A DNA stretch of 64,000 nucleotides, from the IMG/VR virus record IMGVR_UViG_3300005512_000001, positions 256,001 to 320,000 of that record; one strand, given 5' to 3'. The notes beneath the pieces are model-generated. The model was given only the letters and a program-made list of their open reading frames with translations, was not told the DNA's origin and searched no databases. Below, one piece after another: positions 1 to 64,000 of the stretch. The stretch's first letter is position 1. Each line of letters begins with the position of its first letter. The stretch comes from a virus. Taxonomy: Duplodnaviria; Caudoviricetes. The translations under genes and the position numbers were made by a program.

Positions 1-25
1 GCAACAGCGTCAGCTAGGCAACTAT

Positions 26-1006
26 TTATTTTAATAGCTTTAAACCATATTTCTTGACGATTGGTGCGATATGGTTGTGTAAGGAAAATGAGTTAGAGCC
101 AGCAAACAACAGCCCTACTATCCTTCTATTCTTCCTGTTTAACAATAAACTGCCGCTATCGCCGCCGTCGCACATGCAAGTTGTCACTATGCATTGTTTA
201 AGTATGTAACTTTTTGTGTCGCTATACCATACTCTAAATGTGCCATTGGTCGCCAGTACTCTACCGTAAGTCAGTCCAGTTGTCCTGCCAGATTTCATGA
301 CTTTTAGTGCGCGTTTCGCACGTGCAAAACCTTTAGCGGCTCCTATGCGGTTTATTTGGTTTCTAAGGTATCCAGATTTTATGACGGCAATCGCAGAATC
401 TTGATTTGTATTATTTCTTAGTGGCAAATATGCTTTTAAATATCCCACTATGTTTGCTGGCGTTCGTTTCGAATCGGCGGTCCCTGGTTGATATATCGGG
501 TCGCCTGCTTTAGCATTATTACTATTTGCTAAAACATGATTATTTGATAATATAACCACTTTTTTGCGTTTATCTATGAAGACTCCGCCAATTGTGCCCG
601 CTGTTACGTCTTTATGTGATACGCTGATGCCGCCCAAGAGTGGCCTTGTGCGTCGTCTTGGATTAAATCTTCTCAGTCCTCTAGTCTTGATTTTCTTCGA
701 CCGAATTGCGTTTGGTTTTATATAACTAAAGCGTTTGATTCCCAGTCGTCTGGCCCGCGTTCGTTTTGGGAGTTTCAGCATTGCGGTCATCTTGCCAGAT
801 TTACCAACGACATCAGTTGGCAGCCCATCTATTTCGTCTTCGATAATATCTTTTTTAGATAGTGAAGATACTGGCTCTTTGTTTTCAACAAAAACGAGCA
901 TTGCCTCTTTGCCAGTTGGTTTGCCATTAGTCCATTTTTCGCCCTTAGCGAATCCGATAACATTCTTTTTGTTTAGTAGAGATTCCATATAATAATTTTG
1001 TGTCAA
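26..1006 (-). CDS. Trypsin-like (S1/Nal1-like) serine protease
   Basis: Catalytic motifs SNNHV, QDSAIA and GDSGS, plus GTIGG and GRTTGLT; very basic linker. Confidence 0.8.
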   Translation of the reverse strand: MTQNYYMESLLNKKNVIGFAKGEKWTNGKPTGKEAMLVFVENKEPVSSLSKKDIIEDEIDGLPTDVVGKSGKMTAMLKLPKRTRARRLGIKRFSYIKPNAIRSKKIKTRGLRRFNPRRRTRPLLGGISVSHKDVTAGTIGGVFIDKRKKVVILSNNHVLANSNNAKAGDPIYQPGTADSKRTPANIVGYLKAYLPLRNNTNQDSAIAVIKSGYLRNQINRIGAAKGFARAKRALKVMKSGRTTGLTYGRVLATNGTFRVWYSDTKSYILKQCIVTTCMCDGGDSGSLLLNRKNRRIVGLLFAGSNSFSLHNHIAPIVKKYGLKLLK

Positions 1007-1031
1007 AATTATTATAGATTATGGAGTAGGT

Positions 1032-1322
1032 ATGCCAACAAAAACATTTAAGACTATAGCAAAGAAGAGCGGTAAATCGGTTTCTGATATGGAGAGGTAT
1101 TGGAAGCGTGCTGAACAATCATATAATCGCGCCCAATCGCGTGCGAAAGCAGGCAAAAGAGAGCCTGTTAGAGATAAACATTCATATGTGATGGCGACTA
1201 CGCTACGCCAAGCTCAAAGGACCGGCCCAAGACCACATAAGCCACTCGGGAAGAAACGTAAAAAAGCTAAGAAGGAAGCATTCGAGCTTAGAATAGACCA
1301 GATTCTAGAATCTATGATTTAG
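1032..1322 (+). CDS. Hypothetical basic protein, possibly virion-associated
   Basis: GGAG RBS; C-terminal FELRIDQILES motif shared with other ORFs. Confidence 0.6.
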   Translation: MPTKTFKTIAKKSGKSVSDMERYWKRAEQSYNRAQSRAKAGKREPVRDKHSYVMATTLRQAQRTGPRPHKPLGKKRKKAKKEAFELRIDQILESMI

Positions 1323-1551
1323 TTTAATGTGTTTCTAATTGGTGCTCGGTCGGAATAGAATTTTCTATTATCACGTCTAGTGATTTGTTTTATGTTGGTT
1401 TGGAATAATTGCCCTCTCCGCAAATTATTATTTGCGGTATTAGTTGGGGGCTTTTTGTTGCTGCGATATCTTCTTAATCTAGCAGACACCGGCATTAATG
1501 TATGCAAATTCATTAACTTCATATGCAGTATATTTGAGATAAATATACTAT

Positions 1552-1941
1552 ATGAAGCTACATATACTATATGAAGACCGTCTCAAAGCTGGGCAGCTGG
1601 ATAAAATTATCGCCGATATCAAGCCAATGCTGAAAGAGATAACAGTACCTGCTGCTATATGGCGTCAGATGAGGCGATATAAATATGGCAATAGTAGACA
1701 GATATTTAGACAAATCAGTGATGAGATGCGTAGAAGGTCTGCCTCAAAGCGTACACATAAGCGACATCGACCGCATCGGGCCTCAAAACAAGAAATCACG
1801 CAAGCCGCTAACCTAGCCAAAAAATTATATCATGATGCTTTGGTCCAATCTCCAGATTTAGATGTTGATATTTCTGATGCCATTGTCTTTGCAGCTGAGA
1901 AATTTGGCACTACATACAGCGATGTGGCATCGGCTATATAG
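1552..1941 (+). CDS. Hypothetical protein
   Basis: ORF with MKLHILYED leader. Confidence 0.55.
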   Translation: MKLHILYEDRLKAGQLDKIIADIKPMLKEITVPAAIWRQMRRYKYGNSRQIFRQISDEMRRRSASKRTHKRHRPHRASKQEITQAANLAKKLYHDALVQSPDLDVDISDAIVFAAEKFGTTYSDVASAI

Positions 1942-2062
1942 TTTCTCCAACATATCATATGATGTATTAAATATAGGCCGTTCCGGCTTGTATATGTCAT
2001 CAGGCTGTCTGAATATGTTTGTATATATAGAAGGCGAGAAGCGGCAACGGAGGGCGTCGGAA

Positions 2063-2407
2063 TTATAGTTCCAATGCTCTTTTGCTCATACCAAAAGTAG
2101 GTATGTCGTTTGCCTTTGGTGGTTGCACTTTTGGTGGGATATTTTGCGATTTGACGCGTTTTGGTAATGATTCGACGATGGTTACAGACTTAGCTGGTAG
2201 GCCGTGCCTGTTCAATAATGGTTGGACAGTTTTCGCATGGTTTGGAATATCATAATCGCCACTAATTGTTTGGCTTGCACCGCGATATTTTGTGATACGT
2301 GGGTGCTCATCGCCCCATTTGAGCGATATTCCTGGTGATAATCCATTATTAGAATTTATATCGTCTGTCATAGATTCTGCTATTTTGTCTATATCATCAT
2401 AATCCAT
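2063..2407 (-). CDS. Hypothetical protein
   Basis: ORF preceded by CAAATATA motif. Confidence 0.5.
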   Translation of the reverse strand: MDYDDIDKIAESMTDDINSNNGLSPGISLKWGDEHPRITKYRGASQTISGDYDIPNHAKTVQPLLNRHGLPAKSVTIVESLPKRVKSQNIPPKVQPPKANDIPTFGMSKRALEL

Positions 2408-2421
2408 ACTTTATATTTGCA

Positions 2422-2766
2422 ATGAATGGTTTGAAATTTATAACTGGGCCTAGTCGAATACGCCCAGCATTTATATATGGTATTAAATCCATATATGGTG
2501 GGATGCTTAAATCAATTAACCCAAACCCAGATGTTGGCCATGTATTTGTGGTGGCTGTTGACCTTATTGGGCCTGGAAACCCGCATAGATGGATTGCTAC
2601 TGATGGCGATGAATGGCTCCCAATATGGCCTTGTGTTGAGGATGGTGAAATGATATTCATGGTAAGTGGGACATGGCCAGATTGTTTGCGTCTCACTATA
2701 GAGGACCAGAAGAAAATAAAACCGTTTATAACGCTGTATGTAGAGAAAGAAATAGGTGATAAATGA
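2422..2766 (+). CDS. Hypothetical protein
   Basis: Stop overlaps the start of the next ORF (ATGA). Confidence 0.55.
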   Translation: MNGLKFITGPSRIRPAFIYGIKSIYGGMLKSINPNPDVGHVFVVAVDLIGPGNPHRWIATDGDEWLPIWPCVEDGEMIFMVSGTWPDCLRLTIEDQKKIKPFITLYVEKEIGDK

Positions 2767-3062
2767 AGCTTAACAGACAAATTTCGGGTATGATAACAGA
2801 AAATTCTAAAATTCCGTTCGGCAATACTCATAAAGGGCGAAAGCTTAAGGACTGCCCAAATACATATTTGCAATGGATGGTGTTAAAACTGTGGGATACC
2901 GATTTACATGAGTTTGCATATGCTGCTAAAAAATTATTATCTAAACGTGAAATTGAAGACCAAAACAGTTATGGAGATTTAGAAGAAGCTGCGGATGAAT
3001 TCTTAAAGCGGCATGGCGTAAATCCAGCGACTTATGCAGATCGAACTAAAAGACGCAGATAG
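2763..3062 (+). CDS. DUF3820/ExoX C-terminal-like small protein
   Basis: IPFGNTHKGRKLKDCPNTYLQWM resembles the PFG-x-HKG...P-x-x-YL-x-W signature. Confidence 0.6.
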   Translation: MKLNRQISGMITENSKIPFGNTHKGRKLKDCPNTYLQWMVLKLWDTDLHEFAYAAKKLLSKREIEDQNSYGDLEEAADEFLKRHGVNPATYADRTKRRR

Positions 3063-3077
3063 AATTAGGAGCTTCGT

Positions 3078-3299
3078 ATGGGGTGCTGTTTAGATTGTAA
3101 AACCGATATCATGGCAGATTATTATATGGTACATGCTGAAATATGGTGTAGAGCTGTTGATAAAGAAGACAGGCAGTGTTATTTATGTACTGCTTGCCTA
3201 GAACATAGACTTGGTAGGCCACTGACCGCTGATGATTTTTCAAACGCCCCTATTAATGAACAATATTTTAGAAATAGAGAACGCAAAAATATGATATGA
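3078..3299 (+). CDS. Small Zn-binding (2x CxxC) phage protein
   Basis: CLDC ... CTAC; GGAG RBS. Confidence 0.6.
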   Translation: MGCCLDCKTDIMADYYMVHAEIWCRAVDKEDRQCYLCTACLEHRLGRPLTADDFSNAPINEQYFRNRERKNMI

Positions 3300-4114
3300 A
3301 ACTTAATTCCATATCAGAGGGAAGATTATCTGGTCTTCCGCCTATCGACCAGATTGTTGCTGATTTAACAGGCCGGATATTAATAGTATTCATGGTCAAG
3401 ACTACCGGGCCTAATCCATCAGATAGGCATGCCCAGATTATCAGCATTGCAGCTGTAGCAATTGATGGTACTGGTAAGGAAATAGACGCATTCAATCAAG
3501 AGGCATCTCTGAATCTTGCTACTCTGCGATATATGGATTTAGAGAATAGGGCAGCCAAAGCTGGTAAATTAGAACCTGGTGATATGGGGGTCAGAGATTG
3601 GTTGAATGCCGCTGATTATGATATAGATGAGGAAGATGAAAAACCAGAAGATATTGATATAGCAATCGATTTCAAATCATTTATTGAACAATATGCAGGT
3701 CAAGCAATACTTATCACGCATAATGCAAAATTTGCTATGGCTCATTTGAATTATGTGTTGCCAGTGCCGATTCGAAGCATATCTATTATTGACACAGCAG
3801 AATTTATTAGGTTATACTTTGCGCCAGTATTGCGTTCCATGGCCGATAAAGGTAGTGTGCATGCTAAAGAAATGGCCGAAAGAATGTGGGATGAGATTCA
3901 GCAGCGTATAAATCCGTCCCTGTCCAATCTAGGGAAGGTATTGGGGGTCAAGAAAATTCAATGGCATGCCTCTACATTGGCTGAAGAGGTCCGCCAGTTG
4001 GCTGGGATATTTTCTAAGATGCTTGCATTTGTGCAGAGAAACAAGGATGTACTGCAAATGCCCGAGTATAGGTCTTATGCTGCGCAAGCGTTGGAAAGGG
4101 CCAAAGGGCTATGA
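3296..4114 (+). CDS. DnaQ/DEDDh 3'-5' exonuclease fold, catalytic acids substituted
   Basis: VFMVKTTG (for DxETTG), THNAKFA (for HNAxFD), IIDT, WHA. Confidence 0.7.
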   Translation: MKLNSISEGRLSGLPPIDQIVADLTGRILIVFMVKTTGPNPSDRHAQIISIAAVAIDGTGKEIDAFNQEASLNLATLRYMDLENRAAKAGKLEPGDMGVRDWLNAADYDIDEEDEKPEDIDIAIDFKSFIEQYAGQAILITHNAKFAMAHLNYVLPVPIRSISIIDTAEFIRLYFAPVLRSMADKGSVHAKEMAERMWDEIQQRINPSLSNLGKVLGVKKIQWHASTLAEEVRQLAGIFSKMLAFVQRNKDVLQMPEYRSYAAQALERAKGL

Positions 4115-4123
4115 GCACACCAA

Positions 4124-4753
4124 ATGGGAAAATACATTTTATTGTGTGTATTATGGCTGACAAGTATGTCTGCCGCACAAACTCTGCATATTGATGATGT
4201 TGGCACCCAAGGGGCTAAGAATGATTATTATATAATATTCTCTAGTAGTGTAGATATATACCCACTAGAGAATGATGATGCTGGGCTGCTAAATTGCTCT
4301 ATGGTGGGATATGGTAGAACAATTCCTGGTTGTGTTGGCACTCATTTCTATCTTGATGAAGGTGAAGATTACTACACATTTACCCCAGAACCAGGTTCAT
4401 GGGGTGCTGACCAGCATATTGTTAATGTTGTGGATGGGACTAGGACATATCTCTCATGGGTCTTTATATGGGTAGATGTATACCCTGGTGATTTTAATCA
4501 TGATGGTGTGATTGATGATGGCGATTTGAGTATTTTACTGTCTAATTGGTACCAATACCGCCCATATCGATTCGGGAATGTGTGGCTAGGCACTCATGAA
4601 GACCCAATGACAGATGAGTTCGTTGGGATAGTTAATGAGGATGATTTGAGTCTACTCTTATCATGGTGGCATCATGCGCCAGAACCATCTGCATTTTTAT
4701 TTTTAGTAGGGGGTATACCTATATTATGGCGCAGAAGACAATCCAAAACATAA
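4124..4753 (+). CDS. Secreted PEP-CTERM protein with dockerin-like motifs
   Basis: Signal peptide; GDFNHDGVIDDGDLSILLSNW and VNEDDLSLLLSWW; C-terminal APEPSAFLFLVGGIPILWRRR. Confidence 0.8.
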   Translation: MGKYILLCVLWLTSMSAAQTLHIDDVGTQGAKNDYYIIFSSSVDIYPLENDDAGLLNCSMVGYGRTIPGCVGTHFYLDEGEDYYTFTPEPGSWGADQHIVNVVDGTRTYLSWVFIWVDVYPGDFNHDGVIDDGDLSILLSNWYQYRPYRFGNVWLGTHEDPMTDEFVGIVNEDDLSLLLSWWHHAPEPSAFLFLVGGIPILWRRRQSKT

Positions 4754-4850
4754 ACGGCCCTGGCAGCATTTTTGAGCAATTATGCCTTTTCTTGGCCTGA
4801 CCGTTCCTCGACATCAACAACCATGTATATAGGTAAAATAGGAGTGTGCC

Positions 4851-5210
4851 ATGGAAATTCAGGGAAAAATATGGGGCTGTACTTCTACTATTTTTAATAA
4901 TTGCAACGTGCAGATTAATAGAATAGTTGGCATTAAAGGCGGCCATTGTTCGAAGCACAAGCATGACCATAAATTTAATCTTTTCTATATCGAGAAGGGT
5001 CGTTTATCAATTAAAGTATGGAAACGCGATTATAGTTTAGTAGATGAGACCATTCTTGGCCCACAAGAATCAACTGTTGTTAAGCCGGGCGAATATCATA
5101 GATTCGAAGTATTAGAAGATGACACAGTTGCCTTCGAGATTTACTGGACTGAGCTGGATGATGGCGATATTTCTAGAGAAGACCATGGCGGAGTGAACGA
5201 GAAGACATGA
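4851..5210 (+). CDS. Cupin-domain protein (sugar isomerase-like)
   Basis: CSKHKH..K.NLFY..KG and PGEYHRF cupin motifs. Confidence 0.75.
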   Translation: MEIQGKIWGCTSTIFNNCNVQINRIVGIKGGHCSKHKHDHKFNLFYIEKGRLSIKVWKRDYSLVDETILGPQESTVVKPGEYHRFEVLEDDTVAFEIYWTELDDGDISREDHGGVNEKT

Positions 5211-6277
5211 TAAATAAATTATGTGTAATAGGGCATCCTAGTCGTCTTGGCGGCGCAGACACAGAATTAGACCACCAGATTAAATGTTGGCACCATATGG
5301 GAATTGAGGTGCATATTTGCCATACTGGTGAATTAGATAATAATTGCATATCTATGGAGTTAAAGAAACGTGGGTGCATCTATCACAAATCTATAGATTG
5401 GCCGTCGATTGAGGGGTTGCACTGCATATCATTTTGTAATGGTGAATTTTTAAAACATTTGCCAATAATAAAGAAATATGCGCGAACGACCACATTCGTT
5501 AATTGTATGACATGGAATTTTCCTGCTGAATTAGAAATGCAGGAAAAAGGGATGATTGACTTCCACCTATATCAGACGAACCATGCTTTCGAGAGAGTCG
5601 GCAAGAAATTGCTACAATATCAGGATTATAGGCCGCTGATGTTCGTGCCGTATTTTTGCGCCGATGATTTTACATATTACGACATCAGGCCACAAGAGAG
5701 ATTCAAATTTGGCCGGATTTCTCGGGCCGACGCAGATAAATTCAATATAAGGCAGTTGTGGATATATGAGACGATGACTGCGCCAACTCTTAAAGAGGGC
5801 ATTATTCTTGGCTGGAATGATAAGATACAAGAAAAATTTGGGCGGAGACCAGATTCATATGTTAAAACTTATCCCGAATGTGGCATTACCCAAGATGAAT
5901 TTTATAGGCATAGTGATGTTATCATAATGGCAACAGATACTTTCGAGAATCTTCCGAGGGTTGGCATGGAGGCTATGGCATCCGGGTCTATTTTGATTGT
6001 TGATAATAAAGGTGGCTGGCGGCTGCTCATCGAAGATGGTGTAACTGGATGGTTATGTAATGATGATAGAGAATTTGTTTATAAATCATGCAGAGCTGCG
6101 TTTGAGATTGAAGAAAAGGCGCGAATGCGTCAGGCCGCTAGAGATAAGTTAAAACGCGAATGGGGTATAGAAGCGGCTGCGAAATCGTGGGAAACAGTTT
6201 TCAAAAGCTGGGAAAATCTAGAATCTCCTGCAAGCGGAAGAATTATTGCTCCAACCAGAAAGATTATTATCCCTTAG
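5207..6277 (+). CDS. GT-B (GT4-like) glycosyltransferase
   Basis: N-terminal GGAD; ENLPRVGMEAMASG (E-x7-E); IEDGVTGWL. Confidence 0.85.
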   Translation: MINKLCVIGHPSRLGGADTELDHQIKCWHHMGIEVHICHTGELDNNCISMELKKRGCIYHKSIDWPSIEGLHCISFCNGEFLKHLPIIKKYARTTTFVNCMTWNFPAELEMQEKGMIDFHLYQTNHAFERVGKKLLQYQDYRPLMFVPYFCADDFTYYDIRPQERFKFGRISRADADKFNIRQLWIYETMTAPTLKEGIILGWNDKIQEKFGRRPDSYVKTYPECGITQDEFYRHSDVIIMATDTFENLPRVGMEAMASGSILIVDNKGGWRLLIEDGVTGWLCNDDREFVYKSCRAAFEIEEKARMRQAARDKLKREWGIEAAAKSWETVFKSWENLESPASGRIIAPTRKIIIP

Positions 6278-9200
6278 GTAAAAAATTTATCATCCAAATA
6301 CCCGCCCCAAGTATGTAGCATAAATGGTTTTCTATTTTTTAGTCTTTTAGCTAAATTAGTGAAGTGCCCGTTTAATTTTTCTGTGTCATTTTCTACTATG
6401 CACTTGAAAATATTCAAGGCTGAATTTCTAAGGTCAACAGGGTAAAACATCGAGAAATCATCACACGCCACATTCATAAAGTCCTGTGAATCAGAGAATT
6501 TACTTGGGCCATATTCAGTCCTAATAGATGGTACTGCTGCTATGTTCTTCTTATATTCGTTCCACAAACTATGGTTTGGTATCGAGGCCATGATTCCGTT
6601 ATTTATGCGGCCATCCTTCTGTTTTGAGATGAAGAAGTCATAGATACCATATGTGTTTATGATGTGGTCAAGGCCCACAAACGGATACATATCACAATCG
6701 AGGTACCAACCTCCATGTGTATCTAATAAATGCACACGCATTAAATCAGCGAGTTGACATTTCTGCAGCCTCTCACGTTTAACATGGTCATACCAATCCG
6801 CATAAATGAATTCATCATGCACTCTGATTTCATAATCAGGATTTAATTCTCGATATTTGTCTATGTTGTACAGGACGTTCTTATTTTTATTGCCCATCCA
6901 AATAAAATGGATGATTTTAGGTATAACACACTGCAATACATTTGGTGTATCGCCTTCTAAAGGCCCACTACCTCTTGGCGGCAGGGGACTTTTTGGTTTC
7001 TTGCCTATAGCATCGAAAACCTTGGTTTTGCTGTGATAAACTCTGGTTCCTCTCCCGAATAAATATGGGTCAAATGCTGACCCTACATCTATTAGGGTGT
7101 GTTTTTCAGGCATCATCTCCCAGATTTTTTTAATTAGAACGCAGCTTAGTGCACCAACACAAAAAGACACGACTTTGCCAGATGTAGTCTGTAGATATTC
7201 GATTAGGTCGTTTAATAGTTCATCTGGATTGTGTCGCCAAGATGTTGGTTGCTTAATTGTAAATACTTTCTCTGGTTTGAATGGCATGTTGTTAGCATCA
7301 CAATTAAATGTGGCACCTTGGATATCACAATCGGAGCCTATAACAAAAACATTCTCTTTTGTGGCCAAGAGAGGTATAGTGGTTGCAATGAAATCCTTGT
7401 AATTGCAGTCTACTAACATTGTTGATGACAGTATGTTGCCTCTATCAAACCGTAGTGGCCGCCTACTAACAATTCCGACATAATATTTTGGGTGTTCATA
7501 TTTAAGGGCTTCATCTAACTCAGTGCTGAATGCTCGGTCTATGCTATCGCCAGTGTAGCTCCAGAATCTCCTACGCTGCTCCTGTCGGTCTATAATGGAG
7601 TATTCGCCCTCCCCAAATCTAGAAAATGCAAATCTTTCATCTGAGGCTATCATTTTGTTTATGAAGTCTAAATCATTGTAATCTGCTGTGAATCTGTGTG
7701 CTGACTTGTATTTGTTGAACAACCCATTTATATTCATAGAAAATGAGAAATTTTTGTGGTCCTTTAAATTCTCATATATCCACTTCACCTCTCTAATATA
7801 AGCATGATTTCCTCTGCGTCTATCGGAATTCATTGGGATTTCATCAAACGTCTGATTCTGAGGTTTATATCGCCAATTATATCCTGCAACAAATATGTCT
7901 AAATCGGGCAATACTCTTGAAATTCGCCATAGGTGGTAAAGGATGGTGAAACCTACAGTGCCTATCGGATGGCCGCATCCAGTGCTATTGAGCTTCAGCG
8001 TATCGCACATTAATTTGTTGGTGTATGGATTTACCATATAAATATTGCTAGAGCTATAAACGGTATTAACATGTTCTATGATTCTATCGGAATGGAATGG
8101 TGCTGGTATCGCTATAACTACTGCCTTTGGAGTATCAAAATCTTTCTTGCCTTGTATTGGTACAGAGTCCGAGTGTGTTATCAATAGGTCACATCTCCGA
8201 CCTCCTTTTGTGGCACTGTATGATTTGCGTCTGTTCCAATCATTACATCTTATAACTATATCTGCATTTTTTATTTTCTTCTCTAGGATTTTAAGCCCAC
8301 GGTTGGGAATTTTACCGTTCCCAATGACCACTATATGTTTATAATCTGTGAATGTTTCTGTCAATGACTCGGCATTAAACATTCTTATGCCATCCACTGG
8401 GTCCACAAGCTCAGTTTCTGCAATGGGTGTAATTTCTGCAGTTTCTGCAATGGGTGTAATTTTTGTATTAGGTTGCGTAGTTTTTCCCATAATTGGTTCC
8501 TTGAGGTCTACGTGTATTATTTGCACGTCATTTGGCCCGATGCTTTTAGCTGGGTTTTTTGTAGATATAATTTTACTGGCGGTCGACTTAATTGGCTCAA
8601 TATCACCAAATATTTCGCGAGTTAAACTTATAATCTCATCATCTTTTAGTATATTTAGGTGTTTCTGCAGACTTGGGATTTGCTGCCATCTATTCAAGAC
8701 CTGCATTTCTTGCGCCCGTGTGTCGAATTTTATGCCATCAAATGAGCTTCTGACTCCCTTTCTGCTGAGAATATTCAAGCCATCATCATTGAATTCCAAT
8801 CCTAAGGATTTCGACAAAGACATTCTATAGTCTTTTGACTCAAACCACAAATTAAAGTTGATTGGAATTAAATCTGGGAGGTTAGAGGTATGACCTAAAT
8901 ATTCATGTGCATATTTCTTCCATAAATCTATGTAGTAACTTAATTTAGGAAGAGTGTATTTGCGTATTATGCGATTCTTTAATCGGCTAGCAAATGTGTT
9001 GAATGGGTCCCTTAAAACAATAACTGAATTCTTTATTGTGTCGGGTCCAGTGAATTCATCTTCGTTTCCGGCGAATTTATGTGAATCGAATTCCAACTCG
9101 CAGTCCTCGAACCCCATAATGGTTAAATTGCATGCATTTTTCCTGACTCTTTTAACTGGATTATATAATTTGCAATTGCTAAAGAATTGCCGGGGTGTGC

Positions 9201-9285
9201 CACGCTGGTGAAATATCCAGTTTAAAACGCCATGATTTCCAGACCGTCTTAACCCGAATGCATATATTAATTGTTTAGTTGCCAT
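6274..9285 (-). CDS. Multidomain glycan-modifying protein (sulfotransferase-like + GT29-like + GT-D-like + GT32)
   Basis: GLRRSGNH; IVVIGNG..ADIVIRCN; FSRFGEGE; IPKIIHFIW..ADLMR..GGWYLDCD. Confidence 0.7.
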   Translation of the reverse strand: MATKQLIYAFGLRRSGNHGVLNWIFHQRGTPRQFFSNCKLYNPVKRVRKNACNLTIMGFEDCELEFDSHKFAGNEDEFTGPDTIKNSVIVLRDPFNTFASRLKNRIIRKYTLPKLSYYIDLWKKYAHEYLGHTSNLPDLIPINFNLWFESKDYRMSLSKSLGLEFNDDGLNILSRKGVRSSFDGIKFDTRAQEMQVLNRWQQIPSLQKHLNILKDDEIISLTREIFGDIEPIKSTASKIISTKNPAKSIGPNDVQIIHVDLKEPIMGKTTQPNTKITPIAETAEITPIAETELVDPVDGIRMFNAESLTETFTDYKHIVVIGNGKIPNRGLKILEKKIKNADIVIRCNDWNRRKSYSATKGGRRCDLLITHSDSVPIQGKKDFDTPKAVVIAIPAPFHSDRIIEHVNTVYSSSNIYMVNPYTNKLMCDTLKLNSTGCGHPIGTVGFTILYHLWRISRVLPDLDIFVAGYNWRYKPQNQTFDEIPMNSDRRRGNHAYIREVKWIYENLKDHKNFSFSMNINGLFNKYKSAHRFTADYNDLDFINKMIASDERFAFSRFGEGEYSIIDRQEQRRRFWSYTGDSIDRAFSTELDEALKYEHPKYYVGIVSRRPLRFDRGNILSSTMLVDCNYKDFIATTIPLLATKENVFVIGSDCDIQGATFNCDANNMPFKPEKVFTIKQPTSWRHNPDELLNDLIEYLQTTSGKVVSFCVGALSCVLIKKIWEMMPEKHTLIDVGSAFDPYLFGRGTRVYHSKTKVFDAIGKKPKSPLPPRGSGPLEGDTPNVLQCVIPKIIHFIWMGNKNKNVLYNIDKYRELNPDYEIRVHDEFIYADWYDHVKRERLQKCQLADLMRVHLLDTHGGWYLDCDMYPFVGLDHIINTYGIYDFFISKQKDGRINNGIMASIPNHSLWNEYKKNIAAVPSIRTEYGPSKFSDSQDFMNVACDDFSMFYPVDLRNSALNIFKCIVENDTEKLNGHFTNLAKRLKNRKPFMLHTWGGYLDDKFFT

Positions 9286-9362
9286 GTCTATATTTACTCA
9301 TGTATTTTATGTTCAGAACTGGTTTTAAGAGTAGATATGCTGTTTAACCGCAAAGGATAATC

Positions 9363-10997
9363 ATGCCAAAACAATTAGTGTTTAACACACCAAAGTCTAC
9401 AGAGGCCCGCGACAAAATTAACTCTGGTATCAGTAAATTAGCAGAGGCTGTCAAGATAACTTTAGGGCCATCTGGCAGAGTTGTCATGTTTGAGCGGGAA
9501 TTTGGTGACCCTGTTATTACTAAAGATGGCGTTACTGTTGCTAAAGAAGTTGAGTTGGAAGACCGGCTTGAAAATATGGCAGCTAGTATGGTTCGACAGG
9601 CTACGGCGAAGACAGCAGCAGTCGCTGGTGATGGTACTACTACCGCCACAATATATGTCCAGGCTATATATGAATCTGGGATTAAAGGCACAGCGTCTGG
9701 TGCAAACCCACAAGAAGTTAAGCGTGGTATAGATTATGCAGCCAAGACTATAGTGGGCAAGCTACAAGAAGCATCGAAGCCGGTTGTGGATTTAGAACAA
9801 ATTCAGCAAGTCGCTATTTGTAGCTCTAACCAAGATATTGAAGTTGGGTCTATGATTACCGAAGCACTGAGGCAAGTCGGTAAAGATGGTGTGGTTACTA
9901 TCGAGGAAGGCAACGCGCTTGAGACAACAGTTAGTGTGGTTGATGGCTTGCAATTCCCAAGAGGATATGTTAGTCCACAATTCGCCACTGACCCAGAGAC
10001 ATTGGCATGTGAATATGATGACCCGAACATTGTTATCGTCAGTGATAAGCTTACTGATTTGAAGAGTGTTTTAAAACTTCTAGAAGTTACTGTCCGAGAA
10101 GGCAGTCCAGTGGTTGTTATTGCTGATGAATTTTCGGATGACGTGATTGCTGCCATGGTTCTAAATAGGATTAGGTCACAGCTAAACATCGTAGCCGTCA
10201 AAGCCCCTGGATTTGGCGATAGGAGGGTGCAAGTCCTTGAAGACCTTGCCATTGCTACTGGCGGGACTATCCTTTCAAAGGGAGGGATAGACCCATCACA
10301 AATTAAATCCTCGCATTTTGGCAAATGCAAGCGTATTAAGATTGATAGGGACTCGACAACTATCTTGGAAGGTAAGGGCGACCCAGACCAGATTGAAGCT
10401 CGCATAGAATTATTGAGGTCGCAGTTGGAGAAGGTGCCTGGGAGTTTTGATAAGGAACGGGTTCAAGAGCGATTGGCCAGGCTTACTGGCGGGGTAGCCC
10501 AAATTTCAGTTGGTGGCGCAACTGAGGTTGAGGTCAGGGAAAAGAAAGATAGAATTGATGACGCCCTGCACGCCTGCAAAGCGGCTATAGAAGAGGGGAT
10601 TCTTCCTGGTGGTGGAGTAGCAGCGGTCCATGCCGCTAAAAATGATATAGAACGTTCCGGGTTCTGTGATGATTTTAAGATTGGCATTGACATTCTGCTG
10701 CGTGCGTTAGAAGCCCCATTGAGACAGATTGCAATTAATACTGGCGAAGATGATGGTGTAGTGGCCAATAAAGTTAAGGAATCGAATGACTCGAACTATG
10801 GTTTTGATGCGGCCAATAAGAAATATGGCAATATGGTAGAATTTGGAATTATAGTTCCTACGAAGGTTGAGAGAGTTGCATTGCTGAATGCGGCTTCGGT
10901 GGCGGGGTTATTGTTAACAACTGATTGTATGATTTCGATTATTAAAGACGGTAATGAGCAGCAGCCCCAATCGCCATTCCCATCACTTGGGATGTAA
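9363..10997 (+). CDS. groEL: Chaperonin GroEL (phage-encoded)
   Basis: TLGPSGR, ITKDGVTVAKE, AGDGTTTAT, KAPGFGDRR, GILPGGG. Confidence 0.97.
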   Translation: MPKQLVFNTPKSTEARDKINSGISKLAEAVKITLGPSGRVVMFEREFGDPVITKDGVTVAKEVELEDRLENMAASMVRQATAKTAAVAGDGTTTATIYVQAIYESGIKGTASGANPQEVKRGIDYAAKTIVGKLQEASKPVVDLEQIQQVAICSSNQDIEVGSMITEALRQVGKDGVVTIEEGNALETTVSVVDGLQFPRGYVSPQFATDPETLACEYDDPNIVIVSDKLTDLKSVLKLLEVTVREGSPVVVIADEFSDDVIAAMVLNRIRSQLNIVAVKAPGFGDRRVQVLEDLAIATGGTILSKGGIDPSQIKSSHFGKCKRIKIDRDSTTILEGKGDPDQIEARIELLRSQLEKVPGSFDKERVQERLARLTGGVAQISVGGATEVEVREKKDRIDDALHACKAAIEEGILPGGGVAAVHAAKNDIERSGFCDDFKIGIDILLRALEAPLRQIAINTGEDDGVVANKVKESNDSNYGFDAANKKYGNMVEFGIIVPTKVERVALLNAASVAGLLLTTDCMISIIKDGNEQQPQSPFPSLGM

Positions 10998-11009
10998 ATT
11001 TCCTTTTAG

Positions 11010-11047
11010 TAAAGCCCTATTATTTATTGATAAATAATAGGGCTTTA
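11010..11047. terminator. AT-rich inverted repeat after groEL, likely intrinsic terminator
   Basis: TAAAGCCCTATTATTTAT-TG-ATAAATAATAGGGCTTTA perfect inverted repeat. Confidence 0.65.
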
Positions 11048-11120
11048 ATTTATTACTATTGCAAAGATAAAGTAGTACATAATGTATTAACGGACTATGC
11101 AGAAAAAGGTGGACTAATCA

Positions 11121-11600
11121 ATGGACCTAAAAGACAGGATTAATAAATGCACTGATAAAGTTAAGCGGTGTCAGGATTTTGATTCCCTCTTCATGCTGGA
11201 AGAGGATTTCAATTCGGTTGGTTTGACTTTGCGTGAGACCGTCAACCGCAAAATGGCATTATGCCGTGTTGAAGATGGGTCATTTGCATCTAATAAAATG
11301 CTTGATGATTTTATATTCGTTGGGTATGCTGATGACCCAAGGGCGTTGCTGTTGGATGAAATGCGTGGTTATATATGTGAATTTGTTGATGAGAATGCTA
11401 GTGATGAAGAACTTCGTAGTATAGCATCTAGTGCTAAGCACCAGCAGGTTGGCCTATATGGTCGGACCATAACGCAAATTGAGAATGAAGATGTACTGGA
11501 TGTTGTTCAGAGGATGGGCTTAGAATGCCCACAACTTGTAGAAGAAGGTTTGTTAGAGTCAGTCCGTAAATGGCTGGAGGATTCTAATGCCGAAATATAA
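11121..11600 (+). CDS. Hypothetical protein
   Basis: ORF with RBS; overlaps next gene. Confidence 0.6.
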   Translation: MDLKDRINKCTDKVKRCQDFDSLFMLEEDFNSVGLTLRETVNRKMALCRVEDGSFASNKMLDDFIFVGYADDPRALLLDEMRGYICEFVDENASDEELRSIASSAKHQQVGLYGRTITQIENEDVLDVVQRMGLECPQLVEEGLLESVRKWLEDSNAEI

Positions 11601-14424
11601 TTTCGAAGTACCACGCCCTCGTGGCGCTCAGCCCATTAATGACTGTCCTGTCTCTGAGTCTAATAAACCAGCATGCGCTAAAGACATTATTTTACATATG
11701 TTGCTGGCAAGGGTTGCTACAGAGGGCGGTGAGACTGTTGAGCTAAGTACCATATTTAATCCATTAATCAATGCTCTTGATATAGATGTCCCCGAAGATA
11801 TTCTGCAAGCTGTGGAGTCTATTGGTGTTGGTCCGAATCTTCAGAGATTTCTGGACTGGGTTAACCGGTCGAATCCATTCGACGACATACAATTTGCTAC
11901 TGATGCTACGCCAGAACATAGCGAGGGTTTGATATTTTATGATAACGAAGCTAAGGCTCTAGCAGTTTATAATGATGTTGCTGACATAACCCTGCAAGTT
12001 GGTCAAGAACAATGGATTGCAGTAAGAAACGAATCAGGGGCCGCTATCGAGAATGGTGCCGCTGTCTATATTTCTGGTGCATCTGGAGGCTATCCATTAA
12101 TAGATTTAGCGCAGGCTAATTCTGAAAATACAGCATTTGTGATTGGTTTGGCCACACATACTATTGCAAATAATAGCAATGGTTTTGTCACAACTAGTGG
12201 CATGGTTAATGACGTTGATACGTCTAGTTTTAGCGCTGGCGATATTTTATTCTTATCAGAAACAACTGCTGGGGGTTATCAGGCTACAAAGCCAGATATA
12301 ACAACTAGGGTTGGTACTGCTGTTACCTCATCGACGACTGGCAAAATCTTTGTTAGAGCGGTATATGCTAACTACTATACTAAAGAACAAATTGATTTGA
12401 TTATTTCAAGTATAGCGGCTGGTGGAACGACAGTTATCCCTAACCAAGTGATTGTTGCCAAGGGCGGTGGGGGTTCTGACGAGAATGTGTTTTTGTCTGT
12501 TGAGGAGGCTATTGATTTCATTGATGGCCTCGCTGGAGGCGACCAACCTGCTGCGGACAACCCATATGTTATATTAGTATCGGCTGGCTTGTATACTGAA
12601 GACAACCCTCTAGTAATACCATCTTATGTTAGTGTGCAGGGCCAAAATGATGAAGTATCAATTATACAAGCTTTAAATAATAATGACCCATTGTTTGTGG
12701 CATCTGATGAATCGCAAGTTTATAATTTAAGGATTGATGGCCCAACGAATGATGCTGGCATATTGGCACAGGGCGGGGTCGAAACTGAAATAGTGCGTGT
12801 GGCATTTAAAAATTGTTTAATTGGTTTACATGCTGATGGTGTTGGCACCCAAGCTACTATCGAAGAATCGAAATTTAAATCTACGACTACCACTGGTATG
12901 CAAGCTACTGATTCCGCATCAATCAATAGCTCGAATATACTATCTGAAGCCGCGACTACTCATTTTTATGCTAATGGAGGCAGTATTTGGATACATAATA
13001 GTGGGACTACTGGCGGCACTAATGGCTTATATGCTAATAATGGTGGCACAATAGATGTAAATCTATGCACTCTGATTGGCACAACCAATGTGGTAAGAGC
13101 CAATAATTCGAGTAATATTTCGGGGATTGCTGTTGAGTCACGTGGGGCCAGTACTTGGGATGTTTTGCAAGAGGATGCTTCAACTATTGATTTGTCATCT
13201 TGTAGATTTGTTGCTACAAAATTATCAATGTTCGATGCTGATGAATTAAAACTCAGTTTTGATAGTGATTTAGAAGGCGATGAGGGTCTTATATTATATG
13301 AAGAATTGCAGGTGGGTTCGCCAGAGATTGGGCGTGAATCTGTTTTTGGAGAAGGCGATAGTTATACTCGTGGGATGTTAGTTTACACCGAGACTGCTGG
13401 CAATGTATTTGCAGATGTAAGCACGGAAGCAGCGAGTGCTTCTGGTTCAACATTCACATTCCCTGGCGTAGCACAGAATAATGCTATTTATGTGTCTAGT
13501 GATTTGCAAGATGATACAGATTATAAACAGTTTTTGGGCATTAAAATAGCAAATACTACGGCGGCCGTATTGGGTGTCGGGTCTATCGCCACTGAATATT
13601 GGAATGGTGCAGCTTGGACAGCATTTAACGTCATGGCTGCTGATGCTGATTCTCCGTATGATGCATATGCAAATGTGTTATTTACGAGGGCTAATGCATC
13701 GGAGCAGCTTAGGTTCGATGACATTAGAACTAATTGGACTAAAAATGACCCGCCTGCCACTGGAACAAATAGGTATTGGGTCCGATTTAGAATAGCAACT
13801 GCAGTAACGACTGTGCCTGTGTTTGAGCAGTTCAAAGTCCATAGCAATAGGACAGAAATTAACGCAGATGGGTTTGTTGAATACATGGGGCTGGCCAGGA
13901 CTAGGCGTAAACTTCCTGCTGTCCATATAGGCAATAAGCAGCCACTTGTGGGGGCTTCTCCAGCCAATGAAGATGTTGATTTTGGTTCCGTAATCAATTT
14001 CTCGGTTTCGGATAATGAGTTTGCTAATGGCACAACAGATGGATTTGGACAAATGGTTGCTGTTCCAGAGGGGCTTGATACTTCATTGCCATTAGAATTT
14101 ACTGTGAGATGGGCACCAACTACTGATGCTGCGTCTGGTGATGTAGTTTTAGACCTTAAGTATGGCATTATTAAAGTTGGCACAGTTCTTGATGGTACGA
14201 ATGCAGAATTGACCGCATCCGACTTAGTAACAACTACGCTTAATACTGCTGAGCAAGTGTATGAATCTACAATATCATTTTATACGCCAACTGCTGTTCT
14301 TGGCGATACTATAGCATTAGCTCTAATCAGGCAGGCTGCTGGTTCGCCAGGCCCAACTGGCGACACTTACAATGGCAATATTTACGTCATATCTGTCTTA
14401 TTGCAAGGATATTTCTGGCATTAA
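11587..14424 (+). CDS. Virion structural/fibre protein with pectin-lyase-like beta-helix
   Basis: 945 aa, Gly/Thr/Asn-rich; SVEEAID..PYVILVSAGLYTE beta-helix lead-in; EYWNGAAWT, YWVRFR. Confidence 0.65.
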   Translation: MPKYNFEVPRPRGAQPINDCPVSESNKPACAKDIILHMLLARVATEGGETVELSTIFNPLINALDIDVPEDILQAVESIGVGPNLQRFLDWVNRSNPFDDIQFATDATPEHSEGLIFYDNEAKALAVYNDVADITLQVGQEQWIAVRNESGAAIENGAAVYISGASGGYPLIDLAQANSENTAFVIGLATHTIANNSNGFVTTSGMVNDVDTSSFSAGDILFLSETTAGGYQATKPDITTRVGTAVTSSTTGKIFVRAVYANYYTKEQIDLIISSIAAGGTTVIPNQVIVAKGGGGSDENVFLSVEEAIDFIDGLAGGDQPAADNPYVILVSAGLYTEDNPLVIPSYVSVQGQNDEVSIIQALNNNDPLFVASDESQVYNLRIDGPTNDAGILAQGGVETEIVRVAFKNCLIGLHADGVGTQATIEESKFKSTTTTGMQATDSASINSSNILSEAATTHFYANGGSIWIHNSGTTGGTNGLYANNGGTIDVNLCTLIGTTNVVRANNSSNISGIAVESRGASTWDVLQEDASTIDLSSCRFVATKLSMFDADELKLSFDSDLEGDEGLILYEELQVGSPEIGRESVFGEGDSYTRGMLVYTETAGNVFADVSTEAASASGSTFTFPGVAQNNAIYVSSDLQDDTDYKQFLGIKIANTTAAVLGVGSIATEYWNGAAWTAFNVMAADADSPYDAYANVLFTRANASEQLRFDDIRTNWTKNDPPATGTNRYWVRFRIATAVTTVPVFEQFKVHSNRTEINADGFVEYMGLARTRRKLPAVHIGNKQPLVGASPANEDVDFGSVINFSVSDNEFANGTTDGFGQMVAVPEGLDTSLPLEFTVRWAPTTDAASGDVVLDLKYGIIKVGTVLDGTNAELTASDLVTTTLNTAEQVYESTISFYTPTAVLGDTIALALIRQAAGSPGPTGDTYNGNIYVISVLLQGYFWH

Positions 14425-14744
14425 GTGTCATAGAACCGTCTTATCGCTTGCTTTATTTTTTTGATGACTAAATCAGCGTTGGTTAGCTCATATTCGCTCA
14501 GTTTCATGGCTAGGATTAGTGGGTCATCGAAATCAATAATCACTGAACAGCTTTTACTCCATGACATATCCCACGACATTTTAACTATGATGCCGCATAA
14601 TGAAAATGTTGGAATAGAGTTTGGGTCTGCTAGTTCGCCTTCTGACTTAATATTGAGCACACCTTCTTGCCAAAACCATCTGCCAGCCCATGATTCGTGT
14701 GCGACTATTGAATCAATGTTAATTATATCAATGACTTTGCACAT
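14421..14744 (-). CDS. Hypothetical protein
   Basis: ORF convergent on the fibre gene. Confidence 0.45.
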   Translation of the reverse strand: MCKVIDIINIDSIVAHESWAGRWFWQEGVLNIKSEGELADPNSIPTFSLCGIIVKMSWDMSWSKSCSVIIDFDDPLILAMKLSEYELTNADLVIKKIKQAIRRFYDT

Positions 14745-14823
14745 ATATGTAAAATACTTCTGTTACGTTATCCAATTGACATATGCAGATACTAAATTAT
14801 AGATGTGGTAATGAAAATCAAGT

Positions 14824-15093
14824 ATGAGTAAGCCATTGATAGTGAAAGAGGCTGTAGAGACTAAAGATGGCGACACTTACTATGTTGAGTGTTCGTTTGA
14901 CCTTCCTACAATTATAGGGGCGGGATACGCTCCAGATGATGTTATTGAATATGTTGTGAAAAGATGTGTTTTATTGTATCAGGCTAGAGAGACGTTGCGG
15001 GATATTGGTTTAGAGCTTGGGTGTGATTTAGAAGTTGAGGGGATAGAGTCTATTGAAGATGTAGACGAGGACGAAGACGAAGATTATGCTTGA
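14824..15093 (+). CDS. Hypothetical acidic protein
   Basis: ORF with acidic tail. Confidence 0.55.
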   Translation: MSKPLIVKEAVETKDGDTYYVECSFDLPTIIGAGYAPDDVIEYVVKRCVLLYQARETLRDIGLELGCDLEVEGIESIEDVDEDEDEDYA

Positions 15094-15518
15094 TTTCCTT
15101 CTAACTCCATGCAGAATGCCTTAATCTTCTTGAGAATATGCTCCTTGTCAGCCGATGTTAAAACCGTGAGTCTCTCTGGTAAGTCTACACTCTCAAGGAT
15201 GTATAGGGCACGGTCTTCGTCAATACCTTCCAATTCAAGATGAGTGTCAGTCAAATGCCGACACCCATACCATATTTCACCGCCATCTGTTGCGATTATT
15301 TCATCTGGCGACATAATAGTGGGATTCTTTAATATTCCGGTTGGTATTGTGTCGACACAATACTCACTAGAACTATCAAATGTAATTCTAACGAGGAAAT
15401 ATGGGTTATGCCCGGACCTTCCGACATCATCTGAAATACATCCATCTTCGATAATTACAAGTCTAAGGACTTCGGCCCGGCCTATGTTCTTTGAATTCGA
15501 TTGGCTGAATTCTATCAT
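15084..15518 (-). CDS. Hypothetical protein
   Basis: GGAGG RBS upstream on the minus strand. Confidence 0.55.
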   Translation of the reverse strand: MIEFSQSNSKNIGRAEVLRLVIIEDGCISDDVGRSGHNPYFLVRITFDSSSEYCVDTIPTGILKNPTIMSPDEIIATDGGEIWYGCRHLTDTHLELEGIDEDRALYILESVDLPERLTVLTSADKEHILKKIKAFCMELEGNQA

Positions 15519-15621
15519 TGCTGCCTCCGATGGCTAGTGTGTCGTTGAAGTTGTTGCGATAACTTCTTATATACCTCAGAGAAGAGCTTGGATTGTATAT
15601 ATAATAAGGCAAAATTATAAT

Positions 15622-15819
15622 ATGAGGAATGAATTCTCGACACGCATAGATAATATATTAAATGAATTTGGTGTTGGCCACTGGAAAGCGTGGGATGGGA
15701 AGGAACCTATCCATTCAATTGTAGACCCAAAAAGTTGGCCCAAATTTAATCAAATGGACCCTAGCACAGGGCGTAGTAAAAAACGCAAGAAAGTTAAAAG
15801 AATAGCTGGAAAATTATAA
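15622..15819 (+). CDS. Small hypothetical protein
   Basis: FSTRIDNILNE motif; adjacent to next gene. Confidence 0.55.
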   Translation: MRNEFSTRIDNILNEFGVGHWKAWDGKEPIHSIVDPKSWPKFNQMDPSTGRSKKRKKVKRIAGKL

Positions 15820-15820
15820 T

Positions 15821-17452
15821 ATGCCAATTCAAATATTGCCACAAGCTCCTTTTGACGGTCAGATTTTTGTGGATTTCCATAGGATAAAATGGAGCTATAG
15901 TGCTGAAGACTCAACTTGGAATAGGATTGGGGTTGCTACTGATGTTCCTATAGCTAGGAGTGAGGGCAATGAGTTAGGACCAACTAACGGACTGTTTAGT
16001 GCACGCGATAAGATAATGCTGGACAATCTTACCGACAAAGCTGGCGGCTTTGGATTATTACTGAAACCTGGGTATTATCTCACAGAAGATGGTGCTGCTG
16101 ATAACATTCTAACTGGTGATGTTGGGGTTGTCAGCGAGACGTTGAAATTCGACTGTACTAATATTAATAGGGTTGGCGATGGATTTGGTACAGTTCCGAC
16201 CGTAAAGGTTGGTCTTAGCCGAAACTTTTTAGAATCATACCAACTAGAAATAGTTGGGCCGACAGGGCCAAAGGGCGATAAGGGTGCGACTGGCGACGAT
16301 GGTAGACCTGGTACTGGTGACGGCCCACAAGGCGATCCAGGTACAGATGGTGCAGATGCGACTGCACATAAATTTAGCGGGATTATTTATGAAGAATTAG
16401 ATGAGATTTTTGATACTGCAGTTGTTAATTTGAGGCTAGACGCACCAAATGGAATATTAGAAGTCACTAAAGCTAAGATGGATGTGCCGGGTGATGATAA
16501 AGCCGCTTCTAGGGTTGCAGCGACTCCAGTCGTACGCGACATAGAATTTTTATCAACTGACCTTAGTAAGTGGCAATTAATAGCAAGTACAGATGACCCG
16601 GCTGCGGTTGTTGACCTTAATTTGATAAGGTTACCAAAAGGATGGACCGGTGATTCAGATAGCCCAGTCCCTGTGACACCAGTTAAATTAAGTGTGGCGG
16701 CCCAAAGTGTAATTGACCACTTCCAAACTGAGGCCAATAATATTATTGAGCAATGGGATAAAGAACTTAATGACTGGATTATTGAGCGTGATAAGGCAGC
16801 ACGTGATGTTCTACACAATTTGGCCACAGATTTGGCCGAATGTCAATTTGAACTTCCGTTGGAATTCTGCTTAGGAATCACTCCATCCGACTGTAATCCG
16901 ACTGCTTTAGGGCAGCCTATTGGTAGAGTCGGCAATGCTGCTCTAATCGTCTTTATAGATGAGACTAAGACCATTTACTATCCTGGTAATGAAACATATG
17001 GTGAGACTGGTACTGAACGATATGATAGTGATTTGACCACATTAGAAACCACTATTGCAGATAATACTGGTACTGCATGGGTCAGCACGACATTAGCGGT
17101 TTGGAAGCCCTCCCAAGACAATCACGTTATACCGCAGAGTCGCCAGCCTGATGGCTTTACAATAGTGACTATAAATAGGCCACCGACGTTTGCAGAGCTT
17201 ATAAATAATTTCACTACGTTGCAAAATCAGTTAACGATTGTTGCTGGGGTTGGCACAGAATTTGACAATATCTTCCTGCTGGTTGATAATTCTGGGTCTA
17301 TGGTAACTAACACAATTGAGCCAGGTTATAGTGCATTTGTAGCGTGGTTAGGTAATAATGCTAGCGGCAATGTGATAGAGCAAACGTTCGAGGATGAGCG
17401 TTGGCTACGATACGTTAACGAATTTTTGTTGTCACTAGCAGTTACGCCATAA
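15821..17452 (+). CDS. Virion structural protein with collagen-like G-X-Y tract and C-terminal vWA-like motif
   Basis: GPTGPKGDKGATGDDGRPG; GLFSARDKIMLD; LLVDNSGSM. Confidence 0.65.
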   Translation: MPIQILPQAPFDGQIFVDFHRIKWSYSAEDSTWNRIGVATDVPIARSEGNELGPTNGLFSARDKIMLDNLTDKAGGFGLLLKPGYYLTEDGAADNILTGDVGVVSETLKFDCTNINRVGDGFGTVPTVKVGLSRNFLESYQLEIVGPTGPKGDKGATGDDGRPGTGDGPQGDPGTDGADATAHKFSGIIYEELDEIFDTAVVNLRLDAPNGILEVTKAKMDVPGDDKAASRVAATPVVRDIEFLSTDLSKWQLIASTDDPAAVVDLNLIRLPKGWTGDSDSPVPVTPVKLSVAAQSVIDHFQTEANNIIEQWDKELNDWIIERDKAARDVLHNLATDLAECQFELPLEFCLGITPSDCNPTALGQPIGRVGNAALIVFIDETKTIYYPGNETYGETGTERYDSDLTTLETTIADNTGTAWVSTTLAVWKPSQDNHVIPQSRQPDGFTIVTINRPPTFAELINNFTTLQNQLTIVAGVGTEFDNIFLLVDNSGSMVTNTIEPGYSAFVAWLGNNASGNVIEQTFEDERWLRYVNEFLLSLAVTP

Positions 17453-17460
17453 GGTGGTAT

Positions 17461-19059
17461 ATGGATTTTCCTAAAAACCCTAGCGATGGTATGATTTTTG
17501 AGAGCACGCCTGGTGTTTATTATCAGTATAGTGCTGGTGTGGCGTCATGGTACAGAGTCTCTACACCATCTATACCATTAGCCTCGCCATTAAATGATGG
17601 CTTGATGTCGTCTGATGACTTTATCAAATTGACTGGTTTAATTATTCCTCCCCCGCAGATTGCATTAACTTTTGAAGATTGCGATGTCTCATATGACAAA
17701 GGGTTCCTTGATATTACTGGTGATGATGATGGTATTGTGCAGGTAGATGTCAATGCCGAAAATTTCCACGAGAATACTACTAAGATAGATTTCAATCTTG
17801 ATACTGAAAAATTATCGCAATATTTAGTCACACTGGGGCAATTACGCCTCACTGCTCCGCAAGGTTTACAAGGCGATAAAGGCGATTCGGGCCAAGATGG
17901 TGCTAATGCTCTTCCAACCGGCCCACAAGGCGAAGATGGTGTAGATGGTGCTAATGCACCATGGCCCGGAATTTTAGCTGAAGAAACATTCGATATAGCA
18001 CAACAAAGTCGCGCCGTAGTTGATATAGATGTAAAGAAGGTAAGCCCGGAAGAGAACTATATTGTAGTGCGTCGTGCTAATATAGGCAACCCAGATTCGT
18101 GCCCAGACACAATCTTGCCACAAGATGTGCAAAGCCCATGGATATTGGCATTTGATGCGGAGGGGTCTGTTTCAGCTACACAACTCGTAAGTCCTGTGAC
18201 AGGTGAAGTTTGTGCATGGGCATGTAGGTCTGATTTGTTTTATTTCGATATTGATATTATTCTGCAGTCAATTAAAACACACTGGACTAATTATTTAAAT
18301 AGTGTAAAGGCAGAGAAAGAGGCGCTAGCAGATACATGGTTGACAGCCATGATAGAATTATTCAATGAGCAAAAATCAGCTCTGTGCTGTGCCCTTGAAG
18401 CCTGTCGATCTCGTACTCGCAATGTGCAAACGAGGCAATATATCGAGCAGCAACGGATTCAAGCTGCACAAGGTAATTATCAATTAATCATAGGTGGTGA
18501 TGATGAAAAAGAATTTCCACCGTTAGATGCTGATGGAAATTGTACCTGGAATATCGCACCAACTAATCTTAATTTAACGCATTTATCAGACCAAGATTGT
18601 GAAGTTGATTGGACAATACTTTGCCCAGATGTTATTGGTACAAACTGGGCATCGGCGCATTCATTTAATGCTATGTCATCTGCATATACCCAAGATGTCA
18701 TAGTTACTGTTGATGGTAGTGGCGACCCAGCCGCTGTTTTATCAGCTTCTGGTGAGTACACTGATGGGACGATATTAGACAGCCCTGAACTAAAGCAATG
18801 GGTATGGTCTAATAATGATGGATGGATATTGGTAATATGGTATTGCTATAGTGATAGTAAGTATGCATCTAGGCTATATAAATCAGATGGTATTAATGCT
18901 GGCTATTGGGATTTTGGTGGCGAGCATAATGTGACACAATGTTTTATGGCTGGTGAAGTCTTAAAAATTCTAGATTTTGAGCCTGGTATGGCATTTTCTC
19001 TTAATGGCAGTAATGCATTGGCCGGTCTTAGGGCCAATATTAAAGTTTTAAGTAAATAG
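17461..19059 (+). CDS. Virion structural protein, paralog of preceding gene (collagen-like tract)
   Basis: FPKNPSDG N-terminus; GLMSSDDFIKL; GLQGDKGDSGQDG. Confidence 0.65.
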   Translation: MDFPKNPSDGMIFESTPGVYYQYSAGVASWYRVSTPSIPLASPLNDGLMSSDDFIKLTGLIIPPPQIALTFEDCDVSYDKGFLDITGDDDGIVQVDVNAENFHENTTKIDFNLDTEKLSQYLVTLGQLRLTAPQGLQGDKGDSGQDGANALPTGPQGEDGVDGANAPWPGILAEETFDIAQQSRAVVDIDVKKVSPEENYIVVRRANIGNPDSCPDTILPQDVQSPWILAFDAEGSVSATQLVSPVTGEVCAWACRSDLFYFDIDIILQSIKTHWTNYLNSVKAEKEALADTWLTAMIELFNEQKSALCCALEACRSRTRNVQTRQYIEQQRIQAAQGNYQLIIGGDDEKEFPPLDADGNCTWNIAPTNLNLTHLSDQDCEVDWTILCPDVIGTNWASAHSFNAMSSAYTQDVIVTVDGSGDPAAVLSASGEYTDGTILDSPELKQWVWSNNDGWILVIWYCYSDSKYASRLYKSDGINAGYWDFGGEHNVTQCFMAGEVLKILDFEPGMAFSLNGSNALAGLRANIKVLSK

Positions 19060-19349
19060 ATTGATGACCAATGAACTTTATTATCTTACTGCTGAAGAGA
19101 TTCGACATTATCAATATATGTTGTCGAATGGGTATGAACACAAAATTGTTGAATTAGGCAACCAAACATATATTGTATTCCCATTAATCGATAAGTCGCA
19201 CATCGGAGTCGCGTGGCCTTCTGTTACTGGTAAGATTGATGGTGTATCTATAGATAGCGACACAATGTTTCAACCTTGCATGCCGTTGCAAAATAAATTG
19301 ATGAGGCATCTGAAAGGCTCGACATTAAGAATATTGGTTTTCCCAAAAT

Positions 19350-19892
19350 ATGCAAATTAATATTGATAATTTTATGGGGCTGTTTGAACGCCGTGGATTT
19401 ATAAAATTTATGGCAATACATATGCCAGAACTATTAAAATTACACGGGAATGCTGTTGCGTCTGGTGCGAGCGTATCAGCAATGCGTAACGTGTGCCTTG
19501 AGATATATAATAAGCTTAGAGTGTCGCCTAATTGGCCAAAATTTGTGGCTATGATGGAATCGAAATTCCGAGATTCTGCTAGTGAATTATCGAATACCGC
19601 TAAAATGATGATGCCAGCGACTGAAGACAAAAATGGTGTGTTTAGTTGTTATGACCCGCAATCATTAAGGTTCCCAATGCAAATGATGTTTCGTGGCGAT
19701 ACTAAGCTATTACCCAGCGTCATAAGCGAGTTTACTTCTAATACTATAGCTGCTGAATCAGTTATTATTGGGGGCTTTGGGTATGTTGAATACATGCCAA
19801 CTAATTTTGAGGGGTTTGTTGACAATATTCCAGATAATAATTGGGAAATCCGCATATGGAAGGCCAAAAATAAACATGAGGTGAAGAAATGA
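19350..19892 (+). CDS. Hypothetical protein
   Basis: ORF in tightly packed + strand run. Confidence 0.55.
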   Translation: MQINIDNFMGLFERRGFIKFMAIHMPELLKLHGNAVASGASVSAMRNVCLEIYNKLRVSPNWPKFVAMMESKFRDSASELSNTAKMMMPATEDKNGVFSCYDPQSLRFPMQMMFRGDTKLLPSVISEFTSNTIAAESVIIGGFGYVEYMPTNFEGFVDNIPDNNWEIRIWKAKNKHEVKK

Positions 19893-20644
19893 AATTCGAC
19901 AATAAAAACGAATACTATGTGGTAAAGGGCTGGTTTGAAGACACTAATGGTTTGCATGGCAATACATTCTATGGCGCAATGGCTACATCAGACAATCCAT
20001 TAATCCCAACACGTGTGGTGGTTAATGGAGATAATGCGAGGTTGGCCAGTGAGATGGCTGCGAGGCAACCTGCGAAAGTCTTCCAGCAAGAGCTTTCAGA
20101 ATGCTATGATTCTGGTGGGTTGAACCCAAAAGAGCGAGAAGATACTGCATCCTTGTTATTAGATGACCCAGAGCAGCTACGCCAGATTCGTGCTTGGGCA
20201 GACGACGAAGGGATTAATGTATGGAGCGATGGGCGTAAATTGTTTGTGAGCTTCCATGATAGCACCGAAGATGTGGACCACAAAATAGCCAAATTAAGAG
20301 AGCTTTCCCCAAATACTGAGATAGCATGGGATTATGAAGCGGGGCCAGGTGATGAAAGTAAATGGCAGCTAGTTACGGAGATGACTGGTAGTGGCGGTAT
20401 TGCTATGGGCAATTTTGCGCTTAATGTTAGCTCGCCGACCAATACTAGCAAATTAGGGATGCCAGATAGGGGTGGGCATGGCCGCATGAAGAATTTAAAA
20501 AGTGGTAAAACCAAAGATTCTAAGCAGGTTAAAGTCGGTCGCAATATCAAAGGCGGCGGTAGGAATAAACTTACCGGATTTGGCTCTAAGGGCACATTAG
20601 GCACCATTAGCCAGAGCGGTGGTCGAAGAGGCGGTAATCAATGA
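19889..20644 (+). CDS. Hypothetical protein with Gly/Lys-rich tail
   Basis: Overlapping start/stop codons with neighbours. Confidence 0.6.
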   Translation: MKFDNKNEYYVVKGWFEDTNGLHGNTFYGAMATSDNPLIPTRVVVNGDNARLASEMAARQPAKVFQQELSECYDSGGLNPKEREDTASLLLDDPEQLRQIRAWADDEGINVWSDGRKLFVSFHDSTEDVDHKIAKLRELSPNTEIAWDYEAGPGDESKWQLVTEMTGSGGIAMGNFALNVSSPTNTSKLGMPDRGGHGRMKNLKSGKTKDSKQVKVGRNIKGGGRNKLTGFGSKGTLGTISQSGGRRGGNQ

Positions 20645-21081
20645 GAAGTGTTATGGTCGATAACCAATACCCACGAGTAGGAATTGCTAAACCAGGTAGC
20701 CAAGTCTATGAGCTTGTAATAAGTGATTTCTTACAAGTTTTATCGCCACCAAATCACTTTGAATTGTCGGAATTTGACCCGAACGATTACTTTGTCACTA
20801 GTGGCGATGCAGTACAGAAGACTAAATATTTATGTAAAGTCTTATGGTCATATGCTGGTGAAGTAAGAAGACAACTAAACAAAATGAAGCGGCCTGCTGC
20901 GGCTGACAAGAAGTTTGAAAAATTATGTTGGGGGCAGGCTGGGGCCGCACGTAAAATGTTGAATGCGTTGATTGCTGTTAGGGGAGAGGATGTATTTTTA
21001 GAAACAGAATGGAATGAGCACATGCTGATTGTGATACCAAAGAATCCTCGTGTGCGTAAAATCATGTTGAAAAATAAGTAG
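20641..21081 (+). CDS. Hypothetical protein
   Basis: Overlapping start codon. Confidence 0.6.
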   Translation: MRSVMVDNQYPRVGIAKPGSQVYELVISDFLQVLSPPNHFELSEFDPNDYFVTSGDAVQKTKYLCKVLWSYAGEVRRQLNKMKRPAAADKKFEKLCWGQAGAARKMLNALIAVRGEDVFLETEWNEHMLIVIPKNPRVRKIMLKNK

Positions 21082-21092
21082 TAGGTGGGCCG

Positions 21093-21566
21093 ATGAAATT
21101 ATGTATACTGGGGCATTCTGAATCAGGCAAAACAACAGCCGCAGAGATTTTAGCAGAGCTACTCGATACAAAATGTTTAAACACTTCTGACCAGCTAATA
21201 ATTGAATTAGCAGCAGCAATAGGCGTTCCTGCCGACAAAATAGCACGAAACAAAAAGCAGTATCGCACACAGTTATTTGATTACGGCAGAAGCAAGCAAT
21301 CCAAACATCCATCGTGGCCACAGGATATACAAATATTAGAAGCCGATATCTTGACAGGGCTGCGCAGCCCAGATGAGGTTAAAGCAGCTCGTGAGTGCTG
21401 CTTGTATGATTTGATTATTTGGATTGATAGGCCCGGATGCGAAGCCAATGAGACTGATAGATTAACGCCAGACCATGCTGATTTGACCATCAAAAACGAT
21501 GGGAGTATTGAAGATTTGAGAGCGCGATTAACAACACTACTATCCCAATTGCAATTGCAGAAATAA
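21093..21566 (+). CDS. P-loop nucleotide (dNMP-type) kinase
   Basis: GHSESGKTT; TGLRSPDE; IWIDR; ADLTIKNDGSIEDL. Confidence 0.75.
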   Translation: MKLCILGHSESGKTTAAEILAELLDTKCLNTSDQLIIELAAAIGVPADKIARNKKQYRTQLFDYGRSKQSKHPSWPQDIQILEADILTGLRSPDEVKAARECCLYDLIIWIDRPGCEANETDRLTPDHADLTIKNDGSIEDLRARLTTLLSQLQLQK

Positions 21567-21846
21567 TGAGTGCTTTGCGCCAATTTCTTGGATTTTCTGC
21601 CTCTGGTGTTTTTGCCTTGTTTATGTGCCGTCTGAGAATCTCTAATTTTGATTCAATCTTCTTGAGTCGTCTGAACTCGATATAATCAATTTTTGTTAGT
21701 TCTTTGACCACTAGGCCGGTTCGTGACAATTCTAATATTGCCATCTCATACCGATCGCTTTCGATGGCCCCCTCATAATACTTATCTATACCGTCATCTT
21801 TGTATTTAATGTCAGAACCATAAGCTTTCCATTTGAAGTAGGGCAT
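21490..21846 (-). CDS. Membrane-anchored protein resembling the N-terminal domain of PilC/GspF
   Basis: MPYFKWKAY..EGAIES...A..EL.RTGL.V..L followed by one TM helix. Confidence 0.55.
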   Translation of the reverse strand: MPYFKWKAYGSDIKYKDDGIDKYYEGAIESDRYEMAILELSRTGLVVKELTKIDYIEFRRLKKIESKLEILRRHINKAKTPEAENPRNWRKALIISAIAIGIVVLLIALSNLQYSHRF

Positions 21847-21863
21847 AATCTTCAAATACAGGA

Positions 21864-22391
21864 GTGGAAATGCAAGAGCAAAAGATGCCTAGAAAATTGC
21901 TAGCACAGTATGACCAAGATATTGAATGGAGATTGAGCTATGCGAAACTTGGTGATGTTGGTTTAGATTTACCGATTAGGGTTGCTGGGTCTGTAGTACA
22001 GCCTATCGAATTTAGTCACCTCATTAAACCTAATGGTGATGTTGATGACACCACACCATGGCTTGAGGTGCCGCCTGGTGGCTATGCCGAAATAGAGACT
22101 GGTGTGCGTGTAAAAGTTCCAGATGATGCGTGGGCTTTGATTACGGGTAGGTCTTCGACGGCCTGGAGACAGCGATTGGTTGTGGTGCAAGGCGTTATTG
22201 ACTCCGGTTATACTGGCTATCTCCGCACTCTTGTTTATAACCCAAGTAATATTATCAAACGTGTACATGAGGGCGATAGATTGGCCCAATTAATCGTTCT
22301 GAAAAAATACGAGCTTGATTGTATTGAAGCGGTTGATGAGCTGCCAGAAACTCAACGCGGAGACTCTGGTTTTGGTTCCACAGGAGCTTGA
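21864..22391 (+). CDS. dut: Trimeric dUTPase
   Basis: GLDL, GRSS, GVIDSGYTG, GDRLAQL, RGDSGFGSTG. Confidence 0.93.
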   Translation: MEMQEQKMPRKLLAQYDQDIEWRLSYAKLGDVGLDLPIRVAGSVVQPIEFSHLIKPNGDVDDTTPWLEVPPGGYAEIETGVRVKVPDDAWALITGRSSTAWRQRLVVVQGVIDSGYTGYLRTLVYNPSNIIKRVHEGDRLAQLIVLKKYELDCIEAVDELPETQRGDSGFGSTGA

Positions 22392-22392
22392 T

Positions 22393-22695
22393 ATGCAAGA
22401 AAAGAAATATATAGTACTATATGCTCGGGTTGTTGACGATAAAGAGATGGGTGCTATAATGACCGGCATATTTCTCGGTGGTGTTCGTGACACTGAGGAA
22501 GAGGCAGATGAACTAGCTACCAAATGTGTATCGGAGACGCAAGGTGGTATAATCATACCCAAAGTTGTCCGCATGAATACAGATAACCTATTAGATATGA
22601 TACATAATATCGAAGAACAGTTTGAGCAGATGGCCGATAGTATGTATGAGAACGAGAAGACCTATAATAATAGCAACAAAAAACACAGACTCTAG
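22393..22695 (+). CDS. Hypothetical protein
   Basis: ATG directly after dut with GGAG upstream. Confidence 0.55.
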   Translation: MQEKKYIVLYARVVDDKEMGAIMTGIFLGGVRDTEEEADELATKCVSETQGGIIIPKVVRMNTDNLLDMIHNIEEQFEQMADSMYENEKTYNNSNKKHRL

Positions 22696-24200
22696 CTCAA
22701 TTCTAACTGACCTTTTATAGCACATTTATGGCATTTATATTTATTGTTTTTGGAAATATTATTCCGATAAGATTTTAATTTGATTTTGTTGTGAGTACCA
22801 CACTCGCAGATTGCTTCTATTATTTTGTCCCAATTGATATTAGAATTTGTTCTATTGTTATAAATTCCTTTATTCCAGCTCTCTTTAATACTACATGAAT
22901 GACACATGTACCCGCCATGTTTATGTATTGCTCTTTGTAGGGCCTTATGGGACGCCTCAAATTCATTGCCGCATAATAGGCATTTAGTTTTAGGCGCAGT
23001 GGTTTTTACTTTTGGACGACATATTGGAGCATTTAACCAATATATAAATCGTTTTTTTGGCTCCGTATTTATTTTTGTTAAGCTATTTGCAATTGCATAA
23101 TCAGATTCTTTGGACCCCATTTTTGTAGCATAATCCCATATTGTCTTTTTATGGATTATGCATTTATTTCTATCGACATAATAATAAGACGGCCGCGTCT
23201 CTCCATCATATTCCCAATTAGAGGCTTTATAAATACTGCCAGAATACCCGAAGTGCGGGTCAGCAAACGAAACTAACAATGTAGCGTCACTTTCTTTTTT
23301 TAATAATTTGATTGTTTGGCTAATGGCCCAACTAGCTAGATTTTTAACGTGATATTTATCATGAATTGCAAACCTAGCTAGCTCCAGAATCTTAGATATG
23401 GGTTGCCCATGCTTCTTGCACACTGTGTTGTAGCTTGGGTGAGCATAGACTAATGATGCTATTAATAGGTTCGAATTATATACTCCATATATAAATTTTG
23501 AATTTTTTCTGAATTTAGGCAGATAATGGAAACGATGGAAAAATTCATTAGCTATCTGTATTGGAATCGTTTTGCATTCTAAATTATGTATATTTATTGT
23601 TATTTGTTTTATGTTTTTATCTGTTATTTTCCTGAGAAATTTTTCTATGGCTCCTTTTTTTATGGTTTCTAAATCATCGATATAATACAATTTGAGGCTT
23701 TGATAATTGTTGGATATAAATGCCTGCTTAGCTATGTCGCGAGATATGTTTTGGGGTTGAGAGTGCCAATATCTACCTTGTACTTCTAATAATATTTTAT
23801 AGTCTGCAAGATAAAAATCGAATATATATGGGCCAAATTCACACTGTTTTTTGTATCTAATATCTAATGATTGCAATACTGATTCTACAGCCAATTCGGG
23901 TTTAGTGTCTGAGATTGGTATTAAAGATTGTGGCAATTCTTTGCGTTTGCGTTTTTCCCAAACTTTTTTGCCATTTTCAGATGCTCGTTGCTTGTGTAAA
24001 TCAGATGAGAAGTAGGCTTTTCGTTTTTCGGCAGCTTGTTTAGTAAATAGTCCTCTCCCGCGATTGCGGGGCTTTTTAGCTGCCTCTATCATTTTATGGG
24101 ATGGGTTTTCCCATCGTTTACGTAATGATTTGGAAAGTTTGCATCTGCTGCAATTTTGGTTTTCCCCCTTAATTGCACCACATATACAAATATCTGACAT
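22692..24200 (-). CDS. DUF559/Vsr-like endonuclease fused to a Mom-like (GNAT) domain; probable homing-endonuclease element
   Basis: FDFYL..ILLEVQGRYWH; FFHRFHYL, ELARFAI, SFADP..GSIYKASNW; Cys-rich ends; AT-rich. Confidence 0.7.
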   Translation of the reverse strand: MSDICICGAIKGENQNCSRCKLSKSLRKRWENPSHKMIEAAKKPRNRGRGLFTKQAAEKRKAYFSSDLHKQRASENGKKVWEKRKRKELPQSLIPISDTKPELAVESVLQSLDIRYKKQCEFGPYIFDFYLADYKILLEVQGRYWHSQPQNISRDIAKQAFISNNYQSLKLYYIDDLETIKKGAIEKFLRKITDKNIKQITINIHNLECKTIPIQIANEFFHRFHYLPKFRKNSKFIYGVYNSNLLIASLVYAHPSYNTVCKKHGQPISKILELARFAIHDKYHVKNLASWAISQTIKLLKKESDATLLVSFADPHFGYSGSIYKASNWEYDGETRPSYYYVDRNKCIIHKKTIWDYATKMGSKESDYAIANSLTKINTEPKKRFIYWLNAPICRPKVKTTAPKTKCLLCGNEFEASHKALQRAIHKHGGYMCHSCSIKESWNKGIYNNRTNSNINWDKIIEAICECGTHNKIKLKSYRNNISKNNKYKCHKCAIKGQLELS

Positions 24201-24231
24201 AATAGAATCCTCTTCTATTATGTACTTTTGA

Positions 24232-26607
24232 CTAAGATAGTTCGAGTTGACCGAGGGAGAATTCTGAGAACTGATGTAGCTTTGACCTCAGAATTACTCT
24301 GCGTACTTTAGAACCTGGCCATAACCTCAAACCGAATTTGCCATACTTGACCACATCTGTGATTGTATAATATGGGTTGCCTGTATCTGCTGGCAACAAT
24401 AAGTTATTCCACCACATCCAGACCTGGCCCTCATTCACCATGATTTTCAGAACGTTGTAATATTCTACTGTAGAAACAACTCCGCCATTTAAGATATAGA
24501 ATCCGGATTCACTGGTGGTGATGCCTGATGTGGTTGTTTCAGCCTCACCGTTCTGCCAGTAAACTGAGCCATCTTCTGATGATGAAAAATCTTGTATAAA
24601 ATTATCTGCAATATCAGTTGGGCTAGTTGATTCTAAGTTGTATTCGGTTCCCATATCGAGCGTACCAACTATTGGCTGCATTTCGATATCATGGCTGTTT
24701 ATGTTGTGCCTAAACTGCAACCTAGCAGCAGTTGTGGTATATTCTTCATGGAGAATTTCTACGACTGTTCCGGCAGCTGGTAGCGGGTCATTTGTTGCCA
24801 GATAAATAGCAGCACCAGCACTACTTGGAAGTTTCGCGGCATATTGCACTGTCTGGCCATATGTAAATGAGCCATCAAACATCAGGACCTTGATTGCGCC
24901 CCTTGATGGTAGGTCATGCCAGTTCACACCCATCAATTGCACCCAGCTCATGCCGCTATATTGCCCGGTATTAAATGCACCTGTGTCTGTTATTGTTGCA
25001 TATTTTGTGTCTACTGTCGAAATCGGTGCTCTAAATAACACATCGACTGGTGGGAATAATACACCAGCGGTCGACTCAACCGGCCTGGAAAAATGGACCT
25101 CCATCAAGGCATTACGCAGACTTGCTCGGTGCCATATGAAAATTGGCCTTTGAATGTTAGACCCGTTATCGTCATCTACCACTTCTAAGTGCCTGCGGTC
25201 CGGGGTTGTACCAGCACCAACAGTGTTGACGATGGAAAAAGTATAATTCGCTTGCCCAGAAGCTGGTATCACACTATCTGGTTCGGTTCCGACGCCATCT
25301 GATACAAACACCAACATCGGGTCGTCCATATTAGTGACGCCCCATTCATTCGGGTCTATTAATGATATATCATTGACGCTATCGCTTGGCTCTGTTGGGG
25401 CAGAATCATCCTCTGGTCTGAGTTCGATTGTATTCCCAAATTCGACTGCACCTAGTGTTGCCCACAATCCATTTACGTTGATGGTTGTCTCTTTGCAGTA
25501 ATAGCAAGTAGTCGACCCACAATTTATAGACCACACATCAATGAATTGTCCTAGTGGCAATACAGTGCCAAGAGCGGAATCCAATATTAGCGTATCGTCA
25601 TCTAAGTCCCATTGGAGTACATTGGTTACAGTGAACTCATCACCTTTCACCGCCTGGCCTGTTATATCCCATAGCTTCGCTTTATATTGGTTTGTGGATA
25701 GAACACTTGAGGTGTAACCAGTGATCACACCCATCTGCTTTGTGATTGAGCTGCCTTTATATAGCAGGGCACCTAGCAGGCCAGGCTCAGAATCTCCACT
25801 TAACTTGAAGTCTATCCTATTGCCATCGTCATCGGTTCCGACGTACCACACGCATTCTGGAGTGCCAGTGGCACCTGGTGTGAATGCCCAACCAACGACA
25901 CCGACACCATTTTCATTGCGTTTTAGAACCACATCAACTTCTGCTTCATTTGCGCTAGTCATACCATCATCGTAGCGTTTGAAGATAAATGTTGGGTAGT
26001 CGCCTTTATTACCAAGCGTACTATATGTCGAATTTGGATTTATAACTGTAGATTCTGGGAATAGATATACTTTCAGCTCACCATATGAATTTATATTAGG
26101 AAGCTTGCCGCCACATGATGGCGGCCTTAATGCGTTGGCTTCAGTTTCATCTTGTATCCAATAGACTTGGAAACATTCCTCAGCAGCACAAGTGAAAGGT
26201 GCTGGGACATCAACAATAAATCGGATTACATTGCCGACGCGTTCTAGGCTTATGAATTCACTACCAGCTGCTAGTACAATATCGCCTTGCAACCATCCAC
26301 CATCGTCGGGGAATCCAGCCCCTTGGAATCCCAAGACGCCTAAGCGTGTGCCGACAATTTCATCTAACTTACATTTGTCGTTTGCCGACATTAATCCGGG
26401 AGTATTGCATGAAGCATCTGGAACCGGGTCTTGGCTTACGTGCGTTGCGCCATGAGTGTTGCTGGCGGTTATCAGGCTCTCTCTGATGTAGAACATCCGT
26501 TGCTGACTATCATATTGATATGTCAGATTGGTATTGTCTGGCCCCAGTATTTGAACCAGCTGGCCATCAATATAGGTGCTATATGGCTGAAGTTTGTTAT
26601 CTACCAT
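24232..26607 (-). CDS. Large virion structural protein
   Basis: 791 aa acidic; HGATH..GLMSANDKCKLD motif shared with the 15821 and 17461 proteins. Confidence 0.6.
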   Translation of the reverse strand: MVDNKLQPYSTYIDGQLVQILGPDNTNLTYQYDSQQRMFYIRESLITASNTHGATHVSQDPVPDASCNTPGLMSANDKCKLDEIVGTRLGVLGFQGAGFPDDGGWLQGDIVLAAGSEFISLERVGNVIRFIVDVPAPFTCAAEECFQVYWIQDETEANALRPPSCGGKLPNINSYGELKVYLFPESTVINPNSTYSTLGNKGDYPTFIFKRYDDGMTSANEAEVDVVLKRNENGVGVVGWAFTPGATGTPECVWYVGTDDDGNRIDFKLSGDSEPGLLGALLYKGSSITKQMGVITGYTSSVLSTNQYKAKLWDITGQAVKGDEFTVTNVLQWDLDDDTLILDSALGTVLPLGQFIDVWSINCGSTTCYYCKETTINVNGLWATLGAVEFGNTIELRPEDDSAPTEPSDSVNDISLIDPNEWGVTNMDDPMLVFVSDGVGTEPDSVIPASGQANYTFSIVNTVGAGTTPDRRHLEVVDDDNGSNIQRPIFIWHRASLRNALMEVHFSRPVESTAGVLFPPVDVLFRAPISTVDTKYATITDTGAFNTGQYSGMSWVQLMGVNWHDLPSRGAIKVLMFDGSFTYGQTVQYAAKLPSSAGAAIYLATNDPLPAAGTVVEILHEEYTTTAARLQFRHNINSHDIEMQPIVGTLDMGTEYNLESTSPTDIADNFIQDFSSSEDGSVYWQNGEAETTTSGITTSESGFYILNGGVVSTVEYYNVLKIMVNEGQVWMWWNNLLLPADTGNPYYTITDVVKYGKFGLRLWPGSKVRRVILRSKLHQFSEFSLGQLELS

Positions 26608-26646
26608 CAGTTATCTCCAAATTCCTATAATATTTTTGCAGAACTG

Positions 26647-27756
26647 CTATCCCAGATATATAAATAAATACTCTAACTTACGGTCTGACCGAATTGGCAA
26701 TATTTTAATTTTGATTGCTTTAGTGGGTTTGAGTACACTTGATAGCTGTTTGTGTTGTGTAGTTGGTACAAACACCAACATATCTTTGCATATGCTACGA
26801 AGATACTTAATTCTGTCTATCTGCAACTCTTTGAAATTGTTATCTACTACCAATAAATCGTGTGGTTTGGTAGATTTCACTACCTCTACGCCTATCCGAT
26901 TTATTAATTCTATTGGTGGTCTGGTGCCATTTAGAGTGGCATACTTGCACCCTAGCATCCACGAAGACAATATTTTCTCATGTAAATTTGGTGATGCGTC
27001 GACCAACACTCTGTGACGGTCGATATTGAATAGTTGTTTTATGACAATACCAAATATTGATGGGTCGTGCCATTTTGGGCCGTAGCCAGACCCGTATAAC
27101 ATTGAATGAATTGTGGTTATATTAAAATCCCATTTCTTTTTGCATAATAATTTTTGCAATGCCGAGAACAATATCTTGCTGTTTGAAAATGCGTTAGATA
27201 ATGTTTTGCGTTCGTCATCTCTATACATATGTGAGATATCGTAGTATTTTTCAATGATGGGCCTGCCAGGTCTGGGGTGTTTGCGGACTGCTGCATATAA
27301 ATCGACTATATTATGGAAATAAATATGATTTACGTTTGCCAGCCATTTTAATTCAGCATCTATCATGGACTCTGTAATATGCGGTTTTATGTAATCGCCG
27401 GAGATCAATATCTCTATAAGGTGTTGAATCAGCAGCTCTTTTTCTATATAACTTAAATCATTAATTCGGTTTCGTGGTATGTGGAAATATTTGGATAATT
27501 TTGATTCCTCGCCACTAAATGGACCCCATGTGAATTCATAGTCTAATTTTACTGGCCAATTGCATCGTTTATCGTCTTTCGAAATCTGGCTAGACCAAAT
27601 GCGGCGTTTTACATAATTGTATATATAACTCCTTTTAAACCCAGTATTATATTGGACCCTTATCCGGTCATTGTATAGATGCGCATATTTCACCGGACTT
27701 GCTTCTTGTAATTCACGGGCTAGTCTTCTAACCCAATATGGAAAGTTATAACTCAT
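26647..27756 (-). CDS. Degenerate DNA-methyltransferase-like protein
   Basis: C-terminal half appears collinear with the MTase domain of 39675..41552 but lacks motifs I and IV. Confidence 0.45.
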   Translation of the reverse strand: MSYNFPYWVRRLARELQEASPVKYAHLYNDRIRVQYNTGFKRSYIYNYVKRRIWSSQISKDDKRCNWPVKLDYEFTWGPFSGEESKLSKYFHIPRNRINDLSYIEKELLIQHLIEILISGDYIKPHITESMIDAELKWLANVNHIYFHNIVDLYAAVRKHPRPGRPIIEKYYDISHMYRDDERKTLSNAFSNSKILFSALQKLLCKKKWDFNITTIHSMLYGSGYGPKWHDPSIFGIVIKQLFNIDRHRVLVDASPNLHEKILSSWMLGCKYATLNGTRPPIELINRIGVEVVKSTKPHDLLVVDNNFKELQIDRIKYLRSICKDMLVFVPTTQHKQLSSVLKPTKAIKIKILPIRSDRKLEYLFIYLG

Positions 27757-28270
27757 TCAAGAGGTCTACTATTGATTGAGGAATAGGCGGTTCTTTTGTT
27801 TTATTTATTAGACGCCCGATTTTATGTCTTGAACAATTTAGCAATTTGCTCAATTGCCGCTTGCTGATTCCAAGCTCTTCATTGCATTTTAACAACCATT
27901 CTGGCTTCGTGTCCCAGTCATCTGGGATGTTAATATTTGGTAATGGTTTGCTGTCCGGTATATATAATGGCCTTCTTCTGGTGCTAGTGATGATACTGCC
28001 ATCTATCTCTGTTATAATTATTGGATTGACTCTAGCTTTGCGTATCCATTTTTTGATAGTGGCTTTTGTGCGGCCAGCTATCTGGCAATGCTCGTGCAAT
28101 GTTAATTCTGGATACTCTTCAAACCATTGTCTTAATTTTAATGGGTCTGAAGTATCTACAGAATCAAAAATTTTTTGAAATTCTATTAATTCGTCGTGAT
28201 CCATTGTTATATATATATATATACAAGAAGCGTTAGTTCTAATTAGATTTGTGAATATAAAATTAACCAC
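27746..28270 (-). CDS. Putative HTH DNA-binding protein
   Basis: GISKRQLSKLLNCSRHKIGRLI and a second HTH-like segment. Confidence 0.5.
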   Translation of the reverse strand: MVNFIFTNLIRTNASCIYIYITMDHDELIEFQKIFDSVDTSDPLKLRQWFEEYPELTLHEHCQIAGRTKATIKKWIRKARVNPIIITEIDGSIITSTRRRPLYIPDSKPLPNINIPDDWDTKPEWLLKCNEELGISKRQLSKLLNCSRHKIGRLINKTKEPPIPQSIVDLLNEL

Positions 28271-28417
28271 AATAATAATTTAGGAATATTAATCAAAGAT
28301 ACGATATATTGTGTGATTGTGTAAATTAGGGTAGATAAAAAGAGCTGCTGCTAAGGCTTAGCGATATTTTAATAAGGACTCCTAATAATTAATCATAAAT
28401 ATGATGAGGTAAACTAA

Positions 28418-28891
28418 ATGGCCACTCATAAATCTAAGAATTATATTTTTATAGACCCTCTATGTGAATCTGATGATGTGTTTGAAGAATGTAATTTAAT
28501 GCAGTTAGAATCAGGCACTGCGATTTGCAAAGGTAAGACTGGATTAATATTTAGAGAATGTAATCTAACAAATGCTGTAGTTCCTGAAGGTTCTACTGTT
28601 ATAGGATGTAAGGTCAGTGACGCCGAATTTTGCTCCCACAAGCATCCAAAATGGGTTGATAAATTTGGGCTTACACGATGTAATATTCTTTGCGACCATC
28701 GGCAAGGCGATGAAAAGCAGTGGGTTGATGTTCCAAGGAAGCGATTCCGCATTTCGAAGAACCAAATAGATGGGCCAGTAACTCGCATAGTTCAAGAAAC
28801 TGATGCTGACGGTGTTGTAGAGCAGGTCTTCCAGGCCAGGTTGTGGGTTTACGAAGATACGCGCATTCGCAGGAAGGATGCTACTAAATGA
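28418..28891 (+). CDS. Hypothetical Cys/His-containing protein
   Basis: GAGG RBS; overlaps next gene. Confidence 0.6.
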   Translation: MATHKSKNYIFIDPLCESDDVFEECNLMQLESGTAICKGKTGLIFRECNLTNAVVPEGSTVIGCKVSDAEFCSHKHPKWVDKFGLTRCNILCDHRQGDEKQWVDVPRKRFRISKNQIDGPVTRIVQETDADGVVEQVFQARLWVYEDTRIRRKDATK

Positions 28892-30150
28892 CCACTTATT
28901 TTTGTGATTTAGGACAAAATTCGTTTGTTGATTCCACAGGCGACCCGGATGGAGATGGTAGCGCCAACTATTATACCGGGCCAGGTGGTTTTTTGCAGTC
29001 GCTTACAGGATTCGGCAATGGCACTCAACTTGCTGCAGGAGATATCCTATACATCAAAGGAACTGGTTACATCGCCAGATTAGTAAAGATTGTAACTGGA
29101 AGCAGCCATGCCACTTGGGCGGCTGGAGATACAGTTCATGATACGCCATCGACGCCGGATTGGCAAGGCGATATTATTTGGGCGGAAAGCGACACAACGT
29201 TTTGGGTGTGGCTTGATGGGGCGTACTTGTGGAATGACATTGATGACGCCGATGGCATAACCAATGACGATAGAGGTGCCGACCCTACTGATGCTGTAAT
29301 GACTTCGACATGCTACGGCATTGAATTTCCAACTCTCTCCGGCGATACGACTGATGGGTGGATAAAATTTGTAGGTGTGAATAGTAGTTGGGCAGATGAT
29401 GGAACTTATGCTGTGTTGGATGGTGAAGATGAGGCAGACCACTGCTTACATATGGAATCTGGCGTTACAAACGATATGTTGTGGTTTGAGAACATACGCA
29501 CTACCCGCGCCGGTACTGGTTGGTATTTCCGTGGTTCTGCTAATTCCAATAATATAGTTATGCATTGCAAGTCTGATTTATGTTTTTATGGCACCGACTT
29601 TTACCGAGCCGCTGAACTAACGTGTTTGAATTTTGTCTGTACGGGGAGTACATCGGATGGTATGAGTGAAGGAATTTATGGGTATGATTCAATCTATGCT
29701 TTTTGTAAATCACACAATAATGGTGGCGTAGGGATTGGTGGGAGTTCTTCCCGATTGGCGTTTTATGGTTGCTTGTGTTATGAGAATGTCGATAATTACG
29801 AATGTGATAATGGCTTATTCCTTAATTGTGTAGCTGATGGCGCAACATCAGATGGTATTGACCAACAAGGCGCAGATGTGCTTAGAACAATAGGTTGTAG
29901 AATAACAAACAGTACTGCGTGGGGAGTTGAATTTGCGACTACAGCCTCCATGCTCATCTCTGCATATAGCTATTTCGGCGGCAATAATGGAGTTGGAGAC
30001 GATATAGATGGGATGTATGCTGATGTAGTTGGCAACACATTCGATGGGTCTGAAACCGACCACGGGTATGTTGATTCAGCTAGTGATGATTACAACCTTG
30101 ATAGCGATGAAGCTGCGGGTTACGCAGTGGCAATTGATTTGGATGCATAA
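28888..30150 (+). CDS. Right-handed beta-helix (pectate-lyase-like) protein
   Basis: LAAGDILYIKG lead-in; repeated N/C...G beta-helix rungs; YVDSASDDYNL. Confidence 0.65.
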   Translation: MTTYFCDLGQNSFVDSTGDPDGDGSANYYTGPGGFLQSLTGFGNGTQLAAGDILYIKGTGYIARLVKIVTGSSHATWAAGDTVHDTPSTPDWQGDIIWAESDTTFWVWLDGAYLWNDIDDADGITNDDRGADPTDAVMTSTCYGIEFPTLSGDTTDGWIKFVGVNSSWADDGTYAVLDGEDEADHCLHMESGVTNDMLWFENIRTTRAGTGWYFRGSANSNNIVMHCKSDLCFYGTDFYRAAELTCLNFVCTGSTSDGMSEGIYGYDSIYAFCKSHNNGGVGIGGSSSRLAFYGCLCYENVDNYECDNGLFLNCVADGATSDGIDQQGADVLRTIGCRITNSTAWGVEFATTASMLISAYSYFGGNNGVGDDIDGMYADVVGNTFDGSETDHGYVDSASDDYNLDSDEAAGYAVAIDLDA

Positions 30151-32309
30151 TGGCAAATGAATTCCATATTTCATTAGGATTGCCTGTAGCGAAATCTCTG
30201 GGCCAAAGTCCTGGTGGGGTTAATACATTTTATGAATCGTCTGGGTTACTGCCTCCTATATTAACTGCTGGTTTGTCGTCGTCTTCGTCGTCTACGTCAT
30301 TTATTAGTAGCTCCTCTAGTTCGTCTGTGAGTTCTAGTTCGTCTGTGAGTTCTAGTTCTAGTGTGAGTAGTTCCTCTAGTTCTGTAGTGTCACCGCCGTA
30401 TAGTAGCAGTTCTAGTTCGTCTGTGAGCTCTAGTTCGTCTGTGAGTTCTAGTTCGTCTGTGAGTTCTAGTTCGTCTGTGAGTTCTAGTTCGTCTGTGAGT
30501 TCTAGTTCGTCTGTGAGCTCCTCTAGTTCGTCTGTGAGCTCCTCTAGTTCGTCTGTGAGCTCCTCTAGTTCGTCTGTGAGTTCTAGTTCGTCTGTGAGTT
30601 CTAGTTCTAGTGTGAGTAGTTCCTCTAGCTCTGTAGTGTCACCGCCGTATAGTAGCAGTTCTAGTTCTAGTGTAAGTTCCTCTAGCTCTAGTGTAAGTTC
30701 CTCTAGCTCTAGTGTGAGCAGTTCTAGTTCTAGTGTGAGCAGTTCTAGTTCTAGTGTGAGCAGTTCTAGTTCATCTACAAGCTCTAGCTCATATGAAAGC
30801 AGCCCATATATGCAGGATATAATAGATAATAGAGGTATCCCAGGCATTGGGCATAATCCACATAACTTTATAGAGCGATATGGCGGAGAAATGGTGCCGG
30901 TATTTAATTATGAGCCCGACCCGCAGACCACTAGGGGTGATTATTATTATAATGCGAGAATCAACCAATTATTTAAAAAGATATGCAAAGAGGGAGAAGT
31001 AAAATATTATTATTGGAGATGTGCTATTACCAATGCGGAGCCTAGACCTGGATATGACGCAGGAGACGTAGAACTTGGAGACCCAGGTTATCCGGTTAAT
31101 CCTGACGGTGGCGGTGGCGGTGGTGGGGGCGAAGATGACAGTCCTGAGACGGTAAAAGCAATCCATACTGCGATTTATCCAACATGGGGCGATGTGCCTG
31201 AACGCAATGATGTTTTTGTTGAGTATGGATTTAATACTGTAATTATGCACAATCTTATCTCTGATTCCACTGATTATTCTGGGTCTCCAGATGCAGCTAT
31301 TGGATGGAGCCTTATCCGGGATTATACTTCTTGGGCAGATAGCCGTAATATGGCTTTCCATCCAGTTATGTCTTTTGCTTATAATGTTGATACATACGGC
31401 AGAGGATTTGAAAAAGGCGTAGGTGAGGATGGTGTTGAGACTCCTTTTGTAAGTCCATGGGATGTAGATTATTGGGATTATCTTGGGGATATTCTTGTTA
31501 GCTTAGCAAGATTTGTTAGAGATTCCGATGACCATCGCGCTGATGGGTTCTTCTTTGACCTTGAAATATATGGTCATTACTACAAAGGCAAGAAACAGCC
31601 GTATCTTGATCGGATTAGTTGGGGGTATGCTGACAATATTTGGGAATCATATTTAGCTTCGATTGGTAGTGGTGCATCTGTACCAATTCGCTCTCAAAGA
31701 AAATCATGGCTTATAGCTAACTCGTCTCTGGATGAATATTACCTGTACCTTGAAGATAATATCGCTGCTTTGGCGAAGAATTTAAAGGATAGGATTCATG
31801 CTGTTAACCCTGATTTTATGATTGGGGTTTACCAATCTCCTAATCGGAATTATTATGATGCGGCTATTGCTAGCGGCTTGAGCGAACCAAACGACCCGAT
31901 TACCGTTTGGGGAACTGAAATGTACATTCCTTGGAAAATTGTAGATGGTGAACTTGTAGTTGGTGTTGACTTATTGCCTACTTTGGTCCCTTATAGTACT
32001 TACTATAATTTGACTAGTCTTTATGGCAAGGAGATTTACGGGTTTTATGTTGGTGGTTTTGTTTTACGCGCATATGATGATTTTGAAGAGCTGCCATATC
32101 ATTTATTTGAGGTAGGGGATAGGTCTTCTGGCTATTGGGTTTATACTGGCCTCTCATTTAGCCAGAGCTACACTTTCTTGCTATCGCATCTGGGCTATGG
32201 ATATATGGTTGAGTGTGATGGTGGCCATCTTTGTTTGGATGAGGCTTCGTATGATGCTAGGGTCGCACAATATCGAGCGATGTTTATAGATGTTAATACG
32301 AGGCTCTGA
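30150..32309 (+). CDS. Ser-rich linker protein with C-terminal glycoside-hydrolase-like (TIM barrel) domain
   Basis: ~170-aa poly-Ser tract; GFNTVI, SPWD, DGFFFDLE, IHAVNPDFMIGVY. Confidence 0.6.
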   Translation: MANEFHISLGLPVAKSLGQSPGGVNTFYESSGLLPPILTAGLSSSSSSTSFISSSSSSSVSSSSSVSSSSSVSSSSSSVVSPPYSSSSSSSVSSSSSVSSSSSVSSSSSVSSSSSVSSSSSVSSSSSSVSSSSSSVSSSSSSVSSSSSVSSSSSVSSSSSSVVSPPYSSSSSSSVSSSSSSVSSSSSSVSSSSSSVSSSSSSVSSSSSSTSSSSYESSPYMQDIIDNRGIPGIGHNPHNFIERYGGEMVPVFNYEPDPQTTRGDYYYNARINQLFKKICKEGEVKYYYWRCAITNAEPRPGYDAGDVELGDPGYPVNPDGGGGGGGGEDDSPETVKAIHTAIYPTWGDVPERNDVFVEYGFNTVIMHNLISDSTDYSGSPDAAIGWSLIRDYTSWADSRNMAFHPVMSFAYNVDTYGRGFEKGVGEDGVETPFVSPWDVDYWDYLGDILVSLARFVRDSDDHRADGFFFDLEIYGHYYKGKKQPYLDRISWGYADNIWESYLASIGSGASVPIRSQRKSWLIANSSLDEYYLYLEDNIAALAKNLKDRIHAVNPDFMIGVYQSPNRNYYDAAIASGLSEPNDPITVWGTEMYIPWKIVDGELVVGVDLLPTLVPYSTYYNLTSLYGKEIYGFYVGGFVLRAYDDFEELPYHLFEVGDRSSGYWVYTGLSFSQSYTFLLSHLGYGYMVECDGGHLCLDEASYDARVAQYRAMFIDVNTRL
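30276..30791 (+). repeat. Tandem 18/21-bp repeats encoding S(5-6)V
   Basis: TCTAGTTCGTCTGTGAGT units; VVSPPY block duplicated. Confidence 0.9.
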
Positions 32310-33485
32310 TTATTGAGAATCGGCTACTTCTTGAATCACATTCCATAATTGGTGTTTCTTAATCCGCTCTTCGAAGATATTTCTGCCATTAGGTGTGTCG
32401 TACTCTATAGATAGTGTTTGGTCTAGTACGATTCTAATAGTATTACGCCAATCCCACCCGGACTCTGCTAGCATTTCTACTGGTTGGTCGACTAAATCGA
32501 CGATGAGTGTGTCTTCTAATATATTGTATATGGCGACTAGTTTTGTGCCTGTAGTATAATCAATTACTCGGCCACGTAATCCTGGTTGATGTTCAAAGAA
32601 TTTCTCAGGTGTATGCCAATGGATGTAATTTTGATATGAATGCCATTGCAAAGCTCTTGGTTTTATAATGGATTCTATGACAACATCTAATTTGTTAGCG
32701 AATGACTCTGTTTGCTCCTCTTCCGTCTTTTTCAATTCATCGGCTTCTTCTGCGGCTTTTTCGCGTTCTATTTGTTCGAGGTCTTCTGCCTCTGCGTCTA
32801 CTTCCGCCTCATGTTCTCGCTCGATATTTTCTGCATCATCAGCACGTTGTTTGGATTGCTCCTTCTTGCGGTTTTTGAACAATTTGGTTTTTATTAAGTT
32901 AGCGATTCGTTTGAGAGTATCTTTAGTTAGCCGTGTTAACGACCGTTTCTTTGAAGGTTCTTTTGGAGGCTCCTCTTGTTGTTGTGCCTCTATTTCCTTT
33001 AGCTTCTGTATTTGGTTTGCAACATCTGGTGCAACTTTTGGTTCTCCAGGATGCTCTGGCGTCTCGTAATCCTGAGTTGCGGGCAATATGTCGGCCGAGC
33101 CTACGCTATGGATAAATCGTTCATCATATTGCCTATATGCTTTAACCCATATCTGTGGTAGGATGCTATAACCAGTCCACCATCTAACTTTCAAGCTATC
33201 TGGTTTCATGATTTTTGGCAGGTATGTATTTAGTTGTTCTAGCTCCTCTTGGCTCAAATAATTAAGGTTGATGGCGGCTACTAGTTTGTTACCAGTACGC
33301 GGATGCAACCACCTGCCAAGAACTAATGCGCGTGGACGCGGGTCATTTTTCGCACGCTCATAATTAAAACGTAATATTCTTGCGGTCGCTTCTAATAATG
33401 GGGTATAATCCTCGTTGTGCTTGAACACTTTGCCAGCAATAGCAGCATCATCGCATTCGATATTTAATAGTTGTTCTAATAACAT
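32310..33485 (-). CDS. Hypothetical protein, possibly virion-associated
   Basis: 391 aa, acidic linker, FANKLDVVIES motif. Confidence 0.6.
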   Translation of the reverse strand: MLLEQLLNIECDDAAIAGKVFKHNEDYTPLLEATARILRFNYERAKNDPRPRALVLGRWLHPRTGNKLVAAINLNYLSQEELEQLNTYLPKIMKPDSLKVRWWTGYSILPQIWVKAYRQYDERFIHSVGSADILPATQDYETPEHPGEPKVAPDVANQIQKLKEIEAQQQEEPPKEPSKKRSLTRLTKDTLKRIANLIKTKLFKNRKKEQSKQRADDAENIEREHEAEVDAEAEDLEQIEREKAAEEADELKKTEEEQTESFANKLDVVIESIIKPRALQWHSYQNYIHWHTPEKFFEHQPGLRGRVIDYTTGTKLVAIYNILEDTLIVDLVDQPVEMLAESGWDWRNTIRIVLDQTLSIEYDTPNGRNIFEERIKKHQLWNVIQEVADSQ

Positions 33486-33793
33486 TATTTATAATCTGAA
33501 TAATCCAAATCTTCAACTACATGGTCACCAGCATCATGCCTTTTTAATGGCTCGGGTTCTAAAACACCACCAACAATTGGTTCAGCAACATCTATACTAC
33601 CAACTGGCAGTCGTTTCTTGGTTTTTGGTTTTGGTTGTATGGTTTTTGGTGATTCCATCACTTGCACTGGCTGCGATGGTTGCACTAACTCTATTGGTGC
33701 ATTTTGTGGGATTCTTTGAAATTTAGATGGTATAGGTAATTTAGGAAATGGTGTTCTTGATGTCACTTCCTTGTTACGCCGTTTTGTATTCAT
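33485..33793 (-). CDS. Hypothetical Pro-rich protein
   Basis: Packed between minus-strand genes. Confidence 0.5.
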   Translation of the reverse strand: MNTKRRNKEVTSRTPFPKLPIPSKFQRIPQNAPIELVQPSQPVQVMESPKTIQPKPKTKKRLPVGSIDVAEPIVGGVLEPEPLKRHDAGDHVVEDLDYSDYK

Positions 33794-35376
33794 ACAATAT
33801 AACCTAATATAGCTATATCCTCATTTGTAGCGGCTCCAGCAGCTATATGCTCTAATAAAGATTGGAACCCATATTCCAGGACCAGTTCTATGCTTTCAAT
33901 CACATCCTCTATTTTTCGTTCTGTGTCTTTTAACCCGCCGCTTGTTCGTAATGCTTCAATCTTCTTATGCAGATTCTTAATTTGACCCCCTGCAAATTGT
34001 TTCGACTTTTGTACTGGAGGTATGTCTGCTATGTTCTTTTGGAGCATCGCCATTAGTTGTTCTAATTTGTCGCCAGCTACTGCTGATGTGAGTGGCGCAA
34101 TTTGCAATGATGCTGGTAGTTTTGGATTAAATGGTTTGTGTGGGATATTGCCGAATGCCGCGTCCCATATTCTTTGGAACTCTTCTGTTTTCCCTTGTTT
34201 TTCAGCTTCAACCCAAATACCTGTGTCTTCTTTATCCTGCTTTACTAATTCTGGTGGCATCTGCCTATGAATAGCATCCGCGTAAGACAATACATTACTA
34301 ATTGCCGTCGGCATTCTTTCAATTCGGGTATCAACTAGATTCGGGTCGAACAATCCTTCGAGTCCATATTGAAGTAGCAATATTTCTGTTTGCCTTTCAG
34401 AAAGGTTGGCTGCTGAGGTTATATGCGATATAGCTATTTTAAGCTTCTTTGTCTTCTCATTCTCTTGAGCTTCTTCCTCGGGTGTTGCTGCCGCCCGTGG
34501 GTCGGGAACGTTAATTGTGCCCTGGCCTTTGCATACATCACACCTGAGTTTTTCACCAGTCTCTGGGTCAATGATTTTACCATCTTCGCATGCTGGGCAA
34601 TCGATTTTAACAGCTACACCCGCGCTGCTTGGGATGGTTCCGGCCATCGATAAGCTTGGGTCTAATGATGATGGTTTATCTAATGATGCGGTTGAATCTG
34701 TAAAACCTCGTTTTCTGGTTGGCGTTCTTATCAAGCCAGCGCCTTTTGCGCCCTTGGTTATAGAGAACATAATCTCTCTTGCAGCATATAATCCGAATGG
34801 TGCATTGCCCATGTCGTTTCTTAACGCTTTTAGAACGCCGTCCTGACCATCTGATATTGCATCATCTACTTGGTACCCGGCCCTCATTCCGCTGTATTGA
34901 AATGCGAATCGCTTAATGACCGGCATCATAGCACCAATAATCTCATCGATGGTCCATGGTTCTTGGGGAGGTGTTGCTTGGTCTAAAATTAGTGGCATCC
35001 ATACTTTAGTAAGACCTTTATAGGTTTTTTCGCCTTTACTTTCGTCTTTGATTATAGGCGTAAAACCTTTTTCTATAGCCTCCTTGTATTTCTCCAGTGA
35101 TAATTTTCGCAGATTTTCTGCGTTTAATTTGGTTGGCACCTTCTTCTGTGTGTTTAATTCCCTTTCCCGGTCCCTCTTAGTCTTTTTGGGTTGTGGCGGC
35201 TTATAATCTAGATCGATAGCCCCAGAAATAGCTAGCTGTTTGATGATATTTTCTATGGTTGAGGTATGGATCGGTTCCTCTGTCGTATTTTTTACATAGT
35301 ATCCTATAGCTTCTGGGTCGTTACCGTATTTGTCGAATCCAGCTTTAATAATGGATATTATATTGGGGTTGGGCAT
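33790..35376 (-). CDS. Sigma-70-family sigma factor with Zn-finger and HTH insertions
   Basis: Region 2 (MPVIKRFA..DDAISDGQDGVLKAL..FGLYA); SLDKP; CPAC..CDVCKGQG; LSERQTEILLLQYGL. Confidence 0.7.
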   Translation of the reverse strand: MPNPNIISIIKAGFDKYGNDPEAIGYYVKNTTEEPIHTSTIENIIKQLAISGAIDLDYKPPQPKKTKRDRERELNTQKKVPTKLNAENLRKLSLEKYKEAIEKGFTPIIKDESKGEKTYKGLTKVWMPLILDQATPPQEPWTIDEIIGAMMPVIKRFAFQYSGMRAGYQVDDAISDGQDGVLKALRNDMGNAPFGLYAAREIMFSITKGAKGAGLIRTPTRKRGFTDSTASLDKPSSLDPSLSMAGTIPSSAGVAVKIDCPACEDGKIIDPETGEKLRCDVCKGQGTINVPDPRAAATPEEEAQENEKTKKLKIAISHITSAANLSERQTEILLLQYGLEGLFDPNLVDTRIERMPTAISNVLSYADAIHRQMPPELVKQDKEDTGIWVEAEKQGKTEEFQRIWDAAFGNIPHKPFNPKLPASLQIAPLTSAVAGDKLEQLMAMLQKNIADIPPVQKSKQFAGGQIKNLHKKIEALRTSGGLKDTERKIEDVIESIELVLEYGFQSLLEHIAAGAATNEDIAILGYIV

Positions 35377-35423
35377 ATGTAATCTCCTAGACTATTTACA
35401 ATAGATTTGACCCGCCAACATAA

Positions 35424-36380
35424 TTATATAACTTTATGGTGTGCGGCGGCACAAGCATTGGCCATAATCTTGGAGGCTTGATGCTCGTTGATAAGCCCGT
35501 TAGACAATGCTAGGTCGAATTCATCATCTATTGTGCATGAGAATTGTACTGGGTCATCAGTATTTATTGTGACAATGCAATTATGTTGCAACATTCTTTT
35601 GATGGGATGGCTACTGAGATTTGTCCAAGCACCAGTGATTAAATTGCTATGCAATGCCAAGTCGAAACAAATATTTAAATCTGCAGCTAATTTTAATATA
35701 TCATTAGTGGCTTGGATGCCATGAGCAATGCGGTTAACCTTCAGTTTCTTTATAGCATCTTTTATGTTGTGTGATTTGCCTGGCATTTCGCCTACATGCG
35801 CACGCATTATCTTATTGTAATATCGCCATTTATCGAATATTGGAACATAAAATTCTGCGTCAAAATAATCTTCATCACCTATTAGGTCTAGGCCGCAAAC
35901 GGCATCTTGGACCTCTGGGTGTTTTATGAGGTCTGCATAGGCCAATTGCTTATTGCGTGGTTTGTGGTACTGTATAGACAGTAATAACCCTATTTGGATG
36001 CCAGTGCTAAATGTGTGTTTTTGGAATAATTCGCTTATAAATTGGATGGCATATAATGGGTCCCATTTATTAGAATTAACATATTTGTCAATAGAGAAGC
36101 TTATTTCAGAATAATCAATACCTTCTGATGCTAAATCATCACATATTTGCTTTATAGATAAATCAATAGCCCACGCTGGCCACTGGATTTCATCTAATAT
36201 TGTGAATTTGTCTAGAAATGCGGCGAAACCGATATTGCTTTCGCTACATTTCATACGTTTTGAAATTGCATCGACATGCGCAGTATTGCCATTGCAGCCC
36301 ATTATTTCAGCAACTGTATGGGCGGAAATCGAGCCGCCCATATGCCTATGGAGGTCGCACTTACTTCTGTTCCATCGCAT
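35424..36380 (-). CDS. add: Adenosine/adenine deaminase family
   Basis: DLHRHMGG, GLDLIGDE, AHVGE, RIAHG, INTDDP. Confidence 0.88.
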   Translation of the reverse strand: MRWNRSKCDLHRHMGGSISAHTVAEIMGCNGNTAHVDAISKRMKCSESNIGFAAFLDKFTILDEIQWPAWAIDLSIKQICDDLASEGIDYSEISFSIDKYVNSNKWDPLYAIQFISELFQKHTFSTGIQIGLLLSIQYHKPRNKQLAYADLIKHPEVQDAVCGLDLIGDEDYFDAEFYVPIFDKWRYYNKIMRAHVGEMPGKSHNIKDAIKKLKVNRIAHGIQATNDILKLAADLNICFDLALHSNLITGAWTNLSSHPIKRMLQHNCIVTINTDDPVQFSCTIDDEFDLALSNGLINEHQASKIMANACAAAHHKVI

Positions 36381-36688
36381 TATATTACTTCTGTGATTGG
36401 GATATTTAATGATTTTATGATGATTTCTAAAATTTTGCGCGAGGTTTCACTGTCGACTTGACAACTATTTGATGCCACCATAACTTCTGAAATAGTTATA
36501 TTAGCTATCGGTTTACATAAATCATAATGCTGATTTATTAAGTTAGCATTTCTAAGTGATGCTACTACTTTGGCAATATATGATTCTGAACCACCAATAT
36601 CATCTGCAATATGCGATATTGACCCGGAACCTTTATTGCAAGAGTCTAAAATCTTTATCGCATAATCCAGCCATTTCTCTTTAATCAT
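36380..36688 (-). CDS. Rrf2-like winged-helix regulator
   Basis: YAIKIL..IADDIGGSESYIAKVVASLRNANLI..Y.L.KP..ITISEV. Confidence 0.7.
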   Translation of the reverse strand: MIKEKWLDYAIKILDSCNKGSGSISHIADDIGGSESYIAKVVASLRNANLINQHYDLCKPIANITISEVMVASNSCQVDSETSRKILEIIIKSLNIPITEVI

Positions 36689-36690
36689 TA

Positions 36691-37215
36691 TTAATCCTGC
36701 ATGTCTTTAATCATGTGCATAATTTCTTGTTCAGTTATTGTAATTATGCGGTCGATTCCTTCATCGATGTGGGGCTCTTCATATTGCTTTTTATGAGCTT
36801 CAGCAATCTTTAACCATTCATCATACCCCCACCCCCTGCCATCGGAATTCGCTCTGCGTGCAGCATGTGCCTCTAGGGCTGATTCTGGAAATTTAATTAC
36901 GTGCACTACGGCGTCCATTGATTTAGCTATTCCAATATACCGCCTTCGCATTGCCCTTGAATAATTGGGCCTGTCAATAATCACGTTGCGTCTTAACAAC
37001 AATGCCATCTGCAAAATCGTATTTTCTACGGATTTATATAGTGGCTTTAAATGCTCATCATATAATTTATAATTATCGCAATGTAATGCGTTAACAATAG
37101 CATCATCATTTATTATAATGCTACCGTATTTTGAAAACTGACGTGAATAAGTGCTTTTGCCACTAGCAATAGGGCCAACAAGAATTCTAACTATCGGACT
37201 CTGCAATTGTGTCAT
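36691..37215 (-). CDS. AAA_33/polynucleotide-kinase-like P-loop kinase
   Basis: LVGPIASGKST, INDDAI, VIIDRPN...RRRY, EEP..DEG. Confidence 0.8.
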   Translation of the reverse strand: MTQLQSPIVRILVGPIASGKSTYSRQFSKYGSIIINDDAIVNALHCDNYKLYDEHLKPLYKSVENTILQMALLLRRNVIIDRPNYSRAMRRRYIGIAKSMDAVVHVIKFPESALEAHAARRANSDGRGWGYDEWLKIAEAHKKQYEEPHIDEGIDRIITITEQEIMHMIKDMQD

Positions 37216-37807
37216 TATTTATGCTTCCTACTGTCTTTTTGTGGATTTCTGGGTTGAAAAATCCAGCCAGTGTAGGTTTAAATACTTCGAACCTTTCGCC
37301 GCTTGTTTCAGATGTAGGAATTAAGATACAATGGTCAGAGTTTGACACTGCTATGATATAATTGCCCTCTGGTACTCTTATAGCGTCAGATACCATAGTA
37401 TTGACATTGATAATCATGCCTTCTTGCAGAGTGTTGTGGTCTTGGTCTATGCTCTCTAGTGCAGTATTTATTTTTTGCTCAAATTTGTGCATGGCTGTTT
37501 CTGGTTTCCGCTTTGGGTGGATGCTATTATTATATATGTGGTTATAGTCACGCACGCTGGGTTTGTACCAATACCCGCCAGTGAATATCCATAAGTCATC
37601 GGCAAAATATAATTCATTGCCATTTTCTAATAATAATTCTGTTTTATTTAACGGGTCATTACGATTTTCTGATGTGGCGGCATCAATTGTGGTGCGAAAT
37701 GATGGCCCTGTATAAATATAAAACGGGCCAACTGGAATATGAAGCCATTGGTCCCAACATGTGCCTTCTGCATCATGTAGCATGTCAATATCCTTGTTGC
37801 AATACAC
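37187..37807 (-). CDS. Hypothetical protein
   Basis: FEQKINTALES motif. Confidence 0.55.
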   Translation of the reverse strand: MYCNKDIDMLHDAEGTCWDQWLHIPVGPFYIYTGPSFRTTIDAATSENRNDPLNKTELLLENGNELYFADDLWIFTGGYWYKPSVRDYNHIYNNSIHPKRKPETAMHKFEQKINTALESIDQDHNTLQEGMIINVNTMVSDAIRVPEGNYIIAVSNSDHCILIPTSETSGERFEVFKPTLAGFFNPEIHKKTVGSINNDTIAESDS

Positions 37808-37896
37808 TTTTATTTATTTTTTATCTCAAATCAAAAATGTTGTATAGCATAGAAATGGTATATATTTAGTCAAAGTTATTGAAAACGGAGCTATCT

Positions 37897-39606
37897 ATGG
37901 CGACGATTAACCCAGATTTGGTACCAACAATTAATCCTGGCGACTTATTTGATAGGTTCACTGAGGACAGTGCATTAAATATCCGGTGGCTTGTTGCTAC
38001 AGACCCAGTATATTATGCAGTTCTCAACCGACCTATAGCTGATACGACTGTTAGGCAGCTTATATTGGCTAAGGCTATTGACGACCTCAATACGTCTCTT
38101 GGGTATCAGGCTATTTTTCCATTTATTGTGCCGCCGCAAGTCAGTGATGGCACTGCTATTGTCGATATTCCTGTCAGAATATTCTGGGATTGCCACACGT
38201 CTGTTCCTGTTAAATGGACGGACCTAAGGCTGGCTAGGATTGATAGATTAGATGGCACTAATGGCAGCGCATATGCTGGGACTTTAAGATTTATTGTTTC
38301 GGCACAACAAGAAGGCGGCACATCATCTGCCGAAATCGCATTATTCTATGCTGATTATGAGATAGATAGCACACTGACATATCAGCGTGTTCGGATTACA
38401 CCAGCTACAGCGGCAGCAGTTCCTGGGTTCACAGTTATTAGCAGCAGTGAGGCCGCAACTATAGATGGCGAGATTATATTTAGGACGCTAGACCAAACTA
38501 CATCAGAAGCACAGACATTCTATGATTTATTGGCTCCTGGTAGTAGTGCCCAATATGAAATTGTAGATTCATCCGGTGATGGCAGCGACCCTGATTTCGA
38601 CCCAAGTCCGATAAGCCATGGCACTGGCATGCTGACGAGTAGTGCATTTAATCTGATTACGCCTGTTGATGCGGACCCAATCACGTGGCTAGAGTCATTT
38701 AATTATCCATTCGATATGGACGTCACACGTACTGCGTCTGATACTAGCGGTGTTACTATTCCAGACGCAATATTCCGAGAATTTAATATAATGGCACCTG
38801 CTGGCGATGAGCCTACGGGTGACACTACTGGGGCATTTTTCCCGGTTTGGGTCAGCAAGATTGAGCGAGATGGGTCAGAATCGACACCTACATTGACGGT
38901 TTATTTTGCAACTTATGGCATTAGCCCTACTGACCCAACGGATGTTATAGAATTTGGAACGTTAACTCTAACGGATGATATGTTAGAAGGCCAAGTTGTT
39001 GGCATAGTGCCTAGTGACCATCTATTCCCTGATGAATCAGGGTCAACGTGGCACCAAGAATTTGGGCGCGGTCATGTGGTGTTGTCTAGCAAATGGGGCC
39101 TTACTGGCGGCGAAATAGATGATTTCTTTAGCAATTTCCCGCTGCTGGTTGGTGCGACATCTAGTGTAACATTTAGTCAGACAACTACTAGGATAGGGTC
39201 ATTTGGAGTTACTAGAGTTCCAAAATACACTCCAACTGCAGGGCAGTCAGCGGCATTGGCCGGAACTTCATCGGAACGAAGCACATCATTAGACCCAGCA
39301 GCAACCAACAGGTATGTTACTGAATTAGATGAGGGTTTGGGCGACACTATTGATTTGGATTCGCAAACCGGTATTACCTCAAATGCTGCTATAAGCAGGT
39401 ATGGGAATATGGCGACCAGATCGCATAAATTGTTTAAACTAGTTGTTGACCCAGAACAAGCATCGGCTGATGATGACCCGACATTCTATGCTGATGATGT
39501 TCTGCCTAGGATTAGGATTCTATTGGGGCGTGACCCTATTTTCGGCGATGTGTGGTATAATGGTAATAGGTTCATGAGATATAATGGGGATTCTTGGCTC
39601 GGGTAG
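37897..39606 (+). CDS. Acidic virion structural protein
   Basis: ATG after GGAG; VLNRPIAD motif; Thr/Ser/Asp-rich. Confidence 0.6.
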   Translation: MATINPDLVPTINPGDLFDRFTEDSALNIRWLVATDPVYYAVLNRPIADTTVRQLILAKAIDDLNTSLGYQAIFPFIVPPQVSDGTAIVDIPVRIFWDCHTSVPVKWTDLRLARIDRLDGTNGSAYAGTLRFIVSAQQEGGTSSAEIALFYADYEIDSTLTYQRVRITPATAAAVPGFTVISSSEAATIDGEIIFRTLDQTTSEAQTFYDLLAPGSSAQYEIVDSSGDGSDPDFDPSPISHGTGMLTSSAFNLITPVDADPITWLESFNYPFDMDVTRTASDTSGVTIPDAIFREFNIMAPAGDEPTGDTTGAFFPVWVSKIERDGSESTPTLTVYFATYGISPTDPTDVIEFGTLTLTDDMLEGQVVGIVPSDHLFPDESGSTWHQEFGRGHVVLSSKWGLTGGEIDDFFSNFPLLVGATSSVTFSQTTTRIGSFGVTRVPKYTPTAGQSAALAGTSSERSTSLDPAATNRYVTELDEGLGDTIDLDSQTGITSNAAISRYGNMATRSHKLFKLVVDPEQASADDDPTFYADDVLPRIRILLGRDPIFGDVWYNGNRFMRYNGDSWLG

Positions 39607-39618
39607 ATGTATTTAAAT

Positions 39619-39649
39619 AAAGCGGGCATTAATGCCCGCTTTTCTTTTT
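39619..39649 (+). terminator. Intrinsic terminator
   Basis: AAAGCGGGCAT-TA-ATGCCCGCTTT followed by a T-run. Confidence 0.85.
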
Positions 39650-39674
39650 ATTGTTTGTGACCCAGTATTAGAGG

Positions 39675-41552
39675 ATGGCTGGTTATATGGAATTAAATAT
39701 GATTACTAATAAAAGCAGAATAGAGTGGGATACCAAAGCCGAGCGTGATAAGTATGTTGCGTTGTTGTCTAAAAAGTTTAATGCCCCTACCATAGCTAAT
39801 ATATTGCGTATAGGGAAGAGAACAGTTTATAGAATCCAAGAAGCATTGGATATACAAACATCTCATAGGCCAGCATATTATAGTTTGGATTATAAATCAG
39901 AATTACAAATCATAGAATTATATAATAATAAAATAGCAACATGCCAAATTGCAGACCAATTTAATATTACACCAGATACTGTACTTAATATAGTTAGGCG
40001 TCACGGCAGCATAACTAGAAATTCACGTGAGAGTTTAAGGCTGGCATTACAATCTGATAAACATAACGATTTCGAATATATTGATAGTGAACAAAAGAGT
40101 TATATTGTGGGGCTTATTTGTGCCGATGGTAACATAACCGGCAATGTTGTGACTATAGGATTAAAGGATTCTGATTCTAAACTACTTTATGACATACAAA
40201 GATTTTTAAATATAGGGTCTGTTAATGTTGTAAATAATTCTGGGTTTAAATTAGCTAGATTTAGAATGTGCAAATCGAAAATCGTCGAAGATTTGAAGAA
40301 TATTGGCATTATCGACTTTAAATCAGATCGCCCTAACCTAATTAATTCGTTGGATGATAATCTATTTAGAGCTTTTCTACTTGGGTTTTTTGATGGTGAT
40401 GGTATTCTGTGCAGGAGCCAATCACAATGCGGCTTTGTTGGCACTAAAAATGTGATGGAATCTATCAATAATAAGATTAATAGCGTACTAGGGATATCAT
40501 TTAATCTTTTTGAACATGGGTCTATCTATAAATTAATAACTGGCAATAAACAATATATGTTGAAATTTTTAAAGTGGCTATACCAGGCCGACATCTTCTG
40601 TCTAAAGCGAAAAGAGAAATTAGCAAAAGCTTGGATTAATAGGTTGTCATATGACTTAAAATGGTTTAATGGCAACAGGTTTTCTGCTGGGAATTTTTCC
40701 GTCAGGCCGCCAAGTTTGAGGATTAAGCTGATAAAAGAAGTTGTTGAGAAGGTAAGTAGCAGATGGATACCACCATCATATACGGCAAATGAGTTGAGAA
40801 GCGACCTCAATAAATGTATTGGTGAAAATGTTGATGTGCTTAAAAAAGCTAGGCGATATGGCCGTAAATTGATGATTAATTACAACCCACATTTCTGGGA
40901 TGTTAAGGTGAGGAAGACACCAACTATCCCAGAAGTATGGACGAAGGCCAGTATCAGAAAATGTATGAATATATTGTCGAACAACAATGGATCGGTTACA
41001 TTTGAGAGATTGATTCGCGAAATCCAATTCCAGTTAAAATGCAATGTAGCGTCATTATTTCATCCTGGTTTTACTAGATCGATTTTTAGAAGATTTAACA
41101 TATCTAAACACATGACAGTATTCGACCCATGTGGTGGATGGGGCGGTAGGCTGATTGGCGCATATATTGATGGTGTCAATTATATAAGCACCGAGGTTGA
41201 CAACAACACATATAATGGCCTGGTTGGGATTAAAAGATTCTTGGGTTCTAACTGCACCATACACAATAAATCATGCTTTGATATTGTGTGGCCAAAATAT
41301 GATGTTGTATTAACTTCTCCGCCATTCTTCAATAGTGAAGATTATAGTCAATGGCAATGCCATAAAGATTGGGTTGAGAGATTTGTCAAGCCTTTTTTAG
41401 ATAGGGTCAATGCGAGATGCATATTGCATCTAAATAAAACAACTATGCAAGACTTTGCTAGTATTAGGCAACCGGACGATGTTGTCGAGATTAAAACAAG
41501 ACCTAATCCAAGAGCTAGCTGGAGTCATGAATATTTAGTTGTGTTCAACTGA
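39675..41552 (+). CDS. HTH + LAGLIDADG endonuclease fused to an amino-DNA methyltransferase
   Basis: YIVGLICADG and FLLGFFDGDG; VFDPCGGWGGR (motif I) and LTSPPFF (motif IV). Confidence 0.8.
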   Translation: MAGYMELNMITNKSRIEWDTKAERDKYVALLSKKFNAPTIANILRIGKRTVYRIQEALDIQTSHRPAYYSLDYKSELQIIELYNNKIATCQIADQFNITPDTVLNIVRRHGSITRNSRESLRLALQSDKHNDFEYIDSEQKSYIVGLICADGNITGNVVTIGLKDSDSKLLYDIQRFLNIGSVNVVNNSGFKLARFRMCKSKIVEDLKNIGIIDFKSDRPNLINSLDDNLFRAFLLGFFDGDGILCRSQSQCGFVGTKNVMESINNKINSVLGISFNLFEHGSIYKLITGNKQYMLKFLKWLYQADIFCLKRKEKLAKAWINRLSYDLKWFNGNRFSAGNFSVRPPSLRIKLIKEVVEKVSSRWIPPSYTANELRSDLNKCIGENVDVLKKARRYGRKLMINYNPHFWDVKVRKTPTIPEVWTKASIRKCMNILSNNNGSVTFERLIREIQFQLKCNVASLFHPGFTRSIFRRFNISKHMTVFDPCGGWGGRLIGAYIDGVNYISTEVDNNTYNGLVGIKRFLGSNCTIHNKSCFDIVWPKYDVVLTSPPFFNSEDYSQWQCHKDWVERFVKPFLDRVNARCILHLNKTTMQDFASIRQPDDVVEIKTRPNPRASWSHEYLVVFN

Positions 41553-42218
41553 ATAATAATATGCATATTTGGGGTCATTCTTTATAGCCTCTTCACCCTC
41601 AGGCCATCTTCCCCTAATAATATCACGGGCATAGCGATATGCATATTCAGGGTCACTCTTTATAGCCTCTTCACCCTCAGGCCATCTTCCTCCAATAACA
41701 TAATGGGCATAGCGATATACATATTCAGGGTTATTCTTTATAGCCTCTTCACCCTCGGCCCATCTTCCCTTAATAATATCATAGGCATAACGATATGTCC
41801 ATTTAGGGTCATTCTTTATAGCCTCTTCACCCTCAAGCCATCTTCCTCTAATAATATCACGGGCATAGAAATATGCATATTTAGGGTCACTCTTTATAGC
41901 TTCTTCGCCCTCAGGCCATCTTCCTCTAATAACATCACAGGCATAATAATATGCATATTCAGGGTCATTCTTTATGGCCTCTTCACCCTCAGGCCATCTT
42001 CCCTTAATAATATTACGAGTATAATAATATGCCCATCCAGGGTCATTCTTTATAACCTCTTCACCCTCAGGCCATCTTCCCTTAATAATATTACGAGTAT
42101 AATAATATGCTTGCTCTGCATTGAAGATGCGTATTTCCTCTGAGCCGTCGTCATAGCCCACAATGTCTTTAAAATCGGGGTCCTCTAGTCTATCGGGATG
42201 TGGCGTTATGATAATCAT
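41535..42218 (-). CDS. 26-aa tandem-repeat protein (7 repeats)
   Basis: AYxYAxxVIKGRWPEGEEAIKxDPxx x7. Confidence 0.8.
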   Translation of the reverse strand: MIIITPHPDRLEDPDFKDIVGYDDGSEEIRIFNAEQAYYYTRNIIKGRWPEGEEVIKNDPGWAYYYTRNIIKGRWPEGEEAIKNDPEYAYYYACDVIRGRWPEGEEAIKSDPKYAYFYARDIIRGRWLEGEEAIKNDPKWTYRYAYDIIKGRWAEGEEAIKNNPEYVYRYAHYVIGGRWPEGEEAIKSDPEYAYRYARDIIRGRWPEGEEAIKNDPKYAYYYSVEHN

Positions 42219-42877
42219 CGCACCGTCTTGTGTCTTCCCTCATAGTGATATGCATATTCAGGGCTACTCTTTATAACCTCTTCACCCTCAGGCCATCTTC
42301 CTCTAATAATGTCACGGGCATAATAATATGCCCATTTAGGGTCACTCTTTATAGCCTCTTCACCCTCAAGCCATCTTCCCTTAATAACATTACAGGCATA
42401 ACAATATGTATATTCAGGGTCACTCTTTATAGCCTCTTCACCCTCAAGCCATCTTCCCTTAATAACATCGCAAGCATAATAATATGCATATTCAGGGTCA
42501 TTCTTTATGGCCTCTTCACCCTCAGGCCATCTTCCCTTAATAACATCACAGGCATAGTAATGTGCCCATTTAGGGTCATTCTTTATGGCCTCTTCACCTT
42601 CAGGCCATCTTCCCTTAATAACATCACAGGCATAGAAATATGCATATTTAGGGTCACTCTTTATAGCCTCTTCGCCCTCAGGCCATCTTCCCTTAATAAC
42701 ATTACAGGCATAAGAATATGCCCATCCAGGGTCACTCTTTATAGCCTCTTCACCCTCAGGCCATCTTCCCCTAATAACATCACGGGCATAGCGATATGCC
42801 CATCCAGGGTCATTCTTTATGGCCTCTTCACCCTCGGCCCATCTTCCTCTAATAACATAATGGGCATAGCAATATGC
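41565..42877 (-). repeat. 78-bp coding tandem repeats (7 + 8 units)
   Basis: Periodic CTCTTCACCCTCAGGCCATCTTCC core. Confidence 0.9.
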
Positions 42878-42985
42878 TTGCTTTACATTGAAGATACGTA
42901 TTTCCTCTGAGCCGTCGTCATAGCCCACAATGTCTTTAAAATCGGGGTCCTCTAGTCTATCGGGATGTGGCGTTATGATAATCAT
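42215..42985 (-). CDS. 26-aa tandem-repeat protein (8 repeats), paralog of the adjacent gene
   Basis: Same repeat; first 33 aa identical to 41535..42218. Confidence 0.8.
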   Translation of the reverse strand: MIIITPHPDRLEDPDFKDIVGYDDGSEEIRIFNVKQAYCYAHYVIRGRWAEGEEAIKNDPGWAYRYARDVIRGRWPEGEEAIKSDPGWAYSYACNVIKGRWPEGEEAIKSDPKYAYFYACDVIKGRWPEGEEAIKNDPKWAHYYACDVIKGRWPEGEEAIKNDPEYAYYYACDVIKGRWLEGEEAIKSDPEYTYCYACNVIKGRWLEGEEAIKSDPKWAYYYARDIIRGRWPEGEEVIKSSPEYAYHYEGRHKTVR

Positions 42986-42999
42986 AAGCGGCGTAGCTT

Positions 43000-43410
43000 T
43001 TAGGCTCTTTTATTCCATTTTCTTCTTACCCAATGCGGATTTGCTGCACTGACCGACATCTCAATATTGCATTTTATGTTTGGGCAGCGGCTCACAGCAC
43101 GTCTAGTATCATGCCATTCATAACCACGAGCCAATTTGTATTCACACCAGAAATGTATAATTATGCCTTTGTGCCCACAGAATGGACAAAATGACATATT
43201 GTGGTTTTGTTTTGCTAAGGCATTCCAGGCTTTTCGCACTAAAGGTGCATGCGTATTGGCAACGCCACGCGACATGATGCATTCTGTGTTTGGGCAATGG
43301 CCCCTGAATCTATCATAATTGCCTTTATTATGGCACAAACTTATGACAGCCCAACACCCACAAATAGGGCAGTTATCCATAAGTTTGGTTTCTCTCTCTA
43401 GGCTTGTCAT
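43000..43410 (-). CDS. Double Zn-ribbon protein (Lar-like)
   Basis: CPICG..C..C..WN and CPFCG..C..C..WN. Confidence 0.6.
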   Translation of the reverse strand: MTSLERETKLMDNCPICGCWAVISLCHNKGNYDRFRGHCPNTECIMSRGVANTHAPLVRKAWNALAKQNHNMSFCPFCGHKGIIIHFWCEYKLARGYEWHDTRRAVSRCPNIKCNIEMSVSAANPHWVRRKWNKRA

Positions 43411-43985
43411 ACTACACGCACAATTTGTTTTGGCGATATGTTCATCCCAGTATCCCTGCCATCTACGACAATAATGTAATTATTAATATTGCATTTTTTG
43501 ATGGTGGCCCTATGTATGGTATTGCCGAGCTGGAGTTCAATCCTGCAGCCGGGCCATAATTTCGGGTATTTTGGCAGAGTTGTGAAGTTGCTTAATTTCA
43601 TGCGGAGGGCGTTGATGATGGTGCTGATTTGGTCGTCCGATAATTCAGCTTCTTCTATAGAATCAAGAATCCTAGTGTGTGCACCGAATTCAAGCATATT
43701 GATGGGTAAGACTTGTCGAGGCGGGCCAAAATCCGCACATATAACACACAAACCCTGCTCTCTACTTATCACGAGAACTCTACCATATGTCTGGTGAAAT
43801 GCCCACCTATCATTTCTGTCAGTAGCGGTATCTATTTCTATATTATCTTGTCGTTCCTGGCAATTATTGTAGTGGGCTTGCCTATCTCCTTCATGTATAT
43901 AACCACAATAAGGACATTGCTCACCTGCGAGTGCATCTTCTATGCTAAACGCACTGATCGGCGTAACTGACTGTTTCAACTGCAA
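43407..43985 (-). CDS. Hypothetical protein
   Basis: AGGAG RBS; CPYC motif. Confidence 0.55.
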   Translation of the reverse strand: MQLKQSVTPISAFSIEDALAGEQCPYCGYIHEGDRQAHYNNCQERQDNIEIDTATDRNDRWAFHQTYGRVLVISREQGLCVICADFGPPRQVLPINMLEFGAHTRILDSIEEAELSDDQISTIINALRMKLSNFTTLPKYPKLWPGCRIELQLGNTIHRATIKKCNINNYIIVVDGRDTGMNISPKQIVRVV

Positions 43986-44135
43986 CTCCTTTATAAATTA
44001 TATGCGGCTATGGTGCGGCTGGTGCGGTTATGGTGCGGCTATTAAATACTCGTCCGACGCGTTGTGTCGCGCAGCGACGGCAACAACAACTAATCTTTTT
44101 GCATTCCGGGCCAAAAATATAATGGAGAATTATAC

Positions 44136-44558
44136 ATGAGACAACGACTATTTAAAAAGGCCCTCGACGTAATTCTTGAAGACACTGAATTATTCATATC
44201 GGCTGCTGCGGCTTTGGACGAATTAGATGCGGCCAGACAGGCAGTTGATGACGCCGGGGTAAGGGTGAGTCATGAGGTCGACGCATTGAACGGCCAGCTT
44301 GCTGTACAAATACGTCGGAATAACCCATCGCTTGATGTCAGCATGGGGCGTGCTGGCGATTGTGTGGTAAGGTACGGCAGACGCAATAAATGTCTTAGGT
44401 TGTGTGCTGACCCTCGTAATCAATGTTTTACATGCGGAGATTCGCCATTTGAAAGACGATTTAGGCGATACCATGGCCACAAACTTGATGCTGGTGTGGA
44501 ATTGCTTGGGAAAGCAATTGCGGATTTCTTTAGACAAAATTATAGGTCGATAAGATAA
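44136..44558 (+). CDS. Hypothetical protein
   Basis: GGAG RBS; FKKALDVILED motif. Confidence 0.6.
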   Translation: MRQRLFKKALDVILEDTELFISAAAALDELDAARQAVDDAGVRVSHEVDALNGQLAVQIRRNNPSLDVSMGRAGDCVVRYGRRNKCLRLCADPRNQCFTCGDSPFERRFRRYHGHKLDAGVELLGKAIADFFRQNYRSIR

Positions 44559-44595
44559 GAGGTGTATTATTAACGCAGAAGCTATCATAACAGCG

Positions 44596-45222
44596 TTGTT
44601 GGCTAACCTTGGTGACCCGAGGGAATTTATGGCTGCATCCGAAAATGTGAAGACCCCTAATATATCCCAGCGGGCTGCAGCGGCATTTAAAAAGAAATTT
44701 GGACTTCTTGGCAAGGCCAATGCACACCAAAATATTATAAAATTCCTAAATAGATTGTCGAAAGCAATAGAACTAGAAAAAGAAAAGAATGCAGCTGCTT
44801 CCGCTGCTAAGTCAGATGTTGCCACCGAGAGCCAATACCACGCTGCAACTGGCTCGCATTTGCGGAATCAAACCGCTTGGCCTGCAAGCATAACGCCAAG
44901 TAAATCGTTTGGCGGTGTGAGAGACACCGGCGGCGGCAAAAAGAAAAAGAACGCGCGTAAGCGTATGCGCGAGAATATTTCTCACCGATTAGATTCAATA
45001 TTTAGCGTACTCGGCGAAGAGGTTGCTGTTAGAAATAATGAGGCTGCTCTAGCTGCTGAAAGAGGGCAATTTATAGTTGATGGTGAAGTAGCTATAGGTA
45101 ATCATGCAGATATTCTGAAAATATTAGTTATGTGGCTTGCGGAGAACAGGCCGGAAGTAGCAAAATCAGCAGTAGATAGTATAGCAGATATGGTGCGTAG
45201 TGGCACTGTCTTCCGAGGATAA
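44596..45222 (+). CDS. Hypothetical protein
   Basis: ORF in + strand run. Confidence 0.55.
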   Translation: MLANLGDPREFMAASENVKTPNISQRAAAAFKKKFGLLGKANAHQNIIKFLNRLSKAIELEKEKNAAASAAKSDVATESQYHAATGSHLRNQTAWPASITPSKSFGGVRDTGGGKKKKNARKRMRENISHRLDSIFSVLGEEVAVRNNEAALAAERGQFIVDGEVAIGNHADILKILVMWLAENRPEVAKSAVDSIADMVRSGTVFRG

Positions 45223-45233
45223 TTGGAGTTAAA

Positions 45234-46298
45234 ATGAATAACACGGTAAGTATACCAGAATCATATGCGACCTTTAAGGGTGAGATTGAGATTGAAGTAC
45301 GCGATCGCACTGGCAACGTTATTGACAGGCGTCGTGAACCTAACCTCATCAAAATCTTTGCGAAAGAGATGTTGGCGCATACGCTCCCATATTCAATGAT
45401 ATGGGACCCAACGGCCGGAACAGGTGCTGGGGCGTGGGTTAACAGCAATATCGACCCGTTAGAAGAATTTGCTGCTAAGTATATCTTATTTGGTGCCTCG
45501 TTTGATGACAATGGCCTGCCGCTGAGCGATGCTGACCCTAGGTATTACCAAACAGACCCTGTTACTGGTGGCTCTGTTGCTATTACTCCAGATGTTGGTG
45601 CTGATAATTTTGGTGACCTAATAAATCCTGTTCCTATTTCGGAACCAGACCGGCCACTTAAGCGAATTGAGAATATTTATTTTGAACCATCATATCAACC
45701 AGCCGATAGTCCGTTGCTAAATGCTGATGTTCGCGCAATCAATAATGTGCTTGTGCTTGAAACGACACTTCGGCAGAATGAATACAATGGGTTTGGCACT
45801 AGCGATAGCGACTTCTTTACGATTACAGAAGTCGCACTAGCTGGCGGTGCTCCATTTAATGCAGATATTGGTATGTGCGAATGCGAGCCACAGATATTGT
45901 TCTTAGAAGGGGTTGGCGGCGAGAAGGATGCACAAATTATAGCGACCATGAACGCTAGTTCTACGGTCACTATTGACCCAACCGTTGCTGCAGCAGATGT
46001 CAATCGAATAGTAGAGGGCGACCAAATCTTATTGGTTGCTAGGTCATCTGGTTCTGCAGATTCGTATGACACAATGGACCAGACAAATCCCTATTATCTT
46101 GTGACATCAAAGACCGTTGGTGGGCGAGACATGGTATTAGACCGAACCCCTGTTGACAGCGATGGGACCGCATTGACTGGCAATGCTGGTGTTTATCGCT
46201 CGACATTAAGGTTGTTCTCACAACGCATACTATCAATACCATTTAGGAAGTCACAGGACTTCGAAATCCTGTGTCGATGGAGAATTGCAATGAATTAG
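45234..46298 (+). CDS. Putative tail/baseplate-associated structural protein
   Basis: KGEIEIEV..NLI; FTITEVAL; LFSQR..K..DF.I..RW.I pattern typical of phage tail proteins. Confidence 0.55.
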   Translation: MNNTVSIPESYATFKGEIEIEVRDRTGNVIDRRREPNLIKIFAKEMLAHTLPYSMIWDPTAGTGAGAWVNSNIDPLEEFAAKYILFGASFDDNGLPLSDADPRYYQTDPVTGGSVAITPDVGADNFGDLINPVPISEPDRPLKRIENIYFEPSYQPADSPLLNADVRAINNVLVLETTLRQNEYNGFGTSDSDFFTITEVALAGGAPFNADIGMCECEPQILFLEGVGGEKDAQIIATMNASSTVTIDPTVAAADVNRIVEGDQILLVARSSGSADSYDTMDQTNPYYLVTSKTVGGRDMVLDRTPVDSDGTALTGNAGVYRSTLRLFSQRILSIPFRKSQDFEILCRWRIAMN

Positions 46299-46337
46299 AG
46301 GAATCGAAAGATTAATTGTAGATACTTAAGGTGACCA

Positions 46338-46961
46338 ATGAAACTCTACGGCTTACATCTTTTTGAAGAAGCTGATGCCCCAGGCGGCCAATCTAATACT
46401 GTTGCGAAGATTGTGGCCGCCGCGTTAAAGGGAATAGGCCGCGCCATATTGGCTCTTAGCTCTGTTATTGTGCATGGATTGCTTGGCCAGGCAGTCGCTG
46501 ATGGTAAGGTAAAACCATCTGATGCTGTAGACGCTGTGAGAGTCGATAGGCGTAAGAAGCTTCGAGATATATTCAAAAAAGACGGTAAAGACCCCGACAG
46601 CTTAGACCCAACTGACCCTGTTAGTGCTGATGTAGAATCCAACTCCAAAAAATACCAAGAAGTGCGTGGTATGATAGCTGAATTAGAGGAATTGTGGAAA
46701 GAGGCTGCCGATAAGGCATCAATAGCTCTAGCAGAATGGTCTGCTTCAGACAATTTCTTTAAAATTGCACGTACCAAGAGCCTTGAAGGTGCTCTAGAAT
46801 ATGAAGCAAGTATTTTAAAGAAGGTATATGAGTTTGTACATAAGCATTTAGAAATTGCTAAAAAACGCAAAAATCAAGATGCAGAGCACACAGAGCAAGA
46901 TGCAGAACAAGAACCTACTCAAGATGAAATTGATTTACAAACCGCCTCATCGCCAGAATAA
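46338..46961 (+). CDS. Hypothetical protein
   Basis: MKLYGLHLFEE leader; acidic tail. Confidence 0.55.
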   Translation: MKLYGLHLFEEADAPGGQSNTVAKIVAAALKGIGRAILALSSVIVHGLLGQAVADGKVKPSDAVDAVRVDRRKKLRDIFKKDGKDPDSLDPTDPVSADVESNSKKYQEVRGMIAELEELWKEAADKASIALAEWSASDNFFKIARTKSLEGALEYEASILKKVYEFVHKHLEIAKKRKNQDAEHTEQDAEQEPTQDEIDLQTASSPE

Positions 46962-47058
46962 CCTACGTCCCCTATCTAACGTCACTCATATCTCGGAATT
47001 GTTGTATCTTATGTAGCTGACATATAAAGATATAGGGGACATAAAAAAGGATAAGTGC

Positions 47059-48333
47059 ATGGCCATAAAGGTAGATGTGAAAGACCTAAAAGCAGCAGTC
47101 GCTGCGATGAAGAAATTTGGAAGTCCAACTACTGCTGCGAAATATCTCAATATTTCACGCAGCACACTTTACACACGTCTAGATATTGCCAAGCGGCAAG
47201 GTATTGTTGGTGCAGATGAAGACCCGAGCGATTTAAAAGTAATTTCTTTAGAGCGAGATATTACTATATTAAAGGATAGAATTAGTACTCTAAATACGAG
47301 GCTAAAACATCATCACAGAGAGCATGGCGTATATGAAGCATTATGTGATGAACTACATAAAGTTGTGACCCCATTAGAACCGCTCCCACCGTTGCCGATT
47401 GAAATAGAAAAGCGAGAACATACAGAATCGCTTGTTATGCATATTAGTGATGAACATGCTGACCAAATCGTAGAGCCGCATAGGGTTGGCGGGATGGAAG
47501 AATATAATTACAAAGTTGCGCTTGCACGTGCTGAGCGTTTTGTTGACAAGGTGATTTCTATTAGCTGCAATACGTTGTCTAATTACCATTTTAATGAACT
47601 ATGGATTTTGGCGTATGGTGACCATGTTAACGGCGAGATTCACGACAGCACAAACCATTCTGAATATAGGAACGCTTTTGATAATGCTTTGGCCGTTGGC
47701 CAGATGCACGCATTGATGATTCGCGACTTAGCACCATACTTCCCATCGATTAAGGTTTTATATTTATCTGGCAATCATGGCCGTAGGTCTGCTAAAAAAG
47801 ATTATAAATCTCCCAAGAACAATTGGGATTATCTTGTTGGTAGGACGGCCGAAATGTTGTGTATGAATATTGAGAATGCGGAATTCTTGATACCAGATAG
47901 TTTTAGTTTTACATTCGAAATTAATGGTTGGAACTTTTGCGCATTCCATGGCGATGATATTAGGTCATGGAACAACATCCCGCATTATGGCATAGAACGT
48001 AAAACCCGCCGATTAACGGCAATCCATGCGGCGCAGGGCAGGCAAGTTCATTATTTCGTGATGGGACATTTCCATAGTAGGTCCGAATTTGAACACCCTA
48101 GCGGCGAGGTTATAATGAATGGTGCATGGATTGCTGCCGATGAATATTCATATGAGGCATTGGGGTTGATAACTAAGCCAAGTCAGATGTTGCATGGTGT
48201 GGGCCAGAGATATGGTGTGTCGTTTAGATTCCCGATTTACCTGAAATTCGATGGTGACACCAAAGGACCGCAGAGATATACTGCGCCGCTTCAGACGCTT
48301 GGACATTTGCAGAATTTCCCGAAATTTAAATAA
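47059..48333 (+). CDS. HTH + calcineurin-like metallophosphoesterase
   Basis: AAKYLNISRSTLY; SDEH, GDHVNG, GNHG, FHGD, GHFH. Confidence 0.85.
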   Translation: MAIKVDVKDLKAAVAAMKKFGSPTTAAKYLNISRSTLYTRLDIAKRQGIVGADEDPSDLKVISLERDITILKDRISTLNTRLKHHHREHGVYEALCDELHKVVTPLEPLPPLPIEIEKREHTESLVMHISDEHADQIVEPHRVGGMEEYNYKVALARAERFVDKVISISCNTLSNYHFNELWILAYGDHVNGEIHDSTNHSEYRNAFDNALAVGQMHALMIRDLAPYFPSIKVLYLSGNHGRRSAKKDYKSPKNNWDYLVGRTAEMLCMNIENAEFLIPDSFSFTFEINGWNFCAFHGDDIRSWNNIPHYGIERKTRRLTAIHAAQGRQVHYFVMGHFHSRSEFEHPSGEVIMNGAWIAADEYSYEALGLITKPSQMLHGVGQRYGVSFRFPIYLKFDGDTKGPQRYTAPLQTLGHLQNFPKFK

Positions 48334-48856
48334 TCTTCCAGTAAGGCACATCAAGGTAGAAACCAACATTGTCCTCTATTTTGATGTGCCCATATACGCC
48401 GTTGACTAATACAGCCCTATAATCTACTATTGCGACTTGCATATTTATATCATGATATGCTATGAAGTTTCTAGGTACATTGCAGTATATATAACTTCTA
48501 TTTAACCAATCAATAGCCCGTGCTCCGACGAATAAGCCAGGAATGCCTAATTTGCTTATGCTTTGCAACGTTCCTTGTTGTGTAGATTTTATCTCCACAC
48601 AAACATTATTGCCCCAAGAATCAATTGGGAGGCAATCGATAAAAGCATCTTTATGTAATGGATTAGTAAATAGGTTTTGTCCTTTGGGGTGGTATATCTT
48701 TTCTAATGGGACCCCAAGGTAATTTGACACAATTTGAATCGCATCAAATTCTTGTTTTACTAATTCTTCATTTGGAAATTTTGTAAACCTCCATGATGGC
48801 TCAGCACCGACATCATCTACCATCATACTTAATAATTTTTTCTGTGATTCGTTCAT
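48326..48856 (-). CDS. Putative PD-(D/E)XK nuclease
   Basis: FIDC...VCVEIKS. Confidence 0.45.
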   Translation of the reverse strand: MNESQKKLLSMMVDDVGAEPSWRFTKFPNEELVKQEFDAIQIVSNYLGVPLEKIYHPKGQNLFTNPLHKDAFIDCLPIDSWGNNVCVEIKSTQQGTLQSISKLGIPGLFVGARAIDWLNRSYIYCNVPRNFIAYHDINMQVAIVDYRAVLVNGVYGHIKIEDNVGFYLDVPYWKII

Positions 48857-48960
48857 GTTATTTAAATACTATCACAGAAGTATGATTTAACTGGCTTCTG
48901 TGTGTTTTTTGATGTGAGCTATGTAATTTCTTGTGTGACTAACGCGGGCCACTCAAAGCT

Positions 48961-49305
48961 ATGAGAATGTGGATGATTCAACCTATATTGATGTGCCGGA
49001 AACATTTATTGGGCGAGCATGGAGAAATCCATAAACATCGCCACAATTTTGTGAAGCATCATTCAATAACTAAACGAGTCAAGCTTGGCCAGATTGCGCC
49101 TGCTGCTATGCAGAATCGACATGATGCCCTTGTTGTTGAGATGCTGAACCGTGGGTATAAACACAATAGCCCATATGAGCAGCCAGATATTAGTTATTTG
49201 CCGATAGAGTATCAGCTATCGACGGTAAATGCAGAACAATCTTTATTAGAATTAGTAAAACGATGCCCACAATGTGCAGAGAGGGTTGCTAGAGGAAGTA
49301 TGTAG
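48961..49305 (+). CDS. Pyrimidine-dimer DNA glycosylase (endonuclease V/DenV family)
   Basis: MRMW..P..MCRKHLLGEHGEIH; RHDALVVEMLNRGYKH. Confidence 0.8.
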   Translation: MRMWMIQPILMCRKHLLGEHGEIHKHRHNFVKHHSITKRVKLGQIAPAAMQNRHDALVVEMLNRGYKHNSPYEQPDISYLPIEYQLSTVNAEQSLLELVKRCPQCAERVARGSM

Positions 49306-49749
49306 TTTCTGCACGGTGTGCTGTGCGTCATAATAACACATGGATGAGACAAAAAGAGAAATAGTGGATGATATCGAGGATATGATTTATGATTTGTGCC
49401 CGCCTAAGTCTAAAAATCTCACGGCAACCACACTAAAAGAAAAGTTGGACGCCGCCAAAACTGATGTATTAAACGTTTTGTTGGGTAAAATTGCCGCGAA
49501 ATATCCGCAAGAGTAGATAAAAGCGAGACGATTTCGTGCAAAAATAATTGCGACGTATTTGAGCTTGTGGCCATTTGGCCAGGAGTTGGAACGATGGAAA
49601 CCATGCGAACCACAACAAGACGCATATCAAACCTCGGCAAACGCCATTTGCGCCTGCACGTTGGTTGTGGTTCGTTATTTAGTAATTATAAGCAAACAAC
49701 GTGCGGGCGAATTTGCCTGCGGTCCTGAACCCCGACGCTGACGTAACAA

Positions 49750-49811
49750 GGAAGCGTGTCCGAGTGGTTGAAGGATTGAGGGTATAAATACCCCATTCTA
49801 GGATATGCTCC
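49750..49811 (+). pseudogene. tRNA-Ser 5'-half remnant folded against a complementary copy
   Basis: GGAAGCGTGTCCGAGTGGTTGAAGGA is a Ser-type acceptor/D-arm; no anticodon or T arm follows. Confidence 0.45.
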
Positions 49812-49849
49812 TAATTTATTTGGAGATAGATAAAGAATGATTGGTACTC

Positions 49850-49934
49850 AGAAGGGTGTCCGAGCGGTTTATGGAGCTGAGCTTGAACCTCAGTAGGCCG
49901 AGAGGTCACGTGGGTTCGAATCCCACCCCTTCTG
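49850..49934 (+). tRNA. tRNA-Ser(TGA)
   Basis: Cloverleaf; CTGAG-CTTGAAC-CTCAG; long variable arm. Confidence 0.9.
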
Positions 49935-50042
49935 TTAAGAAATATGGTTCGCTAGGAACTGTATTAGATTTTTGAAAATTAATAGTTTTTTGCCCATTGT
50001 TCGTGCACCACGAGACGACGAGCGATCGTTGTCTCGTGGAAC

Positions 50043-50116
50043 GGAGATGTAGCTGAGACGGTTTAGCGGTTGGTTGAAGCCCAGCGACTACGCAGGTTCG
50101 ATTCCTGTCATCTCCA
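50043..50116 (+). tRNA. tRNA-Phe(GAA)
   Basis: GGAGATG/CATCTCC; GTTGG-TTGAAGC-CCAGC. Confidence 0.85.
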
Positions 50117-50318
50117 TTATGGAAAATAGAAACATGCAATACGAACGGTGGCTAGCGGAGCTAGACCAAGAATGCAGGAAGCACACGGGATACCCATGGA
50201 ATGCAATCTGCCATGATGCTAGTTTAGCCCGCGAAGCTTATTTGAAAGGTGAAACGACATCTAAGTTTATAGATGTTTTTATGGCGGAACATAAGCCATG
50301 TCTTGATTGGCACTTTTA

Positions 50319-50407
50319 GGATGGGTGGCAGAGTGGGCGATTGCGACAGATTGCTAATCTGTTAGGCCCCGCAAAGGGTCTCGCGGGTTCGAATCCCGCC
50401 TCATCCG
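50319..50407 (+). tRNA. tRNA-Ser(GCT)
   Basis: ACAGA-TTGCTAA-TCTGT; long variable arm. Confidence 0.92.
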
Positions 50408-50451
50408 TGTAAATGGTAAATGGTCAGTGAATAAATATAGGTATTAGCACC

Positions 50452-50919
50452 ATGGATGTTAGCACTAAAAAGCTTAAAATCAGCTGGACTGTAGCCCACG
50501 ATGAGTTATTGCATGTACGCAGAATGTACAAATTTCTGAGAACTCCATATGATTTCGAAGAAGGGCTATTGTCTTGTGAAATGGTAAACGACTGTGGGCT
50601 TGCATCACTTATTGAAGTAGATGATATGTTGGTTGCAAGCGAAGATATAGCCGACCCCGACTGCGATAAAATTGTTGTCGTTGTACGGATAGATGGTTCG
50701 GTTATCGCTACTAATGGCGATCAATATTGGATCAAGCCATATTCTAAACCATTAAGATTGACAACTGAAGACCAATCGTATATTAATTCGCATATTGGAA
50801 GTCTTAGTGTGGCGAATATAAATGATTTATTCGTTGAGGACTTGATTCTAAGTATTAATAACGAATTGAAGATGGAGATTGACCGCCAGGTTGTTGCTCC
50901 CCCTTTGGGCTTGTTGTGA
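50452..50919 (+). CDS. Hypothetical protein
   Basis: ORF between tRNAs. Confidence 0.55.
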   Translation: MDVSTKKLKISWTVAHDELLHVRRMYKFLRTPYDFEEGLLSCEMVNDCGLASLIEVDDMLVASEDIADPDCDKIVVVVRIDGSVIATNGDQYWIKPYSKPLRLTTEDQSYINSHIGSLSVANINDLFVEDLILSINNELKMEIDRQVVAPPLGLL

Positions 50920-51132
50920 GAAGGAATCAGATGAATCTCTTGACTAAATATAAGTGGCTATATGGCTTCGGTTGGGCAATCAAGGTTTTTATGCTTGCTT
51001 GGGGCTTTGCTTGGATTGGTCAACTGTGTGGTCCTGGTTAGTGGCAGTTCTTGGTCTTATTGCTTATGTGCTCATATCAACCATAATTTGTGAAATATGT
51101 AATAGAATACACGACCTTAGTTAGGCCCAAGG

Positions 51133-51363
51133 ATGATTGAAACATTCGTAGAACAATATCTTAAGGGGCAAATTGGCCTATCACAGATTGATGATTTTGT
51201 CGATCAGTGGCATGATAGCGATGATGATAGGCCAATTGAGGAATTTCTTGGTTTGACGCTGGAAGAATACGCCGCATGGGTTGAAGACCCGCAAAGCCTA
51301 GGCCGACTACTGCCAAGTCCGTCTAAAACCGAGAATGAGATGAACCGGCATCGAAGGCAATGA
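51133..51363 (+). CDS. Small acidic hypothetical protein
   Basis: IDDFVDQWH..FLGLTLEEYAAWV. Confidence 0.55.
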   Translation: MIETFVEQYLKGQIGLSQIDDFVDQWHDSDDDRPIEEFLGLTLEEYAAWVEDPQSLGRLLPSPSKTENEMNRHRRQ

Positions 51364-51408
51364 GTGCTGATAGTCCAGACCGGTTTTGCTAGGTCTGCAA
51401 GAACATAG

Positions 51409-51495
51409 GGAGGGTTGGCAGAGTCAGGTTTATTGCACCCGTTTCGAATACGGGAAGGCCGCAAGGTCTCGTGGGTTCGAATCCTTCACCCTCCG
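51409..51495 (+). tRNA. tRNA-Ser(CGA)
   Basis: CCCGT-TTCGAAT-ACGGG; imperfect T stem. Confidence 0.85.
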
Positions 51496-51515
51496 TTTAA
51501 CCTGACCACAAAAAT

Positions 51516-51589
51516 GGGAGTGTAACTCAATTTGGTAGAGTAACCGCCTTTTAAGCGGTAAGTTCTGGGTTCGAGTCCCAGCACTCCCA
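51516..51589 (+). tRNA. tRNA-Lys(TTT)
   Basis: ACCGC-CTTTTAA-GCGGT. Confidence 0.95.
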
Positions 51590-52430
51590 TTAATCCTTTG
51601 GAAACACAATTATGACATGTGGAAACACAATTATGACATGCCTCGCGATTTATATTGTTGTGTTCGTGGTTTTTGGGATATATGCATTTATACAAACTCG
51701 GAGAATTGATAATCACTTTGACAAGCAAAATGCGGAATTGTGTGAGAAAGAGTTTGAAAATCCTGTGGTTGTAGGCTTTGTGCGAATTGTTGGCGATAAG
51801 ATATTACACGACGTTAGCGACCCAAGCAACAAAAATGTTGCGATATTGGTAGATTCAGGGGCCACGCCTGCTTTTCTTTCGTGGAAATTTGCAATAAGTA
51901 AACACCGCGTTTATCGCATGTCTTTAATAGATAGTGATATGATATTGCACTATCACAAAAGAACTAAATGGCACGATAAAGTTTTCTCCCCTGTTATTAA
52001 GAATTTTGTAGAACACCAATGCTTACGCGGCATATAATAATGGGATTGCATCGTTGGTCGCCTCCTTATTTTGTGCCAGGATGCGATGACCCTGATGCAG
52101 AGCAAGTGTTCATAATACTATCGGTGACTGCACCAAAAAATGTTCGTAACTTAGAATCCACTCGCGTCGTCAGATATGTTGCTACTGATGGCGATGAATT
52201 CTATGAGGCCGAACCGGTTTATTTTCCGCATGTCTATGGCGAGGTTCATTTTAAGACTTATTATAGACTAAAATATGATGTTTCGCTCTATTATCATCCG
52301 CCATTTATGGTATATGGTCGCAAGCTCGATAGTGGTGAAGTTCATTATATCAAAGAGATGGTTGCAGAATGGTTAGACCAATGAAAGCCCACAGAAACTA
52401 CAAAATAAAGAAATAATAAAAGAAGAACAA

Positions 52431-52504
52431 GCCTCGGTAGCTCAGCGGATAGCAGCATCTGTCTTCTAAACAGAAGGTCCCAAGTTCGAATCTTGGTCGA
52501 GGTA
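52431..52504 (+). tRNA. tRNA-Arg(TCT)
   Basis: TCTGT-CTTCTAA-ACAGA. Confidence 0.92.
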
Positions 52505-52636
52505 TTCGAGTGAATTCAATCATGGCAAGAATAGAGTCGCTGTGATTTGATGTGCTGCATTTGTCATAGGCCCGAACATATTAATCGCGATTTATGGGAA
52601 CCACTCAAAGATATTCTAAAATTATAGGAATGTCTT

Positions 52637-53455
52637 ATGAAACCAGAAGGTCCATTACGTGTTTTAATCGAGATGCTGCTCGCAGAGGATGAGATAACGC
52701 ATACATCACCAAAAGATGGTGGTTATATTGCGGTCAGAGCCGAGAATGAGTTTGACTTAGAAATTGATTATTATATGGATGCTGACACAAAGGGCCGGTG
52801 GCACGACACGGATGCTGGTAGGCCAGCGGCACCAGAGATGCAGAGCAAACTTGATACTTTGGTCGCAGCCGATCCAAACACATCGACACTTCTTAAAAGA
52901 ATGAAGATGGATGCCGCCGGAATGAGTCTAGACCCAACTCATCTTCCTAACCCAGATGTTGAGGGAACCGAAGAGTGGTGGCCTACATATGCCAATAAAA
53001 TTTTCGATTGGCATGAGTCGGCCAGGCTGCAAAATCTTCCTCAACCTTTGCGAGGAATTTTTAAAGGCAAGTGGGCTGTGCTAGACATGGACCGCGATTT
53101 TGTTGTCATACTGCCACTACATAACGAAGTGAGAGGGCGATCACAATACAAAGGTGTGTATATTTTTAGGACAAATGCACACCAAAGTTTCCCACGATAT
53201 GGGATTACGGAGGGTGAGAATTTTATCTCATACGTCCCGAAACTATCGGTATCTGATGACGAACTAGAAAAAGAAGGCTTGCTGTTGGTAAGAAAGACTG
53301 CCGTTAGCCTTGACCTGGGCCGGATGTTGAGGCGTGATTATCACATCGGGAATATTACCCAGAACTTGGAAGAGTTCGATAATTATGCTAAGCTTAGAGG
53401 GCATGTTGATGAAATCCCTGAATCAATCAAGCGTAGCGATATGCTCTCGGACTAA
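52637..53455 (+). CDS. Hypothetical protein
   Basis: 272-aa ORF after CAAAGATA motif and AGGA RBS. Confidence 0.6.
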   Translation: MKPEGPLRVLIEMLLAEDEITHTSPKDGGYIAVRAENEFDLEIDYYMDADTKGRWHDTDAGRPAAPEMQSKLDTLVAADPNTSTLLKRMKMDAAGMSLDPTHLPNPDVEGTEEWWPTYANKIFDWHESARLQNLPQPLRGIFKGKWAVLDMDRDFVVILPLHNEVRGRSQYKGVYIFRTNAHQSFPRYGITEGENFISYVPKLSVSDDELEKEGLLLVRKTAVSLDLGRMLRRDYHIGNITQNLEEFDNYAKLRGHVDEIPESIKRSDMLSD

Positions 53456-53899
53456 TTCGAACATCCGACTACAAAAGGCAGTATTTTTGCACAACGATAA
53501 GTCAAATCTGGCATGATCTAATTTATCTCTATGCATCGCATAAACCATACCATCATAGATGCAAGTGGTGTGTCGTTTAGTATAATAATGACCTCTTGTT
53601 GTCGTAAGTATTACTGGGACGACGATATAATTAGGATTGTCGATGCATTGTGTGGCATGAAGTAAAGTTTTCGTTGCTAGTCTGGCTGATATGCCATCGA
53701 TATGTTTGAAGGCGACCAGAATTACCCTGTCGTAGACCATGCTGCGTAGTGATAGCGAGCTGTTTCGACAGCAATTTTTTAGGAGAAACTTATGACGGAC
53801 TATTATGTATTGTTGTTAGGAGGTTGGACACGTATTCCAACTCTCAGAGATGTTGCATTGCTGTTTACTCACGGCAAAACGGTCATACTTGGCCCAACC

Positions 53900-53983
53900 G
53901 TGTCGGTTGAGCAATTGGTAGCTCCCCAGGCTGTAAACCTGGTGTCCTAACGGACTATGTAGGTTCGAGTCCTACTCGACACA
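53900..53983 (+). tRNA. tRNA-Tyr(GTA)
   Basis: CCAGG-CTGTAAA-CCTGG; long variable arm. Confidence 0.9.
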
Positions 53984-54082
53984 TTCACCTACCCCTTGTG
54001 CGGAAAAATATGACCCGTAAGGGCAGATGGTCCGCAAGGATACGGCCGCTAGGGTACTGCTGCATTTGGGAGTGGGTGATTT

Positions 54083-54165
54083 GCGAGAGTGGCGGAATGG
54101 CAGACGCGCAGGTCTCAGGCACCTGTGTCCATTGGGACGTGGGAGTTCGACTCTCCCCTCTCGTA
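54083..54165 (+). tRNA. tRNA-Leu(CAG)
   Basis: CAGGT-CTCAGGC-ACCTG. Confidence 0.92.
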
Positions 54166-54169
54166 TTGT

Positions 54170-54241
54170 GCGTCTATAATTCAATGGTAGAATACCTGCT
54201 TGCCAAGTAGGACGTTGTGAGTTCGAGTCTCGCTAGACGCT
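54170..54241 (+). tRNA. tRNA-Gly(GCC)
   Basis: CCTGC-TTGCCAA-GTAGG. Confidence 0.93.
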
Positions 54242-54348
54242 TAATACTGAGTGATATCGTGGCACGCATATAAAAGGTTATGTAGCCTAGCATCTGTTGT
54301 GGCAGCTACAATAAGCGGGGGTCAAATATATGACGAGAGGACCATAAC

Positions 54349-54645
54349 ATGACGATTACAATAATCAGTTTGTATTCTGGCCATAGCGCTGATCATTTTG
54401 TTGGTGCTGTATTAGGGTCGTTGACCGATGAGCAAAAGCAGGCTATTGTTAGTAAGCATTTGCAAAATATTGGGCGTGGTGAAGTCGGAGAAGATGTGGA
54501 TGAGATCGGATTCGCAGAAGTAGAAGTGGGTCCTGAGATTCCGCGCGAGCTAGCGGTCTGGACGCAAGACGGTTTTGAATCTGGCGATATGTCGGGGGAT
54601 GTCGAGGCTTTTGGGCCAGAAGATATAGCTGGGAATATGGATTAG
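54349..54645 (+). CDS. Hypothetical acidic protein
   Basis: GAGG RBS. Confidence 0.55.
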   Translation: MTITIISLYSGHSADHFVGAVLGSLTDEQKQAIVSKHLQNIGRGEVGEDVDEIGFAEVEVGPEIPRELAVWTQDGFESGDMSGDVEAFGPEDIAGNMD

Positions 54646-54796
54646 AATGGACTGGCAAAAGCGATACAAGCTGTAAACTTGATGGCAGTGTTATATTGAT
54701 GCATTTGCATCTGTGGCAAGTTGGAGCAATACCAGCCATACTGAACAGCTGTAAGAGCTGGATATTCTGGGGTTGCCGTCAGAGCAACCCTTCTCT

Positions 54797-54868
54797 GGGC
54801 CGTTAGCTCAATGGTCGAGCATCGCCCCGATAAGGCGAAGGTTAGTGGTTCAAGCCCACTACGGCTCA
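54797..54868 (+). tRNA. tRNA-Ile(GAT), with C33
   Basis: TCGCC-CCGATAA-GGCGA. Confidence 0.9.
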
Positions 54869-54957
54869 TTGTAACCTGAGAGGGTGTGGGGGTAGTGCGT
54901 TATGCTTGCGTTGGTTAGGTCTGGCTCTGCAGAGAGAGCGTGTATCAGGTTACAAAA

Positions 54958-55030
54958 GGCAACGTAGCTCAATTGGTAGAGTACCCGTTTCATGTGCGGG
55001 TTGTTGCAGGTTCGAATCCTGTCGTTGCTA
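54958..55030 (+). tRNA. tRNA-Met(CAT), identity uncertain
   Basis: CCCGT-TTCATGT-GCGGG. Confidence 0.85.
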
Positions 55031-55035
55031 GTTTC

Positions 55036-55108
55036 GCCTCCGTAGCTCAATGGTAGTAGCAGATGCCTCTTAAGCATAAGGTTGCAGGTTCAAGTCCTGC
55101 CGGGGGTA
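55036..55108 (+). tRNA. tRNA-Lys(CTT)
   Basis: ATGC-CTCTTAA-GCAT. Confidence 0.9.
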
Positions 55109-55191
55109 GTTGTCTTCGAACAACGAGCGTCGCATAATGTGGCGACGATTGCGTTGTATTTAATTTTCCCCTTTGAGAAAGGTGGTGTGTG

Positions 55192-56499
55192 ATGAGGACG
55201 AATGTAAAGAACAAGTACGCCGAGAAGACGCACGAGGGTGCACCTGCTGCAAGGTTGAACGCCGAACAGGAATTGCGAAGGTCTGTTATGTCGTGCCTTT
55301 TGTGGGAGAGAACCTTCTACGAGAATGGCGTGGGCATCGCAGAGCGGATCGCTGATTTAGTGCCGCACGTAGCACCAGAAAAGGTCGCTGCGATGGCAAT
55401 CGAGGCACGTAGCGATATGAACTTGCGACACGCCCCGTTGTGGTTGGTCCGTTCGATGGCGGCTACCAAGACGCACAGGAGTTTGGTCGCTGATACGCTG
55501 GAAGCAGTAATTCAGCGTCCAGACGAACTGACTGAGTTCTTGTCTCTGTACTGGAATGGCAAGAAGACACCGCTTGCGGCTCAGGTCAAGAAGGGATTAG
55601 CAAGAGCATTCCGTAAGTTCGACGCTTATCGGTTGGCGAAGTACAATAGGGACAATGCCATCAAGCTTCGCGATGTCCTGTTCCTGACTCACGCCAAGCC
55701 AAAGGATGCCGAGCAGGCTGCAGTTTGGAAGAAGCTGGTCGATGGCACCTTGGAAGCCCCAGATACTTGGGAAGTTGCACTTTCGAGTGGTGCGGATAAG
55801 CAAGGTTCTTGGACCAGATTGCTTGAGGAAGGGAAGCTTGGTGCCTTTGCGTTGCTGAGGAACTTACGCAATATGCAGAAAGCAGATGTCGATGAGGACT
55901 TAATCAAAGACGCATTGGCCAAGGCTGATGTTTCCAGGATTTTGCCATTCCGATTCATCGCAGCTGCTCGTTATGCACCAGATTTTGAACCTGCTCTTGA
56001 GAAGGCGTTATTCAGGAGCTTGGAATCTCAGAAGCTTGTTGGTAAGACCATCGTATTGGTCGATGTTTCTGGTTCTATGAACTGGGAGCTTAGTTCGAAG
56101 TCCGATATGTTACGGATGGACGCGGCCTGCGGTCTTGCGATGGTATTGAGGGAATTGTGCGACGATATTAAAGTGTTCAGTTTCTCAACCCGCACTGCCA
56201 AGGTACCGGCCCGCAGAGGTTTTGCGCTACGTGATGCAATCGTAAGGTCGCAGCGGCATAGCGGAACTTATCTTGGTGGGGCAGTTGACACCGCCAATAA
56301 AGAGAAGTACGACCGATTGGTGGTAATCACGGATGAGCAGTCGCACGATGTTGTGCCATCGCCAAAGAGCCGTGGATACATGATTAATGTTTCGTCGGAC
56401 AAAAATGGAGTTGGATACGGTGATTGGACTCGCATTACCGGATGGAGCGAAGCGGTTGTGCGATATGTAATGGAACTTGAAAACGCCAAGTTCGTGTAG
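55192..56499 (+). CDS. rsr: Ro60/Rsr-like TROVE + vWA RNA-binding protein
   Basis: THEGAPA, LLWERTFYE, IQRPDELTEF, YRLAKY, LRDVLFLTHAKP, TWEVALS, ALLRNLRNM, LPFRF, DVSGSM, VITDEQ. Confidence 0.93.
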   Translation: MRTNVKNKYAEKTHEGAPAARLNAEQELRRSVMSCLLWERTFYENGVGIAERIADLVPHVAPEKVAAMAIEARSDMNLRHAPLWLVRSMAATKTHRSLVADTLEAVIQRPDELTEFLSLYWNGKKTPLAAQVKKGLARAFRKFDAYRLAKYNRDNAIKLRDVLFLTHAKPKDAEQAAVWKKLVDGTLEAPDTWEVALSSGADKQGSWTRLLEEGKLGAFALLRNLRNMQKADVDEDLIKDALAKADVSRILPFRFIAAARYAPDFEPALEKALFRSLESQKLVGKTIVLVDVSGSMNWELSSKSDMLRMDAACGLAMVLRELCDDIKVFSFSTRTAKVPARRGFALRDAIVRSQRHSGTYLGGAVDTANKEKYDRLVVITDEQSHDVVPSPKSRGYMINVSSDKNGVGYGDWTRITGWSEAVVRYVMELENAKFV

Positions 56500-56503
56500 T
56501 ATT

Positions 56504-56766
56504 TGACAATTAGTAGAGGCGACCGACGCTTAAGTCGGTAGGACGTGCTGTGAGGCAGCGACAGGTAGGTACGCCTGTTACACTACCTCCGACTCCATCA
56601 ACGCAGATGGTTTAGGGAGGGAGCGAAAAGACCCGTAAAGGGAGACACAGCCAGGTCTGTCAGTCAGGGATGGGTGAGTATGACACCCACACAGTACCTT
56701 ATGGCTTAGACAGTAGGGAATGCGTTACCCGAGATCCCGATAAAGCTGCCCATCTATTAGTTGTCG
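56504..56766 (+). ncRNA. Unidentified ~263-nt multi-stem structured RNA
   Basis: 14-bp closing stem TGACAATTAGTAGA/TCTATTAGTTGTCG enclosing at least six hairpins. Confidence 0.65.
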
Positions 56767-56981
56767 CTAAATGGAGAGTTGTCATGAACAAAGACGAGTT
56801 TCACAAAAGACAGCAGGGTTATCGCTTCTGGTTAGTATTGGGCGGTATGGCGGCTTCAATTTTGGGCTTGGAAGATATGGAGTTCGGCTTGTGCTAGGTT
56901 GGATTTCGATTTTCCTGGCCACTGTTGATTTGGACTACGTATTGAGTTTGTCTACGAAGCAAAACGCAGAACAATGATATT

Positions 56982-57118
56982 CCAACGATGGTGTAGGTGA
57001 CAGTTACTTCGATTTAGGATCGAGTGGTTGTGGGTTCGAATCCCACCCGCCCTTAATCGGGGCGGTAGCTCAATTGGCAGAGCGCTAAAACTTTCTGTTG
57101 CCGCCTGTTCCTCGTTGG
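56982..57118 (+). ncRNA. Y-RNA-like unit 1: scaffold + permuted tRNA with UAG anticodon arm
   Basis: CCAACGA/TCGTTGG; GGTGACAG/CTGTTGCC; anticodon arm, T arm, closed acceptor hairpin, D arm in that order. Confidence 0.85.
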
Positions 57119-57131
57119 TACTTTTGAGATT

Positions 57132-57198
57132 AACCGATGGTGAAGAATACGGCTACTTCTATTTAAGAACCAAACCCGTGTTCGCTTGTTCCTCGGTT
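57132..57198 (+). ncRNA. Y-RNA-like unit 2: minimal scaffold
   Basis: AACCGA/TCGGTT; GAATACGG/CCGTGTTC; conserved GATGGTGAAG, TACTTC, GCTTGTTCCTC. Confidence 0.75.
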
Positions 57199-57210
57199 TT
57201 TCATAAAGTT

Positions 57211-57297
57211 GGTTGATGGTGTAGGAATCGGTTACTTCTACCAAAACCGGCCTCAAAAGCTGGTACTTGAAAAACCGATTTCGCATGTTCCTCAACC
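57211..57297 (+). ncRNA. Y-RNA-like unit 3: scaffold + isolated CAA anticodon-like stem-loop
   Basis: GGTTGA/TCAACC; GGAATCGGTT/AACCGATTTC; ACCGGC-CTCAAAA-GCTGGT. Confidence 0.78.
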
Positions 57298-57304
57298 TAC
57301 AATC

Positions 57305-57445
57305 ATAGCTGATGGTGTAGGATACGGTTACTTCGACTTGTAATCGAGAGGTTGCGGGTTCGAATCCCGTCCATTTGTCGAGAGACATTTGGTAGCTCAA
57401 CTGGTAGAGCGCTAAAATTTCCGTTTCCGCTTGTTCCTCGGCTAT
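57305..57445 (+). ncRNA. Y-RNA-like unit 4: scaffold + permuted tRNA with UGU anticodon arm
   Basis: ATAGCTGA/TCGGCTAT; TTCGA-CTTGTAA-TCGAG; T arm; GAGA-capped acceptor hairpin; D arm. Confidence 0.85.
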
Positions 57446-57452
57446 TCATTAT

Positions 57453-57596
57453 TTAGTTGATGGTGTAGAGAACAGTTACTTCTATAAAACGGTAGGTTAC
57501 AGGTTTCGAGCCCTGTCCGCCTCAATGAGGCGGTAGCTCAACTGGAAGAGCAATCGTGGCATAAGCCAAGTCTGTTTTCGCCTGTTCCTCAACTAA
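57453..57596 (+). ncRNA. Y-RNA-like unit 5: YrlA-like (T arm, acceptor hairpin, D arm, no anticodon loop)
   Basis: TTAGTTGA/TCAACTAA; GAGAACAG/CTGTTTTC; CCGCCTC-AAT-GAGGCGG; TAGCTCAACTGGAAGAGC. Confidence 0.82.
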
Positions 57597-57603
57597 TTAT
57601 TTT

Positions 57604-57725
57604 GCTGCGTTAGCTCAATAGGTAGAGTGCTGGGACCTTTATCCCAGGTATGAGGAGTCGCAACTTCGTTGGTCCTAGGCACCGGGTGTTGTTGTTGGCT
57701 TAAGGTTCGAATCCCTCACGCAGCA
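57604..57725 (+). ncRNA. Aberrant tRNA-like RNA with ~50-nt variable region and non-canonical anticodon loop
   Basis: GCTGCGT/ACGCAGC acceptor; D arm; CTGGGA-CCTTTA-TCCCAG; GGTTCGAATCC. Confidence 0.65.
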
Positions 57726-57727
57726 TT

Positions 57728-58063
57728 ATGAACAAAATACCAATGACAAAATGGGAGACTGTTGCTTTTGTATTGTGGGTCCCTAGCGGCTTATCGGTGA
57801 TTGGTGCGCCTATAATTTTTGGTATTTATTTTGGTGTAATACCTGCTGCAATTTCATTTGTTATCGCGATGTCTATTAGCCACTGGAGTTTTTATATGGG
57901 GGGCAGGTATGGCGATCGTTGTGAGAAGTTAAAGCGTGAACAGAAATTGCCCGAACCAAGACTTATACGAGAATACAACGATGATGGCGAATTTTACCAT
58001 ATGGTGCCAAATCCAAAATATAAGCCTAAACCAAAAGTCGAATCGCGAATATTAGAACTTTAA
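57728..58063 (+). CDS. Hypothetical membrane protein
   Basis: Two hydrophobic segments. Confidence 0.5.
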   Translation: MNKIPMTKWETVAFVLWVPSGLSVIGAPIIFGIYFGVIPAAISFVIAMSISHWSFYMGGRYGDRCEKLKREQKLPEPRLIREYNDDGEFYHMVPNPKYKPKPKVESRILEL

Positions 58064-58099
58064 TCAGTCTATAATTGAATAAACCCGATTATAGGCTTT

Positions 58100-58172
58100 G
58101 TGGCCGTAGCTTAATTGGTAAAGCACAGCACTGTGAATGCTGGGAGTGTCGGTTCAAACCCGATCGGCCACC
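58100..58172 (+). tRNA. tRNA-His(GTG)
   Basis: CAGCA-CTGTGAA-TGCTG; C73; base -1 is T rather than G. Confidence 0.92.
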
Positions 58173-58542
58173 TTATGACTGACCCGAACAAATACGCTGA
58201 TACATGCCGCCCGATATTACTTGGAGATATAGCATATCCCAGATAGCTGTTAGTGTGCTTATTAAAAAGGTTGGCGATGGTTATGTGCGGTGGTCACGCC
58301 CGCACGCTAGTAATTAACTGCTAAAGATGCGATTAGACAGGAGTCTCGACATGGAGTTGATGTTCAGTGATGGCAAACTCTTTTTGACGGCGGAAAACGC
58401 CGAGGAAGAGGGTCAGATTAATGCAATGCACCGTATGATCACCGAGAGTTATAAAGACCAAGGTTCTGCTCTCGGAACTACAACAGATATTGATAGTGGT
58501 CGGCCCCGGCTGATTGTTTGGGCCGGATGTTATTGTGAATAA

Positions 58543-58625
58543 GCCCCTGTGATGGAATGGCAGACATGCCAGTTTCAAACACTGGTGTCCATTAGGACGT
58601 GTGGGTTCGACTCCCACCGGGGGTA
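58543..58625 (+). tRNA. tRNA-Leu(CAA)
   Basis: CCAGT-TTCAAAC-ACTGG. Confidence 0.92.
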
Positions 58626-58698
58626 GTTTTTGTGCTAGACACGCCGTGGCACAACCCTTATGAGGGCCGCATAGGTTCACTACCATAAGGAAATAACG

Positions 58699-59151
58699 AT
58701 GCCCACGATACCTCAGAAATATACTGGTAAAGCGCAATGTATTGAGCCCGAACATGTAGCAATGAATATTGGTATCGACATTGACTACACGATCACAGAG
58801 ATACCGTGGTTCTTCGCGATCTTGTCTAATGCGATGCGAGTGGCCGGTCATAAAATCTTCGTTGTATCTTATCGTGAGGAAGAAGATAGAGCGGAGACCG
58901 AACAGCTACTAAAAACTCTCGGCATAGAATATGATAGCCTACATCTCGGCGTCGGCCAAGAAACATTATCTAAGTTCAAAGGCCGAATGGCGAAGGAATT
59001 AGATATTGATGTCTTCTTCGACGATATGCCAGAAGCTTTTGTTGATATGCCTGATAAAGTTAAGCGAATGTGGTTGTGTAGTCCATCAGTCTATAATCTC
59101 AAAGCTGTAGTCAGTAAACTCATTGAGGTTATAGATTTTGGCGGCGATTGA
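58699..59151 (+). CDS. HAD-superfamily phosphatase/nucleotidase (possible start 58762)
   Basis: IGIDIDYT, VVSYR, FK, FFDDMP. Confidence 0.75.
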   Translation: MPTIPQKYTGKAQCIEPEHVAMNIGIDIDYTITEIPWFFAILSNAMRVAGHKIFVVSYREEEDRAETEQLLKTLGIEYDSLHLGVGQETLSKFKGRMAKELDIDVFFDDMPEAFVDMPDKVKRMWLCSPSVYNLKAVVSKLIEVIDFGGD

Positions 59152-59919
59152 TTCTACTACACCATAAGCAGGTACTAATCCTCTAGTAGTAGAGACCCCT
59201 AGGTCAAACAAGACATAATTACCATCCCGGTCTTTGCCAAGATTATCTGGTTGAACGTCGTAGAATCTTATTCCTGCTTCGTAATATAGGCGAAGTACGG
59301 CTTTGATGATGTCTCTGGCAATCATTAGAGCGGCTTTAGATTCTCCAAAACCGGCAACCTCTTTAAGTGCTATCTTAGCTAGTTGTGTGGATAACCGGTC
59401 TAAGTTATTTTCGGTGTATGGGGTCTTATCCATAATAGCGATTAGACCTATACCTCGTCTATGTGCGGGGCTCTCTTCCCTATGATAGTAATCAATTAGG
59501 AATTCACCTATTATATTAGCGATGGCTCTTTCCTCATGTGTGAGGTTGGTACCTTGTAGTTCTTGGATTATGACGTATAATTGGGAGTCAAAGCCTTCGA
59601 ATTGGCCTAGTTTAACGAGCTTTCCGAATTTACCGACATGGATAATTGGATTTACACCTTGCACCGCACGTTCCATAAGACGCATAGATGCTTTTGCTTC
59701 GGCGTCGTCCTCTGTGAATTTCACTACTACTTTGCCGTCGCTATAAGCAGCACCCTGTGTTCCGGCTCCAAGTAGATATAATTTATCAATATTAACGCCA
59801 AACCGCTTGAGGTAATCCCCTAAACCAGGAAATTCCTGGCGTAATACTTCAAGTAAATTGTCGGTTTTGCTGGTAGCTTCAAGAATGATATCGATGCGTT
59901 TTGAGAATAATGTGCCCAT
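59086..59919 (-). CDS. Protein-kinase-like protein
   Basis: LGAGTQGAAY, VVKFT, EA, YVIIQE, YDVQPDNLG, LFDLG. Confidence 0.8.
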   Translation of the reverse strand: MGTLFSKRIDIILEATSKTDNLLEVLRQEFPGLGDYLKRFGVNIDKLYLLGAGTQGAAYSDGKVVVKFTEDDAEAKASMRLMERAVQGVNPIIHVGKFGKLVKLGQFEGFDSQLYVIIQELQGTNLTHEERAIANIIGEFLIDYYHREESPAHRRGIGLIAIMDKTPYTENNLDRLSTQLAKIALKEVAGFGESKAALMIARDIIKAVLRLYYEAGIRFYDVQPDNLGKDRDGNYVLFDLGVSTTRGLVPAYGVVESIAAKIYNLNEFTDYSFEIID

Positions 59920-59939
59920 GATATTATATATTTGTATAA

Positions 59940-60021
59940 GCCCCTGTGGCGGAATGGCAGACGCACGGCCCTTAAAAGGCCGGGTCCATAGGACGTGTGG
60001 GTTCGACTCCCACCGGGGGTA
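59940..60021 (+). tRNA. tRNA-Leu(TAA)
   Basis: CGGCC-CTTAAAA-GGCCG. Confidence 0.92.
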
Positions 60022-60037
60022 GTAGATGTATTTTACC

Positions 60038-60110
60038 GCTAACGTAGCTCAACTGGTAGAGCACGGATTTCGTAAATCCGAGGTTGTGGGTTCGAATCCC
60101 ACTGTTAGCT
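60038..60110 (+). tRNA. tRNA-Thr(CGT)
   Basis: CGGAT-TTCGTAA-ATCCG. Confidence 0.94.
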
Positions 60111-60113
60111 TTT

Positions 60114-60213
60114 GCCGCCATAGTTCCAATGGTAGAATGCGCCCATTAAGCAAGCCTAACAAGAAGTGGCGATAGTCGGGGTGAGGTTGCGGGTTCGAAT
60201 CCCGCTGGTGGCT
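60114..60213 (+). tRNA. tRNA body with a ~34-nt sequence in place of the anticodon loop (intron-like or tRNA-like ncRNA)
   Basis: GCCGCCA/TGGTGGC; D arm; CGCCC...GGGTG; AGGTT; GCGGG-TTCGAAT-CCCGC. Confidence 0.7.
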
Positions 60214-60233
60214 TAGAGAAAATATAAATTATT

Positions 60234-60305
60234 GCCGATGTAACTCAGTGGTAGAGTGCGTTCTTGGTAAGAACGAAGCCATGGGTTCAAATCCCATCAT
60301 CGGCT
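60234..60305 (+). tRNA. tRNA-Thr(GGT)
   Basis: CGTTC-TTGGTAA-GAACG. Confidence 0.94.
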
Positions 60306-60306
60306 T

Positions 60307-60380
60307 GGGCCTTTAGCTCAGTTGGTCAGAGCAGCGCACTCATAATGCGTCGGTCGTAGGTTCAAGTCCTACAAGGCCCA
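60307..60380 (+). tRNA. tRNA(CAT), Ile2-like or Met
   Basis: GCGCA-CTCATAA-TGCGT; GGGCCT acceptor. Confidence 0.92.
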
Positions 60381-60385
60381 TTTTT

Positions 60386-60459
60386 AGACCTGTAGCTCAA
60401 TTGGTCAGAGCATACCCCTTATAAGGGTAAGGTTGGCGGTTCGAATCCGCCTAGGTCTA
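60386..60459 (+). tRNA. tRNA-Ile(TAT)
   Basis: TACCC-CTTATAA-GGGTA. Confidence 0.9.
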
Positions 60460-60484
60460 TTTGCCAGCATAGCTCAATGGTAAC

Positions 60485-60569
60485 GCCGGGATCGCATAGT
60501 GGCCGATTGCACTGGTTTTGTAAACCAGAGGGCGTGTGCCCCGCGTGGGTTCGAATCCCACTCTCGGCT
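60485..60569 (+). tRNA. tRNA-Thr(TGT) with long variable arm
   Basis: CTGGT-TTTGTAA-ACCAG; GGGC-GTGT-GCCC variable hairpin. Confidence 0.85.
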
Positions 60570-60845
60570 TTCATAAGATAATGACCTGAATTGAATGCTG
60601 GAAGAATGAGGTCAAATAATGGTACTCCCAAAATTTACAGGTACGAACATCATAACTTGGAATTCCACTACTGCTAGTAGCACGGGTGCAACCTCGGCAG
60701 GATATGAAATTCATATAGATGCTGCTTCGGGTACAGATACAGGGGTATTGATTGTGTATTATAGTAATGAAGTGGAACCTACAGAATCTACGGAACCTAC
60801 GGAACCTATAGAATCAATCAAACGCGAGCGACGAATATTGGAGAT

Positions 60846-61352
60846 ATGATGCAGAAAACGTTTGTGATGATTAAGCCTGATGCAGTGCAACGTGGTTTGG
60901 TTGGTGAGATAATCACAAGGTTTGAAAATAAAGGTCTAAAGCTGGTCGGACTTAAATTAATGCTGGTTGACACCGATGCTGCAAAACGATTGTATAAATA
61001 CCATAAAGGCCGATCATATTACGACGACCTTATAGCCTTCACAACATCGTCGCCAGTGGTGGTAATTGTCTTAGAGGGAAACGATGTGGTACGAGTCGTT
61101 AGGCGGATGCTCGGAGATACTAGTGGCGTCGATGCCTCTGCTGGCACTATTCGTGGCGACTATAGTGTTAGCCGCACTAATAGAAATTTAGTACACGCAT
61201 CAGATAGTGTTAAATGTGCTAAATTCGAATTTGAAATATTCTTTGACGATTTATTAGAATACACAAAATGTAATGAGCAGTGGTTGTATTCTGATAAAGA
61301 TAAAGGTGTTTTAGAGTTAGGCCAGAAGCCTGTCGAGCCGGTGCAGGAATAA
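60846..61352 (+). CDS. ndk: Nucleoside diphosphate kinase
   Basis: TFVMIKPDAVQRGLVGEII; GTIRGDY; NLVHASDS. Confidence 0.95.
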   Translation: MMQKTFVMIKPDAVQRGLVGEIITRFENKGLKLVGLKLMLVDTDAAKRLYKYHKGRSYYDDLIAFTTSSPVVVIVLEGNDVVRVVRRMLGDTSGVDASAGTIRGDYSVSRTNRNLVHASDSVKCAKFEFEIFFDDLLEYTKCNEQWLYSDKDKGVLELGQKPVEPVQE

Positions 61353-61451
61353 ATAACGCCACAGGTCGGAATTCGTTTCGATCGCAAGTTGATATCCTCT
61401 TTAGGATGAAGATTAGGCACAGACTGCGGTCTGGTGGCAACCGGCTAACTT

Positions 61452-61549
61452 TCCACTATAGTGAAAGGGTATCACGCTTAGCTGTTAACTAAGTAAGCTG
61501 TTAACTTTGTGGGTATTACCCTTCGTAGGTTCGATTCCTACCCCTAGTG
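61452..61549 (+). pseudogene. Chimeric tRNA-Asn(GTT) with duplicated anticodon loop
   Basis: CTTAG-CTGTTAA-CTAAG then AAG-CTGTTAA-CTT; T arm intact; acceptor strands do not pair. Confidence 0.6.
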
Positions 61550-61597
61550 TTTGGGTGTTAGTGGCAAATATAGGTTAACAACCCTAGGAGACCTAAT

Positions 61598-61948
61598 ATG
61601 CCGCATAAGACCCCAGAAGCACGTAAAGCCTACATGGATAAGTATAACAAACGACGTTATGCAGATCCAGAGTGGTCACATAAGCAATATTTGAGAGTTA
61701 AAAACCGCAAAGAGAAAGTAAACAGATGGTATAAAGCGAAGAAGGAACAACTAAAGTGTAAATGTGGTGAAGATCATATTTCATGCATTGAATTTCATCA
61801 CCGCAACCCAGGCGAGAAGGAGATTAATTTAAGTTATGCTGTATGGAGAGGCTGGAGTATTCAACGTATTGAACGCGAAATAGCGAAATGCGATGTGATG
61901 TGCTCCAACTGCCATAAAAAGTTGCATTTTAAACTCAAGGAGATATAA
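61598..61948 (+). CDS. HNH endonuclease
   Basis: CKCGEDH..CIEFHHRNP..K; EIAKCDVMCSNCHKKLH. Confidence 0.85.
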   Translation: MPHKTPEARKAYMDKYNKRRYADPEWSHKQYLRVKNRKEKVNRWYKAKKEQLKCKCGEDHISCIEFHHRNPGEKEINLSYAVWRGWSIQRIEREIAKCDVMCSNCHKKLHFKLKEI

Positions 61949-62215
61949 GTGGCGAATTTTAAAATCAATATGGATGATGAAAACCGCAAAAATCTTGCTG
62001 CTGCTATTAAAGAAGAAGCAGCAAGAATCGCGGTTCCTGAAGAATGTAAAAACGCGGCCGACCGGCTGGGCTTGGACCCATCTAAATTAGATATAAAGAT
62101 TATTAGTTGTGATGGCAAAGATGTAGAATTTTCTATGGCTGGTGCTACAACTAAAGAATTACAACAAATATCGGAAAATATGCGGCCTATAAGAATAGAC
62201 ATAAGTATAAAATAA
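61949..62215 (+). CDS. Hypothetical protein
   Basis: AGGAG RBS before GTG. Confidence 0.5.
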   Translation: MANFKINMDDENRKNLAAAIKEEAARIAVPEECKNAADRLGLDPSKLDIKIISCDGKDVEFSMAGATTKELQQISENMRPIRIDISIK

Positions 62216-62224
62216 ATAAAATAA

Positions 62225-62298
62225 TCTCCCGTAGCTCAATTGGTAGAGCGCGCGGCTGTTAACCGCGAAGTTGTAAGGTTCGAGTCCTACCGGGAGAG
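62225..62298 (+). tRNA. tRNA-Asn(GTT)
   Basis: CGCGG-CTGTTAA-CCGCG; one extra A in the T stem. Confidence 0.9.
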
Positions 62299-62317
62299 TT
62301 TCAAATAAGGAGCGAGC

Positions 62318-62506
62318 ATGTACAAGGTGAATGTTAACTGCTCTAATTGTGGATTTTCTGGAGAAGCTAGTTTCAGGAAAGGAAATCCTATCTCATCCGA
62401 AGAATGTCCCGTTTGTGGGTGTGTTAGACTATCTCTACCCCCGAAGCCAAAACGTATTGCCTGTGAGGGTGATCTCGACCGTATTGCCATAGAAAATGGG
62501 ATGTAA
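62318..62506 (+). CDS. Small Zn-ribbon protein
   Basis: CSNC..CPVC; AGGAG RBS. Confidence 0.55.
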   Translation: MYKVNVNCSNCGFSGEASFRKGNPISSEECPVCGCVRLSLPPKPKRIACEGDLDRIAIENGM

Positions 62507-62724
62507 TGGCTGCAGTAAGATGCAACAACCCAGAATGTTTGGGCATCTTCATAATGATTGATGGGCCGGATTTTAACGACTCGGATGGTGCAGAAATCGC
62601 GATCATCCCCAAGGCTTGTCCTTATTGTGCTCAGAGCAATAATTTTAGTATCCGAACTGGTGTGGTGGACTTGGAAAATGCAATATTGATATTCGGCGAG
62701 GAAGAAAGAGAAGAAAGTCAATGA
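62506..62724 (+). CDS. Small Zn-ribbon protein
   Basis: CNNPEC..CPYC. Confidence 0.5.
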   Translation: MAAVRCNNPECLGIFIMIDGPDFNDSDGAEIAIIPKACPYCAQSNNFSIRTGVVDLENAILIFGEEEREESQ

Positions 62725-63083
62725 ACCTTATGAACTATCAATCATCTATGCCAATACAGATAGAGATTCTACACAAACTGCAAGGATGGATAGATAAGCA
62801 CCCAGATGAGACTATGATTGTGCCTAATCATATTGCCCACGAAATAGATGTTTCTGCACTAGAGTTGGTGCATGTGATGCATAGGTTGATAATGCACGGT
62901 GTGGTTCGCGGGTCTTATCGAATCCGCCATGGTGAAACTCTTCTAGATACAGATTATGATTCTATACGAGAGATTCCCGACGAATTTTGCGATGAAACCG
63001 GCCAGAAGTTCAGCTTAGATGGCCCGAATATTGGGATTATTCCTGTCTACCACCTAAAGAACGACAGAAATAGTGATAAATAG
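62721..63083 (+). CDS. Hypothetical protein
   Basis: Overlapping start codon. Confidence 0.5.
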   Translation: MNLMNYQSSMPIQIEILHKLQGWIDKHPDETMIVPNHIAHEIDVSALELVHVMHRLIMHGVVRGSYRIRHGETLLDTDYDSIREIPDEFCDETGQKFSLDGPNIGIIPVYHLKNDRNSDK

Positions 63084-63088
63084 AACAA

Positions 63089-63159
63089 TACCTGGTAGTA
63101 TAATAGCAACACAGGAGATTCTGGTTCTCCTATTCCAGATTCGAGTCCTGGTCGGGTAA
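63089..63159 (+). tRNA. tRNA-Gln(CTG), degenerate
   Basis: GGAGA-TTCTGGT-TCTCC; mismatches in the D and T stems. Confidence 0.7.
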
Positions 63160-63170
63160 CAAGGTGAATA

Positions 63171-63524
63171 ATGAACGATCGATGCGAAGAATGCGGGGCA
63201 GAGCTTGTCTTCGCAAGTCCGGATAACCATTTTCAAGCTGAGCAATATGAATGTCCGTTATGTAAAGCTAATGATGAAATTAAGCGGTTACGAGCACTCC
63301 ATGTGAGTGCTCGGGAAAGTATAATCAAACAAGTGGTTGATGTGCTTATAGAACAAGGCCAGTTGATGGGGTCGGAACCAAAGAAAACCTGCAAACCAAT
63401 CCACGGGAACTGCTGCACATGCCAGGAATGTGGCATGGCCCATGATGACTGTGTTTGTGAGCATAACGAGTTGCTTCGCGCAATACTCGATCTAACCAAA
63501 AACGCGCCGCGAAGTGCGAAGTGA
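63171..63524 (+). CDS. Cys-rich hypothetical protein
   Basis: CEEC..CPLC; HGNCCTCQECG..HDDCVC.HN. Confidence 0.55.
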   Translation: MNDRCEECGAELVFASPDNHFQAEQYECPLCKANDEIKRLRALHVSARESIIKQVVDVLIEQGQLMGSEPKKTCKPIHGNCCTCQECGMAHDDCVCEHNELLRAILDLTKNAPRSAK

Positions 63525-63964
63525 GAAGAGAAGGAAGCACAAATGCTAAGCAATCTATGTGAAACTTGTGTAAATGGTAGAGATTTATATGAAGGACAGA
63601 GATGTAACTGTTGTGGTAGGACTAAGATAAACTACCCACAAACCAAAGAAGACGAAACACGATACTATCCCAATAACCAAAATTGTGGAGTGATACTTCA
63701 GTGGTCAAGCCAACTCCAACAGCCGCTGTTTTGTATTTAGGGCCGTGCATCCCAGGTCACGACGTATGTGCATTACAAAATTTTGGGTGTGCGCCTGAGC
63801 CTACCGGCAGATGGAGTGTTGATAATAGATATGATCTTCTGCTCCGCACACCAAAAGGAGTAATAGAATTTGGCATTGGGTGGTGGGTGGTAAAATATTC
63901 TGATGGCGAATTCTATCCGTGTAAGCCGAACGTAGTGCCTTGTATTGTGCCTGGAGATTAACAA

Positions 63965-64000
63965 GCGGGAGTAACTCAATTGGCAGAGTACCTGCCTTCC
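63965..64000 (+). tRNA. tRNA-Gly(TCC), truncated by the window edge
   Basis: GCGGGAG-TAACTCAATTGGCAGAGT-ACCTGC-CTTCC. Confidence 0.8.

What the first reader, a model, noticed from the sequence alone, without database searches (positions are those of the whole stretch)
56982..57596. Five tandem Y-RNA-like genes: one covarying scaffold with interchangeable cargo, next to phage Ro60
Seen: five units (56982-57118, 57132-57198, 57211-57297, 57305-57445, 57453-57596) share the plan stem1-GA-UGGUG(U/A)A-stem2-YUACUUC-[cargo]-stem2'-GC(U/C/A)UGUUCC-UC-stem1'. Both stems differ in sequence between units yet still pair. Stem2 pairs are GGTGACAG/CTGTTGCC, GAATACGG/CCGTGTTC, GGAATCGG/CCGATTTC, GGATACGG/CCGTTTCC (one mismatch) and GAGAACAG/CTGTTTTC. 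This is compensatory covariation within one genome. The array lies about 480 nt downstream of a Ro60/TROVE gene. Known: bacterial Ro60 (Rsr) genes neighbour Y RNAs whose 5'/3' stem binds Ro and whose other end can be a tRNA mimic (YrlA); some phages also encode Ro and Y RNA. Inference: this is an expanded modular Ro60-RNP kit with a variant Ro-binding motif (GGUGUAG rather than the GNCGAA-type consensus) and five different effector domains.
Basis: partly seen in the sequence, partly recalled or inferred. Interest (0 to 1): 0.92.

Follow-up and report, generated by a model that had tools for sequence, protein, structure and literature searches.

The report
Phage Ro60 with five Y RNAs
A 341-kb phage carries, just after its gene for the ring-shaped RNA-binding protein Ro60, five small RNA genes in a row that share one folded "handle" but carry different bodies (three are tRNA look-alikes); it is an enlarged, poorly catalogued version of the known Ro60-Y RNA partnership, not a new kind of system.

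Summary
Five tandem units (56982-57596, + strand) share stem1, a bulged U, GG/CC, a conserved internal loop, an 8-bp stem2 and YUACUUC. Both stems covary. They lie 482 nt after a genuine TROVE+vWA Ro60 gene in a tRNA island of a complete 341-kb phage.

U1, U4 and U5 carry a circularly permuted tRNA-like body (YrlA type; Rfam YrlA 32-43 bits, below the 69-bit threshold). U2 and U3 are short hairpin forms.

A covariance model built from the five units finds 382 further units beside Ro60 homologues in 67 viral and 61 bacterial loci. All are on the Ro60 strand and nearly all lie within about 1.3 kb upstream. Arrays of 1-8 units are the rule: Caulobacter phage CcrColossus has 8, Xanthomonas phage Olaya 5. 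An RNA-only pattern search recovered a TROVE gene next to 54 of 80 loci.

So these are Y RNA genes of the known YrlA/YrlB kind, and the window's five are near the top of the usual range. Less expected points:
- the conserved handle lacks the published CGAA motif;
- in U1, U4 and about 28% of long units the "variable" hairpin looks like an anticodon arm;
- single orphan units occur in two complete Ro60-less phages.

Binding and expression are untested. This scan met the same family before on other DNA.

The parts
55192..56499 (+). Ro60 (TROVE + vWA/MIDAS) gene, 435 aa
   Evidence: Pfam TROVE at E 5.5e-18; Ro60-vWA match at 24.8 bits, just under its 27.7 cut-off. PHROG 850 RNA-binding protein, 1.8e-50. 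Profile match to Thermus phage phiLo Ro60 structures 9KOP/9L5Y, E 8e-42 over residues 11-432. The MIDAS DxSxS residues D291, S293 and S295 are invariant in alignment A4.
56500..56784 (+). 285-nt non-coding spacer after Ro60; possibly structured; role unknown
   Evidence: MFE -95.7 kcal/mol, z -2.6. No Rfam match at E<=10. No similarity in related loci.
56785..56897 (+). Small ORF (37 aa, hydrophobic) with a GGAG upstream; uncertain gene
   Evidence: Read from the sequence. No Pfam hit for the longer 75-aa frame.
56982..57118 (+). Unit 1: long Y RNA (YrlA type). Stem1 56982-56988 pairs with 57112-57118. Bulged U at 56989. GG/CC 56990-91 with 57110-11. Stem2 56996-57003 with 57095-57102. UUACUUC 57004-57010. 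Anticodon-arm-like hairpin 57008-57024 (loop UUUAGGA). T arm 57030-57046. Closed acceptor-like stem 57047-57065. D arm 57068-57083.
   Evidence: R1 140.4 bits. Rfam YrlA 42.9 bits, E 7e-8, over T arm, acceptor-like stem and D arm. Fold z -3.8.
57132..57198 (+). Unit 2: short Y RNA (handle plus a 16-nt A-rich apical loop with a UUC/GAA mini-helix)
   Evidence: R1 72 bits. Fold z -3.3. Same loop type as 53 short units elsewhere.
57211..57297 (+). Unit 3: medium Y RNA (handle plus a 36-nt body with one hairpin)
   Evidence: R1 67.8 bits. Fold z -3.5.
57305..57445 (+). Unit 4: long Y RNA (YrlA type). Stem1 57305-57312 pairs with 57438-57445. Stem2 57320-57327 with 57421-57428. UUACUUC 57328-57334. 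Anticodon-arm-like hairpin 57332-57348 (loop CUUGUAA). Variable loop AGGUU 57349-57353. T arm 57354-57370. Closed acceptor-like stem 57371-57392. D arm 57395-57410.
   Evidence: R1 141.7 bits. Rfam YrlA 33.1 bits. ARAGORN calls its 5' part tRNA-Thr(tgt) at 57306-57379 and Rfam tRNA gives 30.8 bits; I read both as miscalls inside the unit.
57453..57596 (+). Unit 5: long Y RNA (YrlA type) with T arm, 7-bp closed acceptor-like stem, D arm and an extra 3' hairpin
   Evidence: R1 128 bits. Rfam YrlA 31.6 bits. Fold z -3.4.
57604..57725 (+). Odd 122-nt tRNA-like gene 7 nt after unit 5, with about 50 extra nt in the variable region and a non-standard anticodon loop. Whether it belongs to the system is uncertain.
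   Evidence: Rfam tRNA 35.8 bits. Not called by ARAGORN. Fold z -1.0. crAss001 has a comparable 144-nt tRNA-like match right after its two post-Ro60 units.

Best explanation
The five units are genes for Y RNAs, the small non-coding RNAs that bind Ro60.

Inferred from their layout: they are most likely made as one precursor on the + strand and cut apart in the short A/U-rich spacers.

Shown by structure and conservation only: each RNA closes its 5' and 3' ends into a common handle. The handle is stem1, a bulged U, a GG/CC pair, a sequence-invariant internal loop (UG-W-A opposite GCNUGUU), stem2 and then YUACUUC. This handle is the module expected to dock on the phage Ro60 ring.

The distal body differs between units. 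U1, U4 and U5 present a complete circularly permuted tRNA shape: an anticodon-arm-like hairpin, a 5-nt variable loop, a T arm, an acceptor-like stem closed by a loop, and a D arm. U2 and U3 present only a short hairpin and an A-rich loop.

By analogy with Deinococcus Yrn1, Salmonella YrlA and Thermus phage phiLo Yrl1/2, the handle would gate or occupy Ro60. The bodies would tether it to different partners, giving the phage several Ro60 particles at once. tRNA-binding enzymes or nucleases would be partners for the tRNA mimics, and PNPase-type single-strand binders for the short forms. These particles would handle, or protect from damage, structured RNA such as its own 22 or more tRNAs.
For: Anatomy and covariation in the window.

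Family-wide structure:
- 139 distinct units are 95% paired, all 16 pairs change on both sides, and the covariation score is 0.847 against 0.10-0.14 in slid registers.
- An unbiased mutual-information scan of 52 scaffold columns ranks exactly the 16 proposed pairs as its top 16.
- RNAalifold on an independent MAFFT alignment of 38 long units recovers stem1, stem2, T arm, acceptor-like stem and D arm, with 28 of 30 pairs compensatory.

Linkage to Ro60:
- R1 finds 184 units in 67 viral Ro60 loci and 198 in 61 bacterial Ro60 loci. All 382 are on the Ro60 strand. Nearly all lie within about 1.3 kb upstream, and a few lie directly downstream as here.
- In the phage's own 341-kb genome, R1 hits only these five.
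- Reverse test: an RNA-only pattern gave 80 viral loci. 54 of them have a TROVE gene on the same strand within 1.3 kb.

tRNA-like bodies: Rfam YrlA matches over T arm, acceptor-like stem and D arm at E 7e-8 to 1e-4.

Protein: a true Ro60 with TROVE and a vWA-like C-terminal half carrying the MIDAS residues. Its closest solved relative is phiLo Ro60, which binds two upstream Y-like RNAs in vitro (PMC12135203).

Precedents, all in PMC4201824: Y RNAs within 4 kb of Ro60 on the same strand; at least two per locus; co-transcription with tRNA; processing from one precursor.

Spacers family-wide have a median of 9 nt and GC 0.31, against 0.52 inside units.
Against: - No expression, end-mapping or binding data exist for this phage.
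- The published Ro-recognition motif GNCGAAN0-1G is absent from the handle, so which conserved element contacts Ro60 is unknown.
- No unit reaches Rfam's YrlA gathering score. The same is true of phage loci that the literature counts as YrlA-bearing.
- Linkage is not absolute. 26 of 80 pattern-found loci show no adjacent TROVE gene. Two complete phage genomes have one unit and no TROVE gene at all.
- No promoter or terminator was identified for the array.
- The partner proteins of the bodies are conjecture. The phage has a CCA-adding enzyme but no RtcB or Rnl-type ligase.
Confidence: 0.8

Rival explanations
1. The units act mainly without the phage Ro60. They would be tRNA-shaped decoys or competitive inhibitors for host tRNA-cleaving nucleases, or RNAs that use the host's own Ro60. 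On this view the neighbouring Ro60 gene is helpful but not required.
For: - Two complete phage genomes carry one good unit (48.6 and 55 bits) and no TROVE gene.
- 57 of 207 long units, including U1 and U4, have a 5-bp stem and 7-nt loop with U at position 2 (89%) and a purine at position 6 (96%), around 33 different middle triplets.
- A decoy role for YrlA was proposed by Hughes et al. (PMC7790460).
Against: - The strict same-strand, close-range linkage to Ro60 in most loci argues for a shared function.
- The short units U2 and U3 keep the handle but have no tRNA-like part.
- Salmonella YrlA was not cut by the anticodon nuclease studied (PMC7790460).
- The orphan units may simply borrow a host Ro60 of the same clade, which is common in bacteria.
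Confidence: 0.1
2. The units are cis-acting parts of the Ro60 messenger RNA: leader or trailer structures that Ro60 binds to control its own synthesis or mRNA stability. They would not be free-standing small RNAs.
For: In most loci the array sits directly upstream of Ro60 on the same strand, often ending within 20-150 nt of the start codon. No separate promoter or terminator was found in the window.
Against: - In the window, L095, L129, crAss001 and 5 of 54 pattern-found loci the units lie downstream of Ro60.
- Orphan units exist without any Ro60 gene.
- In M. smegmatis, upstream Y RNAs are processed from the precursor into stable Ro60-bound RNAs (PMC4201824).
- Closed terminal stems separated by A/U-rich spacers are typical of excised RNAs.
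Confidence: 0.07
3. The units are decayed or rearranged tRNA genes in a phage tRNA island, with no function of their own.
For: The array lies among 22 tRNA genes. ARAGORN and Rfam's tRNA model call part of U4 a tRNA. The T and D arms are tRNA-like.
Against: - Compensatory changes in every scaffold pair across 139 units from unrelated phages and bacteria.
- An invariant handle sequence, and constant orientation beside Ro60.
- No unit resembles any one tRNA of the phage beyond the generic T and D arms.
Confidence: 0.02

Closest known systems
Bacterial and phage YrlA/YrlB Y RNAs with Ro60 (Rsr): Salmonella rsr-yrlBA-rtcBA, M. smegmatis, mycobacteriophages, CcrColossus, Bacillus phage G (Chen et al. 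2014, PMC4201824; Rfam RF02553; YrlA structure, bioRxiv 10.1101/312249)
   Same: - Encoded within 4 kb of Ro60 on the same strand.
- The 5' and 3' ends form a long stem.
- A YUAY element is followed by a hairpin, T arm, closed acceptor-like stem and D arm, with the Levitt 15:48 pair covarying.
- A tRNA-like RNA sits beside a short hairpin-type RNA in one locus.
- The locus lies next to tRNA genes.
   Different: - Five units instead of the two described per locus.
- The handle has U-GG-Y-G-W-A-G opposite GCNUGUUCC and lacks GNCGAAN0-1G.
- An extra 8-bp stem2 lies between the handle loop and YUAC.
- Scores stay below the Rfam threshold.
- The 'V' hairpin of U1 and U4 has anticodon-arm geometry.
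- No RtcB or RtcA gene is nearby.
Thermus phage phiLo Ro60 with Yrl1 and Yrl2 (PMC12135203; PDB 9KOP, 9L5Y)
   Same: A phage-encoded Ro60, the closest solved relative (E 8e-42), with Y-like RNAs next to the gene. Binding and a complex with host PNPase were shown in vitro there.
   Different: phiLo has two RNAs upstream, defined by a CGAA motif in a bulge, with no tRNA-like body reported. Here there are five RNAs downstream, with a different conserved handle, and three are tRNA mimics.
Animal Y RNA families (human Y1, Y3, Y4, Y5; nematode stem-bulge RNAs)
   Same: Several paralogous RNAs share one Ro-binding stem with a single bulged pyrimidine, a short helix and an asymmetric internal loop, while the distal loops differ and recruit different proteins. 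This comparison rests on my own knowledge of the Y RNA sequences and on PMC12135203's description of the bulged helix.
   Different: No sequence relationship was shown. The animal distal domains are loops rather than tRNA mimics, and the genes are separate polymerase III units rather than a tandem array.
Deinococcus radiodurans Yrn1/Yrn2 and the Ro60-Y RNA-PNPase machine (Chen et al. 2013, 2014)
   Same: Several small RNAs lie beside rsr, are made as a polycistronic precursor with a tRNA, and have a partly tRNA-like body. They offer a tested model for how a Y RNA tethers Ro60 to an effector.
   Different: The order of the tRNA-like arms differs and the handle sequence differs. The effector here is unknown.

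Membership tests
YrlA-type Y RNA (Chen et al. 2014; Rfam RF02553) | Encoded within about 4 kb of a Ro60 orthologue, on the same strand | tested here: met
   The array starts 482 nt after the Ro60 stop codon, on the + strand. The same linkage holds for 382 units in 128 loci.
YrlA-type Y RNA (Chen et al. 2014; Rfam RF02553) | 5' and 3' ends pair into a long stem that carries the Ro60 site | tested here: met
   Stem1, GG/CC and stem2 are present in all five units and covary.
YrlA-type Y RNA (Chen et al. 2014; Rfam RF02553) | GNCGAAN0-1G motif near the 5' end | tested here: not met
   No unit has CGAA in the handle. U1 and U2 read CGAUGG; U3-U5 read UGAUGG. The family consensus is G-R-U-GG-Y-G-W-A-G.
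YrlA-type Y RNA (Chen et al. 2014; Rfam RF02553) | Conserved YUAY at the start of the variable region, followed by an optional hairpin | tested here: met
   UUAC or CUAC is present in all five units. U, A and C are at 140, 127 and 140 of 140 in the family alignment.
YrlA-type Y RNA (Chen et al. 2014; Rfam RF02553) | tRNA-like domain: T arm, closed acceptor-like stem, UA, D arm, Levitt pair | tested here: met
   Met for U1, U4 and U5. The A15:U48 or G15:C48 pairing was read from alignment A6. U2 and U3 lack this domain and fit the short YrlB-like class instead.
YrlA-type Y RNA (Chen et al. 2014; Rfam RF02553) | Score at or above Rfam's gathering threshold (69 bits) | tested here: not met
   Scores are 42.9, 33.1 and 31.6 bits; there is no hit for U2 or U3. 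The CcrColossus, Bacillus phage G and Gordonia phage loci also stay at 36-50 bits, so the threshold is not decisive for phage members.
YrlA-type Y RNA (Chen et al. 2014; Rfam RF02553) | Bound and stabilised by Ro60 in vivo | not testable with these tools
   Needs pull-down, gel-shift or RNA sequencing.
YrlB-type short Y RNA | [quoted passage not shown] | tested here: inconclusive
   U2 and U3 are long hairpins with the same handle, but their loops are A-rich, of the form UUC...GAA(A). Binding was not tested.
tRNA (RF00005) | Seven-pair acceptor stem formed by the RNA's own ends, a full D arm, and a mature 3' end | tested here: not met
   - The ARAGORN and Rfam tRNA calls in U4 and U1 borrow the handle's 5' strand as acceptor and D arm.
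- They have non-standard acceptor pairs and a shortened D region.
- The same bases score 141.7 bits (U4) and 140.4 bits (U1) as whole units in R1, a model that was trained on them.
- Held-out units in other loci score 40-107 bits.
Ro60 / TROVE protein | TROVE (HEAT-repeat ring) domain plus a vWA domain with MIDAS DxSxS | tested here: met
   Pfam TROVE at E 5.5e-18. The Ro60-vWA match is 24.8 bits, just under its 27.7 cut-off. D291, S293 and S295 are invariant. There is a full-length match to phiLo Ro60 9KOP.

The most novel reading that the evidence does not exclude
The long units would be full, circularly permuted tRNA mimics that include a working anticodon-arm look-alike. The hairpin has a 5-bp stem and a 7-nt Y-U-NNN-R-A loop, followed by a class-I variable loop. 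The middle triplets differ from unit to unit: UAG in U1, UGU in U4, and 33 different triplets family-wide.

On this reading an array is a panel of Ro60-mounted decoys or sensors. Each would be aimed at a different host anticodon nuclease or other tRNA-targeting defence, protecting the phage's own tRNA set. Phages without Ro60 would carry single units that borrow the host's Ro60.
Probability: 0.15. Interest if true: 0.8.

Novelty: new variant of a known kind. Interest (0 to 1): 0.5.

Why it matters
Ro60-Y RNA particles are well known in animals and in a few bacteria, but what they do in phages is open. This locus and its relatives show three things.
- One widespread Ro60 clade, in phages and bacteria, routinely comes with arrays of up to eight Y RNAs built on one handle.
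- These RNAs escape Rfam thresholds and are sometimes annotated as tRNAs or small ORFs.
- Cultured phages (CcrColossus, Xanthomonas phage Olaya, Brevundimonas phage Kikimora, crAss001) carry them, so the biology can be tested directly.

The conserved handle gives a defined candidate Ro60 site that differs from the published CGAA motif. The anticodon-like hairpins make the proposed "tRNA decoy" role of YrlA testable.

Tried and rejected
- Megablast of the locus against GenBank phages found no match.
- My first collection patterns used 8 instead of 7 free bases between WAG and WTACTTC. They therefore missed the window's own geometry. Only one of the 47 hits (L002) carried the 3' motif; the 20 loci were not examined further. 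The corrected pattern is.
- No unit or relative passed Rfam at gathering thresholds.
- Supplementary tables of Chen et al. 2014, the 2020 Annual Review on bacterial Ro60, and Burroughs and Aravind 2016 are not held. I therefore could not check whether multi-unit arrays are mentioned there.
- I looked for a parental tRNA of each tRNA-like body among the phage's tRNAs and found only generic T- and D-arm similarity.
- Blastn of the 285-nt spacer, the small ORF and the odd tRNA-like gene against all fetched loci found nothing.
- The promoter and terminator scan gave nothing above chance for the array.
- I considered a non-canonical helix across the handle's internal loop (GGYGWA opposite UGUUCC). 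No covariation supports it.
- A tandem-tRNA-dimer origin of the unit is attractive but was not tested.

Full report
**Observation.**
- Each has this plan: stem1 (6-8 bp, ending in GA/UC), a bulged U, GG, UG(U/A)A, an 8-bp stem2, YUACUUC, a variable body, stem2', GCNUGUU, CC, UC and stem1'.
- The 3' motif GCNTGTTCCTC occurs five times in the 64-kb window, only here.
- Spacers are 7-13 nt and A/U-rich.
- Of the 80 pair cells, 98.8% are paired and 9 of 16 pairs change on both sides. No shuffle in 500 reached the observed values, and shifted registers give 40-55% pairing.
- Every unit folds better than its shuffles (z -3.3 to -3.8).

**Context.**
- The window is part of a complete 341,434-bp phage record with terminal repeats.
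- The array lies in a tRNA island: 23 ARAGORN calls between 49.8 and 63.2 kb, one of which falls inside unit 4.
- The gene at 55192-56499 is a genuine Ro60. It has a TROVE domain, a weaker vWA match (24.8 bits, just under the 27.7 cut-off) and an intact MIDAS motif.
- It matches PHROG 850, and its closest solved relative is the Ro60 of Thermus phage phiLo (E 8e-42).
- Neighbouring genes give no hint of RNA repair.
- The genome has a CCA-adding enzyme but no RtcB or Rnl-type ligase.

**What the units are.**
- Rfam's YrlA model matches U1, U4 and U5 over the T arm, closed acceptor-like stem and D arm. Scores are 42.9, 33.1 and 31.6 bits (E 7e-8 to 1e-4), below the 69-bit threshold. U2 and U3 have no match.
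- Chen et al. 2014 (PMC4201824) define YrlA by five features: position within 4 kb of Ro60 on the same strand, a terminal stem, a GNCGAAN0-1G motif, a conserved YUAY that opens the variable region (often followed by a 'V' hairpin), and a tRNA-like T/acceptor/D core.
- The units meet all of these except the CGAA motif.
- U2 and U3 are the short hairpin class, comparable to YrlB.
- ARAGORN's tRNA-Thr(tgt) at 57306-57379 is a miscall that borrows the handle's 5' strand.

**Comparative test.** I built a covariance model (R1) from the five units using only the scaffold pairs.
- In the phage's own genome it finds only these five.
- Ro60 homologues (50-65% identical) were fetched from 67 viral and 61 bacterial genome loci. 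R1 finds 184 and 198 units in them.
- All 382 units are on the Ro60 strand. Nearly all lie within about 1.3 kb upstream of the gene. A few (L095, L129) lie directly downstream, as in the window.
- At E <= 1e-4, arrays of 1-7 units per viral locus are seen, with 3-4 typical. The window's five is near the top.
- Cultured phages have arrays too: CcrColossus 8 and Xanthomonas phage Olaya 5; Brevundimonas phage Kikimora 6, Rhizobium phage RHph_TM30 3-4, crAss001 2 (downstream) and Gordonia phage Neville 1.
- GenBank leaves these stretches blank or labels a piece as a tRNA: CcrColossus tRNA-Gln, Kikimora tRNA-Ser.
- None of these loci reaches Rfam's YrlA threshold, although phages such as CcrColossus and Bacillus phage G are cited as YrlA-bearing (PMC12135203, citing Chen et al.).

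**Structure across the family.**
- On 139 distinct units, 95% of cells pair and all 16 pairs show double changes. The covariation score is 0.847 against 0.10-0.14 for shifted registers. This alignment is fitted to the model.
- Two checks are free of that bias. A mutual-information scan over 52 scaffold columns ranks exactly the 16 proposed pairs first. RNAalifold on a MAFFT alignment of 38 long units recovers stem1, stem2, T arm, acceptor-like stem and D arm, with 28 of 30 pairs compensatory.
- The internal loop and UACUUC do not covary and are nearly invariant. This fits a protein contact or a tertiary motif.

**Reverse linkage test.**
- An RNA-only pattern (TGGTGWAG, 7 free bases, WTACTTC, 20-50 free bases, TGTTCC) returned 89 viral stretches, of which 80 were listed.
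- 54 of the 80 have a TROVE gene on the same strand within 1.3 kb: 49 downstream of the unit and 5 upstream.
- Most of the other 26 are real units by R1. Some lie at contig ends or in genomes that hold Ro60 elsewhere.
- Two complete genomes (104 kb and 51.6 kb, both with terminal repeats) have one unit and no TROVE gene by two searches, while a positive control rang.
- Linkage is therefore strong but not absolute.

**A finer point on the bodies.**
- In U1 and U4 the hairpin after YUAC has a 5-bp stem and a 7-nt loop (UUUAGGA, CUUGUAA). It is followed by 5 nt (UGGUU, AGGUU) and then the T arm. This is the geometry of an anticodon arm plus a class-I variable loop.
- Of 207 distinct long units, 57 share this geometry. 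Loop position 2 is U in 89%, position 6 is a purine in 96%, and position 7 is A in 79%. The middle three bases take 33 different values.
- The literature calls this hairpin a variable arm. I found no description of it as an anticodon-arm mimic, but I could not read the main review.
- Hughes et al. (PMC7790460) suggested that YrlA may inhibit an anticodon nuclease competitively, which makes this feature worth testing.

**Mechanism.**
- Shown: a conserved, covarying handle; tRNA-like or short bodies; tight genomic coupling to a real Ro60.
- Inferred from the studied systems (Deinococcus, Salmonella, M. smegmatis, phiLo): the handle docks on Ro60; the bodies recruit different partners; the RNAs are cut from a common precursor at the A/U-rich spacers, which have a median of 9 nt and GC 0.31 against 0.52 in units.
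- Unknown: the promoter, the ends, the partners and the benefit to the phage.

**Novelty.**
- Phage Ro60 with Y RNAs is known (PMC4201824, PMC12135203, PMC7824862).
- Relative to what I could read, four things are new: the size and regularity of the arrays, the CGAA-less handle signature, the anticodon-arm-like hairpins and the orphan units.
- This scan has already met the same family on other DNA. Examples are a six-unit array before a bacterial Ro60 and a phage with six units. Those notes reached the same verdict that I reach independently: an extension of a known system.

Noticed in passing
window 57604-57725 (+): A 122-nt tRNA-like gene lies 7 nt after unit 5. Rfam tRNA gives 35.8 bits and ARAGORN does not call it. 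It has about 50 extra nt in the variable region, and its anticodon stem-loop is either 6 bp with a 6-nt loop or 5 bp with an 8-nt loop. crAss001 has a similar 144-nt tRNA-like match (46.6 bits) right after its two post-Ro60 units (L307 4124-4267).
   Followed up: partly
window 56500-56784 (+): A 285-nt non-coding stretch between Ro60 and the array folds somewhat better than its shuffles (z -2.6). It has no Rfam match and no similarity in related loci. A TTGACA box sits at 56504.
   Followed up: partly
L223 3288-3356 and L271 2162-2243: Two complete phage genomes with terminal repeats (104 kb and 51.6 kb) each carry one good handle unit (48.6 and 55 bits) but no TROVE/Ro60 gene. These are orphan Y RNAs that might use a host Ro60.
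   Followed up: partly
L197 1655-1722 (CcrColossus); L312 2302-2376 (Kikimora); L310 2113-2258 (Gordonia phage Neville): Public annotations label parts of Y RNA units as tRNA-Gln or tRNA-Ser, or cover a unit with tiny 'hypothetical protein' ORFs (Neville gp89 and gp90). These are probably mis-annotations.
   Followed up: partly
L258 6837-7727 (-): In one 97-kb phage that holds Ro60 elsewhere, a second group of units lies next to an RlaP-family gene (RNA repair pathway DNA polymerase beta family, Pfam E 3e-17).
   Followed up: no
L312 5877-6222 (+): Brevundimonas phage Kikimora has a permuted tmRNA match (Rfam tmRNA_permuted, 57.7 bits, above threshold) about 2 kb downstream of its Ro60 gene.
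   Followed up: no
G000:C1:252935-253058 (about 3 kb before the window): There is a weak YrlA match (28.8 bits) outside the array. The phage may therefore carry two different tRNA-mimic RNA systems.
   Followed up: no
window 49849-63160: The tRNA island holds 22 credible tRNA genes, including three each for Ser, Leu and Thr plus a fourth Thr(tgt), and tRNA-Ile(tat). They are interspersed with small ORFs, a pyrimidine-dimer glycosylase (48961-49305) and a nucleoside diphosphate kinase (60846-61352).
   Followed up: no

What the first reader, a model, noticed from the sequence alone, without database searches (positions are those of the whole stretch)
57008..57348. The Y-like RNAs display intact anticodon stem-loops (UAG, CAA, UGU): possible decoys for anticodon nucleases
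Seen: units 1 and 4 contain all four tRNA arms in permuted order: anticodon arm, 5-nt variable loop, T arm, acceptor stem closed by a loop, then D arm. Their 7-nt loops are TTCGA-TTTAGGA-TCGAG (UAG, Leu-type, 57015-17) and TTCGA-CTTGTAA-TCGAG (UGU, Thr-type, 57339-41). The scaffold is therefore grafted at the D/anticodon junction instead of replacing the anticodon arm. Unit 3 carries only ACCGGC-CTCAAAA-GCTGGT (CAA, Leu-type, 57254-56). Unit 2 has TTTAAGA (UAA-type) at the aligned position but without a matching stem. Unit 5 has the YrlA-like layout (ACGGT/ATCGT stem, no anticodon loop). A looped acceptor end cannot be aminoacylated unless it is cut. Inference: these are non-chargeable anticodon presenters tethered to Ro60. 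They could act as decoys for host anticodon nucleases used in anti-phage defence, ligands for synthetases or ribosomes, or precursors for processing.
Basis: partly seen in the sequence, partly recalled or inferred. Interest (0 to 1): 0.88.

Follow-up and report, generated by a model that had tools for sequence, protein, structure and literature searches.

The report
Phage Y RNAs keeping anticodon arms
Next to its Ro60 gene, a 341-kb phage encodes five Y RNAs; two are complete, closed-ended tRNA look-alikes that keep an anticodon-type hairpin, a feature shared by many phage and bacterial YrlA RNAs and previously drawn as a 'variable' stem-loop.

Summary
Units 1 and 4 of the five-unit Y-RNA array after the Ro60 gene each carry, in order:
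- a 5-bp stem with a 7-nt loop (UAG, UGU);
- a canonical 5-nt variable loop;
- a T arm;
- a loop-closed acceptor stem;
- a D arm.

The design is widespread rather than peculiar to this phage. A DNA pattern for the hairpin found 55 viral contigs, 49 with a TROVE gene beside it. In bacterial Ro60 loci chosen by protein alone, 45 of the 66 with a model match have such a unit.

Across about 90 distinct units:
- U33 and purine-37 are nearly invariant.
- The loop-closing pair covaries.
- The 15:48 and 26:44 tertiary partners covary.
- The triplet 34-36 changes about five times faster than any other site class.

The hairpin is not unknown. Chen et al. 2014 drew it as the less-conserved 'V' stem-loop of YrlA and equated it with the variable arm. 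What I add is the anticodon-arm reading.

A decoding role is unlikely:
- acceptor ends are capped;
- some triplets start with A34;
- Leu, Ser and Tyr triplets sit on class I bodies.

The decoy idea is untested. It is weakened because chromosomal bacterial loci carry the same arm.

The scan has noted Ro60/Y-like arrays on other DNA before, but not this reading.

The parts
55189..56499 (+). Ro60/Rsr orthologue (436 aa; TROVE plus vWA domain)
   Evidence: Pfam TROVE, E 5.5e-18, with Ro60 vWA and VWA_2 matches below their cut-offs. It is 58-65% identical to Ro60 of Acidobacteriota and Alphaproteobacteria.
56984..57121 (+). Y unit 1: Ro-binding scaffold with a complete closed tRNA mimic. GGTGTAGG 56990-97; 3' strand CCTGTTCCTC 57105-14.
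   Evidence: Repeat families D1-D4; fold; model R1 93.0 bits, though the unit is part of that model's seed; Rfam YrlA 42.9 bits against a gathering score of 69.
57008..57024 (+). Unit 1 anticodon-type hairpin TTCGA-TTTAGGA-TCGAG (U33, UAG, G37, A38)
   Evidence: Sequence; the same frame occurs in 55 viral contigs.
57025..57084 (+). Unit 1 variable loop (57025-29), T arm (57030-46), 7-bp loop-closed acceptor stem (57047-65), TA, D arm (57068-83) and G26
   Evidence: Covariation of the T, acceptor and D helices on 52 sequences, 97.3% of cells paired, 0 of 500 shuffles as high. A15 pairs with U48, as for the Levitt pair.
57133..57200 (+). Y unit 2: scaffold with a short cargo and no tRNA module
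57212..57298 (+). Y unit 3: scaffold with a single 6-bp/7-nt hairpin (57246-64, loop CTCAAAA)
   Evidence: Fold z-score -3.95. Similar hairpin-only short units occur in L005, L020, L009 and L057.
57308..57445 (+). Y unit 4: Ro-binding scaffold with a complete closed tRNA mimic. GGTGTAGG 57314-21; 3' strand CTTGTTCCTC 57430-39.
   Evidence: 88.7 bits. ARAGORN and Rfam miscall 57306-57379 as tRNA-Thr(tgt).
57332..57348 (+). Unit 4 anticodon-type hairpin TTCGA-CTTGTAA-TCGAG (C32, U33, UGU, A37, A38)
   Evidence: Sequence. The identical hairpin occurs in Xanthomonas phage 10KY502B (L001) and in 7 further viral contigs.
57349..57411 (+). Unit 4 variable loop, T arm (57354-70), GAGA-capped acceptor hairpin (57371-92), D arm (57395-57410) and G26
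57456..57596 (+). Y unit 5: classical YrlA layout. The scaffold continues the anticodon stem (ACGGT 57489-93 with ATCGT 57553-57) and there is no anticodon loop.
   Evidence: Rfam YrlA 31.6 bits over the full model; R1 46.9 bits with only 2 of 5 hairpin pairs.

Best explanation
Identity. These are YrlA-class Y RNAs of a jumbo phage. In each unit the 5' and 3' ends pair into the Ro60-binding scaffold, marked by a GGYGNAG motif, a covarying inner stem and YUAY. The cargo differs between units.

In units 1 and 4 the cargo is a full-length tRNA mimic, in the order anticodon arm, 5-nt variable loop, T arm, acceptor stem closed by a loop, D arm. This is the order expected if the RNA derives from the 3' two-thirds of one tRNA fused to the 5' third of the next.

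How I think it is built. The hairpin that the YrlA literature calls 'V' sits where the anticodon arm sits. It stacks on the 26-44 pair and the D stem, and the Ro60-binding helix leaves through the 26/27 gap.

What selection keeps. It keeps the frame of an anticodon loop: 5 bp, 7 nt, Y32, U33, R37 and A/C38. The triplet is left free.

What it does. As transcribed, the RNA is not a decoding tRNA. It is a tRNA-shaped handle through which the Ro60 particle meets a host factor that recognises whole tRNAs, anticodon loop included.

Shown here: the anatomy, the conservation and covariation, the linkage to Ro60, and the spread in phages and bacteria.

Inferred: Ro60 binding, the 3D stacking, and that the partner is a tRNA-binding protein. 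The partner's identity is unknown.
For: Anatomy and repeats.

Linkage to Ro60: the TROVE gene lies 485 nt upstream on the same strand. Of 55 viral contigs found by the RNA pattern alone, 49 have a TROVE gene beside the unit. In bacterial loci the units lie upstream of Ro60 on the same strand.

Helices: T, acceptor and D stems covary. On the bacterial alignment the hairpin stem is 91% paired, and 4 of its 5 pairs show changes on both sides. Among the 51 anticodon-like bacterial units the loop-closing pair is C-G 33, A-U 10, U-A 4, G-C 4.

Loop frame:
- U33 in 59 of 59 pattern-found matches, purine-37 in 58 of 59, A38 in 58 of 59.
- U33 in 48 of 51 and R37 in 49 of 51 bacterial units.
- G37 goes with G36 (p 5e-7 viral; p 1.4e-4 bacterial).

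Position of the hairpin:
- It is followed at once by NGGUY.
- Levitt pair 15:48 is G:C 35, A:U 16, with 1 exception, and 38 of 38 in bacteria.
- 26:44 is G-A or A-U (p 2e-4; p 0.035).

Free triplet: 31 different triplets in 90 units. Among pairs of units that differ by 12% or less elsewhere, the triplet differs at 59% per site, against 4-13% for every other site class.

Not decoding:
- Acceptor stems are mostly 6-8 bp, and 23 of 32 tetraloop caps are GNRA or UNCG.
- Triplets starting with A34 occur (AUU, ACU, AUC, AUG).
- Leu, Ser and Tyr triplets sit on bodies with a 5-nt variable loop.
- The phage already has canonical tRNAs for UAG, UGU and CAA.

Literature:
- YrlA family features, and the V stem-loop after YUAY (PMC4201824).
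- The tRNA-dimer origin model (bioRxiv 10.1101/312249).
- A phage Ro60 with its Y-like RNAs assembles with host PNPase (PMC12135203).
Against: - No transcript, end-mapping, Ro60-binding or probing data exist for this phage.
- Rfam's YrlA model scores the units below its gathering score (42.9, 33.1 and 31.6 against 69).
- The published reading of the same hairpin is a variable arm, with the scaffold as the anticodon stem. Only the 26:44 association and the NGGUY loop argue for my reading. The 26:44 signal is modest in bacteria (p 0.035), and its phylogenetic independence could not be resolved on so short an alignment.
- The 5' strand of the hairpin (UUC) is conserved even in units that lack the hairpin. 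Part of the stem's conservation may therefore belong to the scaffold.
- Unit 4's tRNA-like fold is not its predicted minimum-energy fold.
- A fast-changing triplet fits neutrality as well as it fits function.
Confidence: 0.68

Rival explanations
1. Decoys for anticodon nucleases. The Ro60-tethered anticodon loops soak up, or are cut instead of, the tRNAs targeted by host anti-phage tRNases. A panel of triplets covers different nucleases.
For: - The units present an authentic anticodon-loop frame with many different triplets, including types known from established knowledge to be nuclease targets: GUN (Asn, His, Asp, Tyr), UUU (Lys) and Arg.
- The array sits inside a phage tRNA island.
- A Ro60-like phage protein counters a defence system, Ppl, in phage Bas63 (PMC11482910).
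- Triplets turn over very fast, as expected in an arms race.
Against: - The same arm, with equally varied triplets, is routine in chromosomal rsr loci of free-living bacteria. A phage counter-defence role is therefore not needed to explain it.
- No RtcB, Rnl1-type or Rnl2-type RNA ligase was found in the phage, so no ligase for resealing cut loops is encoded by the phage.
- Several triplets (AUU, ACU, AUG) match no natural tRNA, so they would be poor decoys.
- There is no experimental link.
Confidence: 0.12
2. Precursors of two-piece, CCA-ended tRNA-like molecules. RNase P cuts at the 5' side of the acceptor 5' strand, the 3' end is trimmed and CCA is added or exposed. The product has a free acceptor end and an anticodon arm and might be charged or enter the ribosome.
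For: - M. smegmatis YrlA is cut by RNase P in vitro and carries added CCA in vivo. The authors ascribe this to its 7-bp acceptor stem (PMC4201824).
- Seven contiguous pairs is the commonest acceptor length here (32 of 89), and unit 1 has 7.
- Six alphaproteobacterial relatives encode N-CCA in the acceptor loop directly after a 7-bp stem; in five the loop is exactly N-CCA-U.
Against: - The window's own units encode no CCA. Unit 4's acceptor stem is interrupted and capped by GAGA.
- Most caps are stable GNRA or UNCG tetraloops.
- One near-constant body carries 31 triplets. These include A34 triplets, and Leu, Ser and Tyr triplets without the long variable arm, so cognate charging is implausible.
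- Canonical phage tRNAs already cover the same anticodons.
Confidence: 0.1
3. The hairpin is only the 'V' (variable-arm) stem-loop of YrlA, as published, or a vestige of the ancestral tRNA. Its anticodon-like look is inherited and has no role of its own.
For: - Chen et al. 2014 model it as the variable arm.
- Many units in the same arrays have it shortened to 2-4-nt loops or lack it altogether, for example unit 5 and Salmonella YrlA.
- The triplet behaves as unconstrained.
Against: - The stem pairing, the 7-nt length, U33 and R37 persist across Ro60 proteins as little as 27-30% identical to the window's and in bacteria. Meanwhile the T and acceptor stems have turned over by compensatory change.
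- The loop-closing pair covaries.
- A variable arm followed by five further nucleotides of the form NGGUY would be unlike any class II tRNA (established tRNA knowledge).
- 26:44 covaries with the nucleotide just after the hairpin.
Confidence: 0.18
4. Unit 4 is an ordinary tRNA-Thr(UGU) gene, as ARAGORN and the Rfam tRNA model call it.
For: ARAGORN calls 57306-57379 tRNA-Thr(tgt). The Rfam tRNA model gives 30.8 bits against a gathering score of 29.
Against: - That reading has no proper D arm and a mismatched acceptor stem (alignment).
- A perfect D arm and the complementary acceptor strand lie downstream, in permuted order.
- The flanks are the Y scaffold shared by all five units.
- The permuted model scores 88.7 bits.
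- A separate tRNA-Thr(tgt) call (85 nt, long variable arm) lies at window 60485-60569.
Confidence: 0.02

Closest known systems
YrlA (Y RNA-like A) of bacteria and mycobacteriophages: Rfam RF02553; Chen et al. 2014, PMC4201824; Salmonella YrlA structure, Wang et al. 2018, bioRxiv 10.1101/312249
   Same: - Encoded within 4 kb of Ro60 on the same strand.
- A 5' GNCGAA-like motif, and a conserved YUAY.
- Permuted T arm, loop-closed acceptor stem and D arm.
- Levitt-pair covariation.
- A stem-loop ('V') between YUAY and the T arm in many members.
- Several Y RNAs per locus.
   Different: - The units score below Rfam's gathering cut-off, and the scaffold sequence differs from the Salmonella/actinobacterial model.
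- In the crystallised Salmonella YrlA the scaffold continues the anticodon stem and there is no anticodon loop.
- Here the hairpin has the full anticodon-arm signature and abuts a canonical 5-nt variable loop, so I read it as the anticodon arm, not a variable arm.
Ro60-Y RNA particles that recruit PNPase: D. radiodurans RYPER, and Thermus phage phiLo Ro60 with Yrl1/Yrl2 (PMC12135203)
   Same: A phage-encoded Ro60 with several Y-like RNAs encoded beside it. The Y RNA has two modules, one that binds Ro60 and one that carries the effector-binding part.
   Different: The paper's text, as searched, mentions no tRNA-like domain or anticodon for the phiLo Yrl RNAs. The partner of the tRNA-like module here is unknown.
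[quoted passage not shown]
   Same: The 3' part of a tRNA lies upstream of the 5' part, joined through the acceptor ends. All four arms are present.
   Different: Those genes are processed through a circular intermediate into ordinary decoding tRNAs, using a bulge-helix-bulge junction and the splicing endonuclease (established knowledge). Here the junction is a conserved Ro60-binding scaffold shared with units that have no tRNA parts. The acceptor is tetraloop-capped, and the triplets include non-decoding ones.
tmRNA and viral tRNA-like structures
   Same: tRNA mimicry used outside ordinary decoding.
   Different: Those have a free CCA end and are aminoacylated, and they mimic rather than keep the anticodon arm. 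The units here are closed at the acceptor end and keep a literal anticodon-type loop.

Membership tests
YrlA-type Y RNA (criteria of Chen et al. 2014) | Encoded within about 4 kb of a Ro60/TROVE gene, on the same strand | tested here: met
   Ro60 is at 55189-56499 (+) and the units at 56984-57596 (+). The same holds in 49 of 55 viral contigs and in the bacterial loci.
YrlA-type Y RNA (criteria of Chen et al. 2014) | GNCGAAN0-1G motif near the 5' end (presumed Ro60 contact) | tested here: inconclusive
   The window has GGTGTAGG, GGTGAAGA and GGTGTAGA. Relatives have GGCGAAGA, GGCGTAGA and GGTGAAGA. This is a degenerate GGYGNAG version, and binding was not tested.
YrlA-type Y RNA (criteria of Chen et al. 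2014) | T arm, loop-closed acceptor-like stem and D arm in that order, with tRNA tertiary partners | tested here: met
   Covariation of the three helices. Levitt pair 15:48 holds in 51 of 52 sequences.
YrlA-type Y RNA (criteria of Chen et al. 2014) | Conserved YUAY before the V region | tested here: met
   GTTAC, containing UUAC, is invariant in the 48 pattern-found units. It is GTTAC, GATAC or GTTCC in bacteria.
YrlA-type Y RNA (Rfam RF02553) | Score at or above the curated gathering score (69 bits) | tested here: not met
   42.9, 33.1 and 31.6 bits. The model matches the tRNA-like core but not this scaffold.
YrlA-type Y RNA | Bound by Ro60/Rsr in vivo | not testable with these tools
   Needs immunoprecipitation or EMSA.
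Canonical tRNA | Free 5' and 3' acceptor ends with the D arm 5' of the anticodon arm | tested here: not met
   The acceptor strands are joined by a 5-nt loop (unit 1) or a GAGA-capped stem (unit 4). The D arm lies 3' of the T arm.
Canonical tRNA | Anticodon arm: 5-bp stem, 7-nt loop, U33, purine 37 | tested here: met
   Units 1 and 4.
Permuted tRNA gene processed to a decoding tRNA | Processing junction, maturation to a CCA-ended tRNA, and a triplet and body that fit one amino acid | tested here: not met
   The window's units encode no CCA. A34 triplets, and Leu/Ser/Tyr triplets on class I bodies, occur in the family. The processing itself cannot be tested here.

The most novel reading that the evidence does not exclude
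The 'V' stem-loop of a large branch of YrlA RNAs is a working anticodon stem-loop. On this reading, Ro60 particles of phages and bacteria display complete tRNA mimics with a conserved U-turn frame and a rapidly diversifying triplet.

They would serve as bait, sensor or decoy for enzymes that act on anticodon loops, such as anticodon nucleases or position-37 modification enzymes.

In the members with a 7-bp acceptor stem and an N-CCA loop, RNase P cleavage could instead turn them into Ro60-tethered, two-piece, CCA-ended tRNAs.
Probability: 0.2. Interest if true: 0.85.

Novelty: new member of a known kind. Interest (0 to 1): 0.5.

Why it matters
**The open question.** What the tRNA-like domain of bacterial Y RNAs binds has been open since 2014. 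The published view is that the partner reads the tRNA elbow and that YrlA has no anticodon loop.

**What this changes.** A large branch of the family, in phages and in chromosomal loci, keeps a selected anticodon-loop frame with a free triplet. That widens the candidate partners to proteins that read whole tRNAs. It also gives simple mutants to test: changes at U33, R37 or loop length, and triplet swaps.

**A practical point.** These units are miscalled as tRNA genes: tRNA-Thr here by ARAGORN and in Xanthomonas phage 10KY502B, and tRNA-Leu and tRNA-Ile in Gordonia phage Boopy. This inflates phage tRNA counts.

Tried and rejected
**Rfam.** The gathering scan of the window returned only tRNA matches. 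At the E-value threshold YrlA matched units 1, 4 and 5 below the cut-off.

**tRNA-Thr call.** I rejected the ARAGORN and Rfam call for unit 4.

**Tree test of the G36-G37 coupling.** The alignment is too short (83 columns): no well-supported branches and only one usable independent pair, so there is no verdict. The association rests on Fisher tests in two separate samples.

**Pairing of YUAY with the segment after the D arm.** I looked by eye for covariation that would favour the variable-arm model. Only a UA/UA match is general. GAUA/UAUC against GUUA/UAGC appears in Bradyrhizobium alone. Inconclusive.

**RNA-repair context.** I found no RtcB or Rnl2-type ligase. The Rnl1 search gave no match either, but it also found nothing in any control genome, so it is uninformative. 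Only P-loop kinase (AAA_33) matches turned up.

**Conserved neighbour gene as a candidate partner.** Clustering the ORFs of the fetched loci (all but the two GenBank loci L001 and L002) gave only Ro60 and antisense artefacts. A BCS1-like AAA ATPase appears in 11 bacterial loci.

**Promoter and terminator scan.** Counts were near chance.

**Literature I could not read.** Sim & Wolin 2018 (PMC6047535), the 2020 Annual Review (PMC10870794) and the supplements of Chen 2014. An anticodon-arm reading may be stated there.

**Literature searches.** Terms covering YrlA, Y RNA, phage and anticodon found no paper that describes the hairpin as an anticodon arm.
Full report
**Setting**

The window is bases 256001-320000 of a 341,434-bp phage genome with direct terminal repeats. 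It holds a tRNA island: ARAGORN tRNAs in the window and 44 in the genome.

ORF 55189-56499 (+) is a Ro60/Rsr orthologue. It matches TROVE at E 5.5e-18 and has a vWA domain. It is 58-65% identical to Ro60 of Acidobacteriota and Alphaproteobacteria.

Five tandem units follow it at 56984-57596. They share a 5' block (GATGGTGNAG ... GGTTACTTC) and a 3' block (CGCNTGTTCCTC). Each folds with its ends paired.

**Checking the observation**

Units 1 and 4 read, 5' to 3':
- scaffold strand, then GTTAC;
- a 5-bp stem TTCGA/TCGAG around a 7-nt loop (TTTAGGA in unit 1, CTTGTAA in unit 4);
- a 5-nt loop (TGGTT, AGGTT);
- a T arm with a TTCGAAT loop;
- an acceptor stem whose two strands are joined by a loop;
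- TA, then a textbook D arm, then G;
- the scaffold's return strand.

Unit 5 has the classical YrlA wiring, with no closed hairpin. Unit 3 has only one 6-bp/7-nt hairpin. Unit 2 has neither.

Rfam's YrlA model sees units 1, 4 and 5 only below its cut-off (42.9, 33.1 and 31.6 bits against 69). ARAGORN and the Rfam tRNA model miscall unit 4 as tRNA-Thr, because the anticodon-type hairpin and T arm look like a tRNA's 3' part.

For unit 1 the single-sequence minimum-energy fold gives the tRNA-like fold. For unit 4 it does not: the tRNA-like fold is 4.2 kcal/mol above the minimum. The case for unit 4 therefore rests on comparison.

**How general it is**

BLAST found related units beside Ro60-like genes in several named phages:
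- Xanthomonas and Xylella phages;
- Gordonia phages Boopy, Forza and Sixama;
- Caulobacter phage CcrColossus;
- Mycobacterium phage Nappy.

Read directly, the hairpins are:
- Xanthomonas phage 10KY502B: the identical UGU hairpin, plus a Glu-like unit (CUC) with a Glu-type D arm;
- Boopy: UGG and GAU hairpins;
- an IMG/VR contig: UUG;
- Nappy: a 3-bp version with loop AUUGUAA.

The pattern GTTACTTCGA-N7-TCGAG-N-GGT, which says nothing about Ro60, hit 55 viral contigs. In 49 of them a TROVE-like gene lies beside the hit.

I built a covariance model from 52 units. I then ran it on 80 bacterial loci chosen only by Ro60 protein similarity. It found high-scoring units upstream of Ro60 on the same strand in Bradyrhizobium, Hyphomonadaceae, Acidobacteriota and others. 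Of the 66 loci with a match, 45 have at least one unit with a stem of 4 or 5 pairs and a 7-nt loop.

The arm is therefore a family trait and is not special to phages.

**Is the hairpin an anticodon arm?**

*The stem forms.* In the bacterial alignment the stem is 91% paired, and 4 of its 5 pairs show changes on both sides. Among the 51 anticodon-like bacterial units the loop-closing pair is C-G 33, A-U 10, U-A 4, G-C 4.

*The loop frame is kept.*
- U33 in 59 of 59 viral matches, purine-37 in 58 of 59, A38 in 58 of 59.
- In bacteria, C32 in 46 of 51, U33 in 48 of 51, R37 in 49 of 51.
- G37 occurs almost only after G36 (viral 7 of 7, p 5e-7; bacterial p 1.4e-4). Real tRNAs show the same coupling (established tRNA knowledge).

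*The hairpin abuts a canonical variable loop.* This loop is AGGTC, AGGTT or TGGTY. Its last base covaries with D-loop position 15, as for the Levitt pair: G:C 35, A:U 16, one exception, p 1.6e-12. In bacteria it holds in 38 of 38. Its first base covaries with the base after the D stem, as for 26:44: G-A 35, A-U 7, p 2e-4. In bacteria this is weaker, p 0.035.

*The triplet is free.* There are 31 different triplets in 90 distinct units. Among 497 pairs of units that differ by 12% or less elsewhere, the per-site differences are:

| Site class | Difference per site |
|---|---|
| Triplet 34-36 | 59% |
| Positions 32, 33, 37, 38 | 13% |
| T stem | 12% |
| Variable loop | 9% |
| T loop | 8% |
| Hairpin stem | 4% |
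| YUAY | 2% |

**What the literature already says**

Chen et al. 2014 define YrlA by these features:
- closeness to Ro60;
- a GNCGAAN0-1G motif;
- T, AS and D stem-loops;

They equate V with the tRNA variable arm and the Y stem with the anticodon stem.

Wang et al. 2018 state that Salmonella YrlA 'lacks the anticodon loop'. They cite a model in which YrlA arose from a dimeric tRNA transcript. A retained anticodon arm from the upstream tRNA fits that model well.

In the papers I could search or read, I found no statement that V carries an anticodon-loop signature. Two reviews and the 2014 supplements were not available.

**Function**

Decoding is unlikely:
- Acceptor stems are mostly 6-8 bp, and 23 of 32 four-base caps are GNRA or UNCG.
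- One near-constant body carries triplets that no bacterial tRNA uses (AUU, ACU, AUC, AUG). It also carries Leu, Ser and Tyr triplets without a long variable arm.
- The phage has canonical tRNAs for UAG, UGU and CAA.

The best-supported reading is a Ro60-bound, full-length tRNA mimic that serves as a handle for a tRNA-binding partner, with the anticodon-loop fold as part of what is recognised.

The decoy idea remains possible but untested. It is weakened by the chromosomal bacterial occurrence. I also found no RNA ligase in the phage (the Rnl1 search is uninformative).

A processing route cannot be excluded for relatives. M. smegmatis YrlA is cut by RNase P and gains CCA. Six alphaproteobacterial units encode N-CCA in the acceptor loop after a 7-bp stem. 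The window's own units encode no CCA.

No conserved neighbour gene points to a partner.

**Verdict**

- The structural reading is supported, and applies to a large part of the YrlA family.
- The arm itself was already drawn in 2014 under another name.
- The proposed decoy function is speculative.

The RNAs are new, sub-threshold members of a known family. The added value is the anticodon-arm re-reading, with its constant frame and free triplet, and the annotation warning.

Noticed in passing
window 56500-56775 (+): A roughly 270-nt non-coding stretch lies between the Ro60 stop codon and the Y array. It folds into a long closed structure (-95.7 kcal/mol, z-score -3.2). It has no Rfam match at E up to 10 and no look-alike in any fetched locus or elsewhere in the phage genome.
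   Followed up: partly
window 57604-57725 (+): A tRNA-like gene starts 8 nt after unit 5. It has a perfect acceptor stem and D arm, a 6- or 8-nt 'anticodon' loop, a variable region of about 50 nt and a weak T stem. The Rfam tRNA model gives 35.8 bits, and ARAGORN does not call it.
   Followed up: no
L001 2504-2571 (Xanthomonas phage 10KY502B); L002 2778-2845 and 2964-3052 (Gordonia phage Boopy): GenBank annotates these as tRNA-Thr, tRNA-Ile and tRNA-Leu. They are in fact the anticodon-type hairpin plus T arm of permuted Y units beside the Ro-like gene. In most other records the units are unannotated.
   Followed up: partly
L118 1985, L121 2279, L131 2145, L139 2192, L142 2237, L145 2241 (unit start positions): Alphaproteobacterial YrlA units (Bradyrhizobium, Rhizomicrobium, Hyphomonas) have a 7-bp acceptor stem whose loop begins with N-CCA. 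In five it is exactly N-CCA-U; in L121 it is GCCATCTT. This looks like a tRNA 3' end with encoded CCA and a short spacer before the next tRNA's 5' end.
   Followed up: partly
L005 about 2534, L020 about 2326, L009 about 2880, L057 about 6575: Short-cargo Y units whose only cargo is a 5-bp/7-nt hairpin with an anticodon-loop signature (CUUUUAA, UUUGUAA, CUCUAAA), like unit 3 of the window. Other short units carry only a T arm.
   Followed up: partly
window 60072-60146, 60171-60265, 60334-60412: Closely spaced canonical tRNAs give moderate false matches (38-40 bits) to a permuted-tRNA model, because the 3' part of one tRNA plus the 5' part of the next imitates the YrlA order. This is a caution for any search, and an illustration of the tRNA-dimer origin idea.
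   Followed up: no
window 36838-37185 (-); genome 326193-326432 (+) and 184886-185233 (+): P-loop kinase (AAA_33) matches. The one at 326193 lies in a 317-aa frame, about the size of a polynucleotide kinase-phosphatase. I detected no RtcB or Rnl2-type RNA ligase in the genome, and the Rnl1 search was uninformative.
   Followed up: no
window 60846-61352 (+): A nucleoside diphosphate kinase gene (Pfam NDK, E 7e-48) sits inside the tRNA island.
   Followed up: no
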